DNA of 64,000 bases from an uncultured Acidobacteriota bacterium (GTDB lineage: Bacteria; Acidobacteriota; Vicinamibacteria; Vicinamibacterales; UBA8438): assembly GCA_913043225.1 (NCBI GenBank), contig CAJWLU010000004.1:67243-131242 (forward strand), given 5' to 3'. The notes beneath the pieces were generated by a model that did no database searches, was not told the DNA's origin, and saw only the letters and a list, made by a program, of their open reading frames with translations. Numbering within the stretch: position 1 is the stretch's first letter; the number at the start of each line of letters is the position of its first letter. The translations under genes were made by a program, and so were the position numbers. Below, one piece after another: positions 1-64,000 of the stretch.

Positions 1-742
1 GGCTGGCATGCTGGTGGCGATCGCCATCATGGGGATCACCATGTCAATGCTCCTGCCCTCTTGGAGCACCTACGTCCAACGTGAGAAAGAGGCGGAACTC
101 ATATTCCGGGGCGAGCAGTACATGCGCGCCATCGAGCTCTACCAACGTCAGTTCCCCGGCGCCTACCCCACCGGCGTCGAGATGCTGGTCGAACAGCGGT
201 TTCTCCGTCGTGCCTACCTCGACCCGATGACCGGCTCGGACTTCCAACTGCTCGATCCGACCTCGGTCACCGCGGCCGTCGGTGAGGTGCAGGAGGTCAT
301 ACCCGGGGTAAACATCCAGCAGCCTGGAGTGACCCGGGTTCAGCAGAGACCGGCGAACCCACGCAGCGAGAGGGCGCCGATGACCGAAGCGGGGCGAGGC
401 CTGGAGAACGGAGACGGGATCATCGGGGTCGCGACCACCGCCACCGGAGACTCCATGGCGCTCTACAACGGCCGGAACAAGTACGAAGACTGGCTGTTTG
501 TCTACATGCCGCAGGTCACTGACCCCGGCCAGGCGGCGGCTGGCGCATTACCCGGCCCGTCGCAGAGGAACCCAGTTATTGGCGACCCGTTCGACGGCGT
601 CGAGAATCCGAGCGGAGGCTTCGGAGACCGTCGTGGACCCGGCGGTGCGGATAGTCAGGGCGGACTGCGCGGTCGGCCTGGAGACAACCAGCCAGGCACT
701 TCACGCGGCACCTCGCCGGGCGGCACGGTCCCTCCAAATTAG
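1..742 (+). CDS. Pilin/pseudopilin-like protein, 5'-truncated by the window edge, with a long Gly/Pro/Arg-rich C-terminal tail
   Basis: The ORF frame runs off the 5' edge. It opens inside the hydrophobic prepilin helix (MLVAIAIMGITMSMLLPSW), followed by REKEAELIFRGEQYMRAIELY, which is typical of T2SS/T4P pseudopilins. TAG stop at 740-742. Confidence 0.6.
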   Translation, partial: AGMLVAIAIMGITMSMLLPSWSTYVQREKEAELIFRGEQYMRAIELYQRQFPGAYPTGVEMLVEQRFLRRAYLDPMTGSDFQLLDPTSVTAAVGEVQEVIPGVNIQQPGVTRVQQRPANPRSERAPMTEAGRGLENGDGIIGVATTATGDSMALYNGRNKYEDWLFVYMPQVTDPGQAAAGALPGPSQRNPVIGDPFDGVENPSGGFGDRRGPGGADSQGGLRGRPGDNQPGTSRGTSPGGTVPPN

Positions 743-756
743 GAGCCCGCTACGGC

Positions 757-1194
757 CTACCACTCCGCATAGTTCGAACCGTCCAGTGCCTGGCTCTGGG
801 CACCACTACGAACGTCGAAAATCCCTTGAGATAGCGGGTTCGTCGGATCAAGTTCGGCCAGCACCGGCGTCCAGGTCGCGTTCGAGTCGGTGAACGGGTC
901 AATCGGAATCGAACGCAGATAGCCCCCGTCTACCAACATGTCCAACGAGCCAGGGTACTCGTTCCGATCGGCGTAGTGCTGGTCGATCGCGTCGCGCATC
1001 CTGAACAGGTCTTCCTTCAGGACCGCCTCACGCGAACGTCGTACCGCGGTGCCGTAGCTAACCACGGCGATCCCGGCCATGATCACAACCAGTGAGATGA
1101 CGATGAGCATCTCAGCGAGGGTCCATCCGTCGGTACGGCGCAGATCACGCCAGTTGCAGACCGGACGATGCCCACCGTTCCTTTGTCTCACCAT
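757..1194 (-). CDS. gspG: Type II secretion major pseudopilin GspG-like protein
   Basis: 145 aa. Prepilin-type leader ending ..RRTDG|WTLAEMLIVISLVVIMAGIAV. GspG-like body (AIDQHYADRNEYPGSLDMLVDGGYL..IPIDPF..) and C-terminus ALDGSNYAEW. The start overlaps the upstream stop (ATGGTGA). Confidence 0.8.
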   Translation of the reverse strand: MVRQRNGGHRPVCNWRDLRRTDGWTLAEMLIVISLVVIMAGIAVVSYGTAVRRSREAVLKEDLFRMRDAIDQHYADRNEYPGSLDMLVDGGYLRSIPIDPFTDSNATWTPVLAELDPTNPLSQGIFDVRSGAQSQALDGSNYAEW

Positions 1195-1691
1195 TCGTTA
1201 TAGTTCGTTCCGTCAAGGGCACTCGCCCGTGACCTGGTATACACGTCGTAGACGTTGTCGCCACTCCAACTTGTCGCGCCAGGGTCGTCCTGATAAGCCC
1301 GCAACCCCCATTCCTGGCTCTTGGTGATCGGGTCGAACGGAATACGACGGAGAAACTTCAGCTTGCGTCCAGTCGCGTCGTTGGTAACCTCCACTCCTTC
1401 GACCAATGTCTCCAGGTCTGGCGGATACCCCTCGCTCCCAGCTCGCACGTCCGTTCCTCCGATCATGCCCAAATCGACGGCGTCCTTGTATCTGTCGATC
1501 GCCGTACGCATCTCGCGCAAAGACCTTCGCAGCTCAGCCTCGCGCTGCCGCTGCATAGTGACCTGACTCAATGGCAGCACGGCCGAAGCCAGCACCAGCA
1601 GGATGGCGCTGACGACGAGGAGTTCCACAAAACTGTAGCCGCGCGAGGACCGCAGCCGCTTTAACAGGGACGCAGAGGTCCGGTCGGGCAT
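1188..1691 (-). CDS. gspG: Type II secretion pseudopilin GspG-like protein (paralogue)
   Basis: 167 aa. Leader ..SSRG|YSFVELLVVSAILLVLASAV. AIDRYKDAV..GYPPDLETLVEG..IPFDPIT, with C-terminus ALDGTNYNEW parallel to the neighbouring gene. Confidence 0.8.
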   Translation of the reverse strand: MPDRTSASLLKRLRSSRGYSFVELLVVSAILLVLASAVLPLSQVTMQRQREAELRRSLREMRTAIDRYKDAVDLGMIGGTDVRAGSEGYPPDLETLVEGVEVTNDATGRKLKFLRRIPFDPITKSQEWGLRAYQDDPGATSWSGDNVYDVYTRSRASALDGTNYNEW

Positions 1692-1698
1692 GGGCGAC

Positions 1699-2100
1699 TC
1701 ATTGGACGGTCACCGTGACCGGGGAGAACGTAAGCGCGATTGGCGCCCCACCCGGGGTCATCTCGGTGCCACTCAGATCGAGTGTAACCGACCCCGGCCC
1801 CACCGCATCGAAAAGCACCGCCGCAAGCAGACCCGCTCCGGCCGCGCCTGCCTGGTCGCTGGCGCGGGTCGCCAAGATGTCTATCCGACCGGCCGCCCCA
1901 TCGACCTACTGCAGGAAAACCACATCGTTTCGCCCCTGATCCCCGGCAGGAAGCGCGCCCACCAGGACAGTCGGAGTCACTGGCGGCAGCGCCATCCCTC
2001 CGCTCGAGTCTCCTGCCTCGGACGCCCCACATCCGGCCATGGCCAGGCTTGCCAACGCTAAGCTCCAGAGAGCGCCCGTTCTCTGTTTACGACTCTGCAT
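1699..2100 (-). pseudogene. Lipoprotein gene interrupted by one in-frame TAG (beta-sandwich-like, in the PilP position of the operon)
   Basis: The 64-aa ORF 1906-2100 has a signal peptide plus lipobox (LASLAMAGC). I translated the same frame after TAG(1906-1908). It continues for 68 more codons (VDGAAGRIDILATRASDQ...GSVTLDLSGTEMTPGGAPIALTFSPVTVTVQ) with high GC3. It ends at TGA 1699-1701, 7 nt before the next gene's ATG (1691). Confidence 0.5.
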
Positions 2101-2665
2101 CCAGTCCAGCCCAGTAATAGGTGGACAACCCCAGGGTCAGAGTAAGGGCTTCTTCGACCTCATCTCCCTTGCTGAGGATGACCTCCTCGATCAGGATGAA
2201 CTCCGGCGCCGTTTCCACCGCATAGATAAACCGTCGTATGTCTTCGTACTCGCCGGCCAGCATCATCGTCGTACGAAGCTGCGCAAGCAGGCTCTCCCTC
2301 TCCTTTTCGGGCACACTGCTCGAACGCTCCAGCACAAGATCACTCTCTTCAGCGAGCCGATCGAGAAATGGCGAAAGGATTAGCCGCGCGCCTGCCAGAT
2401 CCCTAGGGATAACCTCTTGATAAAATCTCTCCAACTCATTGTCAGCCAATGACTTGTTGTTTATTGCCGTTGTCGCTTCACTAAACGCGGTCCGCACCTG
2501 CTCTATCTGTGCGTCCGCGGTGGCCATACGTGCCTCAGATTGAGACACCTTGGCCAACCATGGGTTGATCGCGAAGGCATAGAGGACTACATCTACCACT
2601 AAGATCGCACCCACCACGGTGACAAATGTTCGCTTTTCAGCCAGGATCCGGTTGAGCAGCGTCAT
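2087..2665 (-). CDS. PilO/GspM-like inner-membrane assembly protein
   Basis: 192 aa. One N-terminal TM helix (FVTVVGAILVVDVVLYAFAI), then a coiled-coil, then an alpha/beta C-terminal domain. ATGA overlap with the upstream PilN-like gene, and its position in the operon fits. Confidence 0.6.
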   Translation of the reverse strand: MTLLNRILAEKRTFVTVVGAILVVDVVLYAFAINPWLAKVSQSEARMATADAQIEQVRTAFSEATTAINNKSLADNELERFYQEVIPRDLAGARLILSPFLDRLAEESDLVLERSSSVPEKERESLLAQLRTTMMLAGEYEDIRRFIYAVETAPEFILIEEVILSKGDEVEEALTLTLGLSTYYWAGLDAES

Positions 2666-3348
2666 CTCGGCTCCTCATCGGCCGCGGCTGCCTCCGCAGT
2701 CGGAATCGCCTCATCTGTCGCATCGACCGATTCGTCTGTCTCCAGAGAAGCGTCGTTCTCCTCGGAGTCCGCCTCCTCCCCGACCAGTCCAAGCGCCGGC
2801 GTCTGCAGATAACGGCCTCGAAGCACGGCCCGATACATCCCGTCCTCTGTCAGTTCCGCCTGCCGGTTCAGCACTCCGGTAAAATCGCCCGAAGCCTCAA
2901 GCTTGTCGATGAAGCCGCTGATGTCGTCGAGCCGGCGCCCCAGCACCCCCATGGTGACCTCGATCCGCTCCGGCGATATATCCGGTTGCACTTGCGTCAG
3001 CATGACGTCTGGGGGAAGCGTGGTCTCGATACGGTTGAAGAAATCGGTCCAGGAGAACACTCGCTGATCGATCAAAGCGTTGGCCTCCCGGGCGGCAGCC
3101 GCCACCTGCTTAAGCGCTTCCGGCTTCACCGCCTGTTCAATCTGGGCTGTCTGGGTGCTGAGCTGGGCGGTCTCAGCCTCGGCCGTCTCGGCGCGAGAGA
3201 CGAGCTCGGTATTCCGTCGGGACAGGTCCGTGATCTCGACGATCTCCAATCCCAGCACGGCCAGGCCTAGCACTGCCACCAGGCCGAGACCCAGATACAC
3301 GGCGCGCTCGTTGTAGAAGGGACGCGTGGCGAGATTGGTACGAAGCAT
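2662..3348 (-). CDS. PilN-like fimbrial assembly protein with an acidic C-terminal tail
   Basis: Internal ATG at 3348 gives MLRTNLATRPFYNERAVYLGLGLVAVLGLAVL.. (PilN-type N-terminus plus TM plus coiled-coil). The longer track ORF (to 3975) overlaps the PilM-like gene and is Arg-rich shadow sequence. Confidence 0.65.
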   Translation of the reverse strand: MLRTNLATRPFYNERAVYLGLGLVAVLGLAVLGLEIVEITDLSRRNTELVSRAETAEAETAQLSTQTAQIEQAVKPEALKQVAAAAREANALIDQRVFSWTDFFNRIETTLPPDVMLTQVQPDISPERIEVTMGVLGRRLDDISGFIDKLEASGDFTGVLNRQAELTEDGMYRAVLRGRYLQTPALGLVGEEADSEENDASLETDESVDATDEAIPTAEAAAADEEPR

Positions 3349-3353
3349 GGGAC

Positions 3354-4322
3354 CTATGCTGCTGTTTCGGTCGACGAGCGCTCCCGCAACAGGAGTCCCA
3401 CCGGCGCGGCTAGCAGATCGGGCGAAACACCCTCGGCCCCGGCGCCCGAAAGCGCCAGCTCCGCACCGATGGCCTGGACCGATACGCCTAACCGGCTTTC
3501 GAGCGTGACGCGCAGAACGTCGGCCTCCTCCGGGCTTGTCTCGACCAGGCCGACCACTAGCAGCACACGCGAGAAACCGGCGCCGCCAAGACGATCCTCG
3601 TGGTACATCGTGGTCTGGTGTACCAGATCCACGAGGTTGCCGTCTCCCTCGAAGGAGCGGTTCCGGAACAGGATCAACTGGCCATGTCGGACCACGGCAA
3701 TGGTGCTGTAGCTGTGAGCCACGTGGACCAGCAGCCAGTCCCCTTCGCTCATCGTCCGGCCGGCTAGGACGCCATTGATCAGGCTGAAGCTCGAGAGATC
3801 CACAACCCCGGCGTGCACTCCAGCAGCGGAGCAGACCGACTCGTATTCCTCGACTATGTCGCGGCGCATCAACGACACCACGTACTCCCTTCCGCCGCCT
3901 TCGAGCGCGCGTCCCTGAGAGTACGTTACCTGCGCATCCTCCACCCGAAAGGGCGCGGTCTTGCGCGCCTGCCATCGAACGAGTTCCTTCAAGTCTGCGC
4001 TCCGGCTCGGAATCTGCTCGAAGCTGGTCAGCGACACCTTCGCCGCGCTGTCCGGCACCACCAGCGCCAGGCGGTTCGGCGACCCAGGCAGCGCCTCGAG
4101 CACGTTACGCACCGCCGCTTCGACGGCCGCGCGGTCTCCGAGATTTGAGGCATTCGCCGACGCTATCAGGGCACCCTCGGGCAACGGCGCCGTGGACACT
4201 GCAGTGACCTCTCGCGCGCCCCGTCCCAGCGCAACCCCGGTCACCCGGTCGGTGGCAATCTGCAGGCTGACCCCGGCTGGACCCGGAGCAAGTAGACGGC
4301 GAAGCCATGCACCTCTGGCCAT
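3354..4322 (-). CDS. PilM-like actin-fold assembly ATPase
   Basis: 322 aa with PilM-like layout (LALVVPDSAAKVSL..; LVHVAHSYSTIAVV..G.LILFRN). It sits directly upstream of the PilN/PilO-like genes. Confidence 0.7.
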   Translation of the reverse strand: MARGAWLRRLLAPGPAGVSLQIATDRVTGVALGRGAREVTAVSTAPLPEGALIASANASNLGDRAAVEAAVRNVLEALPGSPNRLALVVPDSAAKVSLTSFEQIPSRSADLKELVRWQARKTAPFRVEDAQVTYSQGRALEGGGREYVVSLMRRDIVEEYESVCSAAGVHAGVVDLSSFSLINGVLAGRTMSEGDWLLVHVAHSYSTIAVVRHGQLILFRNRSFEGDGNLVDLVHQTTMYHEDRLGGAGFSRVLLVVGLVETSPEEADVLRVTLESRLGVSVQAIGAELALSGAGAEGVSPDLLAAPVGLLLRERSSTETAA

Positions 4323-4341
4323 GATCCTTCCTTAGAGGAGG

Positions 4342-6003
4342 TCACTTGACGAAGGTAACCTTGTTGATCTCGCGAATGGTGGTGAACCCCGACAGAAGCT
4401 TCTCGACCGCCGAGTCGCGCAGGAAGCGCATACCGTCGGCCCGAATCGCCTGCTTGACCTCAGAGGCCGGAGCCTTGGCTAGAATCATCTCCCTGAGTTC
4501 GTCGGTCAGGTCGAGCAGCTCACAGAGCGCCGTGCGCCCCCGGTAACCGGTGCCGCCGCACTCGATACATCCGGTCCCCTCATAGAATTGATGGGTGGTC
4601 GCCAGAGCAGTATCCAACCCCGACTCTTCGAGCTGCTGCTCGCTAACCGTCGTCGGCCGGCGGCACTCGGTGCAGATCATGCGGACCAGGCGTTGCGCCA
4701 TGACGCAATTCAGTGACGAAACGAACTGATACGCCTCCACACCCATGTTCAGGAACCGCCCCAGCACGTCGAGCACGTTGTTTGCGTGGACGGTCGTAAA
4801 GACCAAGTGTCCGGTCAGCGCGGACTGAATCGCGATCTGGGCGGTTTCCGAGTCACGAATCTCCCCCACCATGATCTTGTCTGGGTCGTGACGCAAAATC
4901 GACCGCAGGCCCCGGGCGAAGGTCAGTCCCTTTCGCTCGTTGATCGGAATCTGAGTAATCCCATGCAGCTGATACTCAACCGGATCCTCAATCGTGACGA
5001 TCTTGTCTTCCGGCGAGTGAATCTCTGACAGCGCCGCATACAAGGTCGTGGTCTTGCCACTCCCGGTCGGCCCGGTCACCAGCACCATCCCGTACGGCTC
5101 CATGATGGCGCGCCTGAACCGTTTCAGCTCAGACTCAGCGAATCCGAGGATGTCCAGGTTCAATTCCCGGAACTGCTCGCTGATCGTCTCTTTGTCCAGG
5201 ATTCGGATGACCGAGTCCTCGCCATGGACGGTTGGCATGACCGAGACACGAAAGTCGATGGTCTTCCCTGGCACCTTGACCTTGAAGCGTCCATCTTGCG
5301 GCACCCGTTTCTCGGCGATGTCGAGCTCGGCCATGACCTTGACGCGGGAGAGAATCGCACTGTGGAAGTGCTTGTCGACCGGCCGCATGGCCGACTGCAA
5401 CGTGCCGTCAATCCGATACTTGACGTAGACCGCATCGTCCTGCGTCTCTATGTGAATATCACTGGCCCTCCGTTGCAAGGCCGTATAGATCATCGAATCC
5501 ACGAGGCGAATCACTGGACTAATGTCGCTGGTTAGCCGCTCGACCGTCAGGTGCTCCTCGCCCGCTTCATCCTCCTGCAGAATCTGGAGCTCGAAGCTCT
5601 CTTGCGCCTCATCGAGAACGCGCTGCGAGCCTTCGCTCTTCTTGAGAATCGACTCGATGGCCGAGGACGTGCCCACTGTGACCCGGATCGGCATCCCGAG
5701 CAACAGCGCCAGCTCGTCGATCATAGGCAGATCGGTTGGATCCGACACCACGATGACTAGGGTCTGCCCGTCCTTCCGGTGCGGCACGAACCCGTAGCGC
5801 AGCATCAAATCGGCTGGGATCGACCTGAACAGCTCCGCGTCGATGCGGAACTTCTCCATGTCGACGAACTCTAGCCGATACCGCTCGGCCAGCTGCTGGC
5901 CTCGTGCCAACTCTGCGACATGATCGACGGCCTCCGGTTCACCGCCGATGTACAGCTCCTCGGTGGTCCCGGGCTCGATCTCGGCCTGTGTCTCGTCTGT
6001 CAT
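4342..6003 (-). CDS. gspE: GspE/PilB-family secretion ATPase
   Basis: 553 aa. T2SSE N-terminal domain, Walker A GPTGSGKTTT, Asp/His boxes, and a tetracysteine CTEC..CIECGG zinc motif. Confidence 0.95.
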   Translation of the reverse strand: MTDETQAEIEPGTTEELYIGGEPEAVDHVAELARGQQLAERYRLEFVDMEKFRIDAELFRSIPADLMLRYGFVPHRKDGQTLVIVVSDPTDLPMIDELALLLGMPIRVTVGTSSAIESILKKSEGSQRVLDEAQESFELQILQEDEAGEEHLTVERLTSDISPVIRLVDSMIYTALQRRASDIHIETQDDAVYVKYRIDGTLQSAMRPVDKHFHSAILSRVKVMAELDIAEKRVPQDGRFKVKVPGKTIDFRVSVMPTVHGEDSVIRILDKETISEQFRELNLDILGFAESELKRFRRAIMEPYGMVLVTGPTGSGKTTTLYAALSEIHSPEDKIVTIEDPVEYQLHGITQIPINERKGLTFARGLRSILRHDPDKIMVGEIRDSETAQIAIQSALTGHLVFTTVHANNVLDVLGRFLNMGVEAYQFVSSLNCVMAQRLVRMICTECRRPTTVSEQQLEESGLDTALATTHQFYEGTGCIECGGTGYRGRTALCELLDLTDELREMILAKAPASEVKQAIRADGMRFLRDSAVEKLLSGFTTIREINKVTFVK

Positions 6004-7208
6004 GCGAGCACCGATCCCATCTGCAACAACGGCATATAAAGAGCAATGAGGAGGCCGGCGATGACGACTCCCATCACCACGAGCAACGCCGGCTCAATGA
6101 TCGTCACGAAACGCCCGAGCTGAGTGTCGATCTCCTCGTCGAAAAAGTCGGCCACGCTGATCAGCATCTCGCGGAGCGAGCCAGTCGATTCTCCGACCTC
6201 GACCATCTTGATGGCAACTTCGGGGAAGACCTTCCGTTCAGCCAGCGCCGACGCCAACGCCTCACCCTCCCGGACCCGCTGCCCCACCAGTGTGAGCTGA
6301 TCGGCGAAAAAGCGGTTACCGAGCGAGCGTGACGCGACATCGATGGCATTGACCAACGGAATGCCGCCTCCCAGCAACGTGGCCAAAGTCCGCGCCAGCT
6401 GAGAGGTTGCGAAGCGCGCCGCGATCTTTCCGACCGCCGGCACCCGCAAGATCAGACGGTCTAACCCCGTCGCCCGGCCCGACTGCTTGAACCAGTACCA
6501 AGTGCCTCCCACCACACCGATCACACCCAGAAATACCACCAAGAAATAGGCCCGGAAGAACGCGGAGACAGCTACGATCAGACGGGTCATAATCGGAAGC
6601 TCCGCCTCGAAACTCAGGTAGAATCCCTCGAACTCTGGGACCACACGCAGGACTATGATCGCGACGACGATCAGGGCAAGACAAAGCAGGATCGCCGGAT
6701 AGACGAGCGCCGAGAGCGTCTTCCGCTTGACCGCGCTAACAACCTTCACGTGGTCGATGTACCTGCGAATGACCTCCTCAAGTCCTCCGCTCTTCTCCCC
6801 AGCCATGAGCGAGGCCGTGTAGACGCCCGGGATCGCCTCACCCTGCGCCTCAAACGCCTCCGACAGCGCCGCCCCCGCGCGGACGCGATCGTGCACGTCA
6901 TTTAGAGTTCGCTTGAATCCAGGATCGTCGACCCGCTGGCGCAGGATGTCCAGCGACTGGACCAGGGGCAGACCGGCCTTGAGTAGAGTTGCCAGTTCCT
7001 GATTGAAGACCAGAAACTCCCGTGTCTTGATCCGCCGGTGTCTCTCCCACGAGAGCACGGGAACACTGAAACCGCCGCGCCGCTGTAGCGAAAGGATGTA
7101 CATCCCCTTCGCTTCCAGTTCCTGACGAAGCTGCGCCTCGCTTTCCGAGACGAACACCTCCTCAACAACCTCTCCGGTCTCGGTGCCAAGCCTGCAGCGA
7201 AACTCCAT
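6000..7208 (-). CDS. gspF: GspF/PilC-family inner-membrane platform protein
   Basis: Two T2SSF repeats (LATLLKAGLPLVQSL.. and LATLLGGGIPLVNAI..) and three TM segments. I prefer the ATG at 7208 (MEFRCRLG..). The track start at 7247 is a TTG. ATGA overlap with gspE. Confidence 0.9.
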   Translation of the reverse strand: MEFRCRLGTETGEVVEEVFVSESEAQLRQELEAKGMYILSLQRRGGFSVPVLSWERHRRIKTREFLVFNQELATLLKAGLPLVQSLDILRQRVDDPGFKRTLNDVHDRVRAGAALSEAFEAQGEAIPGVYTASLMAGEKSGGLEEVIRRYIDHVKVVSAVKRKTLSALVYPAILLCLALIVVAIIVLRVVPEFEGFYLSFEAELPIMTRLIVAVSAFFRAYFLVVFLGVIGVVGGTWYWFKQSGRATGLDRLILRVPAVGKIAARFATSQLARTLATLLGGGIPLVNAIDVASRSLGNRFFADQLTLVGQRVREGEALASALAERKVFPEVAIKMVEVGESTGSLREMLISVADFFDEEIDTQLGRFVTIIEPALLVVMGVVIAGLLIALYMPLLQMGSVLA

Positions 7209-7256
7209 GCTTTCCAGCGCGATCCGGGGTGACCCGCCGAGTCGCAAATTAAAGAC

Positions 7257-7287
7257 TGGCGTTACAAGTTAAGGAATGGCGGTACAA
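7257..7287. repeat. Two 11-bp direct repeats (TGGCGTTACAA / TGGCGGTACAA) phased 20 bp apart in the AT-rich leader of the gspF operon
   Basis: Read directly at 7257-7267 and 7277-7287, with one mismatch. Function unknown; possibly an operator. Confidence 0.4.
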
Positions 7288-7415
7288 CCCCTTGTCAAAT
7301 ATGCAATTATCGGCGCTCCACCTAATGAGAATTATACCTTGGGCTCCGATGACCGCTTTGGGGGGCACCGAGGTTGTAGTGTGCCGGAACGGATGGCCCT
7401 TAGCTAGGACCTGGC

Positions 7416-8087
7416 CTACTCCCCGGCCGCGTCGACGATGCTCAGGATCTTCTCGACGTAGCGACGCGTTTCGGGATAGGGCGGAACACCGCCGAACCTC
7501 CTGACGGTTCCTTCTCCGGCGTTGTAGGCCGCTAGGGCGCCCGTAACGTCGTACCGATCCAACAGCGACCGCAGATGCTTGGTGCCAGCCTCAATGTTCG
7601 CCCTAGGGTCATAGGGATCGCTCACCGAGTACTGGCGGGCAGTGGCCGGCATCAGCTGCATCAAGCCCATTGCTCCCTTCGGTGACCGAGCGTCAGGCCG
7701 ATAGGACGATTCCACCTCAATGAGCGCGGCGACCAGTGTCGGGTCCACTCCGTGCCGCACCGAAATGGTGTCGATGATTTCGGCATAGGGGAGCGATGCG
7801 AGAACCGGCTTCGCCACGGCCTCAGCCTCTGCCACCGGTGGTGGTGAAGGCGTGGGCGGCGCGGGGTCAGCCTCGATCTTAACCACAAGTGAGCGTGCCG
7901 CCGAGATCTGGCCGCCATTGGGCAGATACAGCACCACTCTGTCCCCCTGAAACTCGTGCCCGGCTACCGAAAGCGTGTGCCCGGTAGTCAGCAGCACCAG
8001 TTCGGCCGAGGCGGGGGCCACGGCCGGCCGGACGACCAGCAGAACCGCCAGCAGCGCCAAGGCAAGGACGCGCGTCGCGCTCCACAT
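7416..8087 (-). CDS. Soluble lytic transglycosylase (SLT domain) with signal peptide
   Basis: Catalytic region LIEVESSYRPDARSPKGAMGLMQLMPATA ... AYNAGEG. I prefer the ATG at 8087, which gives the signal peptide MWSATRVLALALLAVLLVV. Confidence 0.85.
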   Translation of the reverse strand: MWSATRVLALALLAVLLVVRPAVAPASAELVLLTTGHTLSVAGHEFQGDRVVLYLPNGGQISAARSLVVKIEADPAPPTPSPPPVAEAEAVAKPVLASLPYAEIIDTISVRHGVDPTLVAALIEVESSYRPDARSPKGAMGLMQLMPATARQYSVSDPYDPRANIEAGTKHLRSLLDRYDVTGALAAYNAGEGTVRRFGGVPPYPETRRYVEKILSIVDAAGE

Positions 8088-8266
8088 CCGATCAGCGTAG
8101 CATGTCGTCCGAAGGCCGACCAATGCGACCAAAGTCGTACCGCAGACCCAATTCTTAACGCTTCGACTACCGCCCTGAGCCATACCTCTACTCTTATCGG
8201 CAGGACGAAGGGCCGGGGTGAACTGGACCGGTTCTGACCGGTTTTCCACATCTTCTGTTGAATGAC

Positions 8267-9169
8267 CTAATCTATCTCAAGGAAAGCGTAGAAGACCTGA
8301 ATCCCCAGCTCACGATTGTCGGCGTTGGCGCCATCGGTGATATCAGACGGCACGAACGCAGGGTCCACCGTCAACACCAGCGTCACCGTGTCGTCCTCGC
8401 CCATCGTCGCGGCCGACACAGGGAGCTCGTGAAAACTCGCGTCCGGTACCATCTCGAAGCTCGCAATCTCGGTCTCGCCAATGGCCAGCGTGACCAACTG
8501 TGGATCGTCGAGAAGTTCCGGACGCCCGTCGACCTCAAGATAGAGCGTGGAGTCTGTTCGCGGATTACGGAACGAGATAGTCGAGCGCCCCATCGTCCAT
8601 CGCCACTCGCGTTCCGAGTTTTCAGGCATCGACTCCACGTCGTGCCACCCGTCCTCAAAGAACAAGAATCCGCTTTCCGATTGCGGAGCCATCTCGAAGG
8701 TCCCCACCTGATACGCACGCTGACCTAGGTGGTCACCGCCGAGCGGCAGACGATCGCCCTGCGCCGGTGAGTAAAGCCCGAGCGCGACAGTGGCCTCACC
8801 GATGTAGGGGTACACCGGCGTGAAAAAGCGACGCCGGTAGGTGATCTCTCTCCCGGCCGTCCAGCTCGACAGCGGCTCTGGAGGATCGTGGTCGTCCGAG
8901 AACATCACGGCCCCGTCTGCATCGAGGAAGTGTACAAAGACGCGGTAGTCGTCCTCGAGCGCCGGCGCGGACGGCGCGAGCGTGAACCGATAGGTCATCT
9001 CGAGCGGCCCACCGAGCGGCACCCGATCGCGACCTAATGCCACGGCGGCGGTCCCGATCGGGGGTGCCGTATCGGCCAGGCCGCAAGCCGACAGCCCCGT
9101 CACGAGCGACAAAAAGGCCGACACACAGAGGAAGATCGAGCGTGGGGAACGCGTGATTCGCAACACCAT
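8267..9169 (-). CDS. Hypothetical lipoprotein
   Basis: 300 aa. Signal peptide plus lipobox (LVTGLSAC). No family that I can name with confidence. Confidence 0.5.
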   Translation of the reverse strand: MVLRITRSPRSIFLCVSAFLSLVTGLSACGLADTAPPIGTAAVALGRDRVPLGGPLEMTYRFTLAPSAPALEDDYRVFVHFLDADGAVMFSDDHDPPEPLSSWTAGREITYRRRFFTPVYPYIGEATVALGLYSPAQGDRLPLGGDHLGQRAYQVGTFEMAPQSESGFLFFEDGWHDVESMPENSEREWRWTMGRSTISFRNPRTDSTLYLEVDGRPELLDDPQLVTLAIGETEIASFEMVPDASFHELPVSAATMGEDDTVTLVLTVDPAFVPSDITDGANADNRELGIQVFYAFLEID

Positions 9170-9213
9170 CGTACGACGGCGGATTGTAGCTCTCTTTCGG
9201 CGGCGCCCGCAAG

Positions 9214-9242
9214 TTGCCGCATCTCCTGCAATATGTTACATT
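9214..9242 (+). promoter_or_regulatory. Sigma70-like promoter candidate for the BMC-H operon
   Basis: TTGCCG(9214-9219)-N17-TACATT(9237-9242) within a local AT-rich patch, about 115 nt upstream of the ATG at 9358. SD GGAGAAGGG precedes the start. Confidence 0.35.
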
Positions 9243-9357
9243 TCCGGCGCTTTCGTGCCCGCGGTGTACCCGAGGACGGGACCACGGCCACGTAGCCCCG
9301 GCCGCCCCGTGCCGCGGCCGCTAGTGCGGTCATATCGGCACACTTCGGAGAAGGGTT

Positions 9358-9636
9358 ATGTCGCTCGAAGCGCTCGGAATGGTGGAGACGAAGGGGCTGG
9401 TCGGCTCAATCGAGGCGGCCGACGCGATGGTGAAGGCGGCCAACGTTGTGCTGATCGGCAAGGAATACATCGGCGCCGGCTACGTAACCGTGTTCGTGCG
9501 CGGCGACGTGGGCGCGGTCAAGGCCTCGACCGACGCCGGCGCCGCCGCCGCCCGACGGGTCGGCGAGCTCGTCTCCGTACACGTCATCCCGCGTCCCCAC
9601 GGCGAGGTCGAGAAGATCCTGCCGCAGCCCAAGTAG
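9358..9636 (+). CDS. Bacterial microcompartment shell protein, BMC-H (PduA/EutM/CcmK family)
   Basis: 92 aa. [79 protein letters not shown] aligns position-for-position with PduA as I recall it. K26, N29 and R79 equivalents are present. Confidence 0.95.
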
Positions 9637-9679
9637 ACACCTAGGTTCCACCCGACGCTGATCGGCTTCGTCGAGAACC

Positions 9680-11437
9680 ATGGCCGACGCCGCCGCTTTC
9701 CCCGACCGCGACCTCGACTCCATCCGCGAAGCCAGAGAGCTCGCGCGACGGGCGCGAGCCGCCCAGACCCGGCTAGCCGACCTTAGCCAGGAACAGGTCG
9801 ACACGATCGTCGATGCCGTCGCCGCGGCGGCGCAGCGTGAGGTCAAGGCGTTCGCCCGTCTCGCCGTCGACGAGACCGGCTACGGCAACGAGGCGGACAA
9901 GATCAAGAAGAACCGCTTCGCCGCCGAGACCATCTACAACTTTATCCAGCCGATGCGAACTGTCGGCGTGATCAACCGGCGCGAATCCGAACGGATCATC
10001 GAGATCGCTGAACCGTTCGGGGTTGTAGCGGCGATCGTTCCCTCTACAAACCCGACATCTACGGCGATCTATAAGATCCTGGTCTGCCTGAAGGCGCGGT
10101 GTGCCGTCGTCCTCAGTCCCCACCCATCGGCCGCCCGCTCGATCATCCGGGTTGCCGACGTGCTCACCCGTGCCGCTCTCTCGGTGGGAGCGCCTGAGGG
10201 CGCAGTTAACTGCATGACCACCATCACGCAGGAAGGCACGCTGGAACTGATGCGGAGCCGCGAAGTGGCCTTGATTCTGGCCACGGGCGGTCTCGGACTG
10301 GTCCGCGCCGCCTACAGCGCGGGCAAACCAGCCTATGGCGTCGGTCCGGGCAACGCGCCGGCCTACATCGAACGCACCGCAGACGTTCCCAAAGCCGTCG
10401 CGGACATCATCACCGGGAAGACCTTCGATAATGGTGTCCTCTGCTCATCGGAAAACTCCGTAGTCGTAGATGAGGCGGTCGCTGGCGACGTTCGGCGGGC
10501 GTTCGAGAAACAAGGCGGGCGTTTCCTCAACCCACTGGAAGCGGCCAAGCTGGCCGAGGTGCTCGTGACACCGCAGCGACTGCCGAATCCGGAACTAGTC
10601 GGTAAGTCGGCTATCGAGATCGCCGCCCGCGTCGGAATCGAGATCACCGGGGACACACGGGTGCTCATCGCCACGCTGACGGGCGTGGGCCGCGACCACC
10701 CGCTATCGATGGAGAAGCTCTGCCCGGTGCTCTCCTTCTACGAGGTCTCGGATTGGCGAGCCGCCGGTGCGCGCTGCAAGGAGATTCTGGCCTACGGCGG
10801 CATGGGTCACACCATGTCGATTCACTCGGGCGACGAGCGGATCATCCTGGAGTTCGGTCTCCAAGAGCCCGCTTTCAGGATCGTGGTGAACAGCCCGACG
10901 ACCCTCGGGGCAATCGGCATGACCACCGGCCTTGATCCGTCGATGACACTCGGCTGCGGCGGCTGGGGGGGCAATATAACGTCCGACAACGTCACGCCCA
11001 GGCACCTACTGAACGTCAAGCGGCTCGCATACGAGACTCGGTCGGCGCCGCGACCGAGTGCAACCGTCGCCGGCGGCCCCGCGCTCCCCCTGCAACAGGC
11101 GCCGGACCGACCAGTAACCCACGGCGTGGACCCGGCGGTTCTGAACGAACGCATCGAGTTGTTTCTCGCCTCGCGCGGCATCGCCAGCACTACGCCCGCG
11201 CCACTGGAGGACCAGGCGCCCACGCTGCCACCCGCGGCGCCGCCGACGGCACCCACCTCGGCCGCCCCCCTTCCTCCAGCCGCTACGCCAATGGACTTCG
11301 TCTGCGAGGACGATGTCCGCCAGGCGCTACGGGAGAACCGGCAAATTCTCGTCAGCGCGGCAACGATCATCACTCCGGCCGCCCGCGATCTCGGGGAGGC
11401 GCAGCGGGTGTTCGTTCACGCATCAACTCCTCGCTAG
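9680..11437 (+). CDS. CoA-acylating aldehyde dehydrogenase (EutE/PduP/AdhE-N type) with a ~130-aa C-terminal extension
   Basis: 585 aa. [20 protein letters not shown], and catalytic Cys in [16 protein letters not shown]. The core ends near residue 455. Then come a P/A-rich linker, an amphipathic helix, a second linker and a ~47-aa terminal module. Confidence 0.9.
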
Positions 11438-11451
11438 CACCGAACCGACGC

Positions 11452-11919
11452 GTGGCCGACTTCGACCCCACCGCGCATCGCCTAGTCCCGACCCGCACCT
11501 TCGACGAGTTGGCGATCGGCGAGCAATTTCCGATCCCGAGCCGCACGGTGACCGACGGCCAATTCGCCGCGTTCCAGGTCGTCTCGGCCGACAATCATCC
11601 GGTGCACTACGACGCCGAGTATTGCCGCTCTCAAGGGTATTCCGCGCCGATCGCACATGGTTTTCAGGTGCTCTCGGCCACCGCTCCCGGCGCCGGGCTC
11701 TTTCCCCACGTGATGGGCCAGCGGCTCATGGGCTTCCTCGAACAGTCCTCCCGTTTTCTCGCTCCGGTCTATCTGGGCGACACGCTTTATCCCGAGCTCA
11801 CGATTACCGATCTAGTTCGACAGCGCACGACGGGCGTCGTCACCCTCCGCGCCACTGTGCACAACCAGCACCGCACCTTAGTCCTCGACGGCAGCCAAAA
11901 GTTCCTCGTCCGTCTGTAG
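11452..11919 (+). CDS. MaoC-like (R)-specific enoyl-CoA hydratase/dehydratase (hotdog fold)
   Basis: 155 aa, GTG start. Hydratase-2-like motif SADNHPVHYDAEYC..GYSAPIAHG. Starts 14 nt after the AldDh stop. Confidence 0.85.
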   Translation: MADFDPTAHRLVPTRTFDELAIGEQFPIPSRTVTDGQFAAFQVVSADNHPVHYDAEYCRSQGYSAPIAHGFQVLSATAPGAGLFPHVMGQRLMGFLEQSSRFLAPVYLGDTLYPELTITDLVRQRTTGVVTLRATVHNQHRTLVLDGSQKFLVRL

Positions 11920-12018
11920 CCGCCGCGCCCCACGAGGAGCGCGCAAGAAACTGCGGCTAGACCTATCTCGATACAGGCCGCGGCCTCGGGTCGACGGGTC
12001 AAGGTCTGGCCCGGCTCG

Positions 12019-12024
12019 TATAAT
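12019..12024 (+). promoter_or_regulatory. Perfect TATAAT -10 hexamer upstream of the AsnB-like operon (weak -35)
   Basis: TATAAT at 12019-12024. AGGAG at 12034-12038 lies 8 nt before the ATG at 12047. No good TTGACA-like hexamer at 17+/-1 nt. Confidence 0.3.
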
Positions 12025-12046
12025 GCGACGAACAGGAGACAGTCCC

Positions 12047-13390
12047 ATGGACCGCCAGATTCATCGAGTCATCGACCTCATCGACGATTCCGAGCAACTG
12101 ATTCAGAACATGGCGATCGCCGATGCCCGCGACCGGTTACGCGGCTCTCCTGACGGCATGCTCGGGATCCAGGGCTCGTTTGCGCTGACGGTCAGGGACC
12201 GCGAACAGGTGCTCATGGCGCGGAGCCTCGACCGACCAATGCGCTACTTCCTCGCAAAAGAGGTCGCCGGCCCGTTGCTCATCGTCGCGGAGCGAATCGA
12301 CGAAATCGCCGACCAATTACAGCGTCTGGGGTACGGCGACCAGTTCCATCCAACCTACACCCGGATGGTACCGGCACATCACGTGACCGCGCTCCGACTG
12401 ATCGGCTGCCCTGACCCGAACCCACAGCAGCGCCGGTTCTTTGCTCCACCCCGGGCCACGCTCGCTCCCGACCTCGATCAGATCGGCGATGCCTATATCG
12501 AGGCACTGACTGGCGAAGTCACGACCTGGCTGGACGCGCAAGACCCTAAGGCGCCACTCGGCGTCCTCTTTTCTGGCGGCATCGACAGCACGGCCGTGCT
12601 TGTAACGCTGTACCGCGCCTTGATTGACCGGGGCGACAGCGCCGCGCGACTCAAAGCCTTCACGCTGGCCGTCGACGGCCAAGGTTCCGACCTGGAACAG
12701 GCACGTCGTGCGCTCGCGCACCTCGAGCTCGGATTCCTGCACGAGCCGGTGGACGCTCCAAGTAACGCGCTGGATCCCCTCGAGGCGGTGGAGGTGATTG
12801 AGGACTACAAACCACTGGACGTCGAATGCGCCACCATGATGCTGGCGCTGCTCGGTGGCATCCGCGCCCGCTACCCCCACTGGCGTCTCATCGTTGACGG
12901 CGACGGCGGTGACGAAAACCTTAAGGACTACCCTCTCGAAGAAGACAACGAGTTGACGATCCGCAGCGTCGTATCGAACTCGATGCTCTACCAGGAAGGG
13001 TGGGGCGTCGACGCGCTCAAGCACTCCCTGACCTACTCCGGCGGTCTCTCGCGCGCCTGCGTCAGGGGCCGCGCGCCAGCCCGCCGCCTTGGCTTTCTCG
13101 GCTTCAGCCCCTTCACGCGCCCTGGTCTCGTGCGAGTGGCAGAAGCCATCCCGTTCGACGCGCTGACCAAAGGATCGACCGCGCGGCTCTACGCCCTGAA
13201 GGGCGAGATCGTCAGGCGCGGACTCGAGCATCGCTACGGGCGTTCCATGCCCATTTACCCCAAACGACGCTTTCAGCACGGCGCCGCGACGCCATCGACC
13301 TTTACCTCGAGATTCTCGGTACCCGAAGAGCGCTATCGCGCCCACTTCCAGACGCTTTGGGGAGCCCCCACCGGCGCACGCTCCATCTAA
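12047..13390 (+). CDS. Asparagine synthetase B / beta-lactam synthetase-like adenylating amidoligase lacking the N-terminal Cys nucleophile
   Basis: PP-loop LGVLFSGGIDSTAV. AsnB/beta-LS-like GSFALTVRDREQVLMARSLDRPMRYF lies only ~45 aa from the N-terminus. There is no Cys2, so the Ntn glutaminase domain is truncated. I prefer the start at 12047 (SD AGGAG) over the track ATG at 12023. Confidence 0.75.
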   Translation: MDRQIHRVIDLIDDSEQLIQNMAIADARDRLRGSPDGMLGIQGSFALTVRDREQVLMARSLDRPMRYFLAKEVAGPLLIVAERIDEIADQLQRLGYGDQFHPTYTRMVPAHHVTALRLIGCPDPNPQQRRFFAPPRATLAPDLDQIGDAYIEALTGEVTTWLDAQDPKAPLGVLFSGGIDSTAVLVTLYRALIDRGDSAARLKAFTLAVDGQGSDLEQARRALAHLELGFLHEPVDAPSNALDPLEAVEVIEDYKPLDVECATMMLALLGGIRARYPHWRLIVDGDGGDENLKDYPLEEDNELTIRSVVSNSMLYQEGWGVDALKHSLTYSGGLSRACVRGRAPARRLGFLGFSPFTRPGLVRVAEAIPFDALTKGSTARLYALKGEIVRRGLEHRYGRSMPIYPKRRFQHGAATPSTFTSRFSVPEERYRAHFQTLWGAPTGARSI

Positions 13391-13396
13391 TCCGGC

Positions 13397-14305
13397 ATGA
13401 CTGACCCACCAGGGCCGGTCCGGCCAAGACCTCCGGTGCGACTTGTTCACGAGTGGGAGCACAGCCCCGCCGGGACACGCTGTCAAGCCAGCACCGTCTT
13501 TCTTGTCGGTGCTCGGTGCCCCTTCGCCTGTGTGTTCTGCGACCTCGGGCAATACACCATCGGTGGCCCAACGCCTCCCGGGGCGATCACCGGACAGTTG
13601 GACTGGGCGCTGTCCCGCATCGTTCACCGGGATCGCATCAAGCTCTACAACGCCAGCAACTTCTTCGACGAGCGTGCAATCCCAGCCGCCGAGGACCGGG
13701 ACATCGTTGAACGCCTCCACCGGTTCGCTGAAGTGGTCGTGGAATGTCACCCGTGCCTCATTGGCGACCGATGCTTCGCCTTTGCCGATCGCCTTGCCGG
13801 GAGACTGCAGGTCGCGCTCGGCCTGGAGACCGCGCATCCGGAAACACTGGAGCGCCTGAACAAGGGCATGACACTCGCCGACTTCGACCGCGCCGCGGAA
13901 ACCCTCCGGCGGCACCGGATCGGTCTCAGAGCATTCGTACTCGTCGGTGCCCCGTTTCTGACAGCCTCGGAGCAGCACACCTGGACACTCCGGTCTGTCG
14001 ATCACGCGGTGGCGCAGGGCGCCGAACAGGTCTCTCTCATCCCGGTCCGTCCGCAGGCCGAACTCGACGGCCTGTCCTCCCAGGGCAAATGGCTCCAGCC
14101 CAGCTTCGCCCGGTTCGAGTCCGTGGTCGAGTCGGCGGTGGACAGCCACGGCCGATTGGTCCAGGCAGACCTGTGGGATCTGGAACGGTTGTCGACCTGC
14201 GCGGTGTGTCTCCCTGCGCGCCGGAATCGCCTCGACGCGATGAACCGAGACGGGCGGATACACCCGGCGGTCGGGTGCTCGCGGTGCGAGAGGGTAGCCT
14301 CGTGA
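13397..14305 (+). CDS. Radical SAM protein (Elp3-type TIM barrel; resembles the TIGR01210/RaSEA-like group by recollection)
   Basis: 302 aa. CxxxCxxC = C41-P-F-A-C45-V-F-C48 (nt 13517-13540). IKLYNASNFFD, GLETAHPETLERLNKG. Starts 6 nt after the AsnB-like stop. Confidence 0.85.
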   Translation: MTDPPGPVRPRPPVRLVHEWEHSPAGTRCQASTVFLVGARCPFACVFCDLGQYTIGGPTPPGAITGQLDWALSRIVHRDRIKLYNASNFFDERAIPAAEDRDIVERLHRFAEVVVECHPCLIGDRCFAFADRLAGRLQVALGLETAHPETLERLNKGMTLADFDRAAETLRRHRIGLRAFVLVGAPFLTASEQHTWTLRSVDHAVAQGAEQVSLIPVRPQAELDGLSSQGKWLQPSFARFESVVESAVDSHGRLVQADLWDLERLSTCAVCLPARRNRLDAMNRDGRIHPAVGCSRCERVAS

Positions 14306-15831
14306 GCTCCGTCGACCTGGTGGTGGTCGGCTCTGGATTCGCCGGTTCGATCCTGGCCCGTCTGGTGGCGCTATCCGGCCGTCAGGTGCTCCTCCTGGAA
14401 CGAGACACACATCCTCGGTTCGCCCTCGGAGAGTCATCGACGCCCCTCGCCGCCCTCTGCCTTGAACGGCTGGCCGGCCGCCACGGCCAAGAGGACCTCG
14501 CCGCACTCGCCTCGTACGGGCGCTGGCGCCAGGCATTGCCAGCCCTCCGCTGTGGACTCAAGCGCGGATTCACCTTCTACCGGCAGCGGCCCGACGTCTC
14601 GTTCTCGAGCTCCGACAGCGAGTCCCGCCTCCTCGTGGCGGCCAGCCCGGACGACGAGGTCGCCGACTGCCACTGGATGCGCGCCGACGTCGACAAGGCG
14701 CTGGTAGACCGTGCGATTGACGCCGGCGTCCACTTTAAGGACCGGGCCGAGGTAATAGGTATCGATCGCCGCGCGAGCCTGATGGCCGTGGACGTGCAGA
14801 CGCCCAAGGGTCGCGAGACGATCGGCGCGCGGTTCGTGGTAGACGGCACGGGCGGAGGACCGCTGGCCCAGGTGCTTGGCGCCGGCCGGGGCCCATCGCT
14901 GCCATTCTCGAGTCACTTGATCTACGCGCACCTCGACGGCGTCGCGGAGTTCCAGGCCGCCGCCGCACTGCCCGATGGCCCGTATCCAGATGACCAGGCC
15001 GCCGTACATCATCTTCTCGATGAGGGATGGATCTATGCACTGCGGTTCGACAGCGGCCGCCTTAGCGCGGGCCTCCTCCTAGAGAATGCGCCGACGAGCA
15101 CCTCGCCCGAAGACACCTGGCGGGCCACGCTCTCCCGCTATCCAACGTTGAGCGCGGCGTTCGCGCGAGCCCGACCCTACGGACCGGGTTTCCGGGCGGC
15201 CGGACCGCTCCAGCGGAGGCGACAGTATGCCGCCGGACCGGGCTGGGCGCTGCTCCCCCACAGCTATGCCTTCTTTGATCCATTCTTTTCAACCGGTCTT
15301 GCCTGGAGCCTACTCGGGGTTGAGCGGCTAGCCGATGCGCTGTGCGGTCCGGAACGTGAAACCGCACTTGGCCGGTACGCTGCGCTGCTCGCCGACGAGG
15401 CCGATCAGCAAGCCGCGCTGATCGCCGCGGCCTATAGCGCGAGGCGGGACATGGCACTGTTCCGGCCGCTCACATTTTTGTACTTCGCCTGTGTCAGCTA
15501 TGCGGAAATGCGGCTGCGGCTTGGCCTCGTACCGAATGACAACGCCGCGGCCTGGCGCGGATTCCTCGGCGCTGGGCAGCCTCCCTGGCCATCTGTCTTC
15601 GCCGAAGCACGAACGCGCATCGAGCACGCGCGCGACGCCGCCGACGCCGCGTCCTTTAAAAAGTGGGTGCAGGCGGTCATCGATCCCTATAACCTCATCG
15701 GCCTCGGGGAAGACCCGTCGCACCTCTACGGCGTCCATCTTGACCGGCTTAGGGCCAGCCACGCCCGCCTGGGCCTCTCCCCCGCCGAACTAAAGGCTCG
15801 GCTCCCTCGGCTCCGGGGCGGCCAGCCATGA
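14302..15831 (+). CDS. FAD-dependent oxidoreductase, flavin-halogenase/monooxygenase-like
   Basis: The GTG at 14302 overlaps the radical-SAM TGA (GTGA). Dinucleotide fold DLVVVGSGFAGS..LLLE, GESSTP, and FFDPFFSTGLAWS (the GD-type motif as in halogenase-like flavoproteins). A WxWxIP motif is not present (GWIYALRF). The track ORF start at 13744 is an overlap artefact. Confidence 0.75.
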   Translation: MSSVDLVVVGSGFAGSILARLVALSGRQVLLLERDTHPRFALGESSTPLAALCLERLAGRHGQEDLAALASYGRWRQALPALRCGLKRGFTFYRQRPDVSFSSSDSESRLLVAASPDDEVADCHWMRADVDKALVDRAIDAGVHFKDRAEVIGIDRRASLMAVDVQTPKGRETIGARFVVDGTGGGPLAQVLGAGRGPSLPFSSHLIYAHLDGVAEFQAAAALPDGPYPDDQAAVHHLLDEGWIYALRFDSGRLSAGLLLENAPTSTSPEDTWRATLSRYPTLSAAFARARPYGPGFRAAGPLQRRRQYAAGPGWALLPHSYAFFDPFFSTGLAWSLLGVERLADALCGPERETALGRYAALLADEADQQAALIAAAYSARRDMALFRPLTFLYFACVSYAEMRLRLGLVPNDNAAAWRGFLGAGQPPWPSVFAEARTRIEHARDAADAASFKKWVQAVIDPYNLIGLGEDPSHLYGVHLDRLRASHARLGLSPAELKARLPRLRGGQP

Positions 15832-15927
15832 CCCGCCGCTTAGGCTTCCACGCGATGCCCCTGTTGGGCTGCACATCATTTCCATGTTAGAGTCCGAAGA
15901 TATTTAAGGGCGTCCCGCATACGAGGC

Positions 15928-16809
15928 ATGCTGCCAAAGCGCTATACCTTCATCGTCGCTGACCGGTTATCCGGCTCCCTCCACCGCTTCACGGTGGCGG
16001 TGCGCCCGGTTGTCGCTATACTTGCCGCTATCCTGGCTGTCCCGATCGGCTGGACCGCGCACTCCCGCTGGTCGGCGGCAACCCATATCCAGCATCTGCA
16101 GCTCAGGAACGCCACCCTCGAACTCGAGAACGTCCGCTACCGCTCAGCGTCGGCGGAGCTGTCGAGCCGCATCGCCGCCCTGCAGCTGGCGCTCGGAGAG
16201 CTCCGCGACCAGTCCACTGTCGATCCGAGAGTCCGACGAGCCATGGGGCGTGTGTCTGAATCTTCCGAACCCCTCCGCTCCGTAGCACTCAGCACGCCCA
16301 CCGAAACATTCAATCTCCTACAGGACCTGCTGAACATGCTTGACGCCGAGCTGGTCGTGGCGGAACAGAGTGTCGAAGCGCAGCAGGCGCTCGCCGCCGC
16401 GACCCCGTTCAACCTACCGTCTGATGGCCGGGTCACCGACCGCTTTGGGTATCGGATCGATCCGTTCACAGGCGAGCGCAGCTTCCACAGCGCGGTGGAC
16501 ATCTCGACCGGGTATGGCCAACCGGTCTACGCCACCGCCGACGGCACCGTGGTGTCGGCCGGGCGCAACGGCGCCTTCGGCAACCTGATCCGGATCGACC
16601 ACGGATTCGGTCTCACCACTCGCTATGGCCACCTATCGGACTTTGCGACCACCGCCGGAGAAACCGTCGCTCGGGGCGACGTGATCGGCTACGCGGGCGC
16701 AACGGGCCGCGCCACCGGATCGCACGTGCACTACGAAGTGCTCGTCAATGGTCGCGCCATGAACCCGCTGCAACTCGGCTCGCTGGCACGGTCCCAGTCG
16801 GCCAACTGA
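15928..16809 (+). CDS. M23 (LytM-type) metallopeptidase with N-terminal TM and coiled-coil
   Basis: FHSAVDISTGYGQPVYA..GTVV..GAFGNLIRIDHG..TRYGHLS...GSHVHYEV. Confidence 0.9.
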   Translation: MLPKRYTFIVADRLSGSLHRFTVAVRPVVAILAAILAVPIGWTAHSRWSAATHIQHLQLRNATLELENVRYRSASAELSSRIAALQLALGELRDQSTVDPRVRRAMGRVSESSEPLRSVALSTPTETFNLLQDLLNMLDAELVVAEQSVEAQQALAAATPFNLPSDGRVTDRFGYRIDPFTGERSFHSAVDISTGYGQPVYATADGTVVSAGRNGAFGNLIRIDHGFGLTTRYGHLSDFATTAGETVARGDVIGYAGATGRATGSHVHYEVLVNGRAMNPLQLGSLARSQSAN

Positions 16810-16851
16810 GCCCTCTCCGCACAGTGCCGTCCAGCCATCGCGTCAGCATTC

Positions 16852-16880
16852 TTGACGCGTCCTGGACCCTTTCTTAGAAT
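16852..16880 (+). promoter_or_regulatory. Sigma70-like promoter upstream of secA
   Basis: TTGACG(16852-16857)-N17-TAGAAT(16875-16880), about 100 nt upstream of secA. The -35 lies inside the inverted repeat CGCGTCA-N7-TGACGCG (16839-16859). Confidence 0.5.
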
Positions 16881-16977
16881 CGAGCTATACCCTGCGGATG
16901 GTCCTCTGTTCACCGCATCGCCGTAGTCACCTGCCCTCTCTTTCCCGGCGTCGGGCCGCCCCCCAGCCGGTTACCGT

Positions 16978-19872
16978 GTGATGCTGCAAAACGTCCTCAA
17001 GAAGGTCTTCGGCACCCAGAACGAGCGCGATCTAAAGAAGCTGCAGCCGATGGTCGCAGCCATCAACGACCGTGAGAGTGAAATTCAGGCGCTTAGCGAT
17101 CACGAACTGCAGGAACAGACGGCACAGCTCCGGGTCAGAGCCCAGGATGGAGAGTCCCTCGACGACCTAATCGTCGATGCGTTCCCGGTAGTGCGAGAGG
17201 CCGGCTGGCGGGTCTTGAAGATGCGCCATTTCGACGTCCAGCTCATCGGCGGGATGGTGCTCCATCAGGGCAAAATCGCTGAGATGAAAACGGGCGAAGG
17301 CAAGACGCTCGTCGCCACGCTTGCCGCATATCTCAACGCGCTCAGCGGCAAAGGCGTACACGTGGTCACCGTCAACGACTATCTGGCGCGCCGCGACGCC
17401 GAGTGGATGGGGCGACTCTATCGCTTCCTCGGCATGTCGGTCGGTGTCATCCAGCATGACATGCGTGACGCCGACCGCCAGGCAGCCTACGCGGCCGACA
17501 TCACCTACGGCACCAACAACGAATTCGGTTTCGACTATCTTCGCGACAACATGAAGTTCGACCTGTCGCAGTTCGTCCAACGTGGCCATAACTTCGCCAT
17601 CGTGGACGAGGTCGACAGCATCCTGATCGACGAGGCGCGGACCCCGTTGATCATCTCGGGCCCCGCCGAGCAGTCGACCGACCTGTATTACGAGGTCGAC
17701 CGCGTCATTCCTAAGCTCACGCCGGGGGCGGTGGTACAGGACAACATCAAGGCGGAGAACCGTGAGGAGCTCGAAGCGACGGGCGACTACATCAAGGACG
17801 AGAAGGCGAAGACCGTCAGCCTGACCGAAACCGGCATGGCTAAGGCGGAGAAGATACTGTCGGGCCGCCTGAACCCGGGCGGTCTCTATGACCCGGCGAA
17901 CATGCCGCTGCTCCACCACGTGAACCAGGCGCTCCGCGCGCACGCATTGTTCAAGCGCGACGTACAGTACATGGTCAAGGACGGCCAGGTAGTCATCGTT
18001 GACGAATTCACGGGACGCCTGATGCCTGGTCGACGCTGGAGCGACGGACTCCATCAGGCCGTGGAGGCGAAGGAGAAGGTCAAGATCGAGCGTGAGAACC
18101 AGACACTCGCCACGGTTACCTTCCAGAACTACTTCCGCAAGTACGACAAGCTGTCTGGAATGACGGGCACGGCGGACACCGAAGCGCCGGAGTTCGCCAA
18201 AATCTACAAACTCGACGTCATGGTGGCCCCCACGAACCGCGAGCTGATCCGGATAGAAGAACCAGACACCATCTATAAGACCGAGCGAGAGAAGTACGAC
18301 GCCATCGTCGAGGATGTGCTCGAAAAGCAGCAGCAGGGGCGTCCGGTCCTGGTCGGAACAATTTCGATCGAAAAGTCAGAAAAGCTCTCCGGACTACTCA
18401 AGCGCCGAGGCGTCAAGCACGTCGTGCTGAACGCGAAGTACCACGCGCAGGAGGCCGAGATCGTCGCCCAGGCAGGACAGAAGGGGACCGTCACCATCGC
18501 CACCAACATGGCTGGCCGTGGCACCGATATCCTCCTCGGGGGCAACGCCGAATTCATGGCACGACAACATGCCCTGGCCGAAGAGGTTGCCGACCGGCTC
18601 CCGAAGGAAGAGGCGAAGTTCGTCGACGACGAAGACTACGTCTACTTCTACCATCTGGACCATTTTTACCGAGTGCCGCGCGACGCCTGGGAACAGATCT
18701 TCACTAGGTTCACCGACCAGACATCGGTCGAGCACAACGAGGTGGTCGCTGCGGGTGGCCTACACATCATCGCCACCGAGCGCCACGAGTCACGACGCAT
18801 CGACAACCAGCTTCGAGGGCGCGCCGGTCGCCAAGGAGACCCAGGTTCATCCCGGTTCTACTTGGCCCTCGAAGACGACCTGATGCGGATCTTCGGCTCC
18901 GACCGGATCTCGGGTCTGATGGAGCGGTTAGGCATGGAAGAGGGCGTACCCATCGAAGCCGGGATGGTTACCAAGGCCATCGAGCGAGCCCAGAAACAGG
19001 TCGAGGCGCAGAACTTCTCCGTCCGCAAGCACCTCCTTGAGTACGACGACGTGATGAATAAGCAGCGTGAGAACGTGTATACGCTGCGTCGCGAGCTCCT
19101 CGAGGGACACATCCACCTCAGCGACGAGGAGGAGGTCGACAGCCGTCAATATCTGATGACGCTGGCCGAGGACCTGGTCGACGATGCGGTCGAAACCAGC
19201 TGCGGCAAGGACATAGACCCGGAAGAGTGGGACACTGGCGCGCTCAAACAGTCGGTCGGAGAACTCGCCGGTCTGTCGGCAGAAGAGCTCGATGAGATGG
19301 AGCTCGACGACAAGAGCCCAGATGAAATGCTCGACCTGCTCTGGGGCGCGGTCAAGAGTCGCTACGAGGAGAAAGAGCAGGCGGTCGAATCCGAAGTCCT
19401 ACGGCGGGTCGAACGCGACGTTATGCTCCAGATCGTCGACGCTCAGTGGAAGGACCATCTCTACAGCCTAGACCACCTCAAGGAAGGGATCAGCCTCAGG
19501 AGCTACGCACAGAAAGACCCTCTCGTAGAATACAAACGCGAGAGCTTCGCCTTGTTCCAGGGCATGAAGGATCGGATCGACACCGAGATGATCCGCTATC
19601 TCTGGCGACTTCGCCCGGTGGTCCAGGGCCAAGGCGACGAAATCCAGCGCCCCACCCAGCGGCCTCGGGCTCCGCTCACGCTGAACGACCCCGGTGCCAC
19701 AGCGTCAGCCTTCGCCGGCGGCGGCGCCGCGGCGCGCGCACCTCAACCGGCGCGCACCGGCGGCGACGATGCCACGGTCAAGACTATCCGTCGAGATACC
19801 CCCAAAGTGGGGCGGAACGATCCCTGTCCATGCGGCAGCGGGAAGAAATATAAGAAATGTCATGGGGCCTGA
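16978..19872 (+). CDS. secA: Preprotein translocase ATPase SecA
   Basis: 964 aa. Canonical N-terminus [20 protein letters not shown]-like motor motifs ([29 protein letters not shown]), C-terminal zinc tail [14 protein letters not shown]. The true start may be the ATG at 16981, directly after the GTG at 16978. Confidence 0.98.
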
Positions 19873-19873
19873 G

Positions 19874-21400
19874 ATGAGCGTGCAGACCGAAACCAGAGCG
19901 ACTCGTTTCACGACAACGGACATCAGCGTCGCGCTGACCTTCGATGATGTCCTGCTGGTGCCACAGCACTCGGCCGTACTGCCGAGCGAGGTCGATATCT
20001 CGACCCGGGTAACGAGAAACATCTCGCTCAACGTCCCGATCATCAGCTCCGCAATGGATACCGTGACCGAGTCTCGCCTGGCCATCGCCATGGCACAACT
20101 CGGGGGGATAGGCATTATCCACAAGAACCTCTCGATCGAGGAACAAGCCTCTGAGGTCGACCGCGTCAAGCGATCCGAGAGCGGCATGATCGTTAATCCG
20201 ATCACGCTCTCTCCTACCGGCCGGATCTACGAGGCGCTCGAGTTAATGGAGAAGTATCGGATATCGGGCGTTCCCATCACCGCAGACGGCGGCACCGAGG
20301 GCAAGCTCGTTGGCATCCTGACCAATCGCGACCTCCGCTTCGAGGGCAACCTCGACCGTCCGATCGGCGACGTGATGACCCGAGAGAACCTCATCACCGT
20401 CCCCGTAGGGACGACACTCAGCGAGGCCGAACAGATCCTGCACACCCACCGGGTCGAGAAGCTGTTGGTCGTCGATCAGAACTTCATGTTGAAAGGCCTG
20501 ATCACCGTTAAAGACATCCAGAAAATGATCACCTACCCCACCGCCTCCAAGGACGAACTTGGGCGACTGCGGGTTGGCGCCGCAGTGGGAATAGCCAAGG
20601 ACACCGAGGCGCGAGCCGAGGCGTTGATCGGCGCCGGCGTCGACCTGCTGGTGGTGGATACCGCCCATGGTCACTCTGCCGGGGTCATGACAATAGTGCG
20701 GCAGCTACGGGACCGCTTCCCGAGCATCGACCTGGTCGCCGGGAACGTCGCCACCGAGGAGGGTACCGAGGCGCTTATCGACCTTGGCGTCGACGGGGTC
20801 AAGGTAGGGATCGGATCAGGGTCCATCTGCACCACCAGGATCATCGCCGGCATCGGCATGCCGATGATCTCGGCGCTGGCCGAGTGCGCCAAAGCCTCCT
20901 CCCGCCACGGCGTACCGATCATCGCCGACGGCGGCGTGCGCTACTCCGGCGACATCACCAAAGCGCTGGCCGTCGGAGCGAGCACCGTGATGATCGGCAG
21001 TCTGTTCGCTGGGACCGACGAGAGTCCGGGCGAAATGATTCTCTACCAGGGCCGCAGCTTCAAGGAGTATCGGGGCATGGGCTCGATCGGCGCAATGCGA
21101 GCCGGGAGTCGGGACCGGTATTTCCAGGAAGAATTCGACCTCGCCAGCACCGACGAGGCAGGCGAGAAGCTTGTTCCGGAAGGGATCGAAGGGCGGGTCC
21201 CGTACAAGGGCTCGGTCGGTGCCATGATCCACCAACTAGTCGGCGGCCTCCGCGCCGGCATGGGATATTGCGGATGCGGAAGCATCCCAGACCTACATCG
21301 AGACGCCCGCCTGGTACGTATCACGCCCGCCGGCATGCGCGAGAGCCATGTCCACGACGTGGTGATCACCAAGGAAGCCCCGAACTACCGCTCTGAGTAG
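19874..21400 (+). CDS. guaB: IMP dehydrogenase
   Basis: The ATG at 19874 is 1 nt after the sec[17 protein letters not shown] pair, and catalytic loop [11 protein letters not shown]. The longer track ORF (19694) overlaps secA. Confidence 0.97.
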
Positions 21401-21441
21401 GACCCCACCGGCTCTACAGTTTAGGCAGCTTCGCTTAAGCG

Positions 21442-21879
21442 TTACGCAACTTCTGGCCGCTGCGGAGTACCTGAGACGGTTAGTTCTCGCTCCTCTTCGC
21501 CGACCACCGTCATCCTGACCGTCACCGCTCCGGGCGGCGGTTCGCGCCACCGCTCCGCCCACTCCACGCAAACGACCGCCCCTTGCTCGCTGAGCTCGTC
21601 GAGTCCCAGGTCGTCGACCTCATCAGGCCCGAGACGGTACAGGTCCACGTGCTGGAGCCTAGCGTCGCCGTACTCCTGTATGACGACGAAGGTCGGACTG
21701 CTGACCTCGTTCGGGTCTAGTCCTCGCCCGCTTGCTACCCCGCGCACGAACGCGGTCTTGCCGGCACCAAGCTCGCCATGCAGCAGAATGACGGTCCCAG
21801 CCGCAAGCTCCCGCGCTAGCTCGGCCGCGACGCGCTCGGTCTCGGCCTCCGATCTGGTCACATGCCGCCCCGCCCTCAT
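21442..21879 (-). CDS. tsaE: tRNA t6A biosynthesis ATPase TsaE
   Basis: LLHGELGAGKTAFVRG..SPTF..HVDLYRL. 4-nt overlap with nnr. Confidence 0.9.
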   Translation of the reverse strand: MRAGRHVTRSEAETERVAAELARELAAGTVILLHGELGAGKTAFVRGVASGRGLDPNEVSSPTFVVIQEYGDARLQHVDLYRLGPDEVDDLGLDELSEQGAVVCVEWAERWREPPPGAVTVRMTVVGEEERELTVSGTPQRPEVA

Positions 21880-23441
21880 CTCTCCGGCTCCGACGCCAGT
21901 GTTAACCCGACAGCCGCCGGCCCTAGCGCGAGCAACAGATCGCTCGCGATCATGCCCACCTCGCCCTGTTCATCAGCAGCAAGATCGCCTGCGGCGCCGT
22001 GAAGATACACCCCCAGCGCACAAGCCGTTTCCAGGTCACCGGTTTGCGCTATCCAGGCCGCGATCACACCAGTCAACACGTCGCCGGTACCGCCCGTCGC
22101 CATCCCGGGATTACCCGTCACGTTGATCCACACTCGACCGTAAGGTGTCGCCACCACCGTCCGCGCCCCTTTGAGCACCACGAAGATGCCGGCATCGGCC
22201 GCCAGCCGCCTGGCCACTCCAAGTCGATCCGCCTGCACATCCTCCACCGAGGCTCCTATCAGTCGTGCCATCTCACCCGGATGCGGAGTGATCACTAGCG
22301 GCCGGGAAACCGGACGCCGAAGCCAACCGTCGCCCAGTGCGTTCAACCCGTCCGCGTCTAGCACTAACGGTACGTCAGTGACCTCCAGGACCTGCTCGAC
22401 GAATGCACTAACGTCGGCGGATTGCCCCAAGCCCGGACCCAGCGCGATCACGTCGGCTCGCGTACTAGCGACGGCTTGCGCCGCCGCCGGGTGCACAGTC
22501 CCGGCCTCGGTGTCGGCCAATCCGAGTGTCATGTAGTCCGGTACGTGAGCGGCCACCCCTCCCTGACAGACGCGAGGAATTCCCACCGTAACCAGCCCTG
22601 CGCCCGACCGGAGGGCGCCCATTGCTGCCAGCACGGCCGCCCCGGTCGTCCCCACCGCTCCCCCCACCACTAGCACCCGTCCATAATCGCCCTTATGGAC
22701 CTCGTCCGGACGTGGACTTATCTGCGAGGCCGCCCACTCTTGCGTAATAGCGGCACACTCTGGGCCGTCAAGCGCCTCGAGCACCGCGTCGGGAATCCCA
22801 ATATCGGCCACCATCAGGTCCCCAGCGTGCGCAGCCGCAGGCGGCACCAGAAGGGCAACTTTCACCGCCCCCAGTGCTACCGTCAGGGTCGCCTCGATCG
22901 CTTCGCCGAACGGCACTCCTTCATCGGCCGAAAGCCCGGAGGGTAGGTCGATCGCAACGATCGGGACGCCGGATAGGTTGAGGTCCTCCACCATCGCCCG
23001 TGGATACCCCTCGAGCGGTCTCGTCACTCCGGCACCGAAGAGCGCGTCGACCAGGAGGTCGCAACCGAGCAATCTGCTACGGCTCGCCTCCCAGGCGTCG
23101 AGTGTTGGTGCGTCGACGACCGCGACGTCGCTCCCATCGAGCGCCGTCAGGAACGCTCTCGCATCGCCAGAGACCTCGTCTCGGGGCGCGGCGACACAGA
23201 CCGTGACTCTGCCGCCCCTCTCGGCCAGCATCCTGGCCACGACGAATCCATCACCACCGTTGTTCCCCTTACCGCACACCACCGTGATCCTGCGTCCGAC
23301 CAACGTGGTGGGCAGCTGCTCTTCCATCGCCGCCACGACCTCCCGACCGGCGTTCTCCATCAATACGGCCGAGGAAATCCCCAACTCCGCGATGGCTCGA
23401 CGCTCAGCCTCCCGCATCTGTGCCCCGGTCAATATCCGCAT
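21876..23441 (-). CDS. nnr: Bifunctional NAD(P)H-hydrate repair enzyme (epimerase/ADP-dependent dehydratase)
   Basis: YjeF-N (GKGNNGGDGFVVAR) and carbohydrate-kinase-like YjeF-C (GGTGDVLTG). I prefer the ATG at 23441 (MRILTGAQMREAE). Confidence 0.9.
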   Translation of the reverse strand: MRILTGAQMREAERRAIAELGISSAVLMENAGREVVAAMEEQLPTTLVGRRITVVCGKGNNGGDGFVVARMLAERGGRVTVCVAAPRDEVSGDARAFLTALDGSDVAVVDAPTLDAWEASRSRLLGCDLLVDALFGAGVTRPLEGYPRAMVEDLNLSGVPIVAIDLPSGLSADEGVPFGEAIEATLTVALGAVKVALLVPPAAAHAGDLMVADIGIPDAVLEALDGPECAAITQEWAASQISPRPDEVHKGDYGRVLVVGGAVGTTGAAVLAAMGALRSGAGLVTVGIPRVCQGGVAAHVPDYMTLGLADTEAGTVHPAAAQAVASTRADVIALGPGLGQSADVSAFVEQVLEVTDVPLVLDADGLNALGDGWLRRPVSRPLVITPHPGEMARLIGASVEDVQADRLGVARRLAADAGIFVVLKGARTVVATPYGRVWINVTGNPGMATGGTGDVLTGVIAAWIAQTGDLETACALGVYLHGAAGDLAADEQGEVGMIASDLLLALGPAAVGLTLASEPER

Positions 23442-23544
23442 CTGGTCCGTCCTCCTAGCGGCCAGCGGACCGCAGGATGCGGTATATGCTACTTTGCTGG
23501 GTGCGCTCGGTGAGCGATCGCGCTCAACCACGGACGGCACGCTC

Positions 23545-24435
23545 ATGTACCCAGTTCCCGCCACCGTCAACATAGACGGACGAATCACCGACGCCGCCCA
23601 CGCTACGGTGTCGGTCTTCGACCACGGTTTCCTGTTCGGTGACGGCGTCTACGAGACCATCCGCACCTACAACCGGATGCCGTTCTTGTTGCCTCCGCAT
23701 CTGAACCGCCTGCGCGCCTCCGCGGCCAGACTCTCACTGGCAATTCCGCCCGACGACGGCGAACTCGTCCGACGTCTGAGCGACACGATGGCCAAGGTTA
23801 ATGTTGAGGGCGAGGTCACACTGCGCATGCTGGTGACCCGAGGAGTCGGACCACTGAGCTACGACCCGGCGGCCTGCCCGACCCCGACCGTCGTCATCAT
23901 CGCGCTCCCCCACCAGGCTCCGTCTCCCAAGGTCCACCGTGACGGCGTTCGCGTCGTCGTCGCCGGCGTGCTCCGGAACCACCCCCGCAGCGTTGACCCC
24001 AGCATCAAGTCGAACAACCTACTCAACAACGTGCTGGCGATGCAGGAGGCGATCCGGCGAGACGCTTACGAGGCGATCCTGCTGAACCACCGCGGCGAGC
24101 TGACCGAGTGCGCGCAGTCGAATCTGTTCGCGGTCCGCGATGGGATCGTGGTAACCCCTCCGCTCGACGCCGGCCTCCTCGAAGGCGTGACTCGGAACTT
24201 CTTGTTCGAGATGGGCGCCGACCTCGGGATAGAGGTTCGCGAAAAGGTGCTGCGGGAAGCCGACCTCTCGTCGGTCGATGAGCTGTTTCTAACCAGCACC
24301 ACCCGTGAGGTGGTCCCAATCGTAGAGGTGGGCGATGTCCGCATCGGCTCGGGCCGCCCGGGCCGGGTCACCGCACGGCTACTGAGCCGGTTCCGTGAAC
24401 GCGCCAACACTCTGACCCGGGCAGCCGCCGGCTAA
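23545..24435 (+). CDS. Class IV (fold type IV) aminotransferase (BCAT/D-amino-acid AT/ADC lyase family)
   Basis: ATG at 23545. FDHGFLFGDGVYETIR, SIKSNNLLNNVLA, E..QSNLF. The track ORF upstream part is the antisense shadow of nnr. Confidence 0.85.
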   Translation: MYPVPATVNIDGRITDAAHATVSVFDHGFLFGDGVYETIRTYNRMPFLLPPHLNRLRASAARLSLAIPPDDGELVRRLSDTMAKVNVEGEVTLRMLVTRGVGPLSYDPAACPTPTVVIIALPHQAPSPKVHRDGVRVVVAGVLRNHPRSVDPSIKSNNLLNNVLAMQEAIRRDAYEAILLNHRGELTECAQSNLFAVRDGIVVTPPLDAGLLEGVTRNFLFEMGADLGIEVREKVLREADLSSVDELFLTSTTREVVPIVEVGDVRIGSGRPGRVTARLLSRFRERANTLTRAAAG

Positions 24436-27314
24436 GCGCCGGCTTCGGCGTACGCCTGGACCGGTGGACAGGCACAAACCAGGTTCCGGTCGCCGTGAGC
24501 GTCATCAATCCGACCAACAACCGGCCATACCTTATGCTGCCGCACGAACGGCAACGGAAATACCGCTTGCTCTCGACTGTAGGGATGTGCCCACTGATCA
24601 CCGACCGCCTCGGCCGCCGTGTGGGGAGCATTCTTGAGCACGTTGTCGACCGGATCTGCCACGCCGTCAACCACCGCCTGAATCTCACCTCGAATTGCAA
24701 TCAACGCGTCACAGAACCGGTCTAGTTCTTCCTGCGGCTCGCTCTCGGTCGGTTCCACCATCATCGTCCCAGGCACCGGGAACGACACGGTCGGTGCGTG
24801 AAAACCGTAGTCCATCAGCCGTTTAGCGACATCGATCTCCGCGATCCCGTGTGGCGTAAACTCTCGCAAGTCAAAGATCAGCTCGTGCGCCACCCGCCCA
24901 TTCGAGCGGGTATAGAGCGCCGGGTAGTACGGCGCGAGCCTGGCCTTGATGTAATTTGCGCCGAGGATCGCGATCTCCGTAGCACGACGCATGCCGTCAG
25001 CGCCCAACATTCGCATGTATCCGTGCGAAATAAGCTGAATGCTCGCACTGCCCCAGGGAGCCGCGGCGATCGCGGGAATCGCGCGCTCCCCTCCGACCGG
25101 CACAACCGCGTGCCCGGGAAGGTAGGGAGCAAGATGGCCCCCGACGGCGATCGGTCCCATCCCGGGCCCTCCTCCACCGTGCGGAATGGCAAACGTCTTG
25201 TGCAGATTGATATGGCACACGTCGGCGCCAATGGCGGCGGGACTGGTCACCCCAACCTGTGCGTTCATGTTCGCGCCGTCCATGTAGACCTGGCCACCAT
25301 GATGATGCACGACGGCGCAGATCTCGCGAATGGCGTCCTCGAACACCCCATGCGTCGAGGGATACGTGACCATCAGCGCGCAGAGCGCGTCGGCATGAGT
25401 CTCGACCTGTCGCCTCAAATCGTCTACGTCTACGTTGCCCGCCTCATCGCACGCCACAATAACCACGCGCATTCCAGCCATCGCGGCAGTCGCCGGGTTC
25501 GTACCGTGAGCCGACGCCGGAATCAAGACCACATCACGCCGACCATCGCCCCGGTCGCGCTGGTACGCGCGGATCACCATCAAGCCCGCAAACTCCCCCT
25601 GCGCGCCCGAATTGGGCTGCAGCGAAACCGCGTCGAACCCGGTGATCGCACAGAGAGACGACTCGAGCTCGCGAAACAGCGTCTGGTAGCCTTCCGACAG
25701 CGCCACCGGCATGAACGGATGCATCTCGGCGTAGGCCGGCCAGGTCACCGGCAAGATCGCCGAGGCCGCGGTCAGCTTCATCGTGCAAGACCCGAGCGGA
25801 ATCATGGACGTGTCCAGCCCGATGTCCCGGCTCTCAAGACGCTTCAGGTAGCGCATCATCTGGGTCTCGGACCGGTGTCGGTGAAACACCGGGTGCGTCA
25901 TGAACGCTGAAGTCCGCTCCACCCTGTCCGACCATTCCGGAGCCTGATCCGGCACGTCCATCAGGACTGTCGGCGCCTTGGCGCCGAGCGCCGCCGCAAA
26001 AAGTTCCAGAATCTCGACTACGTCTGCCGCGGTCGTGACCTCGTCGAGGGCTATGCCCACGCCAGTGGCGTCAACATACCGAAAATGGATACCCGCCTCG
26101 GTCGCGTGGTGCCTGAGGCGCTCCACCGTCGTCTCGGCCAGAGTGACCCTGAGCGTGTCGAAGACCGTGCCATGCACCGGGGCCGCTCCCATGGCCTCGA
26201 GCCCGTCGGCTAGTCGTCTGGCAAACCCGTGCACTCGCCGCGCAATCCCCCGCAGACCATCCGGGCCATGATAAACACCGTAGAAGCCGGCCAAATTAGC
26301 GAGCAGCGCCTGCGCCGTGCAAATGTTCGACGTCGCGCGCTCTCTCCTGATGTGCTGTTCCCGGGTCTGCAGCGACATCCGATAGGCCGGATCGCCATGC
26401 CGATCCACGGACAAGCCGATGATCCGGCCTGGCATCTGTCGCACGTACTCGGTACGGGTAGCGAAGAACGCCGCATGGGGTCCGCCGTAGCCCATCGGCA
26501 CGCCGAACCGCTGGGAATTACCAACAACCACATCGGCCCCCACCTCGCCGGGTGGCTTCAGCAAGGTTAAGGCGAGCAGGTCGGTAGCCACCGCCACCAG
26601 CGCGCCGGCACCGTGGGCGCTGGCAATCACCCCGTCGAGCGGCGCGACCTCCCCGTCCTCAGCCGGATACTGCAGCAGCACGGCGAACACCCCATCGCCT
26701 TCGGCCACCGACGTCGGGTCGCCTACCTCCACATCGATGCCGAGCGGCTCGCACCGCCCCCGCACCACGTCGATGGTCTGCGGGAAGCAGGCTGACGACA
26801 CGCGCACCCGGTTCGCGTCCGGCCGCCGACGAGCCTGCACCCGATGCAGCAGCGTTACCGCCTCGGCTGCTGCCGTGGCCTCGTCCAGCAGTGAAGCGTT
26901 GGCCACCGGCATGGCGGTCAGGTCTCCCACCATCGTCTGGAAATTCAAGAGCGCTTCCAGCCGCCCCTGGGCGACCTCGGCCTGATAGGGGGTATAGGGC
27001 GTGTACCAACCCGGGTTCTCGAAGACGTTTCGCAGGATCACGCTGGGCGTCAGGCACCCGTAGTAGCCGAGGCCGATCATGGCCCGCCCGCCCTTGTTCC
27101 CCTTTCCTACTTTGCGGATCCTAGCCAGAAACTCTAGTTCCGTTTCCGGACCTGGCACGTCTAGCGGCGCACCGAGCCGGATATCGGCCGGCACCGCCTC
27201 ATCGATGAGGGCCTCGAGCGACGAAGCGCCTACCTCCTCCAGCATCCGCTCGACGTCTGCCGCGCTCGGCCCGATATGACGATCCTCGAACCTATCCTGA
27301 CGACCCTCGTTCAC
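24432..27314 (-). CDS. gcvP: Glycine dehydrogenase (decarboxylating), single-chain P protein
   Basis: 960 aa with full-length GcvP architecture. PLP region HINLHKTF. Confidence 0.97.
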   Translation of the reverse strand: MNEGRQDRFEDRHIGPSAADVERMLEEVGASSLEALIDEAVPADIRLGAPLDVPGPETELEFLARIRKVGKGNKGGRAMIGLGYYGCLTPSVILRNVFENPGWYTPYTPYQAEVAQGRLEALLNFQTMVGDLTAMPVANASLLDEATAAAEAVTLLHRVQARRRPDANRVRVSSACFPQTIDVVRGRCEPLGIDVEVGDPTSVAEGDGVFAVLLQYPAEDGEVAPLDGVIASAHGAGALVAVATDLLALTLLKPPGEVGADVVVGNSQRFGVPMGYGGPHAAFFATRTEYVRQMPGRIIGLSVDRHGDPAYRMSLQTREQHIRRERATSNICTAQALLANLAGFYGVYHGPDGLRGIARRVHGFARRLADGLEAMGAAPVHGTVFDTLRVTLAETTVERLRHHATEAGIHFRYVDATGVGIALDEVTTAADVVEILELFAAALGAKAPTVLMDVPDQAPEWSDRVERTSAFMTHPVFHRHRSETQMMRYLKRLESRDIGLDTSMIPLGSCTMKLTAASAILPVTWPAYAEMHPFMPVALSEGYQTLFRELESSLCAITGFDAVSLQPNSGAQGEFAGLMVIRAYQRDRGDGRRDVVLIPASAHGTNPATAAMAGMRVVIVACDEAGNVDVDDLRRQVETHADALCALMVTYPSTHGVFEDAIREICAVVHHHGGQVYMDGANMNAQVGVTSPAAIGADVCHINLHKTFAIPHGGGGPGMGPIAVGGHLAPYLPGHAVVPVGGERAIPAIAAAPWGSASIQLISHGYMRMLGADGMRRATEIAILGANYIKARLAPYYPALYTRSNGRVAHELIFDLREFTPHGIAEIDVAKRLMDYGFHAPTVSFPVPGTMMVEPTESEPQEELDRFCDALIAIRGEIQAVVDGVADPVDNVLKNAPHTAAEAVGDQWAHPYSREQAVFPLPFVRQHKVWPVVGRIDDAHGDRNLVCACPPVQAYAEAGA

Positions 27315-27706
27315 TGGCTCTCCACCAATTCGCCATACTCCCTCGCGTTGAGCAGGCGCTCAACACCCACCCGAGAGCCAGGCTTACCTTCAAGTTCAAG
27401 CTCGATGATCCAGGTCTCGTGTGCCAACTGATTGACCGACTCAGGCCGGTCGATCAGATCCGCGTTCACCTGGACCACCTTGCCAGCCAACGGGCAATAG
27501 AGATCGGACACCGCCTTCACCGATTCGATCGATCCGAACTGTGCCCCGGCTGCGAACTTCTGACCAACCTCGGGCAACTCTACGAAGACGACGTCACCGA
27601 GCTGCTGCTGTGCGTAGTCCGTAATGCCCACCTGCGCCATCGTGCCGTTATCGGACACCTCTACCCATTCGTGCTCGCGTGTGTACAACAAATTATCCGG
27701 ATACAT
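27311..27706 (-). CDS. gcvH: Glycine cleavage system H protein
   Basis: 131 aa. YTREHEWV.., and the lipoyl-Lys motif ESVKAVSDLY. Confidence 0.95.
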   Translation of the reverse strand: MYPDNLLYTREHEWVEVSDNGTMAQVGITDYAQQQLGDVVFVELPEVGQKFAAGAQFGSIESVKAVSDLYCPLAGKVVQVNADLIDRPESVNQLAHETWIIELELEGKPGSRVGVERLLNAREYGELVESQ

Positions 27707-27712
27707 GGTGTT

Positions 27713-28828
27713 TCATCCTTTATCACGCTTGTAGAACGGCAGTAATACCACCTTGGCCTCCACCGGCCGATCCCTGATCTCGATCTCAAGACCAGTGCCC
27801 GGCTCTGCCATCTCACGCGGCACGTACGCGAGTCCCACCGCCCGTTCGAGGAACGGCGTTCTGGTGCCACTAGTCACCCTGCCCACGGCCTCGCCGTCTC
27901 TCAAGACGCGATAGCCGTGACGAGCAATCCCACGTCCCACCATCTCGAAACCAACGAGCTTGCTGGTCACACCTGTCTCACGCTGCCGAACGAGCGCTTC
28001 GCGGCCAATGAAGGCCGGCTTGTCCCAGCCAATCGTCCAGCCCAGCCCAGCCTCGAGCACCGTGGTCGTGTCGTCGACGTCCTGCCCCGACAGCCGCATC
28101 GCAGCCTCGAGCCGTAGGGTATCCCGTGCGCCGAGTCCGGCCGGCCGCAACCCCTCGCCGTCGCCCGCCGACAGTAGTGCGTCCCACAGCCGGTCGGCAC
28201 CCTGCGAAGGCACGAACACCTCGAACCCGTCTTCGCCCGTATAGCCAGTTCGCGAGATCGTCGCCCGAATGCTCGCCACTTCGCCCGTAGTGAAGCGGTA
28301 GTAGCCGATCCGGTCCAATTCGACCTCGGTCAGCGTCTGCAGGATTGCCAGAGCGCGCGGTCCCTGCACGGCAATGAGCGCATAGCGACTGCTCGTGTTC
28401 ACCGCCATCGCGTCGCCGATCCCCTGAATGTTCTGCTGGATCCACGCGAAGTCCGACTCGATGCAGCTCGCATTGACCACAAGCAGATAGTGACTGTCGG
28501 CTAGGCGGTAGACAAGGAGGTCGTCCACGAACGTACCTGCCTTGGTCGAGAGCACCGAATACTGCGCGTGTCCGATCTCAAGGCTCGAGGCATCATTGGT
28601 CGAAATCCGTTGCACCGCCGCTAGCGCGTCGTCACCGGCAATCTCGATCTCGCCCATGTGACTCACATCGAAGAGTCCGGCCGCGCGGCGCACAGCCAAG
28701 TGCTCCTCGGTGATGCTGGAGTATTGCACCGGCATCTCCCACCCCCCGAAGGAGACCATGCGAGCCCCCATCGCGACGTGACGAGAGTAAAGCGAAGTCT
28801 TCCGGAGCGTCGCCGAAGTGTCGTTCAT
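27713..28828 (-). CDS. gcvT: Aminomethyltransferase (glycine cleavage T protein)
   Basis: 371 aa. [33 protein letters not shown]. Confidence 0.95.
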
Positions 28829-29080
28829 GGACCGGTGGCACCGGCTGCCTCAAGGACAGTCCGAACCGCATACCGCGGTTCAAAAAAAAGATGCGAGATG
28901 TGCAGGGGCGGCCGCAGGCCGGAGACCCGAGAACTCAACTGAGGTAAACGTACTATCGGGACCCGGTGACGGTCAAGATTCGGCGCCGGTCAGCCAGAGT
29001 CGGACGTGGGCTCCGACGTCCTTCGGCAAGCGTGACAGCGGCAACCGTGATCAGCTGCCTGGTGACCCTGGTTGCCGGGT

Positions 29081-29611
29081 CTACCCTGAGCGGTCTCGCG
29101 ACCGGCGACGTCGCAGACCTGTGCGCACCAGTCCCACGGCCGCGAAAGGCCCGATTACCGCAAGCTCGACGGCCACAGCACGCCCGAGCGACGCCCAGCA
29201 GCCTACAAGCCAGTATTGCCGGCAGACCGGATGAAATAATTCGACGGACGACATATAGAACGCAGTGTCGATCGGCCACAGCGCCATCAGCCCAAAAGGC
29301 GCCACGGTGTCGGTACCGAGCCAATCAAGCACGACGTGTGTCAGGTAGGCGGCGCCGGTGGCCGCCCAGATACGGGGCTGGCGCGGCACGACCAGTACTC
29401 CCCCCCCCACGACGAGGAGCACCGCCCCGACCGAATGGGAGGCCTCTCGATGCGCTCCGACAAGAAAGTCGGCGTCTGGCAGCATCCCTAACACCGCCAG
29501 TAGCGCCAGCCACCGCACCAGACGGGATCGGTCCCCGTCGGTCTCGGCCGCCCCTCCAATGAGCGTTCCCGCCGCGATGCCCCCAAGTGCGTGTCCAATC
29601 GGTGTCGGCAT
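29081..29611 (-). CDS. Membrane-bound metal-dependent hydrolase, YdjM/DUF457-like
   Basis: I prefer the ATG at 29611 (MPTPIGHALGG...). Multiple TM segments with conserved His/Asp (PDADFL, HREASH). Confidence 0.6.
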   Translation of the reverse strand: MPTPIGHALGGIAAGTLIGGAAETDGDRSRLVRWLALLAVLGMLPDADFLVGAHREASHSVGAVLLVVGGGVLVVPRQPRIWAATGAAYLTHVVLDWLGTDTVAPFGLMALWPIDTAFYMSSVELFHPVCRQYWLVGCWASLGRAVAVELAVIGPFAAVGLVRTGLRRRRSRDRSG

Positions 29612-29775
29612 GCCTATTAGTTGATTACCATATCGCCTAAGGGACGGGATCATGCGACTGCCTCTCTTAATCTCGCCTTCGTCGCCGGGCCCCTGCATGA
29701 ACGGCTGGAGTTGATCGAGCACGACGGCCGGTGGTATCTCTTTACCGTCTGACGATTACTGCTCCAGGAGCCCGC

Positions 29776-30813
29776 ATGTTCCAACACCTCCGCCGTCTCA
29801 CCCACACCCTCACCGTGGCCGCGCTATGTCTTGGCGCCACCTCATACGCTCAGGCCCAGCCAGGCCTGGAGATCTACTGGGTGGATGTTGAAGGGGGCGC
29901 CGCCACGCTCGTGATCACGCCCAGCCGGGAGGTGATCCTAATGGACACCGGCTGGCCCCGCGACGATGCCCGCGACGCCGAACGGATCCGCAACGCCATG
30001 GCGCATGCCGCGGTTGACGAGATCGACTACCTGCTCTTCTCGCACTTTCACACGGATCATGTGGGTGGGCTGGGGGCGCTCGACGCCCGGGTGCCAATCC
30101 GGACGATCATTGATCACGGCGACAGCGTGGAGCGTGACACCGAGCGCGGCCGTCCGCTCTGGGAGGAGTATCTTCGTCTGGCCGGCGACCGGCGGCGCTC
30201 CATCGTGCCCGGAGACAAGCTTCCCTTCAGTGGCCTCGAGTTCACGTTCGTCGGCGCCCACAGGGAGTTGATCGACTCGCCGGAGCGACGCCTACCGAAC
30301 CCGCGTTGCGCCGGCATCTCTTCTCCTGAGCCGGATCTGGGGGAGAACGGACACAGTCTCGGCTACATGATCTCCCTAGGAGCGTTCCAGTTCCTGAATC
30401 TAGGCGACATGACCCCAGATCGGGAGCACGCCCTCGCTTGTCCAGAAAACCGGCTCGGGGTCGTCGACCTGTGGCAGGTAGCCCACCATGGTGGTTACGG
30501 AGCGATCCGACCCGAGCTCGCCGGCGCGCTCGAACCGACCGTTGCGGTCGTGAACAACGGTCCTCGGAAGGGCGGCACACCCGATTCGCTGGCGGTCATC
30601 CAGCAGACCGCCGAGGTCGGCGATGTGTGGCAGTCACACCGCGCCATGATGGACGACGCCGCCCACAACACGGACGAACCACTGACGGCCAACCTAACCG
30701 AAGATGCGGAGTGCCGCGGACACTGGCTCAAGGCCACCGTGGCGCCTGATGGTCGCAGCTGGACGATGACCAACGGCCGTACCGGCTACAGCCGCAATTA
30801 CCTTTCGAAGTAG
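29776..30813 (+). CDS. Secreted MBL-fold metallo-hydrolase
   Basis: Signal peptide MFQHLRRLTHTLTVAALCLGATSYAQA. HxHxDH motif HFHTDHVGG. Confidence 0.8.
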   Translation: MFQHLRRLTHTLTVAALCLGATSYAQAQPGLEIYWVDVEGGAATLVITPSREVILMDTGWPRDDARDAERIRNAMAHAAVDEIDYLLFSHFHTDHVGGLGALDARVPIRTIIDHGDSVERDTERGRPLWEEYLRLAGDRRRSIVPGDKLPFSGLEFTFVGAHRELIDSPERRLPNPRCAGISSPEPDLGENGHSLGYMISLGAFQFLNLGDMTPDREHALACPENRLGVVDLWQVAHHGGYGAIRPELAGALEPTVAVVNNGPRKGGTPDSLAVIQQTAEVGDVWQSHRAMMDDAAHNTDEPLTANLTEDAECRGHWLKATVAPDGRSWTMTNGRTGYSRNYLSK

Positions 30814-30896
30814 CTCCAGCGTGCAGAGGGGGAGCAATCAGCGCGACACCGTGCCTGTCGGGTGCGCGTGGTGTTCGAGCGAAGCCCATGGACGCA

Positions 30897-31220
30897 TTAG
30901 TCGAGCTCGATCTCGATCGCGCCGGCCACCACCCTAAGCGGATGCGCACGGAGCCTCCCTCCTGCGGGTGGGGTAACGGGCGCACCGTCAGCCACCCGGA
31001 ACTGGGCACCGTGCCAGAGACAGGTCACGAGACCGTCCTCACAGGCCCCCTCCGTCAGCGGTCCCCCGTTATGCGTGCAGTAGTCGTCGTAAGCCCGATA
31101 GATCCCGCCGTCATTAAATAGGGCAATCTTCCGGTCCTGCAGCCGCACACAGCGGGCCTTGCCCGGCGCCACGCCTCCCTCACTGCCTACACCGACCCAT
31201 CGGCCCATCCGCGTCTCCAT
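30897..31220 (-). CDS. Small Rieske [2Fe-2S] protein (NirD/ferredoxin-type)
   Basis: 107 aa. CTHNGGPL ... CLWHGAQF (CxH ... CxxH). Confidence 0.8.
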   Translation of the reverse strand: METRMGRWVGVGSEGGVAPGKARCVRLQDRKIALFNDGGIYRAYDDYCTHNGGPLTEGACEDGLVTCLWHGAQFRVADGAPVTPPAGGRLRAHPLRVVAGAIEIELD

Positions 31221-31598
31221 CCGCCGTCTGGCGATTACGCTCCCGGCTCAGACCGGCGTGATTGTCCCCGGTCTTTGTCATCCTTCAGTTCAGTCCACCA
31301 CCAACCCTCATGCGCCCATTCTCCCCCGCAACGACGCACCGCGCCACCACCCCAGCTACCGGCCGGACGGCGGTCAGTCCAGTGCGCTACAATGTCGCCG
31401 CTGTCACCCGACCACCGCCAGCTGGTGAGCGTCTTACCCAGCACGCGTAGCCGTCAGGGCTCCTGAAAGCTTGTGACTCAGGCCCACGGCATGCGGGCGA
31501 GGTTTTATGTCGCCAGGCTGGTCAAGGCGCTCGCGCTGGTCGACGACGAAGCTGCCGCGGTGGCAAGCTTCTGAGCCGCGTCCAAGGAGGAAGCCTAG

Positions 31599-33362
31599 AT
31601 GCTCTCGATCCTGTCGCTATTGCCCATCCTGACCGTCGCGGTGTTTCTGGTCCTGTTGCGATGGCCGGCTAGCCGGGCCATGCCACTGACCTACGCCGTG
31701 GCCGCCGTGCTGGCGCTATTCGTCTGGCAGGTTCCGGGACTCCAGGTCGTCGGCGCCACCATCAACGGCGTCGTAATCGCACTCACGTTGCTCTACATCA
31801 TCTTCGGCGCCATCCTGCTGCTGAACACGCTCCAGCAGAGCGGCGCGATCTCCGCCATCCGTCAGGGATTCACCGATATAAGCAGCGACCGGCGGGTCCA
31901 GGTCATCATCATCGCCTGGCTCTTCGGCTCGTTCATCGAGGGCTCGGCGGGCTTCGGCACTCCTGCAGCGGTAGCCGTTCCCCTGCTGGTCGGCCTAGGC
32001 TTTCCGGGCATGGCCGCCGTCATGTCCGGCATGATCATCCAGAGCACGCCGGTCAGCTTCGGCGCACTTGGCACCCCTATTCTCGTCGGGGTGAACACGG
32101 GGCTCTCCGCCGATCCGGTAATCGCCGAATACGCCGCCACCTTGGGTTACGCTCAGTGGGAAGAGTTCCTCGGTTTCGTGGCGCTACGCGTAGCCATTCT
32201 CCACGCTATCGCCGGCACCCTCATCCCTCTGATCCTCGTTTCGTTCCTGACCAGGTTCTTCGGGAAGGAGCGGTCGTTCGCCCAAGGCTTGCGCGTATGG
32301 CCGTTCGCGCTGTTCTCCGCCTTCGCCATGACCGTGCCGTACGTGCTCGCGGCCCGGTTTCTCGGTCCAGAGTTCCCTGCCCTTATCGGCAGCCTGACCG
32401 GCCTGGTCATTGTCGTCTCGGCTGCCAGGGCCGGCTTCCTAGTGCCCAAGCAGGAGGACCAGTGGGACTTTGAAGACAAGAGCCATTGGCCGGCAGAGTG
32501 GACCGGCTCAGCCGACTTCAAGGACGACGACACCGGGCCGCGCATGAACCTCGTAAAGGCGTGGATGCCCTACGTGGTCGTGGCGCTCCTGCTTCTCACC
32601 TCGCGCGCCGTACCATTCTTCCGGACCTTGCTCCAGTCGGTCACGCTCACCTGGGACGGTATCCTGGGAAGCACCATCAACATGGGCGCCGTGCAGCCGT
32701 TTTATCTGCCCGGCACCTTGTTCATCGTGGCGTCGCTCATCACCGTGGCCATGCACGGCCTGTCCATACCAGCCTACGCGAAAGCGTGGTCGACTTCCCT
32801 CAAAGTCTCAGCGGCAGCCTCGGTAGCCCTGATCTTCACCGTTCCGATGGTGCAGGTCTTCCTCAACACCGGCGGCGGTGCGGCCGGCTACGACCAGATG
32901 CCAATCGTGCTCGCCGACGGGGTGGCCTCACTGGCCGGCGGCGCCTGGCCGATCTTCGCGCCCTTCATCGGCGGCATCGGCGCCGCCGTCGCTGGGAGCA
33001 ACACCGTCAGCAACATGATGTTCTCGCTCTTCCAGTTTGGGATGGGCGAACGGATCCTGGCCGACCCGGTCTGGATCGTGGCGCTGCAGGCGGTCGGTGG
33101 CGCCGCCGGCAACATGATCTGTGTCCACAACGTCGTGGCGGCCTCGGCCGTCGTCGGCCTACTCGGCAAGGAAGGCTCGATCATCCGGATGACCCTGCTG
33201 CCGTTCACCTACTACGCACTCTTGCCAGGCGCCGTGGGTTACCTGATCGTGTCCTACTCCAGTTCCGGCCTCTTGAACGTGGGAACGTTGCTCGTGGCCT
33301 TGATCGCGGCGGCCGCGGCCTATTTCATCATCAAGTACGGCCGAGCCTCAGCCACCGCCTAG
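31599..33362 (+). CDS. L-lactate permease (LctP/LldP family)
   Basis: 587 aa, polytopic. [27 protein letters not shown] closely parallels E. coli LldP as I recall it. Confidence 0.85.
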
Positions 33363-33367
33363 GCGCC

Positions 33368-33757
33368 ATGAAGCTCTTCACCCTTGGCGCCCTCGACAAC
33401 GAGGCGTCCGACCCCGACACGTTCGTCGGGTCGGCGCGCCTGACCAGGATGAACGGCGTGACCTCCAGCCCGCCGACCAACGTCTATCGTGTTGCGTTCG
33501 AGGCCAGCGCGCGCACCAACTGGCATACCCACTCCGGCTACCAGCTGCTACAGGTGATCGAGGGCGTCTGTCGCTTCCAGAAGGCAGGCGAGTCGGTTCG
33601 CGAGGCGGCGGCCGGCGACCTGGTCTCCATCGCCCCTGAAGAGCGACACTGGCACGGCGCCTCGCCGGACGGACCGATGACCCACATCGCTATCAATCTC
33701 GACGCCACGACAAATTGGTTCGGCCCTGTCTCCGACGACGACTACGCCGGCGGGTAG
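33368..33757 (+). CDS. Cupin-domain protein
   Basis: 129 aa. NWHTHSGYQLLQVIEG...GD.V.I.P.E.HWHG cupin motifs. Start is 6 nt after the permease stop. Confidence 0.6.
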   Translation: MKLFTLGALDNEASDPDTFVGSARLTRMNGVTSSPPTNVYRVAFEASARTNWHTHSGYQLLQVIEGVCRFQKAGESVREAAAGDLVSIAPEERHWHGASPDGPMTHIAINLDATTNWFGPVSDDDYAGG

Positions 33758-33766
33758 ACCACGGTC

Positions 33767-34537
33767 ATGCCCCGGGTCGTGGTCACAACCACGGATGGTC
33801 CCTCCACGGAATTGGAGGACCGCGCGCGGAACCTAGCCGCGCGCCTGCATCAACGGTATGTCTCACGAGAGCGCTTAACACTGCGCGTCCTGCTCGACCG
33901 GGCAGACGCCGCCGCCGTGCTGGTCCTCGGCGAAGAGTCGCTTCGCTACGGCATTCAGGGACACGCCTACGGCTTCCACCCGAACATGGCCAGGCACCGC
34001 GTCGCCACGCTGATAGCGGGACGCGCTGATCGATTGACTGACGTTGCCGCCCTGGCGTCAGGAGACCGATTTCTCGATTGCACCTGTGGACTCGGCGCGG
34101 ACGCCATCGTAGCGGCGCACGTGGTTGGTACGACTGGCGCGGTAGACGCGCTCGAGGCCTCTCCCGTGCTGGCGGAGCTCGTCGCACACGGGCTGCGCCG
34201 ATACCAACACCGCGATTCAGACCTCGTAGGGGCGATGCGTCGCGTGAGAGTGCGGGCCACCAACTACCGCAATCTGTTACCGACCCTTGACGACAAAAGC
34301 TGGGACGTCGTATATCTCGACCCGATGTTCGAGACCCCTATCCTCGCCACCCACGGCCTCGACCTTGTGCGGCGCCTCGCCGTCCCCGATCGTCCCACTC
34401 GAGCAGACATCGCCCAAGCACGCCGGGTCGCCCGACGGACCGTTGTCGTAAAGGATCGAGCGCCCGGAGCCCTGCTCCGCGCGCTGGGCGTCCCCGTCGT
34501 CTCGAAGAGCCGCCGGATCTGGTACGGAAGACTTTGA
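33767..34537 (+). CDS. Class I SAM-dependent methyltransferase, RsmJ-like
   Basis: FLDCTCGLGADAIVAA, VVYLDPMF, RTVVVKDR resemble E. coli RsmJ (DATAGLGRDAFVLA, VVYLDPMF, RVVVKRP). Confidence 0.65.
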   Translation: MPRVVVTTTDGPSTELEDRARNLAARLHQRYVSRERLTLRVLLDRADAAAVLVLGEESLRYGIQGHAYGFHPNMARHRVATLIAGRADRLTDVAALASGDRFLDCTCGLGADAIVAAHVVGTTGAVDALEASPVLAELVAHGLRRYQHRDSDLVGAMRRVRVRATNYRNLLPTLDDKSWDVVYLDPMFETPILATHGLDLVRRLAVPDRPTRADIAQARRVARRTVVVKDRAPGALLRALGVPVVSKSRRIWYGRL

Positions 34538-34550
34538 ACCCGGACGCTGG

Positions 34551-36389
34551 CTAGTTAGATCGGATTGGAGTGGTGGCTGGCCAGCCGCACGACCGTTCGG
34601 CGTTCTGCCCATCCAGCCACCGCTTGAGTGGAGCAAAGTAGTCGAGCATCGCCGTCGCGTCCATTTCTCGACGTCCGGTGACCTGCTCCAGAGCGTCGGG
34701 CCACGGCTCACTGGCCCCGAGTTCCAGCATCCGCCGTAGGCGCAACCCCGCCTCGCCGCTTCCATAGATGGAACAGCGATGCAGTGGGCCCTCAAAACTC
34801 TCGGCGTCGCAGAGCGCACGGTGGAACTGAAACTGGAGGATGTGGGCGAGGAAGTAGCGTGTATACGACGTGTTGGCCGGAATGTGATACTTCGCGCCCG
34901 GGTCAAAGTCGGCTTCGCTGCGCCGTACCGGCGGCCGAATGCCCTGGTACCGTGTACGAAGATCCCACCACCCCTGGTTGTAAGCCTCCGGTTCAATCTC
35001 TCCCGAGAACACCTTCCATCGCCACTGATCCACCATTAGACCGAACGGCAGGAAGGCCACCTTGTCGAGCGCCAGGCGCATCAACAAGCCAAGGTCGTTG
35101 TCAGACGGCGGCACCCAGCTGAGCAGCCCGACCTCCGAAAGATACTCGGGCGTGATCGACAGTGCGATCGTGTCACCAATCCCTTCATGGAAGCCGTCGT
35201 TCGCGCCGGTTCGAAAGAGTGGAGACTGCTCCTGATATGCTCGCTGGTAGTAGTTGTGGCCCAGCTCGTGGTGGATCGTAACGAAGTCTTCATCGTTGAT
35301 GCCGATGCACATCTTGATCCGAATATCCGACTCATAGTCCAGATCCCATGCGCTTGCGTGGCAGACCACGTCTCGGTCCTGCGGCTGGACGAACTGCGAT
35401 CGCTGCCAGAAGGTCTCGGGTAGCGGATCGAAGCCGAGCGAACTAAAGAACCGCTCACCATAGCGCACCATCTCGAGCTCATCGACGCGATTCGACTCAA
35501 GCAGCGCCGTCAGGTCATAGCCGGGATCGGCGTTCGGAGGAGCCACCAGGTCATAGATGTTCGACCAGGTCTGACTCCACATGTTCCCCAGCAGATGCGC
35601 AGGAATCGGTTCGTCCTCGGGCACGACGGCCGAACCATACTCCGCCGCCAGACCGGCGCGGACGTGGCAGTGCAGCGCCTCGTAGAGCGGGCGTACCTGT
35701 CCCCAGAGGCGCTCTAGGTCTGCGGTGAATGCGTCGGGTGACATGTCATACCCGGCCCGCCACATCTCCCCGAGGTCGACGAAGCCAAGCTCCTTGGCAC
35801 CTGCGTTCGCCAGTTCCACGAAGCGCACGTACGAGCTCCGCATCGGCGGAGCTACCTGGCGCCACCCCAGCCACAAATCGAGCAACTCGTCAGTATCCCG
35901 GCTCTCGGCCAGGCGCCGCTCCATCTCCGGCAGAGACAGGCACCTGTCGTCACCCCCGGGGCAGTAGACGCCGCGGCCATACGTGCTCTCCATGCCAGTC
36001 GTGATCTGGGAGAGCTCAGCCTGCAATGCCGAATCGGACGGCGCGGCCACTCCCATCGACGTCTTTAGGAGCAGCAGCTTGCGCCGAAGCTCCTGTGGCA
36101 GGTCGACCTGGTCAAACTGAGCAGCCTCGGAGGCTAGTCGCATCGTGGCCCCAATGACCGCGGTCTGCGCGTCAGCCGCCATTCGCGTGGTTTCTTCGGT
36201 GATGTAGGTGCTCTGCACCCAAGCGGCACGTCCCGCGTCTATCCAGAGCGACAGCAGCTCCTGTTCAGCGTCGGCCAGGAACAGCTCCGCGTCGTCGGCG
36301 GTCGGACCAGCCTCGCTACAGCCAATCCAGAACAACACCGCGGTCAATAGCATCGCCAGTCGCCATTGCACCCTGGTCGCAGATTGCAT
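34551..36389 (-). CDS. M2-family peptidyl-dipeptidase (angiotensin-converting-enzyme-like) lipoprotein
   Basis: 612 aa. Lipobox LFWIGC. Zinc site HHELGHNYY plus downstream FHEGIGDT, typical of M2. Confidence 0.85.
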   Translation of the reverse strand: MQSATRVQWRLAMLLTAVLFWIGCSEAGPTADDAELFLADAEQELLSLWIDAGRAAWVQSTYITEETTRMAADAQTAVIGATMRLASEAAQFDQVDLPQELRRKLLLLKTSMGVAAPSDSALQAELSQITTGMESTYGRGVYCPGGDDRCLSLPEMERRLAESRDTDELLDLWLGWRQVAPPMRSSYVRFVELANAGAKELGFVDLGEMWRAGYDMSPDAFTADLERLWGQVRPLYEALHCHVRAGLAAEYGSAVVPEDEPIPAHLLGNMWSQTWSNIYDLVAPPNADPGYDLTALLESNRVDELEMVRYGERFFSSLGFDPLPETFWQRSQFVQPQDRDVVCHASAWDLDYESDIRIKMCIGINDEDFVTIHHELGHNYYQRAYQEQSPLFRTGANDGFHEGIGDTIALSITPEYLSEVGLLSWVPPSDNDLGLLMRLALDKVAFLPFGLMVDQWRWKVFSGEIEPEAYNQGWWDLRTRYQGIRPPVRRSEADFDPGAKYHIPANTSYTRYFLAHILQFQFHRALCDAESFEGPLHRCSIYGSGEAGLRLRRMLELGASEPWPDALEQVTGRREMDATAMLDYFAPLKRWLDGQNAERSCGWPATTPIRSN

Positions 36390-36462
36390 CGGTTCTCCTC
36401 AGAGACGAAACGGATCATCTCCTAACGCGCAACGCCGGAGCGAGACCAACCAGGAGAGACGG

Positions 36463-37929
<1,467 letters not shown>

Positions 37930-37986
37930 TCATCGAAGGGTCCTGAAAGTCAAGCACGAAATACGCGCGCACCTCCGAAACGAGGT

Positions 37987-38015
37987 TTGACAATCGGCTC
38001 ACGCATTCTTTAAGT
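37987..38015 (+). promoter_or_regulatory. Sigma70-like promoter candidate for the ATPase gene
   Basis: TTGACA(37987-37992)-N17-TTAAGT(38010-38015), about 70 nt upstream of the GTG at 38083. Confidence 0.3.
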
Positions 38016-38082
38016 TCTATCCTTCCAAGTCGTCATCCACTATCTCAAACGACCGCGCAAACGGTCGCGTCGAAGAAAACGA

Positions 38083-39228
38083 GTGCTGGCTGAACGCCCC
38101 GCGATCGAACGGAGAATCATCACCGCGCTGGACGCGTCCCCCGCCCGGGTCCCGGTGCTCGTCGGGGGCTGCGGCAGCGGCCGGACCACTCTGCTGCAAC
38201 GGCTCCAGCAGCACCTCGGGACCTCCGCGGAGTATCTCGACGTAGAGCGGGTGGCGACAACTCCGGAAGGTTTCCTTTCATCCATCACGGCGGCCACCCA
38301 CAGCGACACGCCAAGCAAGCTCCAGCCCGAGGAGGGACAACGTTCCGCCCGCATCGCCTTCGACCGCGTGTGTCGGTTCCTGCAAGAGGCCCGAACTCCA
38401 ACTGGGGAAGGTGTCACCTTTCTGCTTGACGAAGCCTTGGAGGTGCGCACGTTCGAGAGCTTTCCTGGCCTTCGGGGAGCATTGCGCGAACTCTGGGCGA
38501 CGCTCTGCACCGGCCCCAACCGTTTCGTCCTGACAACCCGTTTCGTGACCAGGACACACCGGCTCTTCCGAGACGCTCCCGAGCAATTCGAGTTCATTCA
38601 CATTCCGCCGCTCACTCCGGCCGAGGTCTCGACGGCGCTCCTTCCTCTCGAACTCGGTGAAAGCGCAGACGAGCGACTCGAATTAAGCCGCATCCTTCAC
38701 GCGCTCACCGACGGCCGACCGCTGTACCTCCAACTCCTTGCCGCCGCTACCAAGGCGATGGGCTCTGGTGACCCCGTTAGCGCGCTGGCTTCACAGCTAG
38801 CACCGGGAACGCCGCTGTCGATGGCCTGTCGCTTCTCTTACGAGCTGCGTCTGCATCGAGCCCGCGGCTATGGGGCACTCAAGGCGATCCTGCAGGTACT
38901 CTCGCACCAGGAGCCGCTCACGCTGACCGAGATCGCGCAACGGCTGGGCCGAACCCCGGGATCGACCAAGGACTATCTCTCGTGGCTCGAGGATGTCGAC
39001 CTGCTTCAGGTGCAACAGAAGCGCTACAGCTTCTCGGATCCACTGTTGCGGCTCTGGGTCCGACTGCACGGCCTGGCGCACCCGCCCCGCGACGAGGACC
39101 TCGCACGTGAGGCGCAAGAGTATGCCGTGGCGCGGTTCCCGTACATGGAGCCAGCCCTGCTCGCGGAGCCGAGCGTGGCAACCCCTCCGGCGCAGGAGCG
39201 ATCCTGGGGCATGATCGAGATCGACTAG
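38083..39228 (+). CDS. Arch_ATPase/DUF234-type P-loop NTPase with C-terminal winged-helix domain and a degenerate Walker A
   Basis: 381 aa. Walker A VLVGGCGSGRTTL (Arg where Lys is expected), Walker B FLLDEA. C-terminal wHTH LTLTEIAQRLGRTPGSTKDYLSWLEDVDLL..KRYSFSDPLLRLWV. Confidence 0.7.
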   Translation: MLAERPAIERRIITALDASPARVPVLVGGCGSGRTTLLQRLQQHLGTSAEYLDVERVATTPEGFLSSITAATHSDTPSKLQPEEGQRSARIAFDRVCRFLQEARTPTGEGVTFLLDEALEVRTFESFPGLRGALRELWATLCTGPNRFVLTTRFVTRTHRLFRDAPEQFEFIHIPPLTPAEVSTALLPLELGESADERLELSRILHALTDGRPLYLQLLAAATKAMGSGDPVSALASQLAPGTPLSMACRFSYELRLHRARGYGALKAILQVLSHQEPLTLTEIAQRLGRTPGSTKDYLSWLEDVDLLQVQQKRYSFSDPLLRLWVRLHGLAHPPRDEDLAREAQEYAVARFPYMEPALLAEPSVATPPAQERSWGMIEID

Positions 39229-40178
39229 CCCTCGTTCGCGGAAAAGTATTCCAACGCCTGCTGCGCCGCCTGCTGTTCCGACTCCTTCTTGCTCCGGCCA
39301 TCCCCCTTGCCGAGCTTCCGCTCTCCCGCGACCACCTCGGACGTGAACACTCTTCGGTGCGGAGGACCCGCCTCTCCGACCAGCCGATAGCGGGGCAAGC
39401 CGAGTTCGCGCGCTTGCATCGATTCCTGTAGCGCCGACTTGTAATCGGTCTGCAGCCCCGCGGCTAATTCGCCTTGCCGCACGGCGTCTAGCGACTCTCG
39501 GAACCAGCGCTCGATGAACTGGTCCGCCGCCTTGATGCCACCATCTAGATAGACCGCGGCCACCACCGCCTCGAAGGTGTCGGCGATTAGGGAACGCTTC
39601 CGACGTCCGCCGGTTTTCTCCTCCCCGCGCCCCAGCAGCAGATGCTCGCCCAGGCCGACCTGTTCACCGATACGGGCCAACGCCGTGGTAGATACCAGCA
39701 TTGCCTTCGCCTTGGACTTCTGGCCTTCGTTCCATTCCGGACATTCTCTGAAAAGGCGATCCGCAATGATGAGCCCCAGCACGGCATCCCCCAGAAACTC
39801 CAGCGACTCGTTGTCCCGCACCCCTCCGCTCGCGTCTTCGTGCGCCCGGGAACGATGGGTCAGTGCGTGCTCTAGCAGCCCCGGATCCGAGAAGCGGTAG
39901 GCGATGGCACCCTCCACCGAGCGAAACTCGTCACGGATACTGGTGAGTTCCAGCGAGACCTCGGGCCGAAATTCCTCGATGAGCTCGCGAGCGCGATCGG
40001 CCTCCTCTGAGCGAACGGCCAGGCTCGCCCCGCTCAGGCCACCAAGCGGGAAAATCGTCTGGGGCGCATCGATCGACGTAATCGCCTCGATCCCGCGAGT
40101 CCGCAGCAAGCCCCGAACAACATCTGCCTCAATCGCCGACTGGGTCTGGAACACGACCACAATCTTGGACGTGGTCAC
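39225..40178 (-). CDS. rnc: Ribonuclease III with an ~85-aa N-terminal DUF2007-like extension
   Basis: RNase III signature ESLEFLGDAVLG plus a C-terminal dsRBD. The GTG start at 40178 overlaps the upstream TGA (GTGA). The N-terminus KIVVVFQTQSAIEADVVRGLLRTRGIEA...VRSEEADRARELIEE looks like DUF2007. Confidence 0.9.
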   Translation of the reverse strand: MTTSKIVVVFQTQSAIEADVVRGLLRTRGIEAITSIDAPQTIFPLGGLSGASLAVRSEEADRARELIEEFRPEVSLELTSIRDEFRSVEGAIAYRFSDPGLLEHALTHRSRAHEDASGGVRDNESLEFLGDAVLGLIIADRLFRECPEWNEGQKSKAKAMLVSTTALARIGEQVGLGEHLLLGRGEEKTGGRRKRSLIADTFEAVVAAVYLDGGIKAADQFIERWFRESLDAVRQGELAAGLQTDYKSALQESMQARELGLPRYRLVGEAGPPHRRVFTSEVVAGERKLGKGDGRSKKESEQQAAQQALEYFSANEG

Positions 40179-42286
40179 GCTGTCGCGCCCCCAAGGGCGT
40201 CGACTCGCAGCAGAACGATGGTGATGTCGTCGTGCTGGTCCGCCCCTCCAGCGAACGCATCGACTGCGCCGAGAATACGCTCGCGCAGATCCTCGGATGA
40301 CAGTTGCGCATGCTCTGCAAGCAGACGACCGAGCCGCTCCTCGCCGAAGAGATCCAGGTCTTCGTTCATCGCCTCGGTGATTCCGTCGGTGAAGAGCGCA
40401 AAGAGATCGCCTTGGGCGATCTGAACCGTGCACTCCTCGAGCAGCTCGGCGAACCGCGTCTCGATGCCCTCGAGCTGCAATCCCACCACAAGTCCACTAG
40501 GTACCAAGACCTGTGCTTGGCCCCGAAGCGGTCCCTGTGATGAGACATGCATCAACGGGGTGTGGCCCGCACGAACGTAGGTAAGCGTCCGGGCCCGGAG
40601 GTCGACCACGGCATAGGTCATGGTAATGAAGGTTCGGTTATCGAGTTCCGTCGAGAGAATCCGATTGACCTCGATCAGGAGGCGTTTAGGGCTGTCGTAG
40701 ACCTGCCCTAAGGACAGGATCAATCCCTTCAGCTCGGCCATGTAGAGCGCCGCCGATGTCCCTTTCCCGGACACGTCGGCCACCAGAACCCCGAGTCTGT
40801 GCTGGTCGAGGGCGACGAAATCGTAGTAGTCCCCGCCCACCTCGCGCGCCGGCCGGCACAGCGCAGTGACAGCCAACCCGGGCAGACTCACCGGTGCGTC
40901 TGGGAGCAACGACATCTGGATCTCGCGAGCGATACGCAACTCCTCCTCGAGCCGGCGCTTTTCTTCTGCCTCTTGCAGTAAATCTGCGATGCTCCCGGTC
41001 ATGGCATTGAACGACTTGGCCAACTCGCCTAGCTGGTCACGTGTCGCGACCTGGATTCGATGATCGAGGTCCCCCTGCCGAACTCGCTCGGTTCCCGTGA
41101 ACAGCTCATGTACCGCCCCCGTAATGGATTTCGCCAGCGCGAACCCCATCACAAGGGCGACCGCCTCGATAGTGAGAAACATCGCGCCGATCGCCATCAG
41201 CACGAACAGCAATGCGCCCGCGTAGCTAGAATTTCCACCCTGCACCACCTGGCGGTAGAACACCACCGGTTGAACCAGGAACGACACCGCACCGCTGACA
41301 TGTTCGCCGGTACTCCACTCGAGCAGGTCCAGGAACGCTATAGACGGCAACCCCGAGGTCAATGAAGATTCAGTCGGCGCCGATCTGAATTGCACGTCCG
41401 GCATCTCGGCCGCGTCGGGGACGCCCGCGGACACCGGCGACCCACCGATCGTGAGCAGTTCGACCCCGGTCGCTCGCTCCATGCGAGTCAGCACCGTGTC
41501 CGACACCGGCAGATCCGCAATGACCAGGAAGCGACGCCCATCTAGCATGAGAGGAGCCGTCCCGCGTGCGGTCACCCGGCGCCCCTGCGGCGTATCCACA
41601 ATTACGAGCCCTTGAGTCAAATCGGTGACCCAGTTAGCCACAGGATCCATAGGCCACGCCCCGACCCCTGCCTGGAGCCTGGTTTCCGCGACGGACGGGT
41701 CGAGACCACGCACCGTGATCCCAGCCTCCGGATAGCGTTCGCTAAGCGTCGACACGCGCTGCTCGAGCAGCGCACTCGCCATCAACGGCCTGTCGTGAGC
41801 ACCAAGCTCGATCGACGTAGCCCGGACGAAACCACCGACGTCATCGATGACATCTTCGAAGCTGAGCTGGACTAGGAGCGAGGTGACCGTGGACAGCAGG
41901 AGGGTACCCGCAAGCAGGAAGAAGGAGACCAGCAGAAGAATCGGGACGAACCCAATAAGGAGGTACGAGAGGACCAGTTTCCGACGGACTCGCCACAGCA
42001 CCCTTCGCTGAAGCAGCGCCACGACCCTGAGCAAGAACACGCCGAAAGCTATGACCAGGATGATCGTCGCGGCGGAGTCGACTACACGCAGCCACCTCGG
42101 CGCTGAATCACCGAAGAGCGAGACGGTCAATTTGGCCAGTACCGCGACGGCCGTCGAGCGACCGAGCCAAGACCTTAGGGCGGTGCGCAGAAGCGCCCCC
42201 AGGCCATCGGAGGTCCCGGGACGCCCGTGTTTCTGCCCCACGACCGGCAGTACCGGTAGCGAGTCGGGCGAAGACGATTCAGCCAT
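40175..42286 (-). CDS. Membrane sensor HAMP-PP2C (SpoIIE/RsbU-type) serine phosphatase
   Basis: 703 aa. TM segments flank an extracytoplasmic region. HAMP (LGELAKSFNAMTGSI), PP2C (GGDYYDF, DVSGKGTSAALYMA, FTDGITEA). Confidence 0.85.
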   Translation of the reverse strand: MAESSSPDSLPVLPVVGQKHGRPGTSDGLGALLRTALRSWLGRSTAVAVLAKLTVSLFGDSAPRWLRVVDSAATIILVIAFGVFLLRVVALLQRRVLWRVRRKLVLSYLLIGFVPILLLVSFFLLAGTLLLSTVTSLLVQLSFEDVIDDVGGFVRATSIELGAHDRPLMASALLEQRVSTLSERYPEAGITVRGLDPSVAETRLQAGVGAWPMDPVANWVTDLTQGLVIVDTPQGRRVTARGTAPLMLDGRRFLVIADLPVSDTVLTRMERATGVELLTIGGSPVSAGVPDAAEMPDVQFRSAPTESSLTSGLPSIAFLDLLEWSTGEHVSGAVSFLVQPVVFYRQVVQGGNSSYAGALLFVLMAIGAMFLTIEAVALVMGFALAKSITGAVHELFTGTERVRQGDLDHRIQVATRDQLGELAKSFNAMTGSIADLLQEAEEKRRLEEELRIAREIQMSLLPDAPVSLPGLAVTALCRPAREVGGDYYDFVALDQHRLGVLVADVSGKGTSAALYMAELKGLILSLGQVYDSPKRLLIEVNRILSTELDNRTFITMTYAVVDLRARTLTYVRAGHTPLMHVSSQGPLRGQAQVLVPSGLVVGLQLEGIETRFAELLEECTVQIAQGDLFALFTDGITEAMNEDLDLFGEERLGRLLAEHAQLSSEDLRERILGAVDAFAGGADQHDDITIVLLRVDALGGATA

Positions 42287-42304
42287 GAGGATCAGGCGCC
42301 CTGT

Positions 42305-42661
42305 TCAGGAATCCGCCGTGGGAGAAGTATCCAGCTCGACGGCACCCTCGATCCAGTCGAGATAGCGCTCATCTCCCCCGATCACCGGCACTACCAGAAA
42401 CTCCGGTGTGTCGTAGGGATGCAGATCATTCACCATCAGACGCAGCGCCTCTAGCCGCACCGCCTGGGTCTTGATCAGCAGCTGGCGCTCACGCCCTCGC
42501 TCAACGCGCCCGTCCCATCGATAGAACGAGTCCATCTGCGGTAGCGCGCTGACACAGGCCGCGACTCGGGCCTCGAGCAGTGCCCGAGCGAACGCCTGCA
42601 CGTCGGCTTCGCCTGGCCAAGTCACGAGCACAACGATGGCCTTCGTAGTCATTCCGTCCAC
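42305..42661 (-). CDS. cutA: Divalent-cation tolerance protein CutA
   Basis: 118 aa. AACVS..P...S.YRW.G.V......LLIKT, HPYD.PE. Confidence 0.85.
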   Translation of the reverse strand: MDGMTTKAIVVLVTWPGEADVQAFARALLEARVAACVSALPQMDSFYRWDGRVERGRERQLLIKTQAVRLEALRLMVNDLHPYDTPEFLVVPVIGGDERYLDWIEGAVELDTSPTADS

Positions 42662-42703
42662 AGCCCTAATCTTGTTCTCGTCTCGGTCCGAAACTACGCA
42701 TAC

Positions 42704-43135
42704 ATGCCGCGACGCGCTCAGTCCTCCTCGTCCCCGGCGCGGTCCTCAGCGACTCGCCCGCGGGCGCCGCGTCAGCCCACACTGCCGCTACGGCCGGCGC
42801 GTACGGGCGCGACCAAGGTGCGCCCAGCCAACGCGCCACCTTCGCTCGGGCAGCAGGCGTTGCGTTGGGTGGCCGCACTCGGCGCAGCGGTACTTATCGC
42901 GAACGCCTTAATCGGGGAACGCGGGTGGCTGGCAACCTCGCGCGCGCGGCAGGCCCAACGAGACCTGGCCAACGACATCGCGCAGCTGCAGCACCAGAAC
43001 TGGATGCTGGTCAACGAAGCACGACGCCTACGCGACGATCCCACCGCCATCGAGGAACTTGCGCGCAGCGAGCTGGGGCTCATCCGTCGTGGAGAACGCG
43101 TGTTCATCTTCACCGACCGCTCCGGCGTTCGCTGA
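42704..43135 (+). CDS. ftsB: Septum formation initiator (FtsB/DivIC family) with an Arg/Pro-rich N-terminal extension
   Basis: TM, then coiled-coil, then DPTAIEELARSELGLIRRGERVFIF. Confidence 0.65.
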   Translation: MPRRAQSSSSPARSSATRPRAPRQPTLPLRPARTGATKVRPANAPPSLGQQALRWVAALGAAVLIANALIGERGWLATSRARQAQRDLANDIAQLQHQNWMLVNEARRLRDDPTAIEELARSELGLIRRGERVFIFTDRSGVR

Positions 43136-43152
43136 GCATCCGTGGACGGTCG

Positions 43153-43181
43153 TTGACCGCGTCCTGGGAGCATGGTACCAT
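43153..43181 (+). promoter_or_regulatory. Sigma70-like promoter for tRNA-fMet
   Basis: TTGACC(43153-43158)-N17-TACCAT(43176-43181), about 30 nt before the tRNA 5' end. Confidence 0.45.
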
Positions 43182-43211
43182 GCCTCAACGCTTGTGTTAT
43201 CAGGCACTTGA

Positions 43212-43288
<77 letters not shown>

Positions 43289-43312
43289 CATTTCCGCAGA
43301 ACACCGACCCAA

Positions 43313-43339
43313 GGGGTGACAAAGAGTCACCCTTTTTTT
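43313..43339 (+). terminator. Rho-independent terminator after tRNA-fMet
   Basis: GGGTGAC-AAAGA-GTCACCC, followed by T7 (43333-43339). Confidence 0.8.
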
Positions 43340-43377
43340 CGTGACGGTTCCTCTCACCCTTAACCCGGAGAGTCTCC

Positions 43378-45180
43378 ATGACCGTTCTCCCTCAACAGCA
43401 CGGCGCCAGCTTTCTGCTTGAAACAGTCGGCCCCGAGGATGTCGTCTGCCCCGAGGACATGGGCGACACCGAACGCCTGCTCGTCCAATCCATCAAGGAG
43501 TTCGCAGAGCAGGAGGTATCGCCGCTACTCGACGAGGTCGATGCGCGGAACATCGACGTGATCCGCCCGCTGTTCAAAAAGGCAGCCGAGTTAGGCATCT
43601 TCGCGGCCGAGGTGCCAGAGGCCTTCGGCGGACTTGGCCTTAGCGTCCTTGCGATGGCTGGCATGAGCGAGTGCCGGTCCTATCTGGGCGGCTTGTCATC
43701 GACGGTTTTCGCCCACCAGGGCATCGGAACCCTTCCGCTGATCAACTTCGGCACCAAGGACCAAATAGACCGCTATCTCGAGGGTTGCATGACCGGCGAG
43801 CTAATGGCCGCCTTCGCCCTGACCGAACCAGCCTCTGGCTCGGACGCGATGAACATCACTACCAGCGCGGTGCTCAACGCAGAAGGGACGCACTACATCG
43901 TTAACGGATCCAAGCAGTGGATCACCAATGCGGGCTGGGCCGACCTGTTCATCCTCTTCGCTAAAGTCGACGGCACGGCTTTCTCGGCTTTTCTCCTCGA
44001 ACGGGACAGCCCGGGACTCTCGGTCGGAGGACACGAGAAGCTCCTTGGCCTGCAGGGCTCTTCCGTGTGCGCCCTGCAGCTCGACGACGTCGCTATCCCG
44101 GTAGGCAACCTGCTTGGCGATGTAGGCAAAGGCCACAAGGTGGCCATGTGCACGCTCAACCTGGGCCGCATGAAGATGTCAGCCAACTGCGCGGGCACCT
44201 CGAAAAAGATCCTCGCGACAACCACGCAGTACGCCACGGAACGGCGGCAGTTCGGCCAGCCGATCGCGGACTTCGGGCTGATTAAGCGCAAGCTGGCCGA
44301 CATGGCCGCTCGCGCCTACAGCGCAGAATCGGTCGCCTATCGCACGGCGGGCCTAGTCTACACGGCAGCCGAATCGGCACAGTCGGACGACGACAACGCG
44401 CTTGACCTTAAGCTCAAAACCCTGGCCGAATTTTCGATGGAATGCGCAATGGCCAAGGTCATCGGGTCGGAGACCTACAGCGAATTAGCAGACGAGGCGT
44501 TGCAGGTGTATGGCGGAAACGGCTACAGCGAGGAGTACCCCGCCGCCAGATGGTATCGCGACTCCCGTATCACCCGCATTTACGAAGGCACGAGCGAAAT
44601 CTGCCGGCTGAGCATCGCAAAGACGATGTTGAAACGTACCGAGCGTGGGCTCCTGCCGTGGCGTGAGACGGTCAGCAGGTTTGGGTCGTTCAGGTCGGTC
44701 AGCATGCCCACCACTGCCACGGCCACTCGGACCCTGGAGTCGATGGAGGCACATCTACCAGGTTTCAAACAGATCTTCTTCTTCACGCTAGGGCAAGTCT
44801 GGGAGAACCTGGAGAGCGAGGTGCTGCTGGCCCCCGCGAATCAGCAGTATCTCTCGAGCCTGGCGGACATCGCGATCGAGACCTATCGAGCCGAAAGCAC
44901 AGTTCTCCGGGTGCTGAAGCTAGCTGGCTCACGCTCAACCGACGTGACGCTCCAGACCGCGCTCGCCAGCCTGACATTACATTCGGCCGCCGACCGCATT
45001 CAGCGGGAGGTAACAGAGGTAATCACGGCGCTGTCTGACGACTCTCCATTGGACGCGAGCCAATCTCTCGAGGACGCCCTGACCTGGGTGCGAAGGACGC
45101 TCCCCACCCCAGAGGGTCTCATTCAAACCCGGGCCCTGGTCGCCCAGGAATTGGTCACGCGCAACGGCGCCCTACCCTAG
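43378..45180 (+). CDS. Long-form acyl-CoA dehydrogenase
   Basis: 600 aa. ALTEPASGSDA, the catalytic-base region YEGTSEI, and a C-terminal helical extension. Confidence 0.9.
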   Translation: MTVLPQQHGASFLLETVGPEDVVCPEDMGDTERLLVQSIKEFAEQEVSPLLDEVDARNIDVIRPLFKKAAELGIFAAEVPEAFGGLGLSVLAMAGMSECRSYLGGLSSTVFAHQGIGTLPLINFGTKDQIDRYLEGCMTGELMAAFALTEPASGSDAMNITTSAVLNAEGTHYIVNGSKQWITNAGWADLFILFAKVDGTAFSAFLLERDSPGLSVGGHEKLLGLQGSSVCALQLDDVAIPVGNLLGDVGKGHKVAMCTLNLGRMKMSANCAGTSKKILATTTQYATERRQFGQPIADFGLIKRKLADMAARAYSAESVAYRTAGLVYTAAESAQSDDDNALDLKLKTLAEFSMECAMAKVIGSETYSELADEALQVYGGNGYSEEYPAARWYRDSRITRIYEGTSEICRLSIAKTMLKRTERGLLPWRETVSRFGSFRSVSMPTTATATRTLESMEAHLPGFKQIFFFTLGQVWENLESEVLLAPANQQYLSSLADIAIETYRAESTVLRVLKLAGSRSTDVTLQTALASLTLHSAADRIQREVTEVITALSDDSPLDASQSLEDALTWVRRTLPTPEGLIQTRALVAQELVTRNGALP

Positions 45181-45236
45181 TGATTCCCTGGAGGCTTTGG
45201 CCCAAAGCCCACGTGGGACTCCTTCGGCTCGATAGC

Positions 45237-45251
45237 TGGCAATTGGTTGGC
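45237..45251 (+). promoter_or_regulatory. Weak sigma54-type -24/-12 candidate upstream of glnK-amtB
   Basis: TGGCAATTGGTTGGC. The GG-N10-GC spacing is satisfied, but -12 reads TGGC rather than TTGC. It lies ~190 nt upstream of glnK. Confidence 0.2.
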
Positions 45252-45333
45252 GGTCCCGTGACAAATGTCAGGGCTGCGCCATGCAGCCTCACGACTCACT
45301 CCCTTCGACAACTGCTCTGCCGCTGCTGTATAG

Positions 45334-45777
<444 letters not shown>

Positions 45778-45814
45778 CAGCACAGCGCTCCAGCAGAGGG
45801 GGAAGGAGACAATT

Positions 45815-47119
45815 ATGAGGCTAACACGGACCACCGGCGTGCCACTCTTCACCGCGGCCTTACTGTTCGGCGCACCATCGCTCGCCGCCGCCCAGGATGA
45901 ACTTAGCTCTGGCGACACCGCCTGGATGCTGACCTCCAGCGTGCTCGTACTGTTCATGACCATCCCAGGGCTATCACTCTTCTACGCGGGACTGGTCCGC
46001 ACCAAGAACGTGCTGTCGGTGATGATGCAGTGCTTCGCCATTACTTGCATGGTCACCATTCTGTGGACAGCCTACGTCTACGGACTGGCGTTCGGCGACG
46101 GCGGCAGCCTGAACAGCTTCATCGGTATGGGTAAATTCTTCCTGTCCGGAGTCGAGGTGGACACGGTATCTGGCACGATTCCCGAATCCGTGTTCCAGAT
46201 GTTCCAGTTAACCTTCGCGATCATCACCCCGGCCCTGATCGTCGGCGCGTTCGCCGAGCGGATGAAGTTCTCCGCAATGATGGTGTTTATGGCGCTGTGG
46301 GTCAGCGTAGTCTACGCACCGGTCGCCCACTGGGTTTGGGGCGGCGGCTTCCTTGCCGACTTGGGTCCCAACGGCGTCCTGGACTTCGCGGGCGGCACCG
46401 TCGTCCACATCAATGCTGGCATCGCAGCGCTCGTCCTTTGCATCATGCTGGGAAAACGACACGGGTACCCTGATGCCCCGATGTCCCCCAACAGTCTGGT
46501 GCTGACTGTAGTTGGCGCGTCGATGCTCTGGGTCGGCTGGTTTGGATTCAATGCCGGCAGTCAGCTCGCTGCCGACGGGGCGGCTGGGATGGCCATGGCG
46601 GTCACCCACATCTCCACTGCGATGGCCGGCTTCACCTGGATGATGATGGAGTGGGCCGGCCGCGGGAAACCGAGCGCTCTGGGTATCGCGACCGGGGCGG
46701 TCGCCGGCCTAGTCGCCATCACTCCCGCATCCGGCTTCGTAGGCCCGATCGGGGCCTTGGCTATCGGCCTGGCCTCAGGCATTCTCTGCTACTGGGGCGC
46801 CAACAGCCTTAAGCAGCGGCTCGGCTACGACGACTCGCTCGACGTGTTCGGCGTCCACGGCATCGGGGGCATCGTGGGGGCGATTCTGACCGGCGTGTTT
46901 GCATCGAGCGCGCTTGGTGGATCAATAGCCGACCTGAACATCGCCAACCAGGTCTTCTGGCAGACAGTCGGCGTGATCGTCACGTTGGCGTACTCCGGAA
47001 TCCTGACGGCCATCCTGGTCAAGATTGTCGACGCGACGATCGGGATACGGGTCACCGCCGAGGAGGAAAGCACGGGCCTCGATATCGCGCTCCACAACGA
47101 GCGCGGCTTCAACCTGTAG
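45815..47119 (+). CDS. amtB: Ammonium transporter
   Basis: ATG at 45815 after SD GGAAGGAG. Signal peptide. DTAWML.., DFAGGTVVHINAG, LDVFGVHGIGG. Confidence 0.95.
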   Translation: MRLTRTTGVPLFTAALLFGAPSLAAAQDELSSGDTAWMLTSSVLVLFMTIPGLSLFYAGLVRTKNVLSVMMQCFAITCMVTILWTAYVYGLAFGDGGSLNSFIGMGKFFLSGVEVDTVSGTIPESVFQMFQLTFAIITPALIVGAFAERMKFSAMMVFMALWVSVVYAPVAHWVWGGGFLADLGPNGVLDFAGGTVVHINAGIAALVLCIMLGKRHGYPDAPMSPNSLVLTVVGASMLWVGWFGFNAGSQLAADGAAGMAMAVTHISTAMAGFTWMMMEWAGRGKPSALGIATGAVAGLVAITPASGFVGPIGALAIGLASGILCYWGANSLKQRLGYDDSLDVFGVHGIGGIVGAILTGVFASSALGGSIADLNIANQVFWQTVGVIVTLAYSGILTAILVKIVDATIGIRVTAEEESTGLDIALHNERGFNL

Positions 47120-47158
47120 GCAGATGGGGCGCCGCGGCGACCGCGGCGCCCCATCTGC
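47120..47158. terminator. Perfect 18-bp-stem hairpin filling the whole gap between convergent stops (candidate bidirectional terminator, no U-tract)
   Basis: GCAGATGGGGCGCCGCGG-CGA-CCGCGGCGCCCCATCTGC. It is flanked by the amtB TAG (47117-47119) and the minus-strand TGA (47159-47161). Confidence 0.6.
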
Positions 47159-48235
47159 TCACCCGTCCAGGGCGGCGATCACGGCAGCGGTCATATCAGC
47201 CGTCGTCGCGTTACCTCCCAGATCGCCCGTTCGCACCGTCCCCGCTTCCAGCACCCGCTCCACCGCCTGGGCAACTGCCAGGGCGGCCTGAGCCTCCTTC
47301 AGGTGCTCGAGCATCATCACCCCAGTCAGGATTTGAGCGATCGGGTTCGCCACGCCCTGACCGGCAATGTCCGGGGCTGAGCCGTGGACCGGTTCGAACA
47401 TCGACGGCGCCGTGCGGTCTGGATTTAGGTTTGCGCCCGGAGCGAGACCTATCGACCCAGCGACGGCAGGTCCGAGATCCGACAGGATGTCACCAAAGAG
47501 ATTACTCCCCACGATCACGTCAAACCAGTCTGGGTGCTGCACGAGATGCGCCGCAAGGATGTCGATGTGATATTGGTCGGTCTCCACATCGGGGTACGAC
47601 GCGGCCATCGCCGCGAACCGCTCATCCCAAAACGGCATGGTGTGGATGATCCCGTTGGACTTAGTCGCGGAGGTCAGGTGCCGGTCCGGACGTGACTGCG
47701 CTAACTCAAAGGCATAGCGCAAGACCCGGTCCACCCCCTCTCGCGTGAACACTGACTGCTGCACAGCGAGCTCGGCGTCAGTGCCCTCGTAGAGCCGTCC
47801 TCCTATCTCGGAATACTCGCCCTCGTTGTTCTCTCGGACGATAACGAAGTCGATATCTGCCGGCCCACGGTCAGCCAGCGGCGTCCGCACTCCCGGGAAG
47901 AGCCGGACCGGCCGCAGGTTCACGTACTGCCCAAACTGGCGACGAATCGGGATCAATAGGCCCCATAGCGAGACGTGGTCAGGCACCCCAGGGTAGCCGA
48001 CCGCGCCTAAGAAGATCCCGTCGAACCGCCGCAGCTCCTCGACATCGGCGCCCCCAGTCATGCTGCCGGTGTCCGAGTATCGTTCGCAGGACCAATCGAA
48101 AAAGGCCCACTCGAAGCGCGCCCCGAATGACGCCCCCGCCGCGTCTAGCACTAACTGTGCCGCCGGGACCACTTCCTTCCCAATTCCATCTCCTGGAATC
48201 ACTGCAATCCGATGCGTCCGTTCCGCCATGTCCAT
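47159..48235 (-). CDS. Isocitrate/isopropylmalate dehydrogenase family, tartrate/D-malate dehydrogenase-like
   Basis: 358 aa. IAVIPGDGIGKEV, NLRPV, VRENNEGEYS, NLFGDILSDL. Confidence 0.8.
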   Translation of the reverse strand: MDMAERTHRIAVIPGDGIGKEVVPAAQLVLDAAGASFGARFEWAFFDWSCERYSDTGSMTGGADVEELRRFDGIFLGAVGYPGVPDHVSLWGLLIPIRRQFGQYVNLRPVRLFPGVRTPLADRGPADIDFVIVRENNEGEYSEIGGRLYEGTDAELAVQQSVFTREGVDRVLRYAFELAQSRPDRHLTSATKSNGIIHTMPFWDERFAAMAASYPDVETDQYHIDILAAHLVQHPDWFDVIVGSNLFGDILSDLGPAVAGSIGLAPGANLNPDRTAPSMFEPVHGSAPDIAGQGVANPIAQILTGVMMLEHLKEAQAALAVAQAVERVLEAGTVRTGDLGGNATTADMTAAVIAALDG

Positions 48236-48274
48236 ACTCCCACTGCCGATTCAGATCCGACGAACACGGCTGAA

Positions 48275-49471
48275 CTATCCAACCGCCCCTGTCTCGCGTA
48301 GCCCGACGATTTCCTCCTTCGTATAGCCTGTCTCAGTCAGCAACTCGTCGGTGTGTTGCCCCAAGGTCGGTCCAGGCCGTCCCGGCTGAAGGGGGGTGTC
48401 GGAGAGCTTCACCGGCGTCCCCAGCGTGTCGATTCGCCCCAAGGTCGGATGATCCGTCTCCACGACGAGCTCTCGAGCACGCACATGCGGATCGGCCATC
48501 ACCTCCGCGTAGTCGTTGATCGGCCCACACGGCACCTTGTGCCGCTCCAGAATCTCGAGCCAGTGACGTCGGTCGTGCGTAACCATGACCGCCGAGATTC
48601 GCTCCGCCAGGTCCTCTCGGTGGCGCACCCGCTCCGCATTGTCGGCGAACTCAGGAACAGAAGCCCACTCCCGATGTCCAAGCGCGTCACAGAGCCGCTC
48701 GAAGCTCCGGTCGTTGGCGGCCCCGATCGTCATATAGCCATCGGCGCACCGGATCGCCTCATAGGGCGCGTTCATCCGATGCGCCGATCCTAGAGGCTCC
48801 GGAACCCCACGGCCCGAGAAGTACTGGGTCGCCTCCCACACCGAAAGCGCTACACCGGCGTCGACCAACGAAGTATCTACCCGTTGGCCCCGGCCGGTCC
48901 GGTCGCGTGCGAGCAACGCCGCGAGGATTCCGGTAACAGCGAACAACCCCGCGCCTAGGTCGGTGATGGGCACGCCGACCTTCACCGGCGGCTGTCCAGC
49001 TTCGCCGGTGACCGACATTAGGCCGGACACCCCCTGGGCCACCAGATCAAAGCCACCTTTGGCGGCGTCCGGTCCGGTCTGCCCGTAGCCCGAGACAGAG
49101 GCATAAACCAGCTCCGGATGGCTCGCGCAAAGCTCCTCATACCCAAGGCCGCGCTTTGCCAGAGTGCCAGGCCTGTAGTTCTCGACGAGTACATCGGCCT
49201 TCGTGACGAGACGTCGCACGACACCGATCCCGCCGGGGTGCTTAAGATCGATGACAATGCCGCGCTTTCCCCGGTTCACCGCATTGAAGCTGGGGCTATC
49301 GCTCCCAATCGCCCCAGGCATACCGCGGGTAGAATCCCCGCCGGGCGGCTCGACCTTGATTACATCGGCGCCCATGTCGCACAGTAACATTGCGCAGAAG
49401 GGACCGGCCATGACCTGAGTCAGGTCGATCACGCGTACCCCGTCAAGTGGTTTCGCCATCGTATCGTTCAC
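48275..49471 (-). CDS. Family III CoA-transferase (CaiB/BaiF)
   Basis: PLDGVRVIDLTQVMAGPFCAMLLCDMGADVIKVEPP. Confidence 0.9.
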   Translation of the reverse strand: MNDTMAKPLDGVRVIDLTQVMAGPFCAMLLCDMGADVIKVEPPGGDSTRGMPGAIGSDSPSFNAVNRGKRGIVIDLKHPGGIGVVRRLVTKADVLVENYRPGTLAKRGLGYEELCASHPELVYASVSGYGQTGPDAAKGGFDLVAQGVSGLMSVTGEAGQPPVKVGVPITDLGAGLFAVTGILAALLARDRTGRGQRVDTSLVDAGVALSVWEATQYFSGRGVPEPLGSAHRMNAPYEAIRCADGYMTIGAANDRSFERLCDALGHREWASVPEFADNAERVRHREDLAERISAVMVTHDRRHWLEILERHKVPCGPINDYAEVMADPHVRARELVVETDHPTLGRIDTLGTPVKLSDTPLQPGRPGPTLGQHTDELLTETGYTKEEIVGLRETGAVG

Positions 49472-49483
49472 CTACGCCCCCGG

Positions 49484-50305
49484 GTGCTCATCGCCGGCCC
49501 GGCCGAGGAGTTGCACTTCGTGTCCACCTCTCACACGACCTTCGCAGTCGCCGACGCCGTCGCCACGCTGACCTTTACCCGTCCGGAAGCACGCAATGCC
49601 ATGACCTGGGCGATGTACGACGACCTGATCGCAACTTGTGACACCGTGGACGACGACGAGACCATCCGGGTCCTCGTGCTCCGCGGGATAGACGATCGGG
49701 CCTTCATCGCCGGCACCGACATCTCCCAGTTCACCTCGCTTAAGACCCGTGACGACGCGATCGCCTACGAGACCCGGATCGACGAAGTCGTCGGACGCCT
49801 CGAAGCAGTCACGGTGCCGACGATCGCCCGGGTCCAGGGGCCCGCGGTCGGTGGCGGCTTCATGATCGCCGTAGCGTGCGACATGCGCCTCTGCGGTCCA
49901 GACGCGCGGCTGGGCATCCCGGTCGCGCGCACCCTCGGCAACTGCCTGTCGGCGGCCAACTGTGCACGGCTCCTGGCCCTCGTCGGACCAGCCCGAGTCA
50001 AGGACCTGATGTACACCGGCCGTCTACTGGACGCTGATGAGGCGCTCCGCCTCGGTGTCGCAACCCGTGTCGTCCCCGCAGAGGAGCTCGACCAGCTCGT
50101 CAGCGAGACTGCGGCGACCCTGGCCAACAACGCTCCGCTCACCTTGCAGGCCACGAAGGAGTTGGTCAGGAGACTCGAACGATCGGGTCGAGATTCTCCG
50201 GAACTCGCCTACGACCTCATCACCCAGTGCTACACCAGCCACGACTTCCAACAAGCGGTGCGGTCCTTCGTGGCGAAACAGCGGCCGCGATGGACGGGTC
50301 ACTGA
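49484..50305 (+). CDS. Enoyl-CoA hydratase/isomerase (crotonase) family protein
   Basis: TLTFTRPEARNAM, FIAGTDI, GPAVGGGFMIAVACDMR. GTG start; a later start is possible. Confidence 0.85.
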   Translation: MLIAGPAEELHFVSTSHTTFAVADAVATLTFTRPEARNAMTWAMYDDLIATCDTVDDDETIRVLVLRGIDDRAFIAGTDISQFTSLKTRDDAIAYETRIDEVVGRLEAVTVPTIARVQGPAVGGGFMIAVACDMRLCGPDARLGIPVARTLGNCLSAANCARLLALVGPARVKDLMYTGRLLDADEALRLGVATRVVPAEELDQLVSETAATLANNAPLTLQATKELVRRLERSGRDSPELAYDLITQCYTSHDFQQAVRSFVAKQRPRWTGH

Positions 50306-51996
50306 CGACCGGCCAGCCCCGCGACGATGAGCGATTCCAACCGGCGCAACCCCTGGTCCACATCCCCTGTCAGCTGAACCCTGAGTAGCCCCCGGCCCCG
50401 TGCTTCGAGCACCTGGGCATCGCCCTGAGCCTGCGCCGCTTGCACCACCCCGAATGAATACGGATGGTCCGGAATCGGCACGTCCTCAACCTCCTCGATG
50501 GTCACCTGCAAGAACACCCCGCTGTCCGGCCCTCCCTTGAAGAGCTGTCCAATCGAATGGAGGAACCTCGGTCCGAAGCCGACCACAGTCGCCACCTCAC
50601 AGCCCTCCCGCACTGCCGCCCGAATCCGCGCAGAGGCCGCCATCGTCTCAGCGTCACGACGCAGGTACAGGAGTAAGGCGAAGTAATCTCCGGGCCCCAG
50701 CAGCGCAAGATGGGCGGAGATCAGCGCTTCGACCGTTGTCCTCCCGGCATCAGCCTTCTCTGGCCGCTCCGCGGCCCAGATCACCGACACCGCACCATCT
50801 CGCGCCCGCTCGTAAGTAGCGGGCAGGTTCCCGTGCTCCTCGTAGCTGCGCATCAGTTTTCGGCTCTCGACCTTACTAGCCTCCACGTCCGGCTGGTCGA
50901 AAGGGTTCACGTCCAGGACCGCACCACAAACAGCGGTGGCGATCTCCCAGCGGAAGAACTCGGCGGCCACCCCTACACGCTCAGACATCGTCCAACTTGC
51001 TACCGGATGACCAGCGGCAGCGAGCGCCGCGACTGGCTTATCGAGCGTATAGTCGGCTCCATCACGCACGTACACGAACACCCGATCCTGACCGTACACG
51101 TCGGATGTTCCGAGCGGCTCGTCCACGATCGGTATCACACCTTGCCCCGCCTTACCGGTGGACTCGGCAACCAACTGTTCGACCCACCAGCCCAGCGGCG
51201 CCAATTCGGGAGCCAGCACCAGGGTCACCTTGTCTCGCCCCATCTGCGCCGCTACGCCGAGCAACAGCCCCAGGCGCAAGCCTGGATTCTCAGTGACCGG
51301 GACCTCGGGACCACACGCGGCTGCCATCGCCTGCGCCTCGGCGACAAGTCGCCTGATATTGAGCCCGGTCACCGCAGCCGGCACTAGACCGAAGTTCGAG
51401 AGCGCCGAAAATCTACCGCCGATGGTGGGCTCTCCATGCCAAACCTGCCTAAAGCGGTAGGCACGAGCAAGCTTCTCCAAGGCCGACCCCGGATCGGTGA
51501 TCGCCAGACATCGACTGCCTACGCCGCCTTGGCCTACGGTCGTTGCCAGCCGCTCGAGTAGGTAGTCAGCCAGCCTCGACGTCTCCATCGTGGCACCTGA
51601 CTTGCTCGACACGATTACCAGCCCACGTTCGAGATCTACCCGATCGACCGTCCCACGCACTTGATCAGGGTTGGTCGAGTCCAACACGTGGAGTCGCGTC
51701 TCCGGTCGGCCGGCCAGCAGCTGCCCCAGAACCTCTGGAGCCAAACTGGACCCTCCCATGCCCAACAAGAGCACGTCCCGGATCCCCTCAGCCGCGGTCT
51801 CTCGCCGCAAGGCCTCCAGCTCCTCCAATGGAGCCAGGGTCGGCGCCTCCAGCCACCCAAGCCACCGGTCCTCGCCACTCCCCGTCCAGAGTTCGGCATC
51901 CCGCGCCCACAGCCGCTCCACACCGCGCTGGCGCTCCCACCGCAGGGCCGCGTCGACCATGCCGGTGTGCAGCAAGGGCGGGACCGTCAGCGACAT
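50299..51996 (-). CDS. pgi: Glucose-6-phosphate isomerase
   Basis: I prefer the ATG at 51996. LLLGMGGSSLAPEV, VIVSSKSGATMET, TIGGRFSALS. Confidence 0.85.
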   Translation of the reverse strand: MSLTVPPLLHTGMVDAALRWERQRGVERLWARDAELWTGSGEDRWLGWLEAPTLAPLEELEALRRETAAEGIRDVLLLGMGGSSLAPEVLGQLLAGRPETRLHVLDSTNPDQVRGTVDRVDLERGLVIVSSKSGATMETSRLADYLLERLATTVGQGGVGSRCLAITDPGSALEKLARAYRFRQVWHGEPTIGGRFSALSNFGLVPAAVTGLNIRRLVAEAQAMAAACGPEVPVTENPGLRLGLLLGVAAQMGRDKVTLVLAPELAPLGWWVEQLVAESTGKAGQGVIPIVDEPLGTSDVYGQDRVFVYVRDGADYTLDKPVAALAAAGHPVASWTMSERVGVAAEFFRWEIATAVCGAVLDVNPFDQPDVEASKVESRKLMRSYEEHGNLPATYERARDGAVSVIWAAERPEKADAGRTTVEALISAHLALLGPGDYFALLLYLRRDAETMAASARIRAAVREGCEVATVVGFGPRFLHSIGQLFKGGPDSGVFLQVTIEEVEDVPIPDHPYSFGVVQAAQAQGDAQVLEARGRGLLRVQLTGDVDQGLRRLESLIVAGLAGRQ

Positions 51997-52003
51997 CACG
52001 CCC

Positions 52004-52765
52004 TCAGACACTCTGGTCTCCTTCTCCCGCCGCGGCCCGATCGAGCCACCAGTGCACCTCTCCTTCACACCGGCGCGCGCCGTGCAAGGGGAATCGGACT
52101 GGATCCGATGCCGCCCGCCTAGCCTCACGCACCGCCGCCGCCTTCGCTGGTCCGGTCGCCACGATATGCAGCTGTCTCGACCGCCTGAGCAACGTCCACG
52201 TCATGGTGACACGCTGAGGCGGCGGCTTAGGGCTGTCCTCCACCGCGACCACCCACGCACCCGTGTCCACTCGCACCCCCGGGAAAAGTGACGCTGTGTG
52301 TCCGTCTTCACCGATCCCCAGCAACACCCAATCTGGCCGACCGTCGCTCATCGCCCAGACATCCCGCAGTCGCCGTTCATACTCTGCCGCCGCGGCTCCC
52401 GGCGCCGATAGCTCCGTCGGCACGGGGCAGGCCACCTGACGTACATCCAGGCCAAGGGGATCGAATAGTCCCCGCCGAGCCTGGGCGAAGTTCGAGGCCC
52501 TGTCCGACACTGGCACCCACCGCTCGTCGGCCCAGGCGAACCGCACCTTGTCCCAAGGAAGCTCGTGCCGGTAGTCTGAAGCCAGACGACCAAAGAGCGG
52601 CATAGGCGAGTTCCCCCCTGGCAACACGACAAAGAACGGCCGCTCCATGAGGATCCGCTGAGCTGCTTCGACGAAGGCCGCTGCGAGGCCAGCTGACAGA
52701 GCGTCCGCGTCCTCCGCCACATGCACCAGCGGTCTCCGATCCTCGTCGTAGACCTCATTCGCCAT
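52004..52765 (-). CDS. pgl: 6-phosphogluconolactonase
   Basis: I prefer the ATG at 52765. VLPGGNSP, WADERWVP, LLGIGEDGHTASLFP. Confidence 0.85.
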   Translation of the reverse strand: MANEVYDEDRRPLVHVAEDADALSAGLAAAFVEAAQRILMERPFFVVLPGGNSPMPLFGRLASDYRHELPWDKVRFAWADERWVPVSDRASNFAQARRGLFDPLGLDVRQVACPVPTELSAPGAAAAEYERRLRDVWAMSDGRPDWVLLGIGEDGHTASLFPGVRVDTGAWVVAVEDSPKPPPQRVTMTWTLLRRSRQLHIVATGPAKAAAVREARRAASDPVRFPLHGARRCEGEVHWWLDRAAAGEGDQSV

Positions 52766-54116
52766 GAGGCCCCGCTCCCGCCTGGCTAGCCAGCACGCTC
52801 TCCGCGAGCTGGTCAAGACCCGCACTCCGCGTGACCTGATACACCGCCGGGGATTCGAGTCGACGCACCGCACTCGGGAGTTCCGCCACCGCCGTCCGGC
52901 ATCGACTTCGGGCCTCCAGCGTCGATACCGGAGCGACGGTCCGCTCACCTCCGCGCATGACCTGTCTCAACAACGGTTCAAACCCCATCGGACCTGGTTC
53001 GTCACACAGTCCGACCGTGTCGCCGACCGCCCGACCGCCGTCGCGCCGGCGCCAGACCTGTTTCCTGCCAGGCGCCGTTCGCTTGCCCGTGCTCAGCTTC
53101 ATCAGCGGAGTCAGCACTCCACCCTGCTCGACCTCCACGATCTTGTAGACACCACTCAAGAACGGGGCATCGGACGACGTGCTAAGCGCCGTCCCAACAC
53201 CAAACCCGTCGATCGGTGCCCCCGAGGACGCCAGCGCCGCAACCCGGAACTCGTCGAGATCCCCACTGACGATGATCCGCGTCTCGGTCAATCCTCCAGC
53301 ATCCAACCGGGCACGCACCGCCCGGCTGAGCCCTTCGAGATCACCGCTATCGAGACGGACCGCTGCCGGCGCCAGTCCCGCCTCGGTGATCGCGTTGGTC
53401 GCCACGATCGGATCGTAGGTGTCGATCAGTAGAACCGCCTGATCGCCAAAAAGTTCAACATACCGACGGTACGCCGTGATCTCATTGTTCGACGCCATCA
53501 CCCAGGAATGCGCCATCGTCCCCGCGACCGGGACCCGATAGCGGAAACCGGCCGCGGCGCTCGACGTCGCGTCACATCCCCCCAGCACCGCCGCGCGTGC
53601 CGCCGCCACGGCGGCCTCGACCCCGTGTGCTCGACGTCCTCCGAACTCGGTTACCGCACGGCCGGCCGCGGCCTCGACCACGCGTGCTGCCCGGCTAGCC
53701 ACTGACGTCTGGAACAATACCGTCGACAGCAGCGCTGTCTCGACCAGCTGGGCTTCGGCCAGCGCCCCCCTCACCAGGAGCAGCGGTTCTCCAGCGAAGA
53801 CCGGCGTCCCCTCCGGCATGGCCCAGACGTCACCACTGAATCTCAGCCCTGGCAGATACTCGTCGAAGAACGACGCTGGAGCTCCGGACAGCGCTGGCAC
53901 TGACCGCAAGAACTCGATCTCTTCCGGGGCGCATTGCCACGAGGAGAGGAACTCGAGCACTGGCTCCAAACCCGCGGCAACAAGATAGCCACGTGTCGCC
54001 GGAAGCTCCCGCACAAAGAGCTCGAACGACCCGTGGGCCTTGCCAGCACTCGCGTAGTAGCCCGCGGCCATCGCGAATTCGTAGAGGTCGGTCGAAAGCG
54101 CTCCGGCGGGGGCCAT
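52755..54116 (-). CDS. pncB: Nicotinate phosphoribosyltransferase
   Basis: 453 aa. LSTDLYEFAMAAGY..., GTMAHSWV, VRLDSGD. 11-nt overlap with pgl. Confidence 0.9.
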   Translation of the reverse strand: MAPAGALSTDLYEFAMAAGYYASAGKAHGSFELFVRELPATRGYLVAAGLEPVLEFLSSWQCAPEEIEFLRSVPALSGAPASFFDEYLPGLRFSGDVWAMPEGTPVFAGEPLLLVRGALAEAQLVETALLSTVLFQTSVASRAARVVEAAAGRAVTEFGGRRAHGVEAAVAAARAAVLGGCDATSSAAAGFRYRVPVAGTMAHSWVMASNNEITAYRRYVELFGDQAVLLIDTYDPIVATNAITEAGLAPAAVRLDSGDLEGLSRAVRARLDAGGLTETRIIVSGDLDEFRVAALASSGAPIDGFGVGTALSTSSDAPFLSGVYKIVEVEQGGVLTPLMKLSTGKRTAPGRKQVWRRRDGGRAVGDTVGLCDEPGPMGFEPLLRQVMRGGERTVAPVSTLEARSRCRTAVAELPSAVRRLESPAVYQVTRSAGLDQLAESVLASQAGAGPHGE

Positions 54117-54167
54117 GGACAGTCGGCTGAGGGTTAGTGTTGTTGGCGCGGTGGTAATGTATCACCG

Positions 54168-54779
54168 ATGCCCACGACGGCCGGCCCAGGTGTCCAAGAC
54201 CCAACCGCACTTCTATTAATCGACCTGCAGCGAGACTTCTGCCCTGGAGGAGCGCTCGCCGTGCGCGGCGGCGATTTCGTCATTCCCGTCGTGAACCGGC
54301 TGTTACTCACCTCCCCCGCCGACTGCCCCCTCTACGCCACGCGCGACTGGCACCCGCCCAGTTCCACCCATTTCAAGCCCCATGGCGACTGGCCCCCTCA
54401 TTGCGTCGCCGAGTCCGACGGCGCCCGCTTCCACCCCAAGCTTGCCCTGCCCCCCAATGCGCAGATCGTGAGCAAGGGAGTCGAGCCGGAAAGCGATGGA
54501 TACTCGGCATTCGACGGAGCGCTCGAGAATGGCACCTCACTGGAAGAGGAACTACGTGGCAGGGGAGTGACTCACGTAGTCGTCGCTGGGCTCGCGACGG
54601 ACTACTGCGTGCGCCACTCGGTGCTAGACGGGCTCGGATGCGGGTGGGCGGTGACGGTGGTCACCGACGCGATCGCGCCTGTCGACCTACGGGTTGGTGA
54701 TGGAGAGCGGGCACTACAAGAAATGAAAGCGGCCGGAGCTACGCTCCGGCCGTCTCATAACCTCTTCTCGCGGAGCTGA
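54168..54779 (+). CDS. pncA: Nicotinamidase/pyrazinamidase (isochorismatase fold)
   Basis: LLLIDLQRDFCPGGALAV, DWHP..H, GLATDYCV (catalytic Cys). Divergent from pncB. Confidence 0.85.
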   Translation: MPTTAGPGVQDPTALLLIDLQRDFCPGGALAVRGGDFVIPVVNRLLLTSPADCPLYATRDWHPPSSTHFKPHGDWPPHCVAESDGARFHPKLALPPNAQIVSKGVEPESDGYSAFDGALENGTSLEEELRGRGVTHVVVAGLATDYCVRHSVLDGLGCGWAVTVVTDAIAPVDLRVGDGERALQEMKAAGATLRPSHNLFSRS

Positions 54780-54801
54780 CCCGCGACGCCCCACCGAAGC
54801 C

Positions 54802-57645
54802 CTAGTTTCCGGACATCGGGCTCGGCCCGCCGCGGAACGTCAACAGGTAGTCTCGAATCGACTCAATCTGAGCTACTCCGTCCTGCTCGAACTGCGGATA
54901 GAACGACCCGGGATACTCGGTCCAGAACGTCGGCATACGCGTGCCCGGCTGAATCCCCAGGGGGTTCACCAACCAGTCGACGATCCAGTCCGGTTGCAGG
55001 CGCTCTCGCGCCATCCGCAGGTCTGGCGCGAGATTGGACAGCTCCTGGTCTTCAGGAATGGTGTCGAGCACGTGGCACTGCTGGCAACGCAATAGATCGA
55101 AGAGTTCCTCACCCGTCTGGATGGTCTCGTTCGAGGGCACCTCCTCGTGAGTGCGGAACTCACCAATAGAGCCAGACACGGCAGCGAAGTAGTCGATCAC
55201 CCCGTTCCAGTGCTGATCGTCGAGACCGAAGGTTGGCATCCGCACCTCCAGCCACGGGCGAATAGTGATCGGCCCTCGGAAGAATGCGTACATCCAGTCC
55301 GGCTTGACCTTCGCTCCCTGTGGGGTAAGCATCGGCGGCGCCAGCGAGGGCTCCTCAACCAACGCGACGTAGTCACCACCGTCGGCCTCAATCTCGTGGC
55401 ATGCCACACAATTTCGACGTCGGACCAGGTTGCGCCCCTCGACGAGCGCATCCTCCTGCGCACCTCGAGGTCGCTGCGCCTCCTTCGGCTGCACGTCCCG
55501 CTGGAAGCTCAGGACAGCGGTCGTCAGCAAACGCGCTTCGTCCGCCGAGAACCCGAAGTTCGGCATCCGTAACTTTTCGAGCGGCTGCAGGATCCGGTTC
55601 GTGTCATAGATCCGCGGATCGACTAGCTTCTGGTTGATCCAGTCGCGTTTGGTGTGAGGAATATCGTGCACGAACGCAAAGTCGAACTGCGGAAGCAGCT
55701 TGCTACCTTCCTCGGTCAGCTCAACGCCGATAGGCTGGACATCCTCGAAGCCAGTGATCTGGTGGCAGCTGTAGCAGCCGTAACGCCCGATGGCCCGACG
55801 TCCGAGATCGTGCTGCTTCTCTTGAGCGCTCATCCCAGCAATAGTGCTCTGGGCCTCCTCGAACGGCACGATGGCACGCATGTAGTCAAGAAGCACCGCA
55901 TCAACATCTGCCTGCTGGTACGTGGCGGTGGCCGGCGTCCCGGCCCTCCCGGTCAACCCCTCCAGGTACGTGGCCACGTCTGCCACTTCGGCATCAGTGA
56001 GCCGCATATCCGGCATGTAAGTTTCGCTGCTGTAGTGCTTCGGATCGCGGACCCAGTCGAAGATCCACTCGTACGTGGTCTTGCTTCCCAGGGCCTGGAG
56101 CGGCTGTCCGAACGTCCGTCGCGGTCCGGCGGCCTCACGGCCTTCGTCGCCCGTGATGTGACAAGCCAGGCAGCCGACCGATTCAACAATCTGCTGACCG
56201 TTCGCCGCGTCGCCACGCGGCGGCGCAGACACCGCAAAGTCGTGGTCCTCGGAGTTGGCAAACAGATACGCCACAACCGCGTCGATCTCGACTTCATTGC
56301 GCACCGGGAAACCCTCGTCCTCGGCACTGTTGTTCGAGTTGTACCAGACCTTCGGCATCCAGGTGCTCGGCTTGACAGCACGTGGATCACGGATCCAGTT
56401 AGCCACCCAATCTTCATCGAGCTTGGACGCTACCCTCGTCAGATCCGGGCCCGGCTTCCTAAGATCGGCAAAACCAGCAGTGTTGTGGCAGGCATAGCAG
56501 CCGGCTCGCTCGTACATCCCGTAGGCCACGTTGAGCTTCTCGGCACCCGGCACAAACACCTCGCCCTGGTGGCACTTGCGGCACGACGCCTCAGCCATAC
56601 CATTGGGCAGCATCGGCAGATCCCAGTAGTGCTGCTCTTCCCAGTCGTACTTCTCTTCCCACTCGGCCATCTGCTCGTCCGATGATGGCGAGTGAGCCGC
56701 TTGGACGAAGTTAATCGTCTGCCCCATCCCCTCGTGGCACACGGTGCACCCGGTAGACTCGAGGGAATGGGGTGACGCACTCCCGACATACAGGTCAAGG
56801 TTGGGGTGGGTACGGAACGGCTGCGGGTAGTCCTCGTAGCCTTCCCGATCGATCGCCAGATGGCAGGTCTGACACCGATCCATCTTCGCCACGCGGGTGA
56901 AGTTCACGTCGTCGACAACGTTCGGCGTGATGGTCTGTCGCACCGTCAGGGACGGGGCCATAAAGTCGAGCAACGGAGCATTCAGTAAATAGTCGTTGAT
57001 CAGGCTCGGCTCGAGATCGTCGACCAGCCCCTGTAACCGTTCCGTTTCTCCGACCAGGCCGCCTAGCTCCGCGGTAAGGTTATCTACCTGCGCGGTAATC
57101 GCCCCGATCTGGTTCCGGATCTCGCCGCGTTCGGCTTCGAGACGCTCCACCTCGAGGCCTTCCGCGACCCAGCGCTCATAGAGGGCGGTGACGTCCTCCT
57201 CGCCCGCAACCTCGTGGTCCTCGCCAGCGCCATGCGCTTCTTCTCGCTCCACCTCAAACGCGTACCGATCAACGTCGTATTCAGCCTTGGTAAAATTGAA
57301 GGCCTGGGTCGCGATAAAGAGTTGTCGCTCGACTTCCGCTAGCTGCCCCTCCAGGTCGTCGACCTGCGCCTGACTCGCACCCACCTGCTGCGCCGCCGCG
57401 TCCCGTTGGGCCGTGACCTCGGCTACCTGCGCCTGATTGACGTTGGCCTGCTCCGCCACCAGGCTCGCGCGCGTCACCTCCATCTCAAGGGAACTGAACT
57501 GGCGCTGGTAGTTCTTCCACTCCCGGTCGTAGTCGTCCCACACCATCCAGACTGTCGAAAAGAGCACAAACAAACTGGACGCGGCGAAAACCACGTTCAG
57601 GAAATCGATGTTGTAGGCGTGTCCGACTGCCCGCTTATCTGCCAT
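54802..57645 (-). CDS. Membrane-anchored octahaem cytochrome c (terminal gene of the Rieske/cyt b operon)
   Basis: 947 aa. N-terminal TM (FLNVVFAASSLFVLFSTVWMVW), a ~200-aa coiled-coil, and eight CxxCH motifs (CQTCH, CTVCH, CRKCH, CYACH, CLACH, CYSCH, CVACH, CQQCH). Confidence 0.85.
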   Translation of the reverse strand: MADKRAVGHAYNIDFLNVVFAASSLFVLFSTVWMVWDDYDREWKNYQRQFSSLEMEVTRASLVAEQANVNQAQVAEVTAQRDAAAQQVGASQAQVDDLEGQLAEVERQLFIATQAFNFTKAEYDVDRYAFEVEREEAHGAGEDHEVAGEEDVTALYERWVAEGLEVERLEAERGEIRNQIGAITAQVDNLTAELGGLVGETERLQGLVDDLEPSLINDYLLNAPLLDFMAPSLTVRQTITPNVVDDVNFTRVAKMDRCQTCHLAIDREGYEDYPQPFRTHPNLDLYVGSASPHSLESTGCTVCHEGMGQTINFVQAAHSPSSDEQMAEWEEKYDWEEQHYWDLPMLPNGMAEASCRKCHQGEVFVPGAEKLNVAYGMYERAGCYACHNTAGFADLRKPGPDLTRVASKLDEDWVANWIRDPRAVKPSTWMPKVWYNSNNSAEDEGFPVRNEVEIDAVVAYLFANSEDHDFAVSAPPRGDAANGQQIVESVGCLACHITGDEGREAAGPRRTFGQPLQALGSKTTYEWIFDWVRDPKHYSSETYMPDMRLTDAEVADVATYLEGLTGRAGTPATATYQQADVDAVLLDYMRAIVPFEEAQSTIAGMSAQEKQHDLGRRAIGRYGCYSCHQITGFEDVQPIGVELTEEGSKLLPQFDFAFVHDIPHTKRDWINQKLVDPRIYDTNRILQPLEKLRMPNFGFSADEARLLTTAVLSFQRDVQPKEAQRPRGAQEDALVEGRNLVRRRNCVACHEIEADGGDYVALVEEPSLAPPMLTPQGAKVKPDWMYAFFRGPITIRPWLEVRMPTFGLDDQHWNGVIDYFAAVSGSIGEFRTHEEVPSNETIQTGEELFDLLRCQQCHVLDTIPEDQELSNLAPDLRMARERLQPDWIVDWLVNPLGIQPGTRMPTFWTEYPGSFYPQFEQDGVAQIESIRDYLLTFRGGPSPMSGN

Positions 57646-57703
57646 GGCGCAACATCTCGCCGTCCGAAGACGGCCTCAAAAGCAACGATCGTGAACTCAG
57701 CAT

Positions 57704-58780
57704 CTAGATATTGAAGAAATACTCCGGAATCGACACGACGTACTTCAGATTAAACAGCCACCGGAGCAGCATCTTGACCGGCAACGAAAGCATCGCGAGA
57801 AACAGCGTGACAGTCACATAGAACCGCGTCGGACCCAGCTTCTCGTAGTAGCGGCTAAGGCCCTTCTTGGCCAGGGCGACGGGCAGCACAAACACGTACA
57901 CGAGCGTGAGTAGGATGCCGAAACTTTCTCGAACCAAGGGATTCTCAGGTAGGGCCATCCCAAGCCCACGTACCCAGATATAGTCCGAGAGCTGGACGCT
58001 GGTCAGCGCCTCGAGCTTGTGTACATCCCAGTATTCGAATGGGCCGAAGAAATTCCAGTTCGGCCCCCGAAGGAAGGTACCCAGCACGATCAGCGAGTTC
58101 CAGAGAATGATGAAGCCGAACAGGAAGATGACGATCTCGGCCTTCCGCTCGACGAACGTGTAGTATCCGTTTCCCTTTGGGTTCTTGTCGACGTAAGGAA
58201 TCGCCATCAGGCCCACGATGATCAGTGACGGCAGGACCACCCCGGCCAGCCACGGATCGTAGTAGACCAGCATCTCCTGTAAACCGAGGAAATACCACGG
58301 TGCCTTGGAGGGGTTCGGCGTGTTGGCGTTGTTGGCCGGCTGCTCAATCGGGGCCTCGAGGCCGATCGACCACACGATCAGAATGACCATGCAGACGACC
58401 ATCGCGATGAGTTCCGTATAAACCAGGTCGGGCCAGGTCCAGACGCGATCCTCTTCCTCTTTCTCGATGGGTTCCTTCCCAGCGGCGATCCGCTGGTCGT
58501 TGCGCACCCCTTCGCGTACCGAGTACCAGGTAAAGAACACCAGCAGGAAGATCAACGCCACAATAGGTACGTTGTCTGGCTTGGTGATGATTTTGTTGAA
58601 GTTCTCGTCAGTCAGCCCAAACGCGAAGAAGATGGCCAGAAAGACCATCATCCCCCAACCCCAGCTGTTGCTAGCCCACGCCTCGCGCTTCCAGACGATC
58701 AGGACCAGTGCGACCACTGAGATCGTAAAGAACAGCCGCGGATCGGCAAAGAGGTCAATGAAGCCTTTTATCGCGTCCAT
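57704..58780 (-). CDS. Cytochrome b C-terminal half / subunit IV-like protein, enlarged
   Basis: 358 aa, polytopic. PEWY-equivalent region SKAPWYFLGLQEMLVYY. Confidence 0.75.
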   Translation of the reverse strand: MDAIKGFIDLFADPRLFFTISVVALVLIVWKREAWASNSWGWGMMVFLAIFFAFGLTDENFNKIITKPDNVPIVALIFLLVFFTWYSVREGVRNDQRIAAGKEPIEKEEEDRVWTWPDLVYTELIAMVVCMVILIVWSIGLEAPIEQPANNANTPNPSKAPWYFLGLQEMLVYYDPWLAGVVLPSLIIVGLMAIPYVDKNPKGNGYYTFVERKAEIVIFLFGFIILWNSLIVLGTFLRGPNWNFFGPFEYWDVHKLEALTSVQLSDYIWVRGLGMALPENPLVRESFGILLTLVYVFVLPVALAKKGLSRYYEKLGPTRFYVTVTLFLAMLSLPVKMLLRWLFNLKYVVSIPEYFFNI

Positions 58781-58836
58781 GTCTCGTATCCGTCAGATTC
58801 CGTCTTCGCTGTCTGACTCTCGATTCCTGCCGGTCC

Positions 58837-59652
58837 CTAGAGCGGCCCCGAGATCCCGCCGTCCTTCCGCACGCGCCAGAAGTGCACGGCCATGAGAAAA
58901 CCAATGACCAGCGGCAATGCCACGCAGTGGAGCACATAAAAGCGCAGCAACGCGCCCTCGCCTACCAGCGTGCCCCCGAGCAGAGCGAACCGGGCGTCAT
59001 CGGCCGCGTGCACCAGTTGGACGTCACCCAGACGCATCAGCTGAAAACCTGGGCCTTCGTGTCCGAGGAACGGTGTCGCCCGGGCCATGTTCGAACCAAC
59101 GGTAATCGCCCAGATGGCCAGCTGGTCCCATGGGAGCAGATAGCCGGTAAACGACAACAGTAACGTCAACACCAGCATGATGACGCCGACGTTCCAGTTG
59201 AACTCCCGAGGTGGCTTATAGGAGCCCGTCATGAAGACCCGGAACATGTGGAGCCACACGGTAATGACCATGGCGTGCGCACCCCAGCGGTGCATCTCGC
59301 GCATGATGCCCAGCGGCACGTGCTCGCGCAGCCCGACGATATCGGAGTACGCGTACTCCAACGTCGGCCGGTAGTAGAACATCAACAGCAATCCGGTAAA
59401 GGTCAGCACCAGGAAGAGGAAGAAGCTGATGCCGCCCATGCACCACGTGTAGCGCAGACGCACACCCGACTTGCGGAGACGCACCGGGTGCATGTGCAGA
59501 AAGACGTTGGACAGCATGACCAGCACGCGATTCCGATCGTTAATCGGAGCCGTGTGCCGGAAGATCGACGTCCAGATCTGGGTCTCGGTGATCCAGTCCC
59601 ACGCCCGCACGAGCGCCGGAGCCTTCGGTTCGATGGTCTTGGTGTCAGCCAT
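58837..59652 (-). CDS. Cytochrome b (b6-like N-terminal four-helix half)
   Basis: 271 aa. His pairs in [15 protein letters not shown] and [17 protein letters not shown]. Confidence 0.9.
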
Positions 59653-59666
59653 GATCGCCTAACTAA

Positions 59667-60347
59667 CTAGATCTCCAGGAAAGACTCCTGGTCGGTCCAC
59701 TGACCCAGTTCTTCCTGGAACTTCCGACTCTTGTCGATGAGAATCTGGCCGTCCTCTGCCCGCACGATCCGGGTGCGCTCGAGCGGCCTTGGCGCCGGTC
59801 CCTCGAAGTGAATACCGGTCGGGCGGAACCCACTCCCGTGACACGGGCACTTGAACTTGTTCTCGGCCGACAGCCAGTTGGGCGTGCAGCCCAGGTGGGT
59901 GCAGATCGAGAAAAGCGCGTAGAACCCGGATGCTTCGTGGGTGTAGTCGTTCTCTGTCCTGACTATCCACACCCCCCTCGTGTCCTTGAACCGCTCGTCG
60001 ACCCCGTTCCCGTAGTCCTCAGGGAACCCGATCGTGAACTGCTGCGGCGGTTCGTTGAGAACGTTCGGGAACATGAACCGACCGGTCGCGGCCAGGCACC
60101 CGGCGGACGCCGCGGTGAAGGCGCCCCAGGCGAGCCCCATCCAGCCACGTCGCCCCATGAGCGGCGACATATCGGCCTCGGGCGCCTTCTTACCCGCCGA
60201 GCGCGCGGCCGGACTAGTCGTCCGCCCCTTGAGCTTGGCGTCGTTGGCGGCCGCCGCTGCCGCAGCGGCAGGTTTCGGCGCAGCCGGCTTCGCCTCGGCG
60301 GCGGGCGGGGTGTCTGCTGGCGGCGGAGTCTTAGGTTCGTCAGCCAT
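59667..60347 (-). CDS. Rieske [2Fe-2S] subunit of the cytochrome bc-type complex
   Basis: CTHLGC ... CPCHGS. Tat-like GRRGWM before the TM. The first ~59 aa are a Pro/Ala/Lys-rich extension, and an alternative ATG exists at 60170. Confidence 0.9.
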   Translation of the reverse strand: MADEPKTPPPADTPPAAEAKPAAPKPAAAAAAAANDAKLKGRTTSPAARSAGKKAPEADMSPLMGRRGWMGLAWGAFTAASAGCLAATGRFMFPNVLNEPPQQFTIGFPEDYGNGVDERFKDTRGVWIVRTENDYTHEASGFYALFSICTHLGCTPNWLSAENKFKCPCHGSGFRPTGIHFEGPAPRPLERTRIVRAEDGQILIDKSRKFQEELGQWTDQESFLEI

Positions 60348-60400
60348 GCTCGTGTCCTATCTCGTACCCTCGTCGCAGGTCGCTCACCTGCCTCACAACT

Positions 60401-61339
60401 CTACCGTTCGGCGACGTTGCCCTCAAAGGGCGTGCCGTCGAGCGCGCCCAGCGTCTCCATGGCCGCCTCGCGCACTGTCAGATTCTCATCCGTGTCAGCG
60501 AGGCGTTCTACCGGCCCGCGCAGGTCCGCCTCGACGCTGACCGTGCCGAGCGCGGCGACCGCCTTGAGCCCGCTGACCATGACCTCGCTCGTCGGGTCCG
60601 CGAGCGTCTCGGACGGCGTCACGTGCTCGCTCACGTACTCGCGATCCAGCATCCGCCGCAACACCGTCAAGCCCCGCCCGTCGCCATGGCGCGCCAGCGA
60701 GACTGCCGCGTTCCACTGCACATCCGGCACAGGGTCGCTCAACGCAGACCTAAGCGTCCGGTGCTCGCCTCCATCGTCGTCGGGCAGCACCCCGAGGGCG
60801 TAGACCACCATCTTGCGCACACCCGGGTCGGTCGCCTGATACAGCTTTACGATTTCCGGGACGACGGCCTGGTCCCCAAGTGAAGCCAGGGCCCACAAAA
60901 TACTGATCAGCGTCTCAGTATCAGACTCGTCGAGCGCCGTAGTTAGTGCAGCAACAGCCTCACTGGGAGGCGACTCCAGGCGCCCGATGGCTAAGGCCAA
61001 GTATCGACGGATCCGCGGGTCGTCGCCGTCGGATTGCACGAAGGCGCGCAGCAGCGCCGGCGCGAGGTCCGGATGCTCCGCCTGCAGCTCGGGATCGCCC
61101 ATCAGCCGCGCCAACTCGTACGCCGCCGGCCACCGCCGGTCGCGTCCACCCGTACGGACATCATTCAGGTACTCCTCCGGCGTCCGCTCGTCGGCCACCA
61201 TCATTCGGAAGCCGCCATAGATGGCCACCACGACGGCAACCACCGCGAGAGGGATCAGGAAGAACTGAACGGCCAGAGACGGTGCAGCCGCGAGACGGCT
61301 ATCCGAACGCGCAGGCTCGCGCTCGCCAAGCTTCTGCAT
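60401..61339 (-). CDS. HEAT-repeat protein with N-terminal TM anchor
   Basis: Repeated DP.VR..A..ALG/ HEAT-like units (DPRIRRYLALAIGRL, DPGVRKMVVYALGVL, VPDVQWNAAVSLARHGD). TM FFLIPLAVVAVVVAIYGGF. Start is the ATG at 61339 or the track start at 61408. Confidence 0.6.
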   Translation of the reverse strand: MQKLGEREPARSDSRLAAAPSLAVQFFLIPLAVVAVVVAIYGGFRMMVADERTPEEYLNDVRTGGRDRRWPAAYELARLMGDPELQAEHPDLAPALLRAFVQSDGDDPRIRRYLALAIGRLESPPSEAVAALTTALDESDTETLISILWALASLGDQAVVPEIVKLYQATDPGVRKMVVYALGVLPDDDGGEHRTLRSALSDPVPDVQWNAAVSLARHGDGRGLTVLRRMLDREYVSEHVTPSETLADPTSEVMVSGLKAVAALGTVSVEADLRGPVERLADTDENLTVREAAMETLGALDGTPFEGNVAER

Positions 61340-61496
61340 CAGTGCGTCGGGGGTAGGAGGAGACGGAGCGTATCCACGATTATCCGTTGTTTGTGCATCT
61401 AGGCACAAGCTCTGCCGTGTCGGGCCTGAAACAACGGGCGGATCCTATAATGCGACACGCGACCGGTCAAGGTACGACGCACTCCACTCTTACCCC

Positions 61497-62048
61497 TCAA
61501 ATGCGAGGTAGCGTGACCTCGAGTTGCGATTGATACTTGCCCTTCTTATCGCCATAAGACACTTCGCACGACTCGTCGCTCTGAAAAAACAGCACCTGCG
61601 CTATCCCCTCGTTGGCGTAGATCTTCGCCGGCAGCGGCGTGGTGTTTGAGATCTCAAGCGTCGCGGTACCTTCCCATTCCGGCTCGAACGGGGTGACGTT
61701 GACGATGATCCCGCACCGCGCGTAGGTCGATTTACCCAGACAAACTGTCAGCACGTCGCGAGGAATCCGGAAATATTCGACGGTCCGCGCTAGCGCGAAC
61801 GAGTTCGGCGGCACGATGCAGAGGTCGGACTGGATGTCGATGAACGACCGCGGGTCGAACGCCTTCGGGTCTATCACCGTATTGTTGATGTTAGTAAACA
61901 CCTTGAACTCGTCGGCCACGCGAATATCGTAGCCGTAGGACGACAGGCCGTAGGACACGACGTCATCTCGGACCTGGCTCTCGACAAACGGCTCGATCAT
62001 GCCCTTGGCCGCCATCTTCTTGATCCACCGGTCCGATTTAATCGCCAT
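61497..62048 (-). CDS. dcd: dCTP deaminase
   Basis: The ATG at 62048 gives [18 protein letters not shown]...SYGYDIRV. Confidence 0.95.
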
Positions 62049-62062
62049 GCTCCTCCTGTTTG

Positions 62063-62257
62063 CTACCGGCGCCAAAAAGATAACGCCAATGTCAGGGCCA
62101 CACTAAGCAGCACGCCGGTCGCCAGCGGCATGTAGATGGTAACGTTGCCACGTCGATACACGATGTCTCCGGGCAACCGACCTAAAGGGAGTCCCAGCAT
62201 CAGCAGCGCACCGACGCTGGCGATGGCCAACCCAACCAACACCAGGACCTTGCCCAC
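62063..62257 (-). CDS. Small membrane protein, DUF2905-like
   Basis: 64 aa. [13 protein letters not shown]...Y.P, with two TM helices. Confidence 0.6.
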
Positions 62258-62263
62258 AAACCC

Positions 62264-62677
62264 TCAGTCCAGCTCGACTCCACGGAAAAAGTAGCCGAGT
62301 TCGAATGCCGCGGTCTCTGGTGCGTCTGACCCGTGAGTGGCATTGTGCTCGATCGAGGACCCGAACCGCTTCCGGAGGGTACCCTCTGCGGCCTGTGCGG
62401 GGTCGGTCGCCCCCATCAGAGCGCGCCATTTAAGAATGGCATCCGGCGCATCCAACGCCATAACGATCGCGGGGCCGGACGACATGAAGTTGGTCAGGCT
62501 ATCAAAGAACGGCCGCTCACGATGCACGGCATAGAAACCCTCAGCCTCGACCTTGGTCAGGCGCACCAGTCGCATCCCAGACAGAAGGAAGCCGGCATCC
62601 TGAACGGCGCTCAGAATCGCCCCGGAGTAGCCTGCCGCAACCGCGTCCGGTTTTATGATCGCGAACGTCCGCTCCAT
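62264..62677 (-). CDS. ndk: Nucleoside diphosphate kinase
   Basis: The ATG at 62677 follows SD GAAGGGAA and gives MERTFAIIKPDAV. Active-site NATHGSD. The track start at 62695 is a GTG overlapping the korB stop. Confidence 0.95.
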   Translation of the reverse strand: MERTFAIIKPDAVAAGYSGAILSAVQDAGFLLSGMRLVRLTKVEAEGFYAVHRERPFFDSLTNFMSSGPAIVMALDAPDAILKWRALMGATDPAQAAEGTLRKRFGSSIEHNATHGSDAPETAAFELGYFFRGVELD

Positions 62678-62691
62678 GCTGTTCCCTTCGC

Positions 62692-63756
62692 TCACCCGAG
62701 GCTCTCCATGATCTCGTTGAGCACAGCGCGCGGCGGACGCACCTGCTCCTCAGACAGTGCCGCCAGCGGCTCGTCCACCAAGTTCAGCGTCGTGATGAAG
62801 TCGTCGGTCACCGGCTCGACGTAAATCAGCCCGGTAGCAAACTCCCCTCGGCCGTGCGTCTCGTGCAACACGCGCTGCGCCTGCAGCTTGTCGGTCGGGT
62901 TGTAGCTCTCGTCGAGCTTCTTGAGATACAGCCGAGACCCATCATGAAGTGTCACTTCCTGGGTCGTTCCAGGCTCGTGCTCAATCGAGATATCCTCGAA
63001 GAAGGGCACGAAGTCGATCTCCTCGAGCGGGTCATCGTGGCTCTTGACGTAGGCATAACTCTTGGTTGAGCCTTCGTGGTCATTAAACGTAACGCAAGGC
63101 GACAACACATCAATCATCGCCGTACCCCGATGGCTAAGAGCAGCCTTCAAGACAGCAGTCAGTTGCTTCTTGTCGCCCGAGAAAGAACGAGCCACGAAAG
63201 TGGCGCCGAGTTGAATCGCGAGCGCGCAGGTATCAATAGGCGGCAGATCGTTAACGACGCCAGTCTTGAGCGTAGAACCAACATCTGCGGTGGGAGAGAA
63301 CTGGCCTTTTGTCAGTCCATAACACCCGTTGTCTTCGATGATGTAGATAATCGGCAAATTCCGCCGCATCAGATGCACGAACTGCCCTATGCCGATGGCG
63401 CCCGTGTCACCATCTCCGCTAACACCAATGGCCACCAAGTGCTTATTGGCTAGCATGGCGCCAGTCCCGACCGAAGGCATCCGGCCGTGCACGGAATTGA
63501 AGCCGTGGGACGAGCCAAGAAAATACGCCGGGCTTTTACTGGAACAACCGATCCCAGAAAGTTTCACGACCTGCTGCGGGTCGATGCCCATCTCAAAACA
63601 GGCATCGATGATGCGCGAGGAAATCGTGTTGTGGCCGCAGCCGGCACAGAGTGTCGACTTACCGCCGCGGTACACCGATGGCTCAAGCCCAATTCGATTG
63701 GTTTTTGGTTTAGTTGTCGCAGTAGCCACGTGTTCCTGCCTCGATAGCCGGCTCAA
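62692..63756 (-). CDS. korB: 2-oxoacid:ferredoxin oxidoreductase beta (TPP-binding) subunit
   Basis: CAGCGH, GIGCSS, and the TPP motif GDGDTGAIGIGQ...IIYIIEDNGCYGLTKGQ. Confidence 0.9.
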   Translation of the reverse strand: MSRLSRQEHVATATTKPKTNRIGLEPSVYRGGKSTLCAGCGHNTISSRIIDACFEMGIDPQQVVKLSGIGCSSKSPAYFLGSSHGFNSVHGRMPSVGTGAMLANKHLVAIGVSGDGDTGAIGIGQFVHLMRRNLPIIYIIEDNGCYGLTKGQFSPTADVGSTLKTGVVNDLPPIDTCALAIQLGATFVARSFSGDKKQLTAVLKAALSHRGTAMIDVLSPCVTFNDHEGSTKSYAYVKSHDDPLEEIDFVPFFEDISIEHEPGTTQEVTLHDGSRLYLKKLDESYNPTDKLQAQRVLHETHGRGEFATGLIYVEPVTDDFITTLNLVDEPLAALSEEQVRPPRAVLNEIMESLG

Positions 63757-63791
63757 CCTCCCGGCCGGATGTCCCCCGTCTGCCAGACGGC

Positions 63792-64000
63792 TTACTCGCC
63801 GCCAACTCCCGCGTCGTGTGGAACCCCTCCTTCGTGAGCGGAGTACTTCACCCGATACCCTTCCTGAATCAGGATGTCGTCGGTAATCGTCCGGGCATCG
63901 ATCGGCTCCCCAGCATAGTGCAGCACGCTGCGCAGCCGGCCGGCGAGTTCCGACCGTAATTCGAGACGCATGAGCGTCGACATCTGCGCGTCGCGGTTCT
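63792..64000 (-). CDS. korA: 2-oxoacid:ferredoxin oxidoreductase alpha subunit, C-terminal fragment (continues past the window end)
   Basis: The open frame runs to the 3' edge. Its position is immediately upstream of korB. The C-terminal sequence alone is weakly diagnostic. Confidence 0.55.
   Translation of the reverse strand, partial: NRDAQMSTLMRLELRSELAGRLRSVLHYAGEPIDARTITDDILIQEGYRVKYSAHEGGVPHDAGVGGE

Follow-up and report, generated by a model that had tools for sequence, protein, structure and literature searches.

Does a lone gene for a hexameric microcompartment shell protein (BMC-H), followed by genes for an aldehyde dehydrogenase (AldDh) and a MaoC hydratase, represent a reduced organelle system in its own right, or is it the outlying part of a larger one? 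This question is raised by a 64,000-nt stretch of acidobacterial DNA, referred to here as the window, which we followed up by computational analysis. A sequence-only reading of the window had proposed two options, namely a satellite of a main locus encoded elsewhere, or a non-canonical arrangement in which aldehyde is converted to acyl-CoA and then to enoyl- or 3-hydroxyacyl-CoA on a scaffold made of a single hexamer type.

The three genes are co-oriented on the forward strand. The BMC-H gene (9358-9636) encodes a hexamer shell protein of 92 aa (PF00936 at 3.8e-28) and is followed, after a gap of 43 nt, by the AldDh gene (9680-11437; 585 aa; PF00171 at 1.1e-26). After a further 14 nt, a GTG start codon opens the MaoC gene (11452-11919; 155 aa; PF01575 at 1.6e-15), which encodes a single hot-dog hydratase. 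The ORF analysis exactly reproduced the reading frames and spacings that had been read off the sequence beforehand. No terminator was predicted across BMC-H, AldDh and MaoC, including the 14-nt gap between the last two; because this gap is so short and free of a terminator, MaoC is probably carried on the same transcript as AldDh.

The shell protein displays the canonical PRPH motif (not PRPF) at its edge and an IGAG pore loop, and it scores 130 bits against the EutM model NF012018, for which the cut-off is 133. Its close kin fill at least 120 protein clusters, each at least 90% identical, and those with names are Acidobacteria/Vicinamibacterales. The gene has the strongest codon bias of the region, with a GC3 of 0.90 vs about 0.78 in neighboring genes. 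When BMC-H was used as a tblastn query, it matched only itself in the window. Two BMC-P queries gave a best E-value of only 0.4-1.1 there, although BMC-P genes from various phyla are picked up by the same queries at 1e-10 to 1e-20. The Pfam-annotated gene lists for the window (~12-57 kb) and its flanks (about 9 kb upstream and about 5 kb downstream) contain housekeeping genes only, with no PduL, class II aldolase or BMC-T. The earlier statement that the 64 kb encode no other BMC gene was borne out by both approaches, and it also holds for about 14 kb of flanking DNA. Indeed, none of the canonical metabolosome core partners (PduL/Pta, alcohol dehydrogenase, BMC-P) was found in the window or flanks, as is expected of a satellite locus.

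The intergenic region that precedes BMC-H (188 nt, 65% GC, with one 20-nt patch at 40% GC) includes an element at 9211-9244 of the forward strand that is conserved in an alignment of eight loci. This element is composed of a -35-like TTGCCG (9214-9219), a 17-nt spacer, a TGT corresponding to an extended -10, and a -10-like TACATT (9237-9242). The spacer holds the invariant core CTGCAATATGT, and GTTG...CTGCAATATGTTA is invariant in the upstream regions of the eight loci, the rest of the intergenic DNA having diverged. Within the window, there is a single exact copy of the motif, and in related loci such copies lie only upstream of BMC-H. On this alignment, the element is likely a promoter, and its spacer may also hold an operator. 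A sigma-70 consensus scan upstream of BMC-H called no site, because just 8 of the 12 hexamer positions match. The AT-rich sigma70-like promoter described previously was hence retained in part: a -35/-10-like footprint is conserved in the related loci, but the region is 65% GC and lacks a consensus site. A sigma-54 reading was dropped, as inspection of the alignment by eye showed that the loci do not share the -24 GG. No Rfam family was detected in 8900-12200, and a conserved riboswitch upstream of BMC-H is unlikely since leader lengths in relatives range from 26 to 201 nt.

The catalytic domain of AldDh (aa 1-455; 9680-11044, forward strand) is of the CoA-acylating type. Its nearest NCBIfam model is TIGR02518, acetylating acetaldehyde dehydrogenase, with 574 bits over aa 9-454; this is slightly under the equivalog cut-off of 620, so the substrate may not be acetaldehyde. 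Among PDB sequences, AldDh matches 5j78 at 1e-136 and 3k9d at 7e-135, and free AdhE-type enzymes also match the catalytic domain, at 1e-107. All sequences of the AldDh alignment have the FDNGxxCxSE motif, which includes Cys255. In pairwise comparison, AldDh enzymes from BMC loci of Anaerolineae and Clostridia are 44-49% identical to the present one, and PduP/EutE-like enzymes about 30%. All named close homologs are Acidobacteria/Vicinamibacterales. The family model, the PDB matches and the identities to BMC-locus enzymes all agree with the BMC-type AldDh recognized in the sequence-only reading. An N-terminal encapsulation peptide (EP) is absent.

Targeting features are found instead in the C-terminal tail, which comprises a Pro/Ala-rich disordered linker (aa 456-484), a 14-aa helix (aa 485-498; 11132-11173, forward strand), a second linker (aa 499-535) and a folded domain of ~50 aa (aa 536-585; 11285-11437 with the stop codon, forward strand). 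In the AF2 model, one helix (aa 485-498, pLDDT 75-87) is placed between low-confidence linkers, and F495, L496 and R499 are invariant in the AldDh alignment. A hydrophobic-moment scan of the tail flagged nothing at the chosen threshold; the helix is therefore called EP-like on the AF2 model, on conservation and on the catalog description given below. The folded domain was modeled at a pLDDT of 92 with a beta-alpha-beta-beta-alpha-beta fold, and its motif DFVxExDVRxA...I...TIxTPxARD...F is invariant. Searches of this domain against Pfam, PDB sequences and Foldseek returned nothing meaningful, the PDB matches being designed repeat proteins. A comparison with EutQ N-termini using hhalign gave a probability of 97.1% and an E-value of 6.7e-11 over 44 columns, matching aa ~3-47 of EutQ; E. 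coli EutQ taken singly matches weakly, at 9.9 bits. In a six-frame ORF set, an HMM of the tail matched the N-termini of EutQ-like cupins (E 4e-4 to 2e-3) as well as the C-terminus of a PduL, and both kinds of match sit in unrelated BMC loci; further proteins of such loci carry the ~50-aa domain as well. A search of a library of 1.84 billion representatives yielded 672 matches, of which the best 150 were all C-terminal fragments of the same AldDh. Conservation of both the EP helix and the folded domain extends from Vicinamibacterales to Pyrinomonadaceae. In Salmonella, aa 9-41 of EutQ, in the N-terminal H1/H2 region, bind the Eut shell (Sci Adv 2025, PMC12487888). Judged by profile comparison, the AldDh domain is homologous to this H1/H2 region, and we propose that it acts as a shell-docking module.

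The pair of BMC-H and tailed AldDh corresponds to a known locus type. The ACI microcompartment type is restricted to Acidobacteria (Sutter, Melnicki, Schulz, Woyke, Kerfeld 2021, Nat Commun 12:3809, Supplementary Data 2). According to this catalog, the ACI AldDh is consistently located on a satellite locus and has, near its C-terminus, an EP beyond which lies a functionally unassigned domain of ~50 aa; a BMC-H beside this AldDh is called occasional, and the satellite BMC-H classes are H_fuchsia, with standard motifs, or H_royalpurple, with PRPF (Nat Commun 12:3809). The main locus encodes a PF00596 aldolase with a C-terminal EP, a PF00389/PF02826 hydroxyacid dehydrogenase, a BMC-P triplet and BMC-H; the AldDh has phylogenetic affinity to the MIC3 AldDh, and an aldolase-based sugar-phosphate pathway was proposed (Nat Commun 12:3809). 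The new point of our analysis is that the domain of unknown function on the ACI AldDh is, by its profile match, related to EutQ.

About 30 further loci from Acidobacteria (Vicinamibacterales, Pyrinomonadaceae, Bryobacterales and Terriglobia-like) had BMC-H followed by AldDh with the tail domain; this sample was mostly seeded with BMC-H and is hence biased. The pair was present in all three look-ups seeded with AldDh and in 10/10 places for one BMC-H. Vicinamibacterales and other Acidobacteriota MAGs are the sources of the loci with shared synteny. The BMC-H and AldDh pair is already catalogued as an ACI satellite and is not a new minimal system; we put at roughly 78% the probability that BMC-H and the tailed AldDh of the window are a two-gene satellite module of an ACI-type metabolosome in a marine Vicinamibacterales-like lineage. 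The interpretation offered earlier was partly supported, in that a satellite of a main locus elsewhere fits both the ACI description and the conservation of the pair in Acidobacteria. The notion of the three genes as a conserved unit fell away: MaoC is missing in relatives, and the conserved core is a locus type that already has a name.

MaoC has a catalytic pair, Asp47 and His52, within a hydratase-2-like SADNHPVH motif, and its nearest PDB entries are 1q6w, PaaZ and PhaJ (best E 4e-13), with the 1q6w alignment spanning the motif. The predicted activity is that of an (R)-specific enoyl-CoA hydratase. The gene is limited to the clade of the window (L001-4, L086 and L087; AldDh at least 82% identical), within which MaoC identities are 97% and 85% vs 94% and 82% for AldDh. 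It is absent from all other acidobacterial BMC-H/AldDh loci examined (about 30), and the slot after AldDh in relatives is taken by a ComM/Mg-chelatase-like gene. Elsewhere, the neighbors of MaoC orthologs are genes for CaiB-type CoA transferases and beta-oxidation, and 0/78 orthologs have BMC genes beside them; we know of no other BMC-associated MaoC. Since tblastn alignments to the non-BMC orthologs span residues 1-154, the protein bears no terminal extension. Two other origins of the gene were considered. A recent horizontal acquisition is unsupported by composition, which is native, and membership of the downstream AsnS-like/radical-SAM/FAD cluster was rejected, as the cluster occurs without MaoC in L169 and MaoC orthologs occur without the cluster. 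MaoC is a lineage-specific neighbor that does not belong to the conserved module. The earlier remark that MaoC does not rank among the standard enzymes of metabolosomes proved right, as no MaoC or PF01575 appears in the supplementary tables of the catalog (Nat Commun 12:3809). The reduced MaoC-based module, from aldehyde through acyl-CoA to enoyl- or 3-hydroxyacyl-CoA, did not hold up against the distribution of the gene in relatives, the ComM slot, the lack of an extension and the orthologs found apart from BMC genes.

BMC-H by itself forms sheets or tubes, and these could in principle scaffold an AldDh anchored by its EutQ-like domain, together with a recruited MaoC, in a stand-alone, pentamer-less system that turns aldehyde into acyl-CoA and hydroxyacyl-CoA with no main locus. 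The absence of BMC-P, BMC-T, PduL and aldolase from the window and flanks speaks for this, as do the tight, terminator-free spacing of the three co-oriented genes (43 and 14 nt) and the conservation of MaoC, within its clade, as well as AldDh. The protein searches point the same way: a BMC-P from a Pyrinomonadaceae satellite (L019) matched its own blue-clade orthologs only, and the window BMC-H retrieved, among the matches listed, satellite copies only (at least 90% identical) and no main-locus BMC-H. The loci listed by a genome scan seeded with BMC-H were satellites, Firmicutes loci and others. We nevertheless regard a stand-alone system as distinctly improbable, because the same pair, tail, promoter footprint and synteny recur across Acidobacteria with catalogued main loci elsewhere, the EP is kept, and MaoC, which lacks a targeting extension, took the place of ComM only recently and locally. 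It should also be kept in mind that the lack of a pentamer gene within about 83 kb says little, since distance from the main locus is what defines a satellite. More likely than a stand-alone scaffold, in our view, is a portable shell-anchor module, carried by AldDh, PduL, EutQ-type cupins and other proteins across BMC types, which would make up a second cargo-attachment system beside EPs.

MaoC might also be coupled to a normal ACI organelle, if the AldDh product were a 2-enoyl-CoA or 3-hydroxyacyl-CoA that is interconverted outside the shell, extending the pathway. Its probable co-transcription across the 14-nt gap, the retained Asp47 and His52, and the persistence of the arrangement in relatives down to 82% AldDh identity are consistent with such a role. 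This seems rather unlikely to us, as the arrangement is confined to one sub-lineage and the orthologs elsewhere accompany CaiB-type CoA transferases and beta-oxidation genes, not BMC genes. Moreover, the lactaldehyde or glycolaldehyde predicted for an aldolase-based BMC would give 2-hydroxyacyl-CoAs, which by hydratase 2 chemistry are not MaoC substrates. A plain cytosolic role of AldDh as acetylating acetaldehyde dehydrogenase, with the adjacent BMC-H a relic devoid of organelle function, has very little probability: although the catalytic domain is also close to free AdhE-type enzymes, its best matches are BMC-type enzymes, the EP helix and folded domain of the tail are retained over a wide range of Acidobacteria, and the shell gene is both strongly conserved and the most codon-biased of the region.

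Under the favored satellite reading, AldDh would be the CoA-acylating core enzyme, converting to acyl-CoA an aldehyde made within the compartment. This aldehyde would be lactaldehyde-like or glycolaldehyde-like if the pathway proposed in the catalog is right. The tail, with its Pro/Ala linker, amphipathic encapsulation helix, second linker and EutQ-like domain, would both deliver AldDh and hold it in place. By homology to a distant protein, the EutQ-like domain may dock the enzyme on the inner face of BMC-H tiles, possibly those of the hexamer encoded directly upstream. A main locus at another site in the genome would be expected to encode the pentamers, further hexamers, the aldolase and the hydroxyacid dehydrogenase that a closed, functional organelle requires. 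MaoC would have replaced ComM downstream of AldDh in this sub-lineage only and, because it has no targeting extension, is probably cytosolic, acting at most on acyl-CoA that leaves the compartment.

The locus itself is ordinary: the microcompartment type to which it adds a marine representative has been in the catalog since 2021. Its MaoC gene should not serve to infer the ACI substrate. Of use beyond the locus is an annotation, namely the homology of the ACI AldDh end domain to the part of EutQ through which cargo is tethered to the Eut shell. If the domain does bind hexamers, this would explain why the BMC-H and AldDh genes are inherited jointly under one conserved, probable promoter, and it would offer a testable handle on ACI organelle assembly as well as a compact natural tag for loading engineered shells.

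Compared with known systems, the locus resembles the catalogued ACI satellite in its acidobacterial host, a PF00171 AldDh encoded apart from pentamers, the order of EP and ~50-aa domain near the C-terminus, an adjoining BMC-H with the standard PRPH motif and the lack of a recognizable signature enzyme. It differs in the MaoC gene after AldDh, which has no counterpart in the catalog tables, and in its marine source (Tara Oceans), whereas those of the catalog are from soil; the pairing, occasional in the catalog, is constant in our BMC-H-biased sample. The catalytic part of AldDh aligns end to end (E 1e-135) with BMC AldDh of the TIGR02518/EUT2 kind (3k9d of Listeria and 5j78 of Geobacillus) and shares FDNGxxCxSE with them, but these enzymes are without the 130-aa C-terminal tail. 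With PhaJ, MaoC and the C-terminal domain of PaaZ, the hydratase has in common the single PF01575 hot-dog fold and the Asp-x4-His catalytic pair, despite low identity to characterized members. The pathway logic that the catalog proposed for ACI, because of the PF00596 aldolase in its main locus, is that of the PVM and GRM5 metabolosomes, in which a class II aldolase yields lactaldehyde for AldDh; the present locus showed neither aldolase nor PTAC nor alcohol dehydrogenase, and the likeness is one of analogy only. Finally, the AldDh end domain shares with the EutQ N-terminal H1/H2 region a profile match, the motif D(V/I)R.A....I.....IITP.AR(D/E), two predicted helices and a flexible linker to the rest of the protein. 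In EutQ, it is located at the N-terminus of a cupin acetate kinase and is accompanied by an EP-binding H3/H4 region, whereas in the present AldDh it is located at the C-terminus of an enzyme that bears an EP of its own.

The three ORFs of the sequence-only reading were recovered at exactly the same positions and spacing: BMC-H (hexamer shell protein; 9358-9636, 92 aa; PF00936, 3.8e-28), AldDh (9680-11437, 585 aa; PF00171, 1.1e-26) after a 43-nt gap, and MaoC (11452-11919, 155 aa, GTG start; PF01575, 1.6e-15) after a further 14 nt, all identified with Pfam. The BMC-H falls just short of the EutM equivalog (130 bits vs. a cut-off of 133), and its GC3 of 0.90, against about 0.78 in its neighbours, is consistent with high expression. 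The model nearest to the AldDh is the acetylating acetaldehyde dehydrogenase TIGR02518 (574 bits vs. a cut-off of 620); among solved structures, 5j78 and 3k9d are its closest matches (E about 1e-135), with AdhE behind (1e-107).

No second BMC domain was found within the window, nor was a BMC-P (pentamer) gene, as the best tblastn hits there had E-values of 0.4-1.1 with two BMC-P queries that recovered pentamers across phyla at 1e-10 to 1e-20. PduL, aldolase, and BMC-T (tandem shell protein) genes were absent from the Pfam gene lists, which cover ~12-57 kb of the window together with flanks of about 9 kb (upstream) and about 5 kb (downstream) and contain pilus genes, SecA, IMPDH, the glycine-cleavage system, cytochromes, and similar housekeeping genes. 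The proposal that the window contains no other BMC gene was borne out. MAG GCA_002722915.1 and several metagenome contigs of marine origin (Tara Oceans) contain the same sequence.

The locus is of a known kind, a satellite of the ACI type of microcompartment, in a marine lineage. In the catalogue of Sutter et al. (2021; PMC8217296), ACI occurs in Acidobacteria alone, chiefly in subdivisions 4 and 6. Its main locus encodes a BMC-P triplet and a BMC-H alongside a class II aldolase with an encapsulation peptide (EP) at the C-terminus, a hydroxyacid dehydrogenase, and unknown proteins. Its AldDh is encoded on a satellite locus and has an EP near the C-terminus with a ~50-aa domain after it; a BMC-H, either H_fuchsia or the PRPF-bearing H_royalpurple, sometimes accompanies this AldDh. 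Seeding a genome-collection scan with the window's BMC-H gave at least about 33 acidobacterial loci among the matches listed. Every scanned acidobacterial locus with enough flank had the BMC-H followed by an AldDh aligning to residue ~578-585, and an HMM of the tail domain matched these AldDhs. The same pair was found in 3/3 look-ups seeded with AldDh homologues (69-73% identity), and all 10 places encoding one BMC-H variant shared the order pilus genes, SLT, a 300-aa unknown protein and, across a divergent promoter region, BMC-H, AldDh, and ComM.

In the window, a type IV pilus/T2SS-like cluster (PilM, MshE/T2SSE ATPase, T2SSF) and an SLT transglycosylase adjoin the module (2662-7247, minus strand). 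The same pilus/SLT genes flank the satellite in a Pyrinomonadaceae locus (L011), and the linkage is therefore old. The 300-aa protein (8267-9169, minus strand), divergent from BMC-H, has a lipoprotein-like N-terminus (...LVTGLSAC...) and no Pfam or NCBIfam match; its position is kept in Vicinamibacterales loci and a Ca. Sulfopaludibacter contig (37-59% identity), even in a locus whose remaining flanks are rearranged (L006). Pyrinomonadaceae satellites are larger (L019 12439-16227; also L010, L020, L022, L026, and L030): behind the AldDh they encode a BMC-P and an ACT-domain protein whose N-terminus has an EP-like extension, and further on a zinc-ribbon membrane protein, a UPF0210/DUF711-like protein, and another BMC-H. 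Having both H and P, each would qualify as a "main locus" under the rule of the catalogue itself.

The sequence-only reading had also suggested a reduced BMC-H/AldDh/MaoC module. This triad did not hold as a conserved unit: the pair recurs, while MaoC was found in none of these BMC-H/AldDh loci (BMC-H-seeded scan, AldDh-seeded look-ups, and the 10 places). The gene after AldDh is ComM/Mg-chelatase-like in L005, L169, L170, and L173-L182, and past it L169 has the same AsnS-like, radical-SAM, FAD-oxidoreductase, M23, and SecA genes as the window, so that MaoC holds the ComM slot in the window's clade. Among 80 loci from a MaoC-seeded metagenome scan, the arrangement recurs only in the two nearest ones (L086, MaoC 97% and AldDh 94% identity; L087, 85% and 82%). 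Around the remaining 78 orthologues (55-67% identity), neither BMC-H nor AldDh occurs within 8 kb, and the genes that recur beside them encode a CaiB-type CoA transferase and beta-oxidation functions. MaoC aligns over its whole length with these orthologues and hence lacks a targeting extension. It retains the Asp47/His52 hydratase pair, as read from the sequence, has native GC and GC3, and is probably co-transcribed with AldDh, as no terminator separates them. Neither MaoC nor PF01575 appears anywhere in the catalogue's supplementary tables, in agreement with the earlier view that it is not a standard metabolosome component. MaoC is an incidental or at most accessory neighbour of the module, and its arrival is recent and lineage-restricted.

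In two relatives, L174 and L178 (~8500-12200), a truncated ComM lies downstream of AldDh, with IS elements (DDE_Tnp_IS240, rve) after it; the slot therefore looks like a rearrangement hotspot, which fits the replacement of ComM by MaoC in the window's clade. The cluster at 12023-15831, kept in L169, encodes an asparagine-synthase-like PP-loop protein, a radical-SAM protein (best match archaeosine RaSEA, TIGR01210, 9e-19, below cut-off), and an FAD-dependent oxidoreductase. About 35 kb downstream, at 43378-50305, lie an acyl-CoA dehydrogenase, a family III CoA transferase, and a crotonase-type enoyl-CoA hydratase, a set resembling the neighbourhood of MaoC orthologues in other genomes.

A BMC-P query from a Pyrinomonadaceae satellite returned only satellite orthologues among the matches listed, as did the window BMC-H among the 120 matches listed. 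That the module stands alone, in a genome with no ACI main locus, is improbable, however, as the EP is retained, the module is identical in kind to that accompanying main loci elsewhere, and MaoC is a recent, lineage-restricted arrival.

The AT-rich sigma70-like promoter proposed upstream of BMC-H stood in part. A consensus promoter scan there found none, and the AT-richness is limited to a 20-nt patch in an intergenic region that is GC-rich overall. Alignment of eight upstream regions nevertheless revealed an invariant block (GTTG-N12-CTGCAATATGTTA at 9213-9238; AGTTGCCGCATCTCCTGCAATATGTTACATT at 9211-9244). At least 8 Vicinamibacterales-like loci keep this block, at a distance from the start codon that varies between 26 and 201 nt. 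Its layout (TTGCCG, a 17-nt spacer, TGT-TACATT), with the -10 T, A, and final T kept in all aligned loci, makes it a likely extended -10 promoter. Within the spacer, the core GCAATATG shows no variation among these loci and may double as an operator or regulator site.

The AldDh has many homologues that extend over its full length and share the tail (66-94% identity, 99-100% coverage), and those with names are Acidobacteria/Vicinamibacterales. The protein comprises a catalytic domain (aa 1-455) with an invariant FDNGxxCxSE motif (Cys255), a conserved helix (aa 485-498; F495, L496, and R499 invariant) with a Pro/Ala linker on each side, and a conserved C-terminal domain (aa 536-585). An N-terminal EP is lacking, since the TIGR02518 alignment begins at residue 9. 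For the tail, AlphaFold2 predicted a lone helix at 485-498 between low-confidence linkers, and a confident beta-alpha-beta-beta-alpha-beta fold (pLDDT 92) for the C-terminal domain, which had no Pfam family, PDB sequence relative, or Foldseek match.

An HMM of 106 AldDh tails was run on every ORF in the BMC loci retrieved. Besides acidobacterial AldDhs, it matched the N-termini of EutQ-like cupins from Clostridia and Anaerolineae (L066, L067, L075, L082, and L065), the C-terminus of a PduL (L036 5202-6224), the C-termini of ~250-aa proteins (L029 13312-14085, L033 11096-11845, and L070 12650-13399), and a Leptolinea protein bearing the domain in triplicate (L078 2815-3570); the last three kinds of carrier all lie inside BMC loci of other phyla. 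The match to E. coli EutQ (aa 8-38) was weak. When a profile of the ACI tails was compared with one of six EutQ N-termini, they matched with 97.1% probability (E 6.7e-11, 44 columns). This EutQ-N-terminal-like domain of ~45 aa, with the motif ...D(V/I)R...IITP(L/S)A(R/K)D..., is covered by no Pfam model. In Salmonella EutQ, aa 9-41 (H1/H2) bind the shell (EutM/EutL) and H3/H4 bind cargo EPs; upon H1/H2 deletion, EutQ stays with the cargo, which comes off the shells (PMC12487888). Based on this homology and the H1/H2 binding, we infer that the ACI AldDh carries its own EP plus a putative EutQ-H1/H2-like shell-docking domain, for which the hexamer encoded directly upstream would be a plausible partner. 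The window AldDh fits the ACI AldDh of the catalogue residue by residue, and the present analysis adds a link between the C-terminal domain of this enzyme and the shell-binding region of EutQ.
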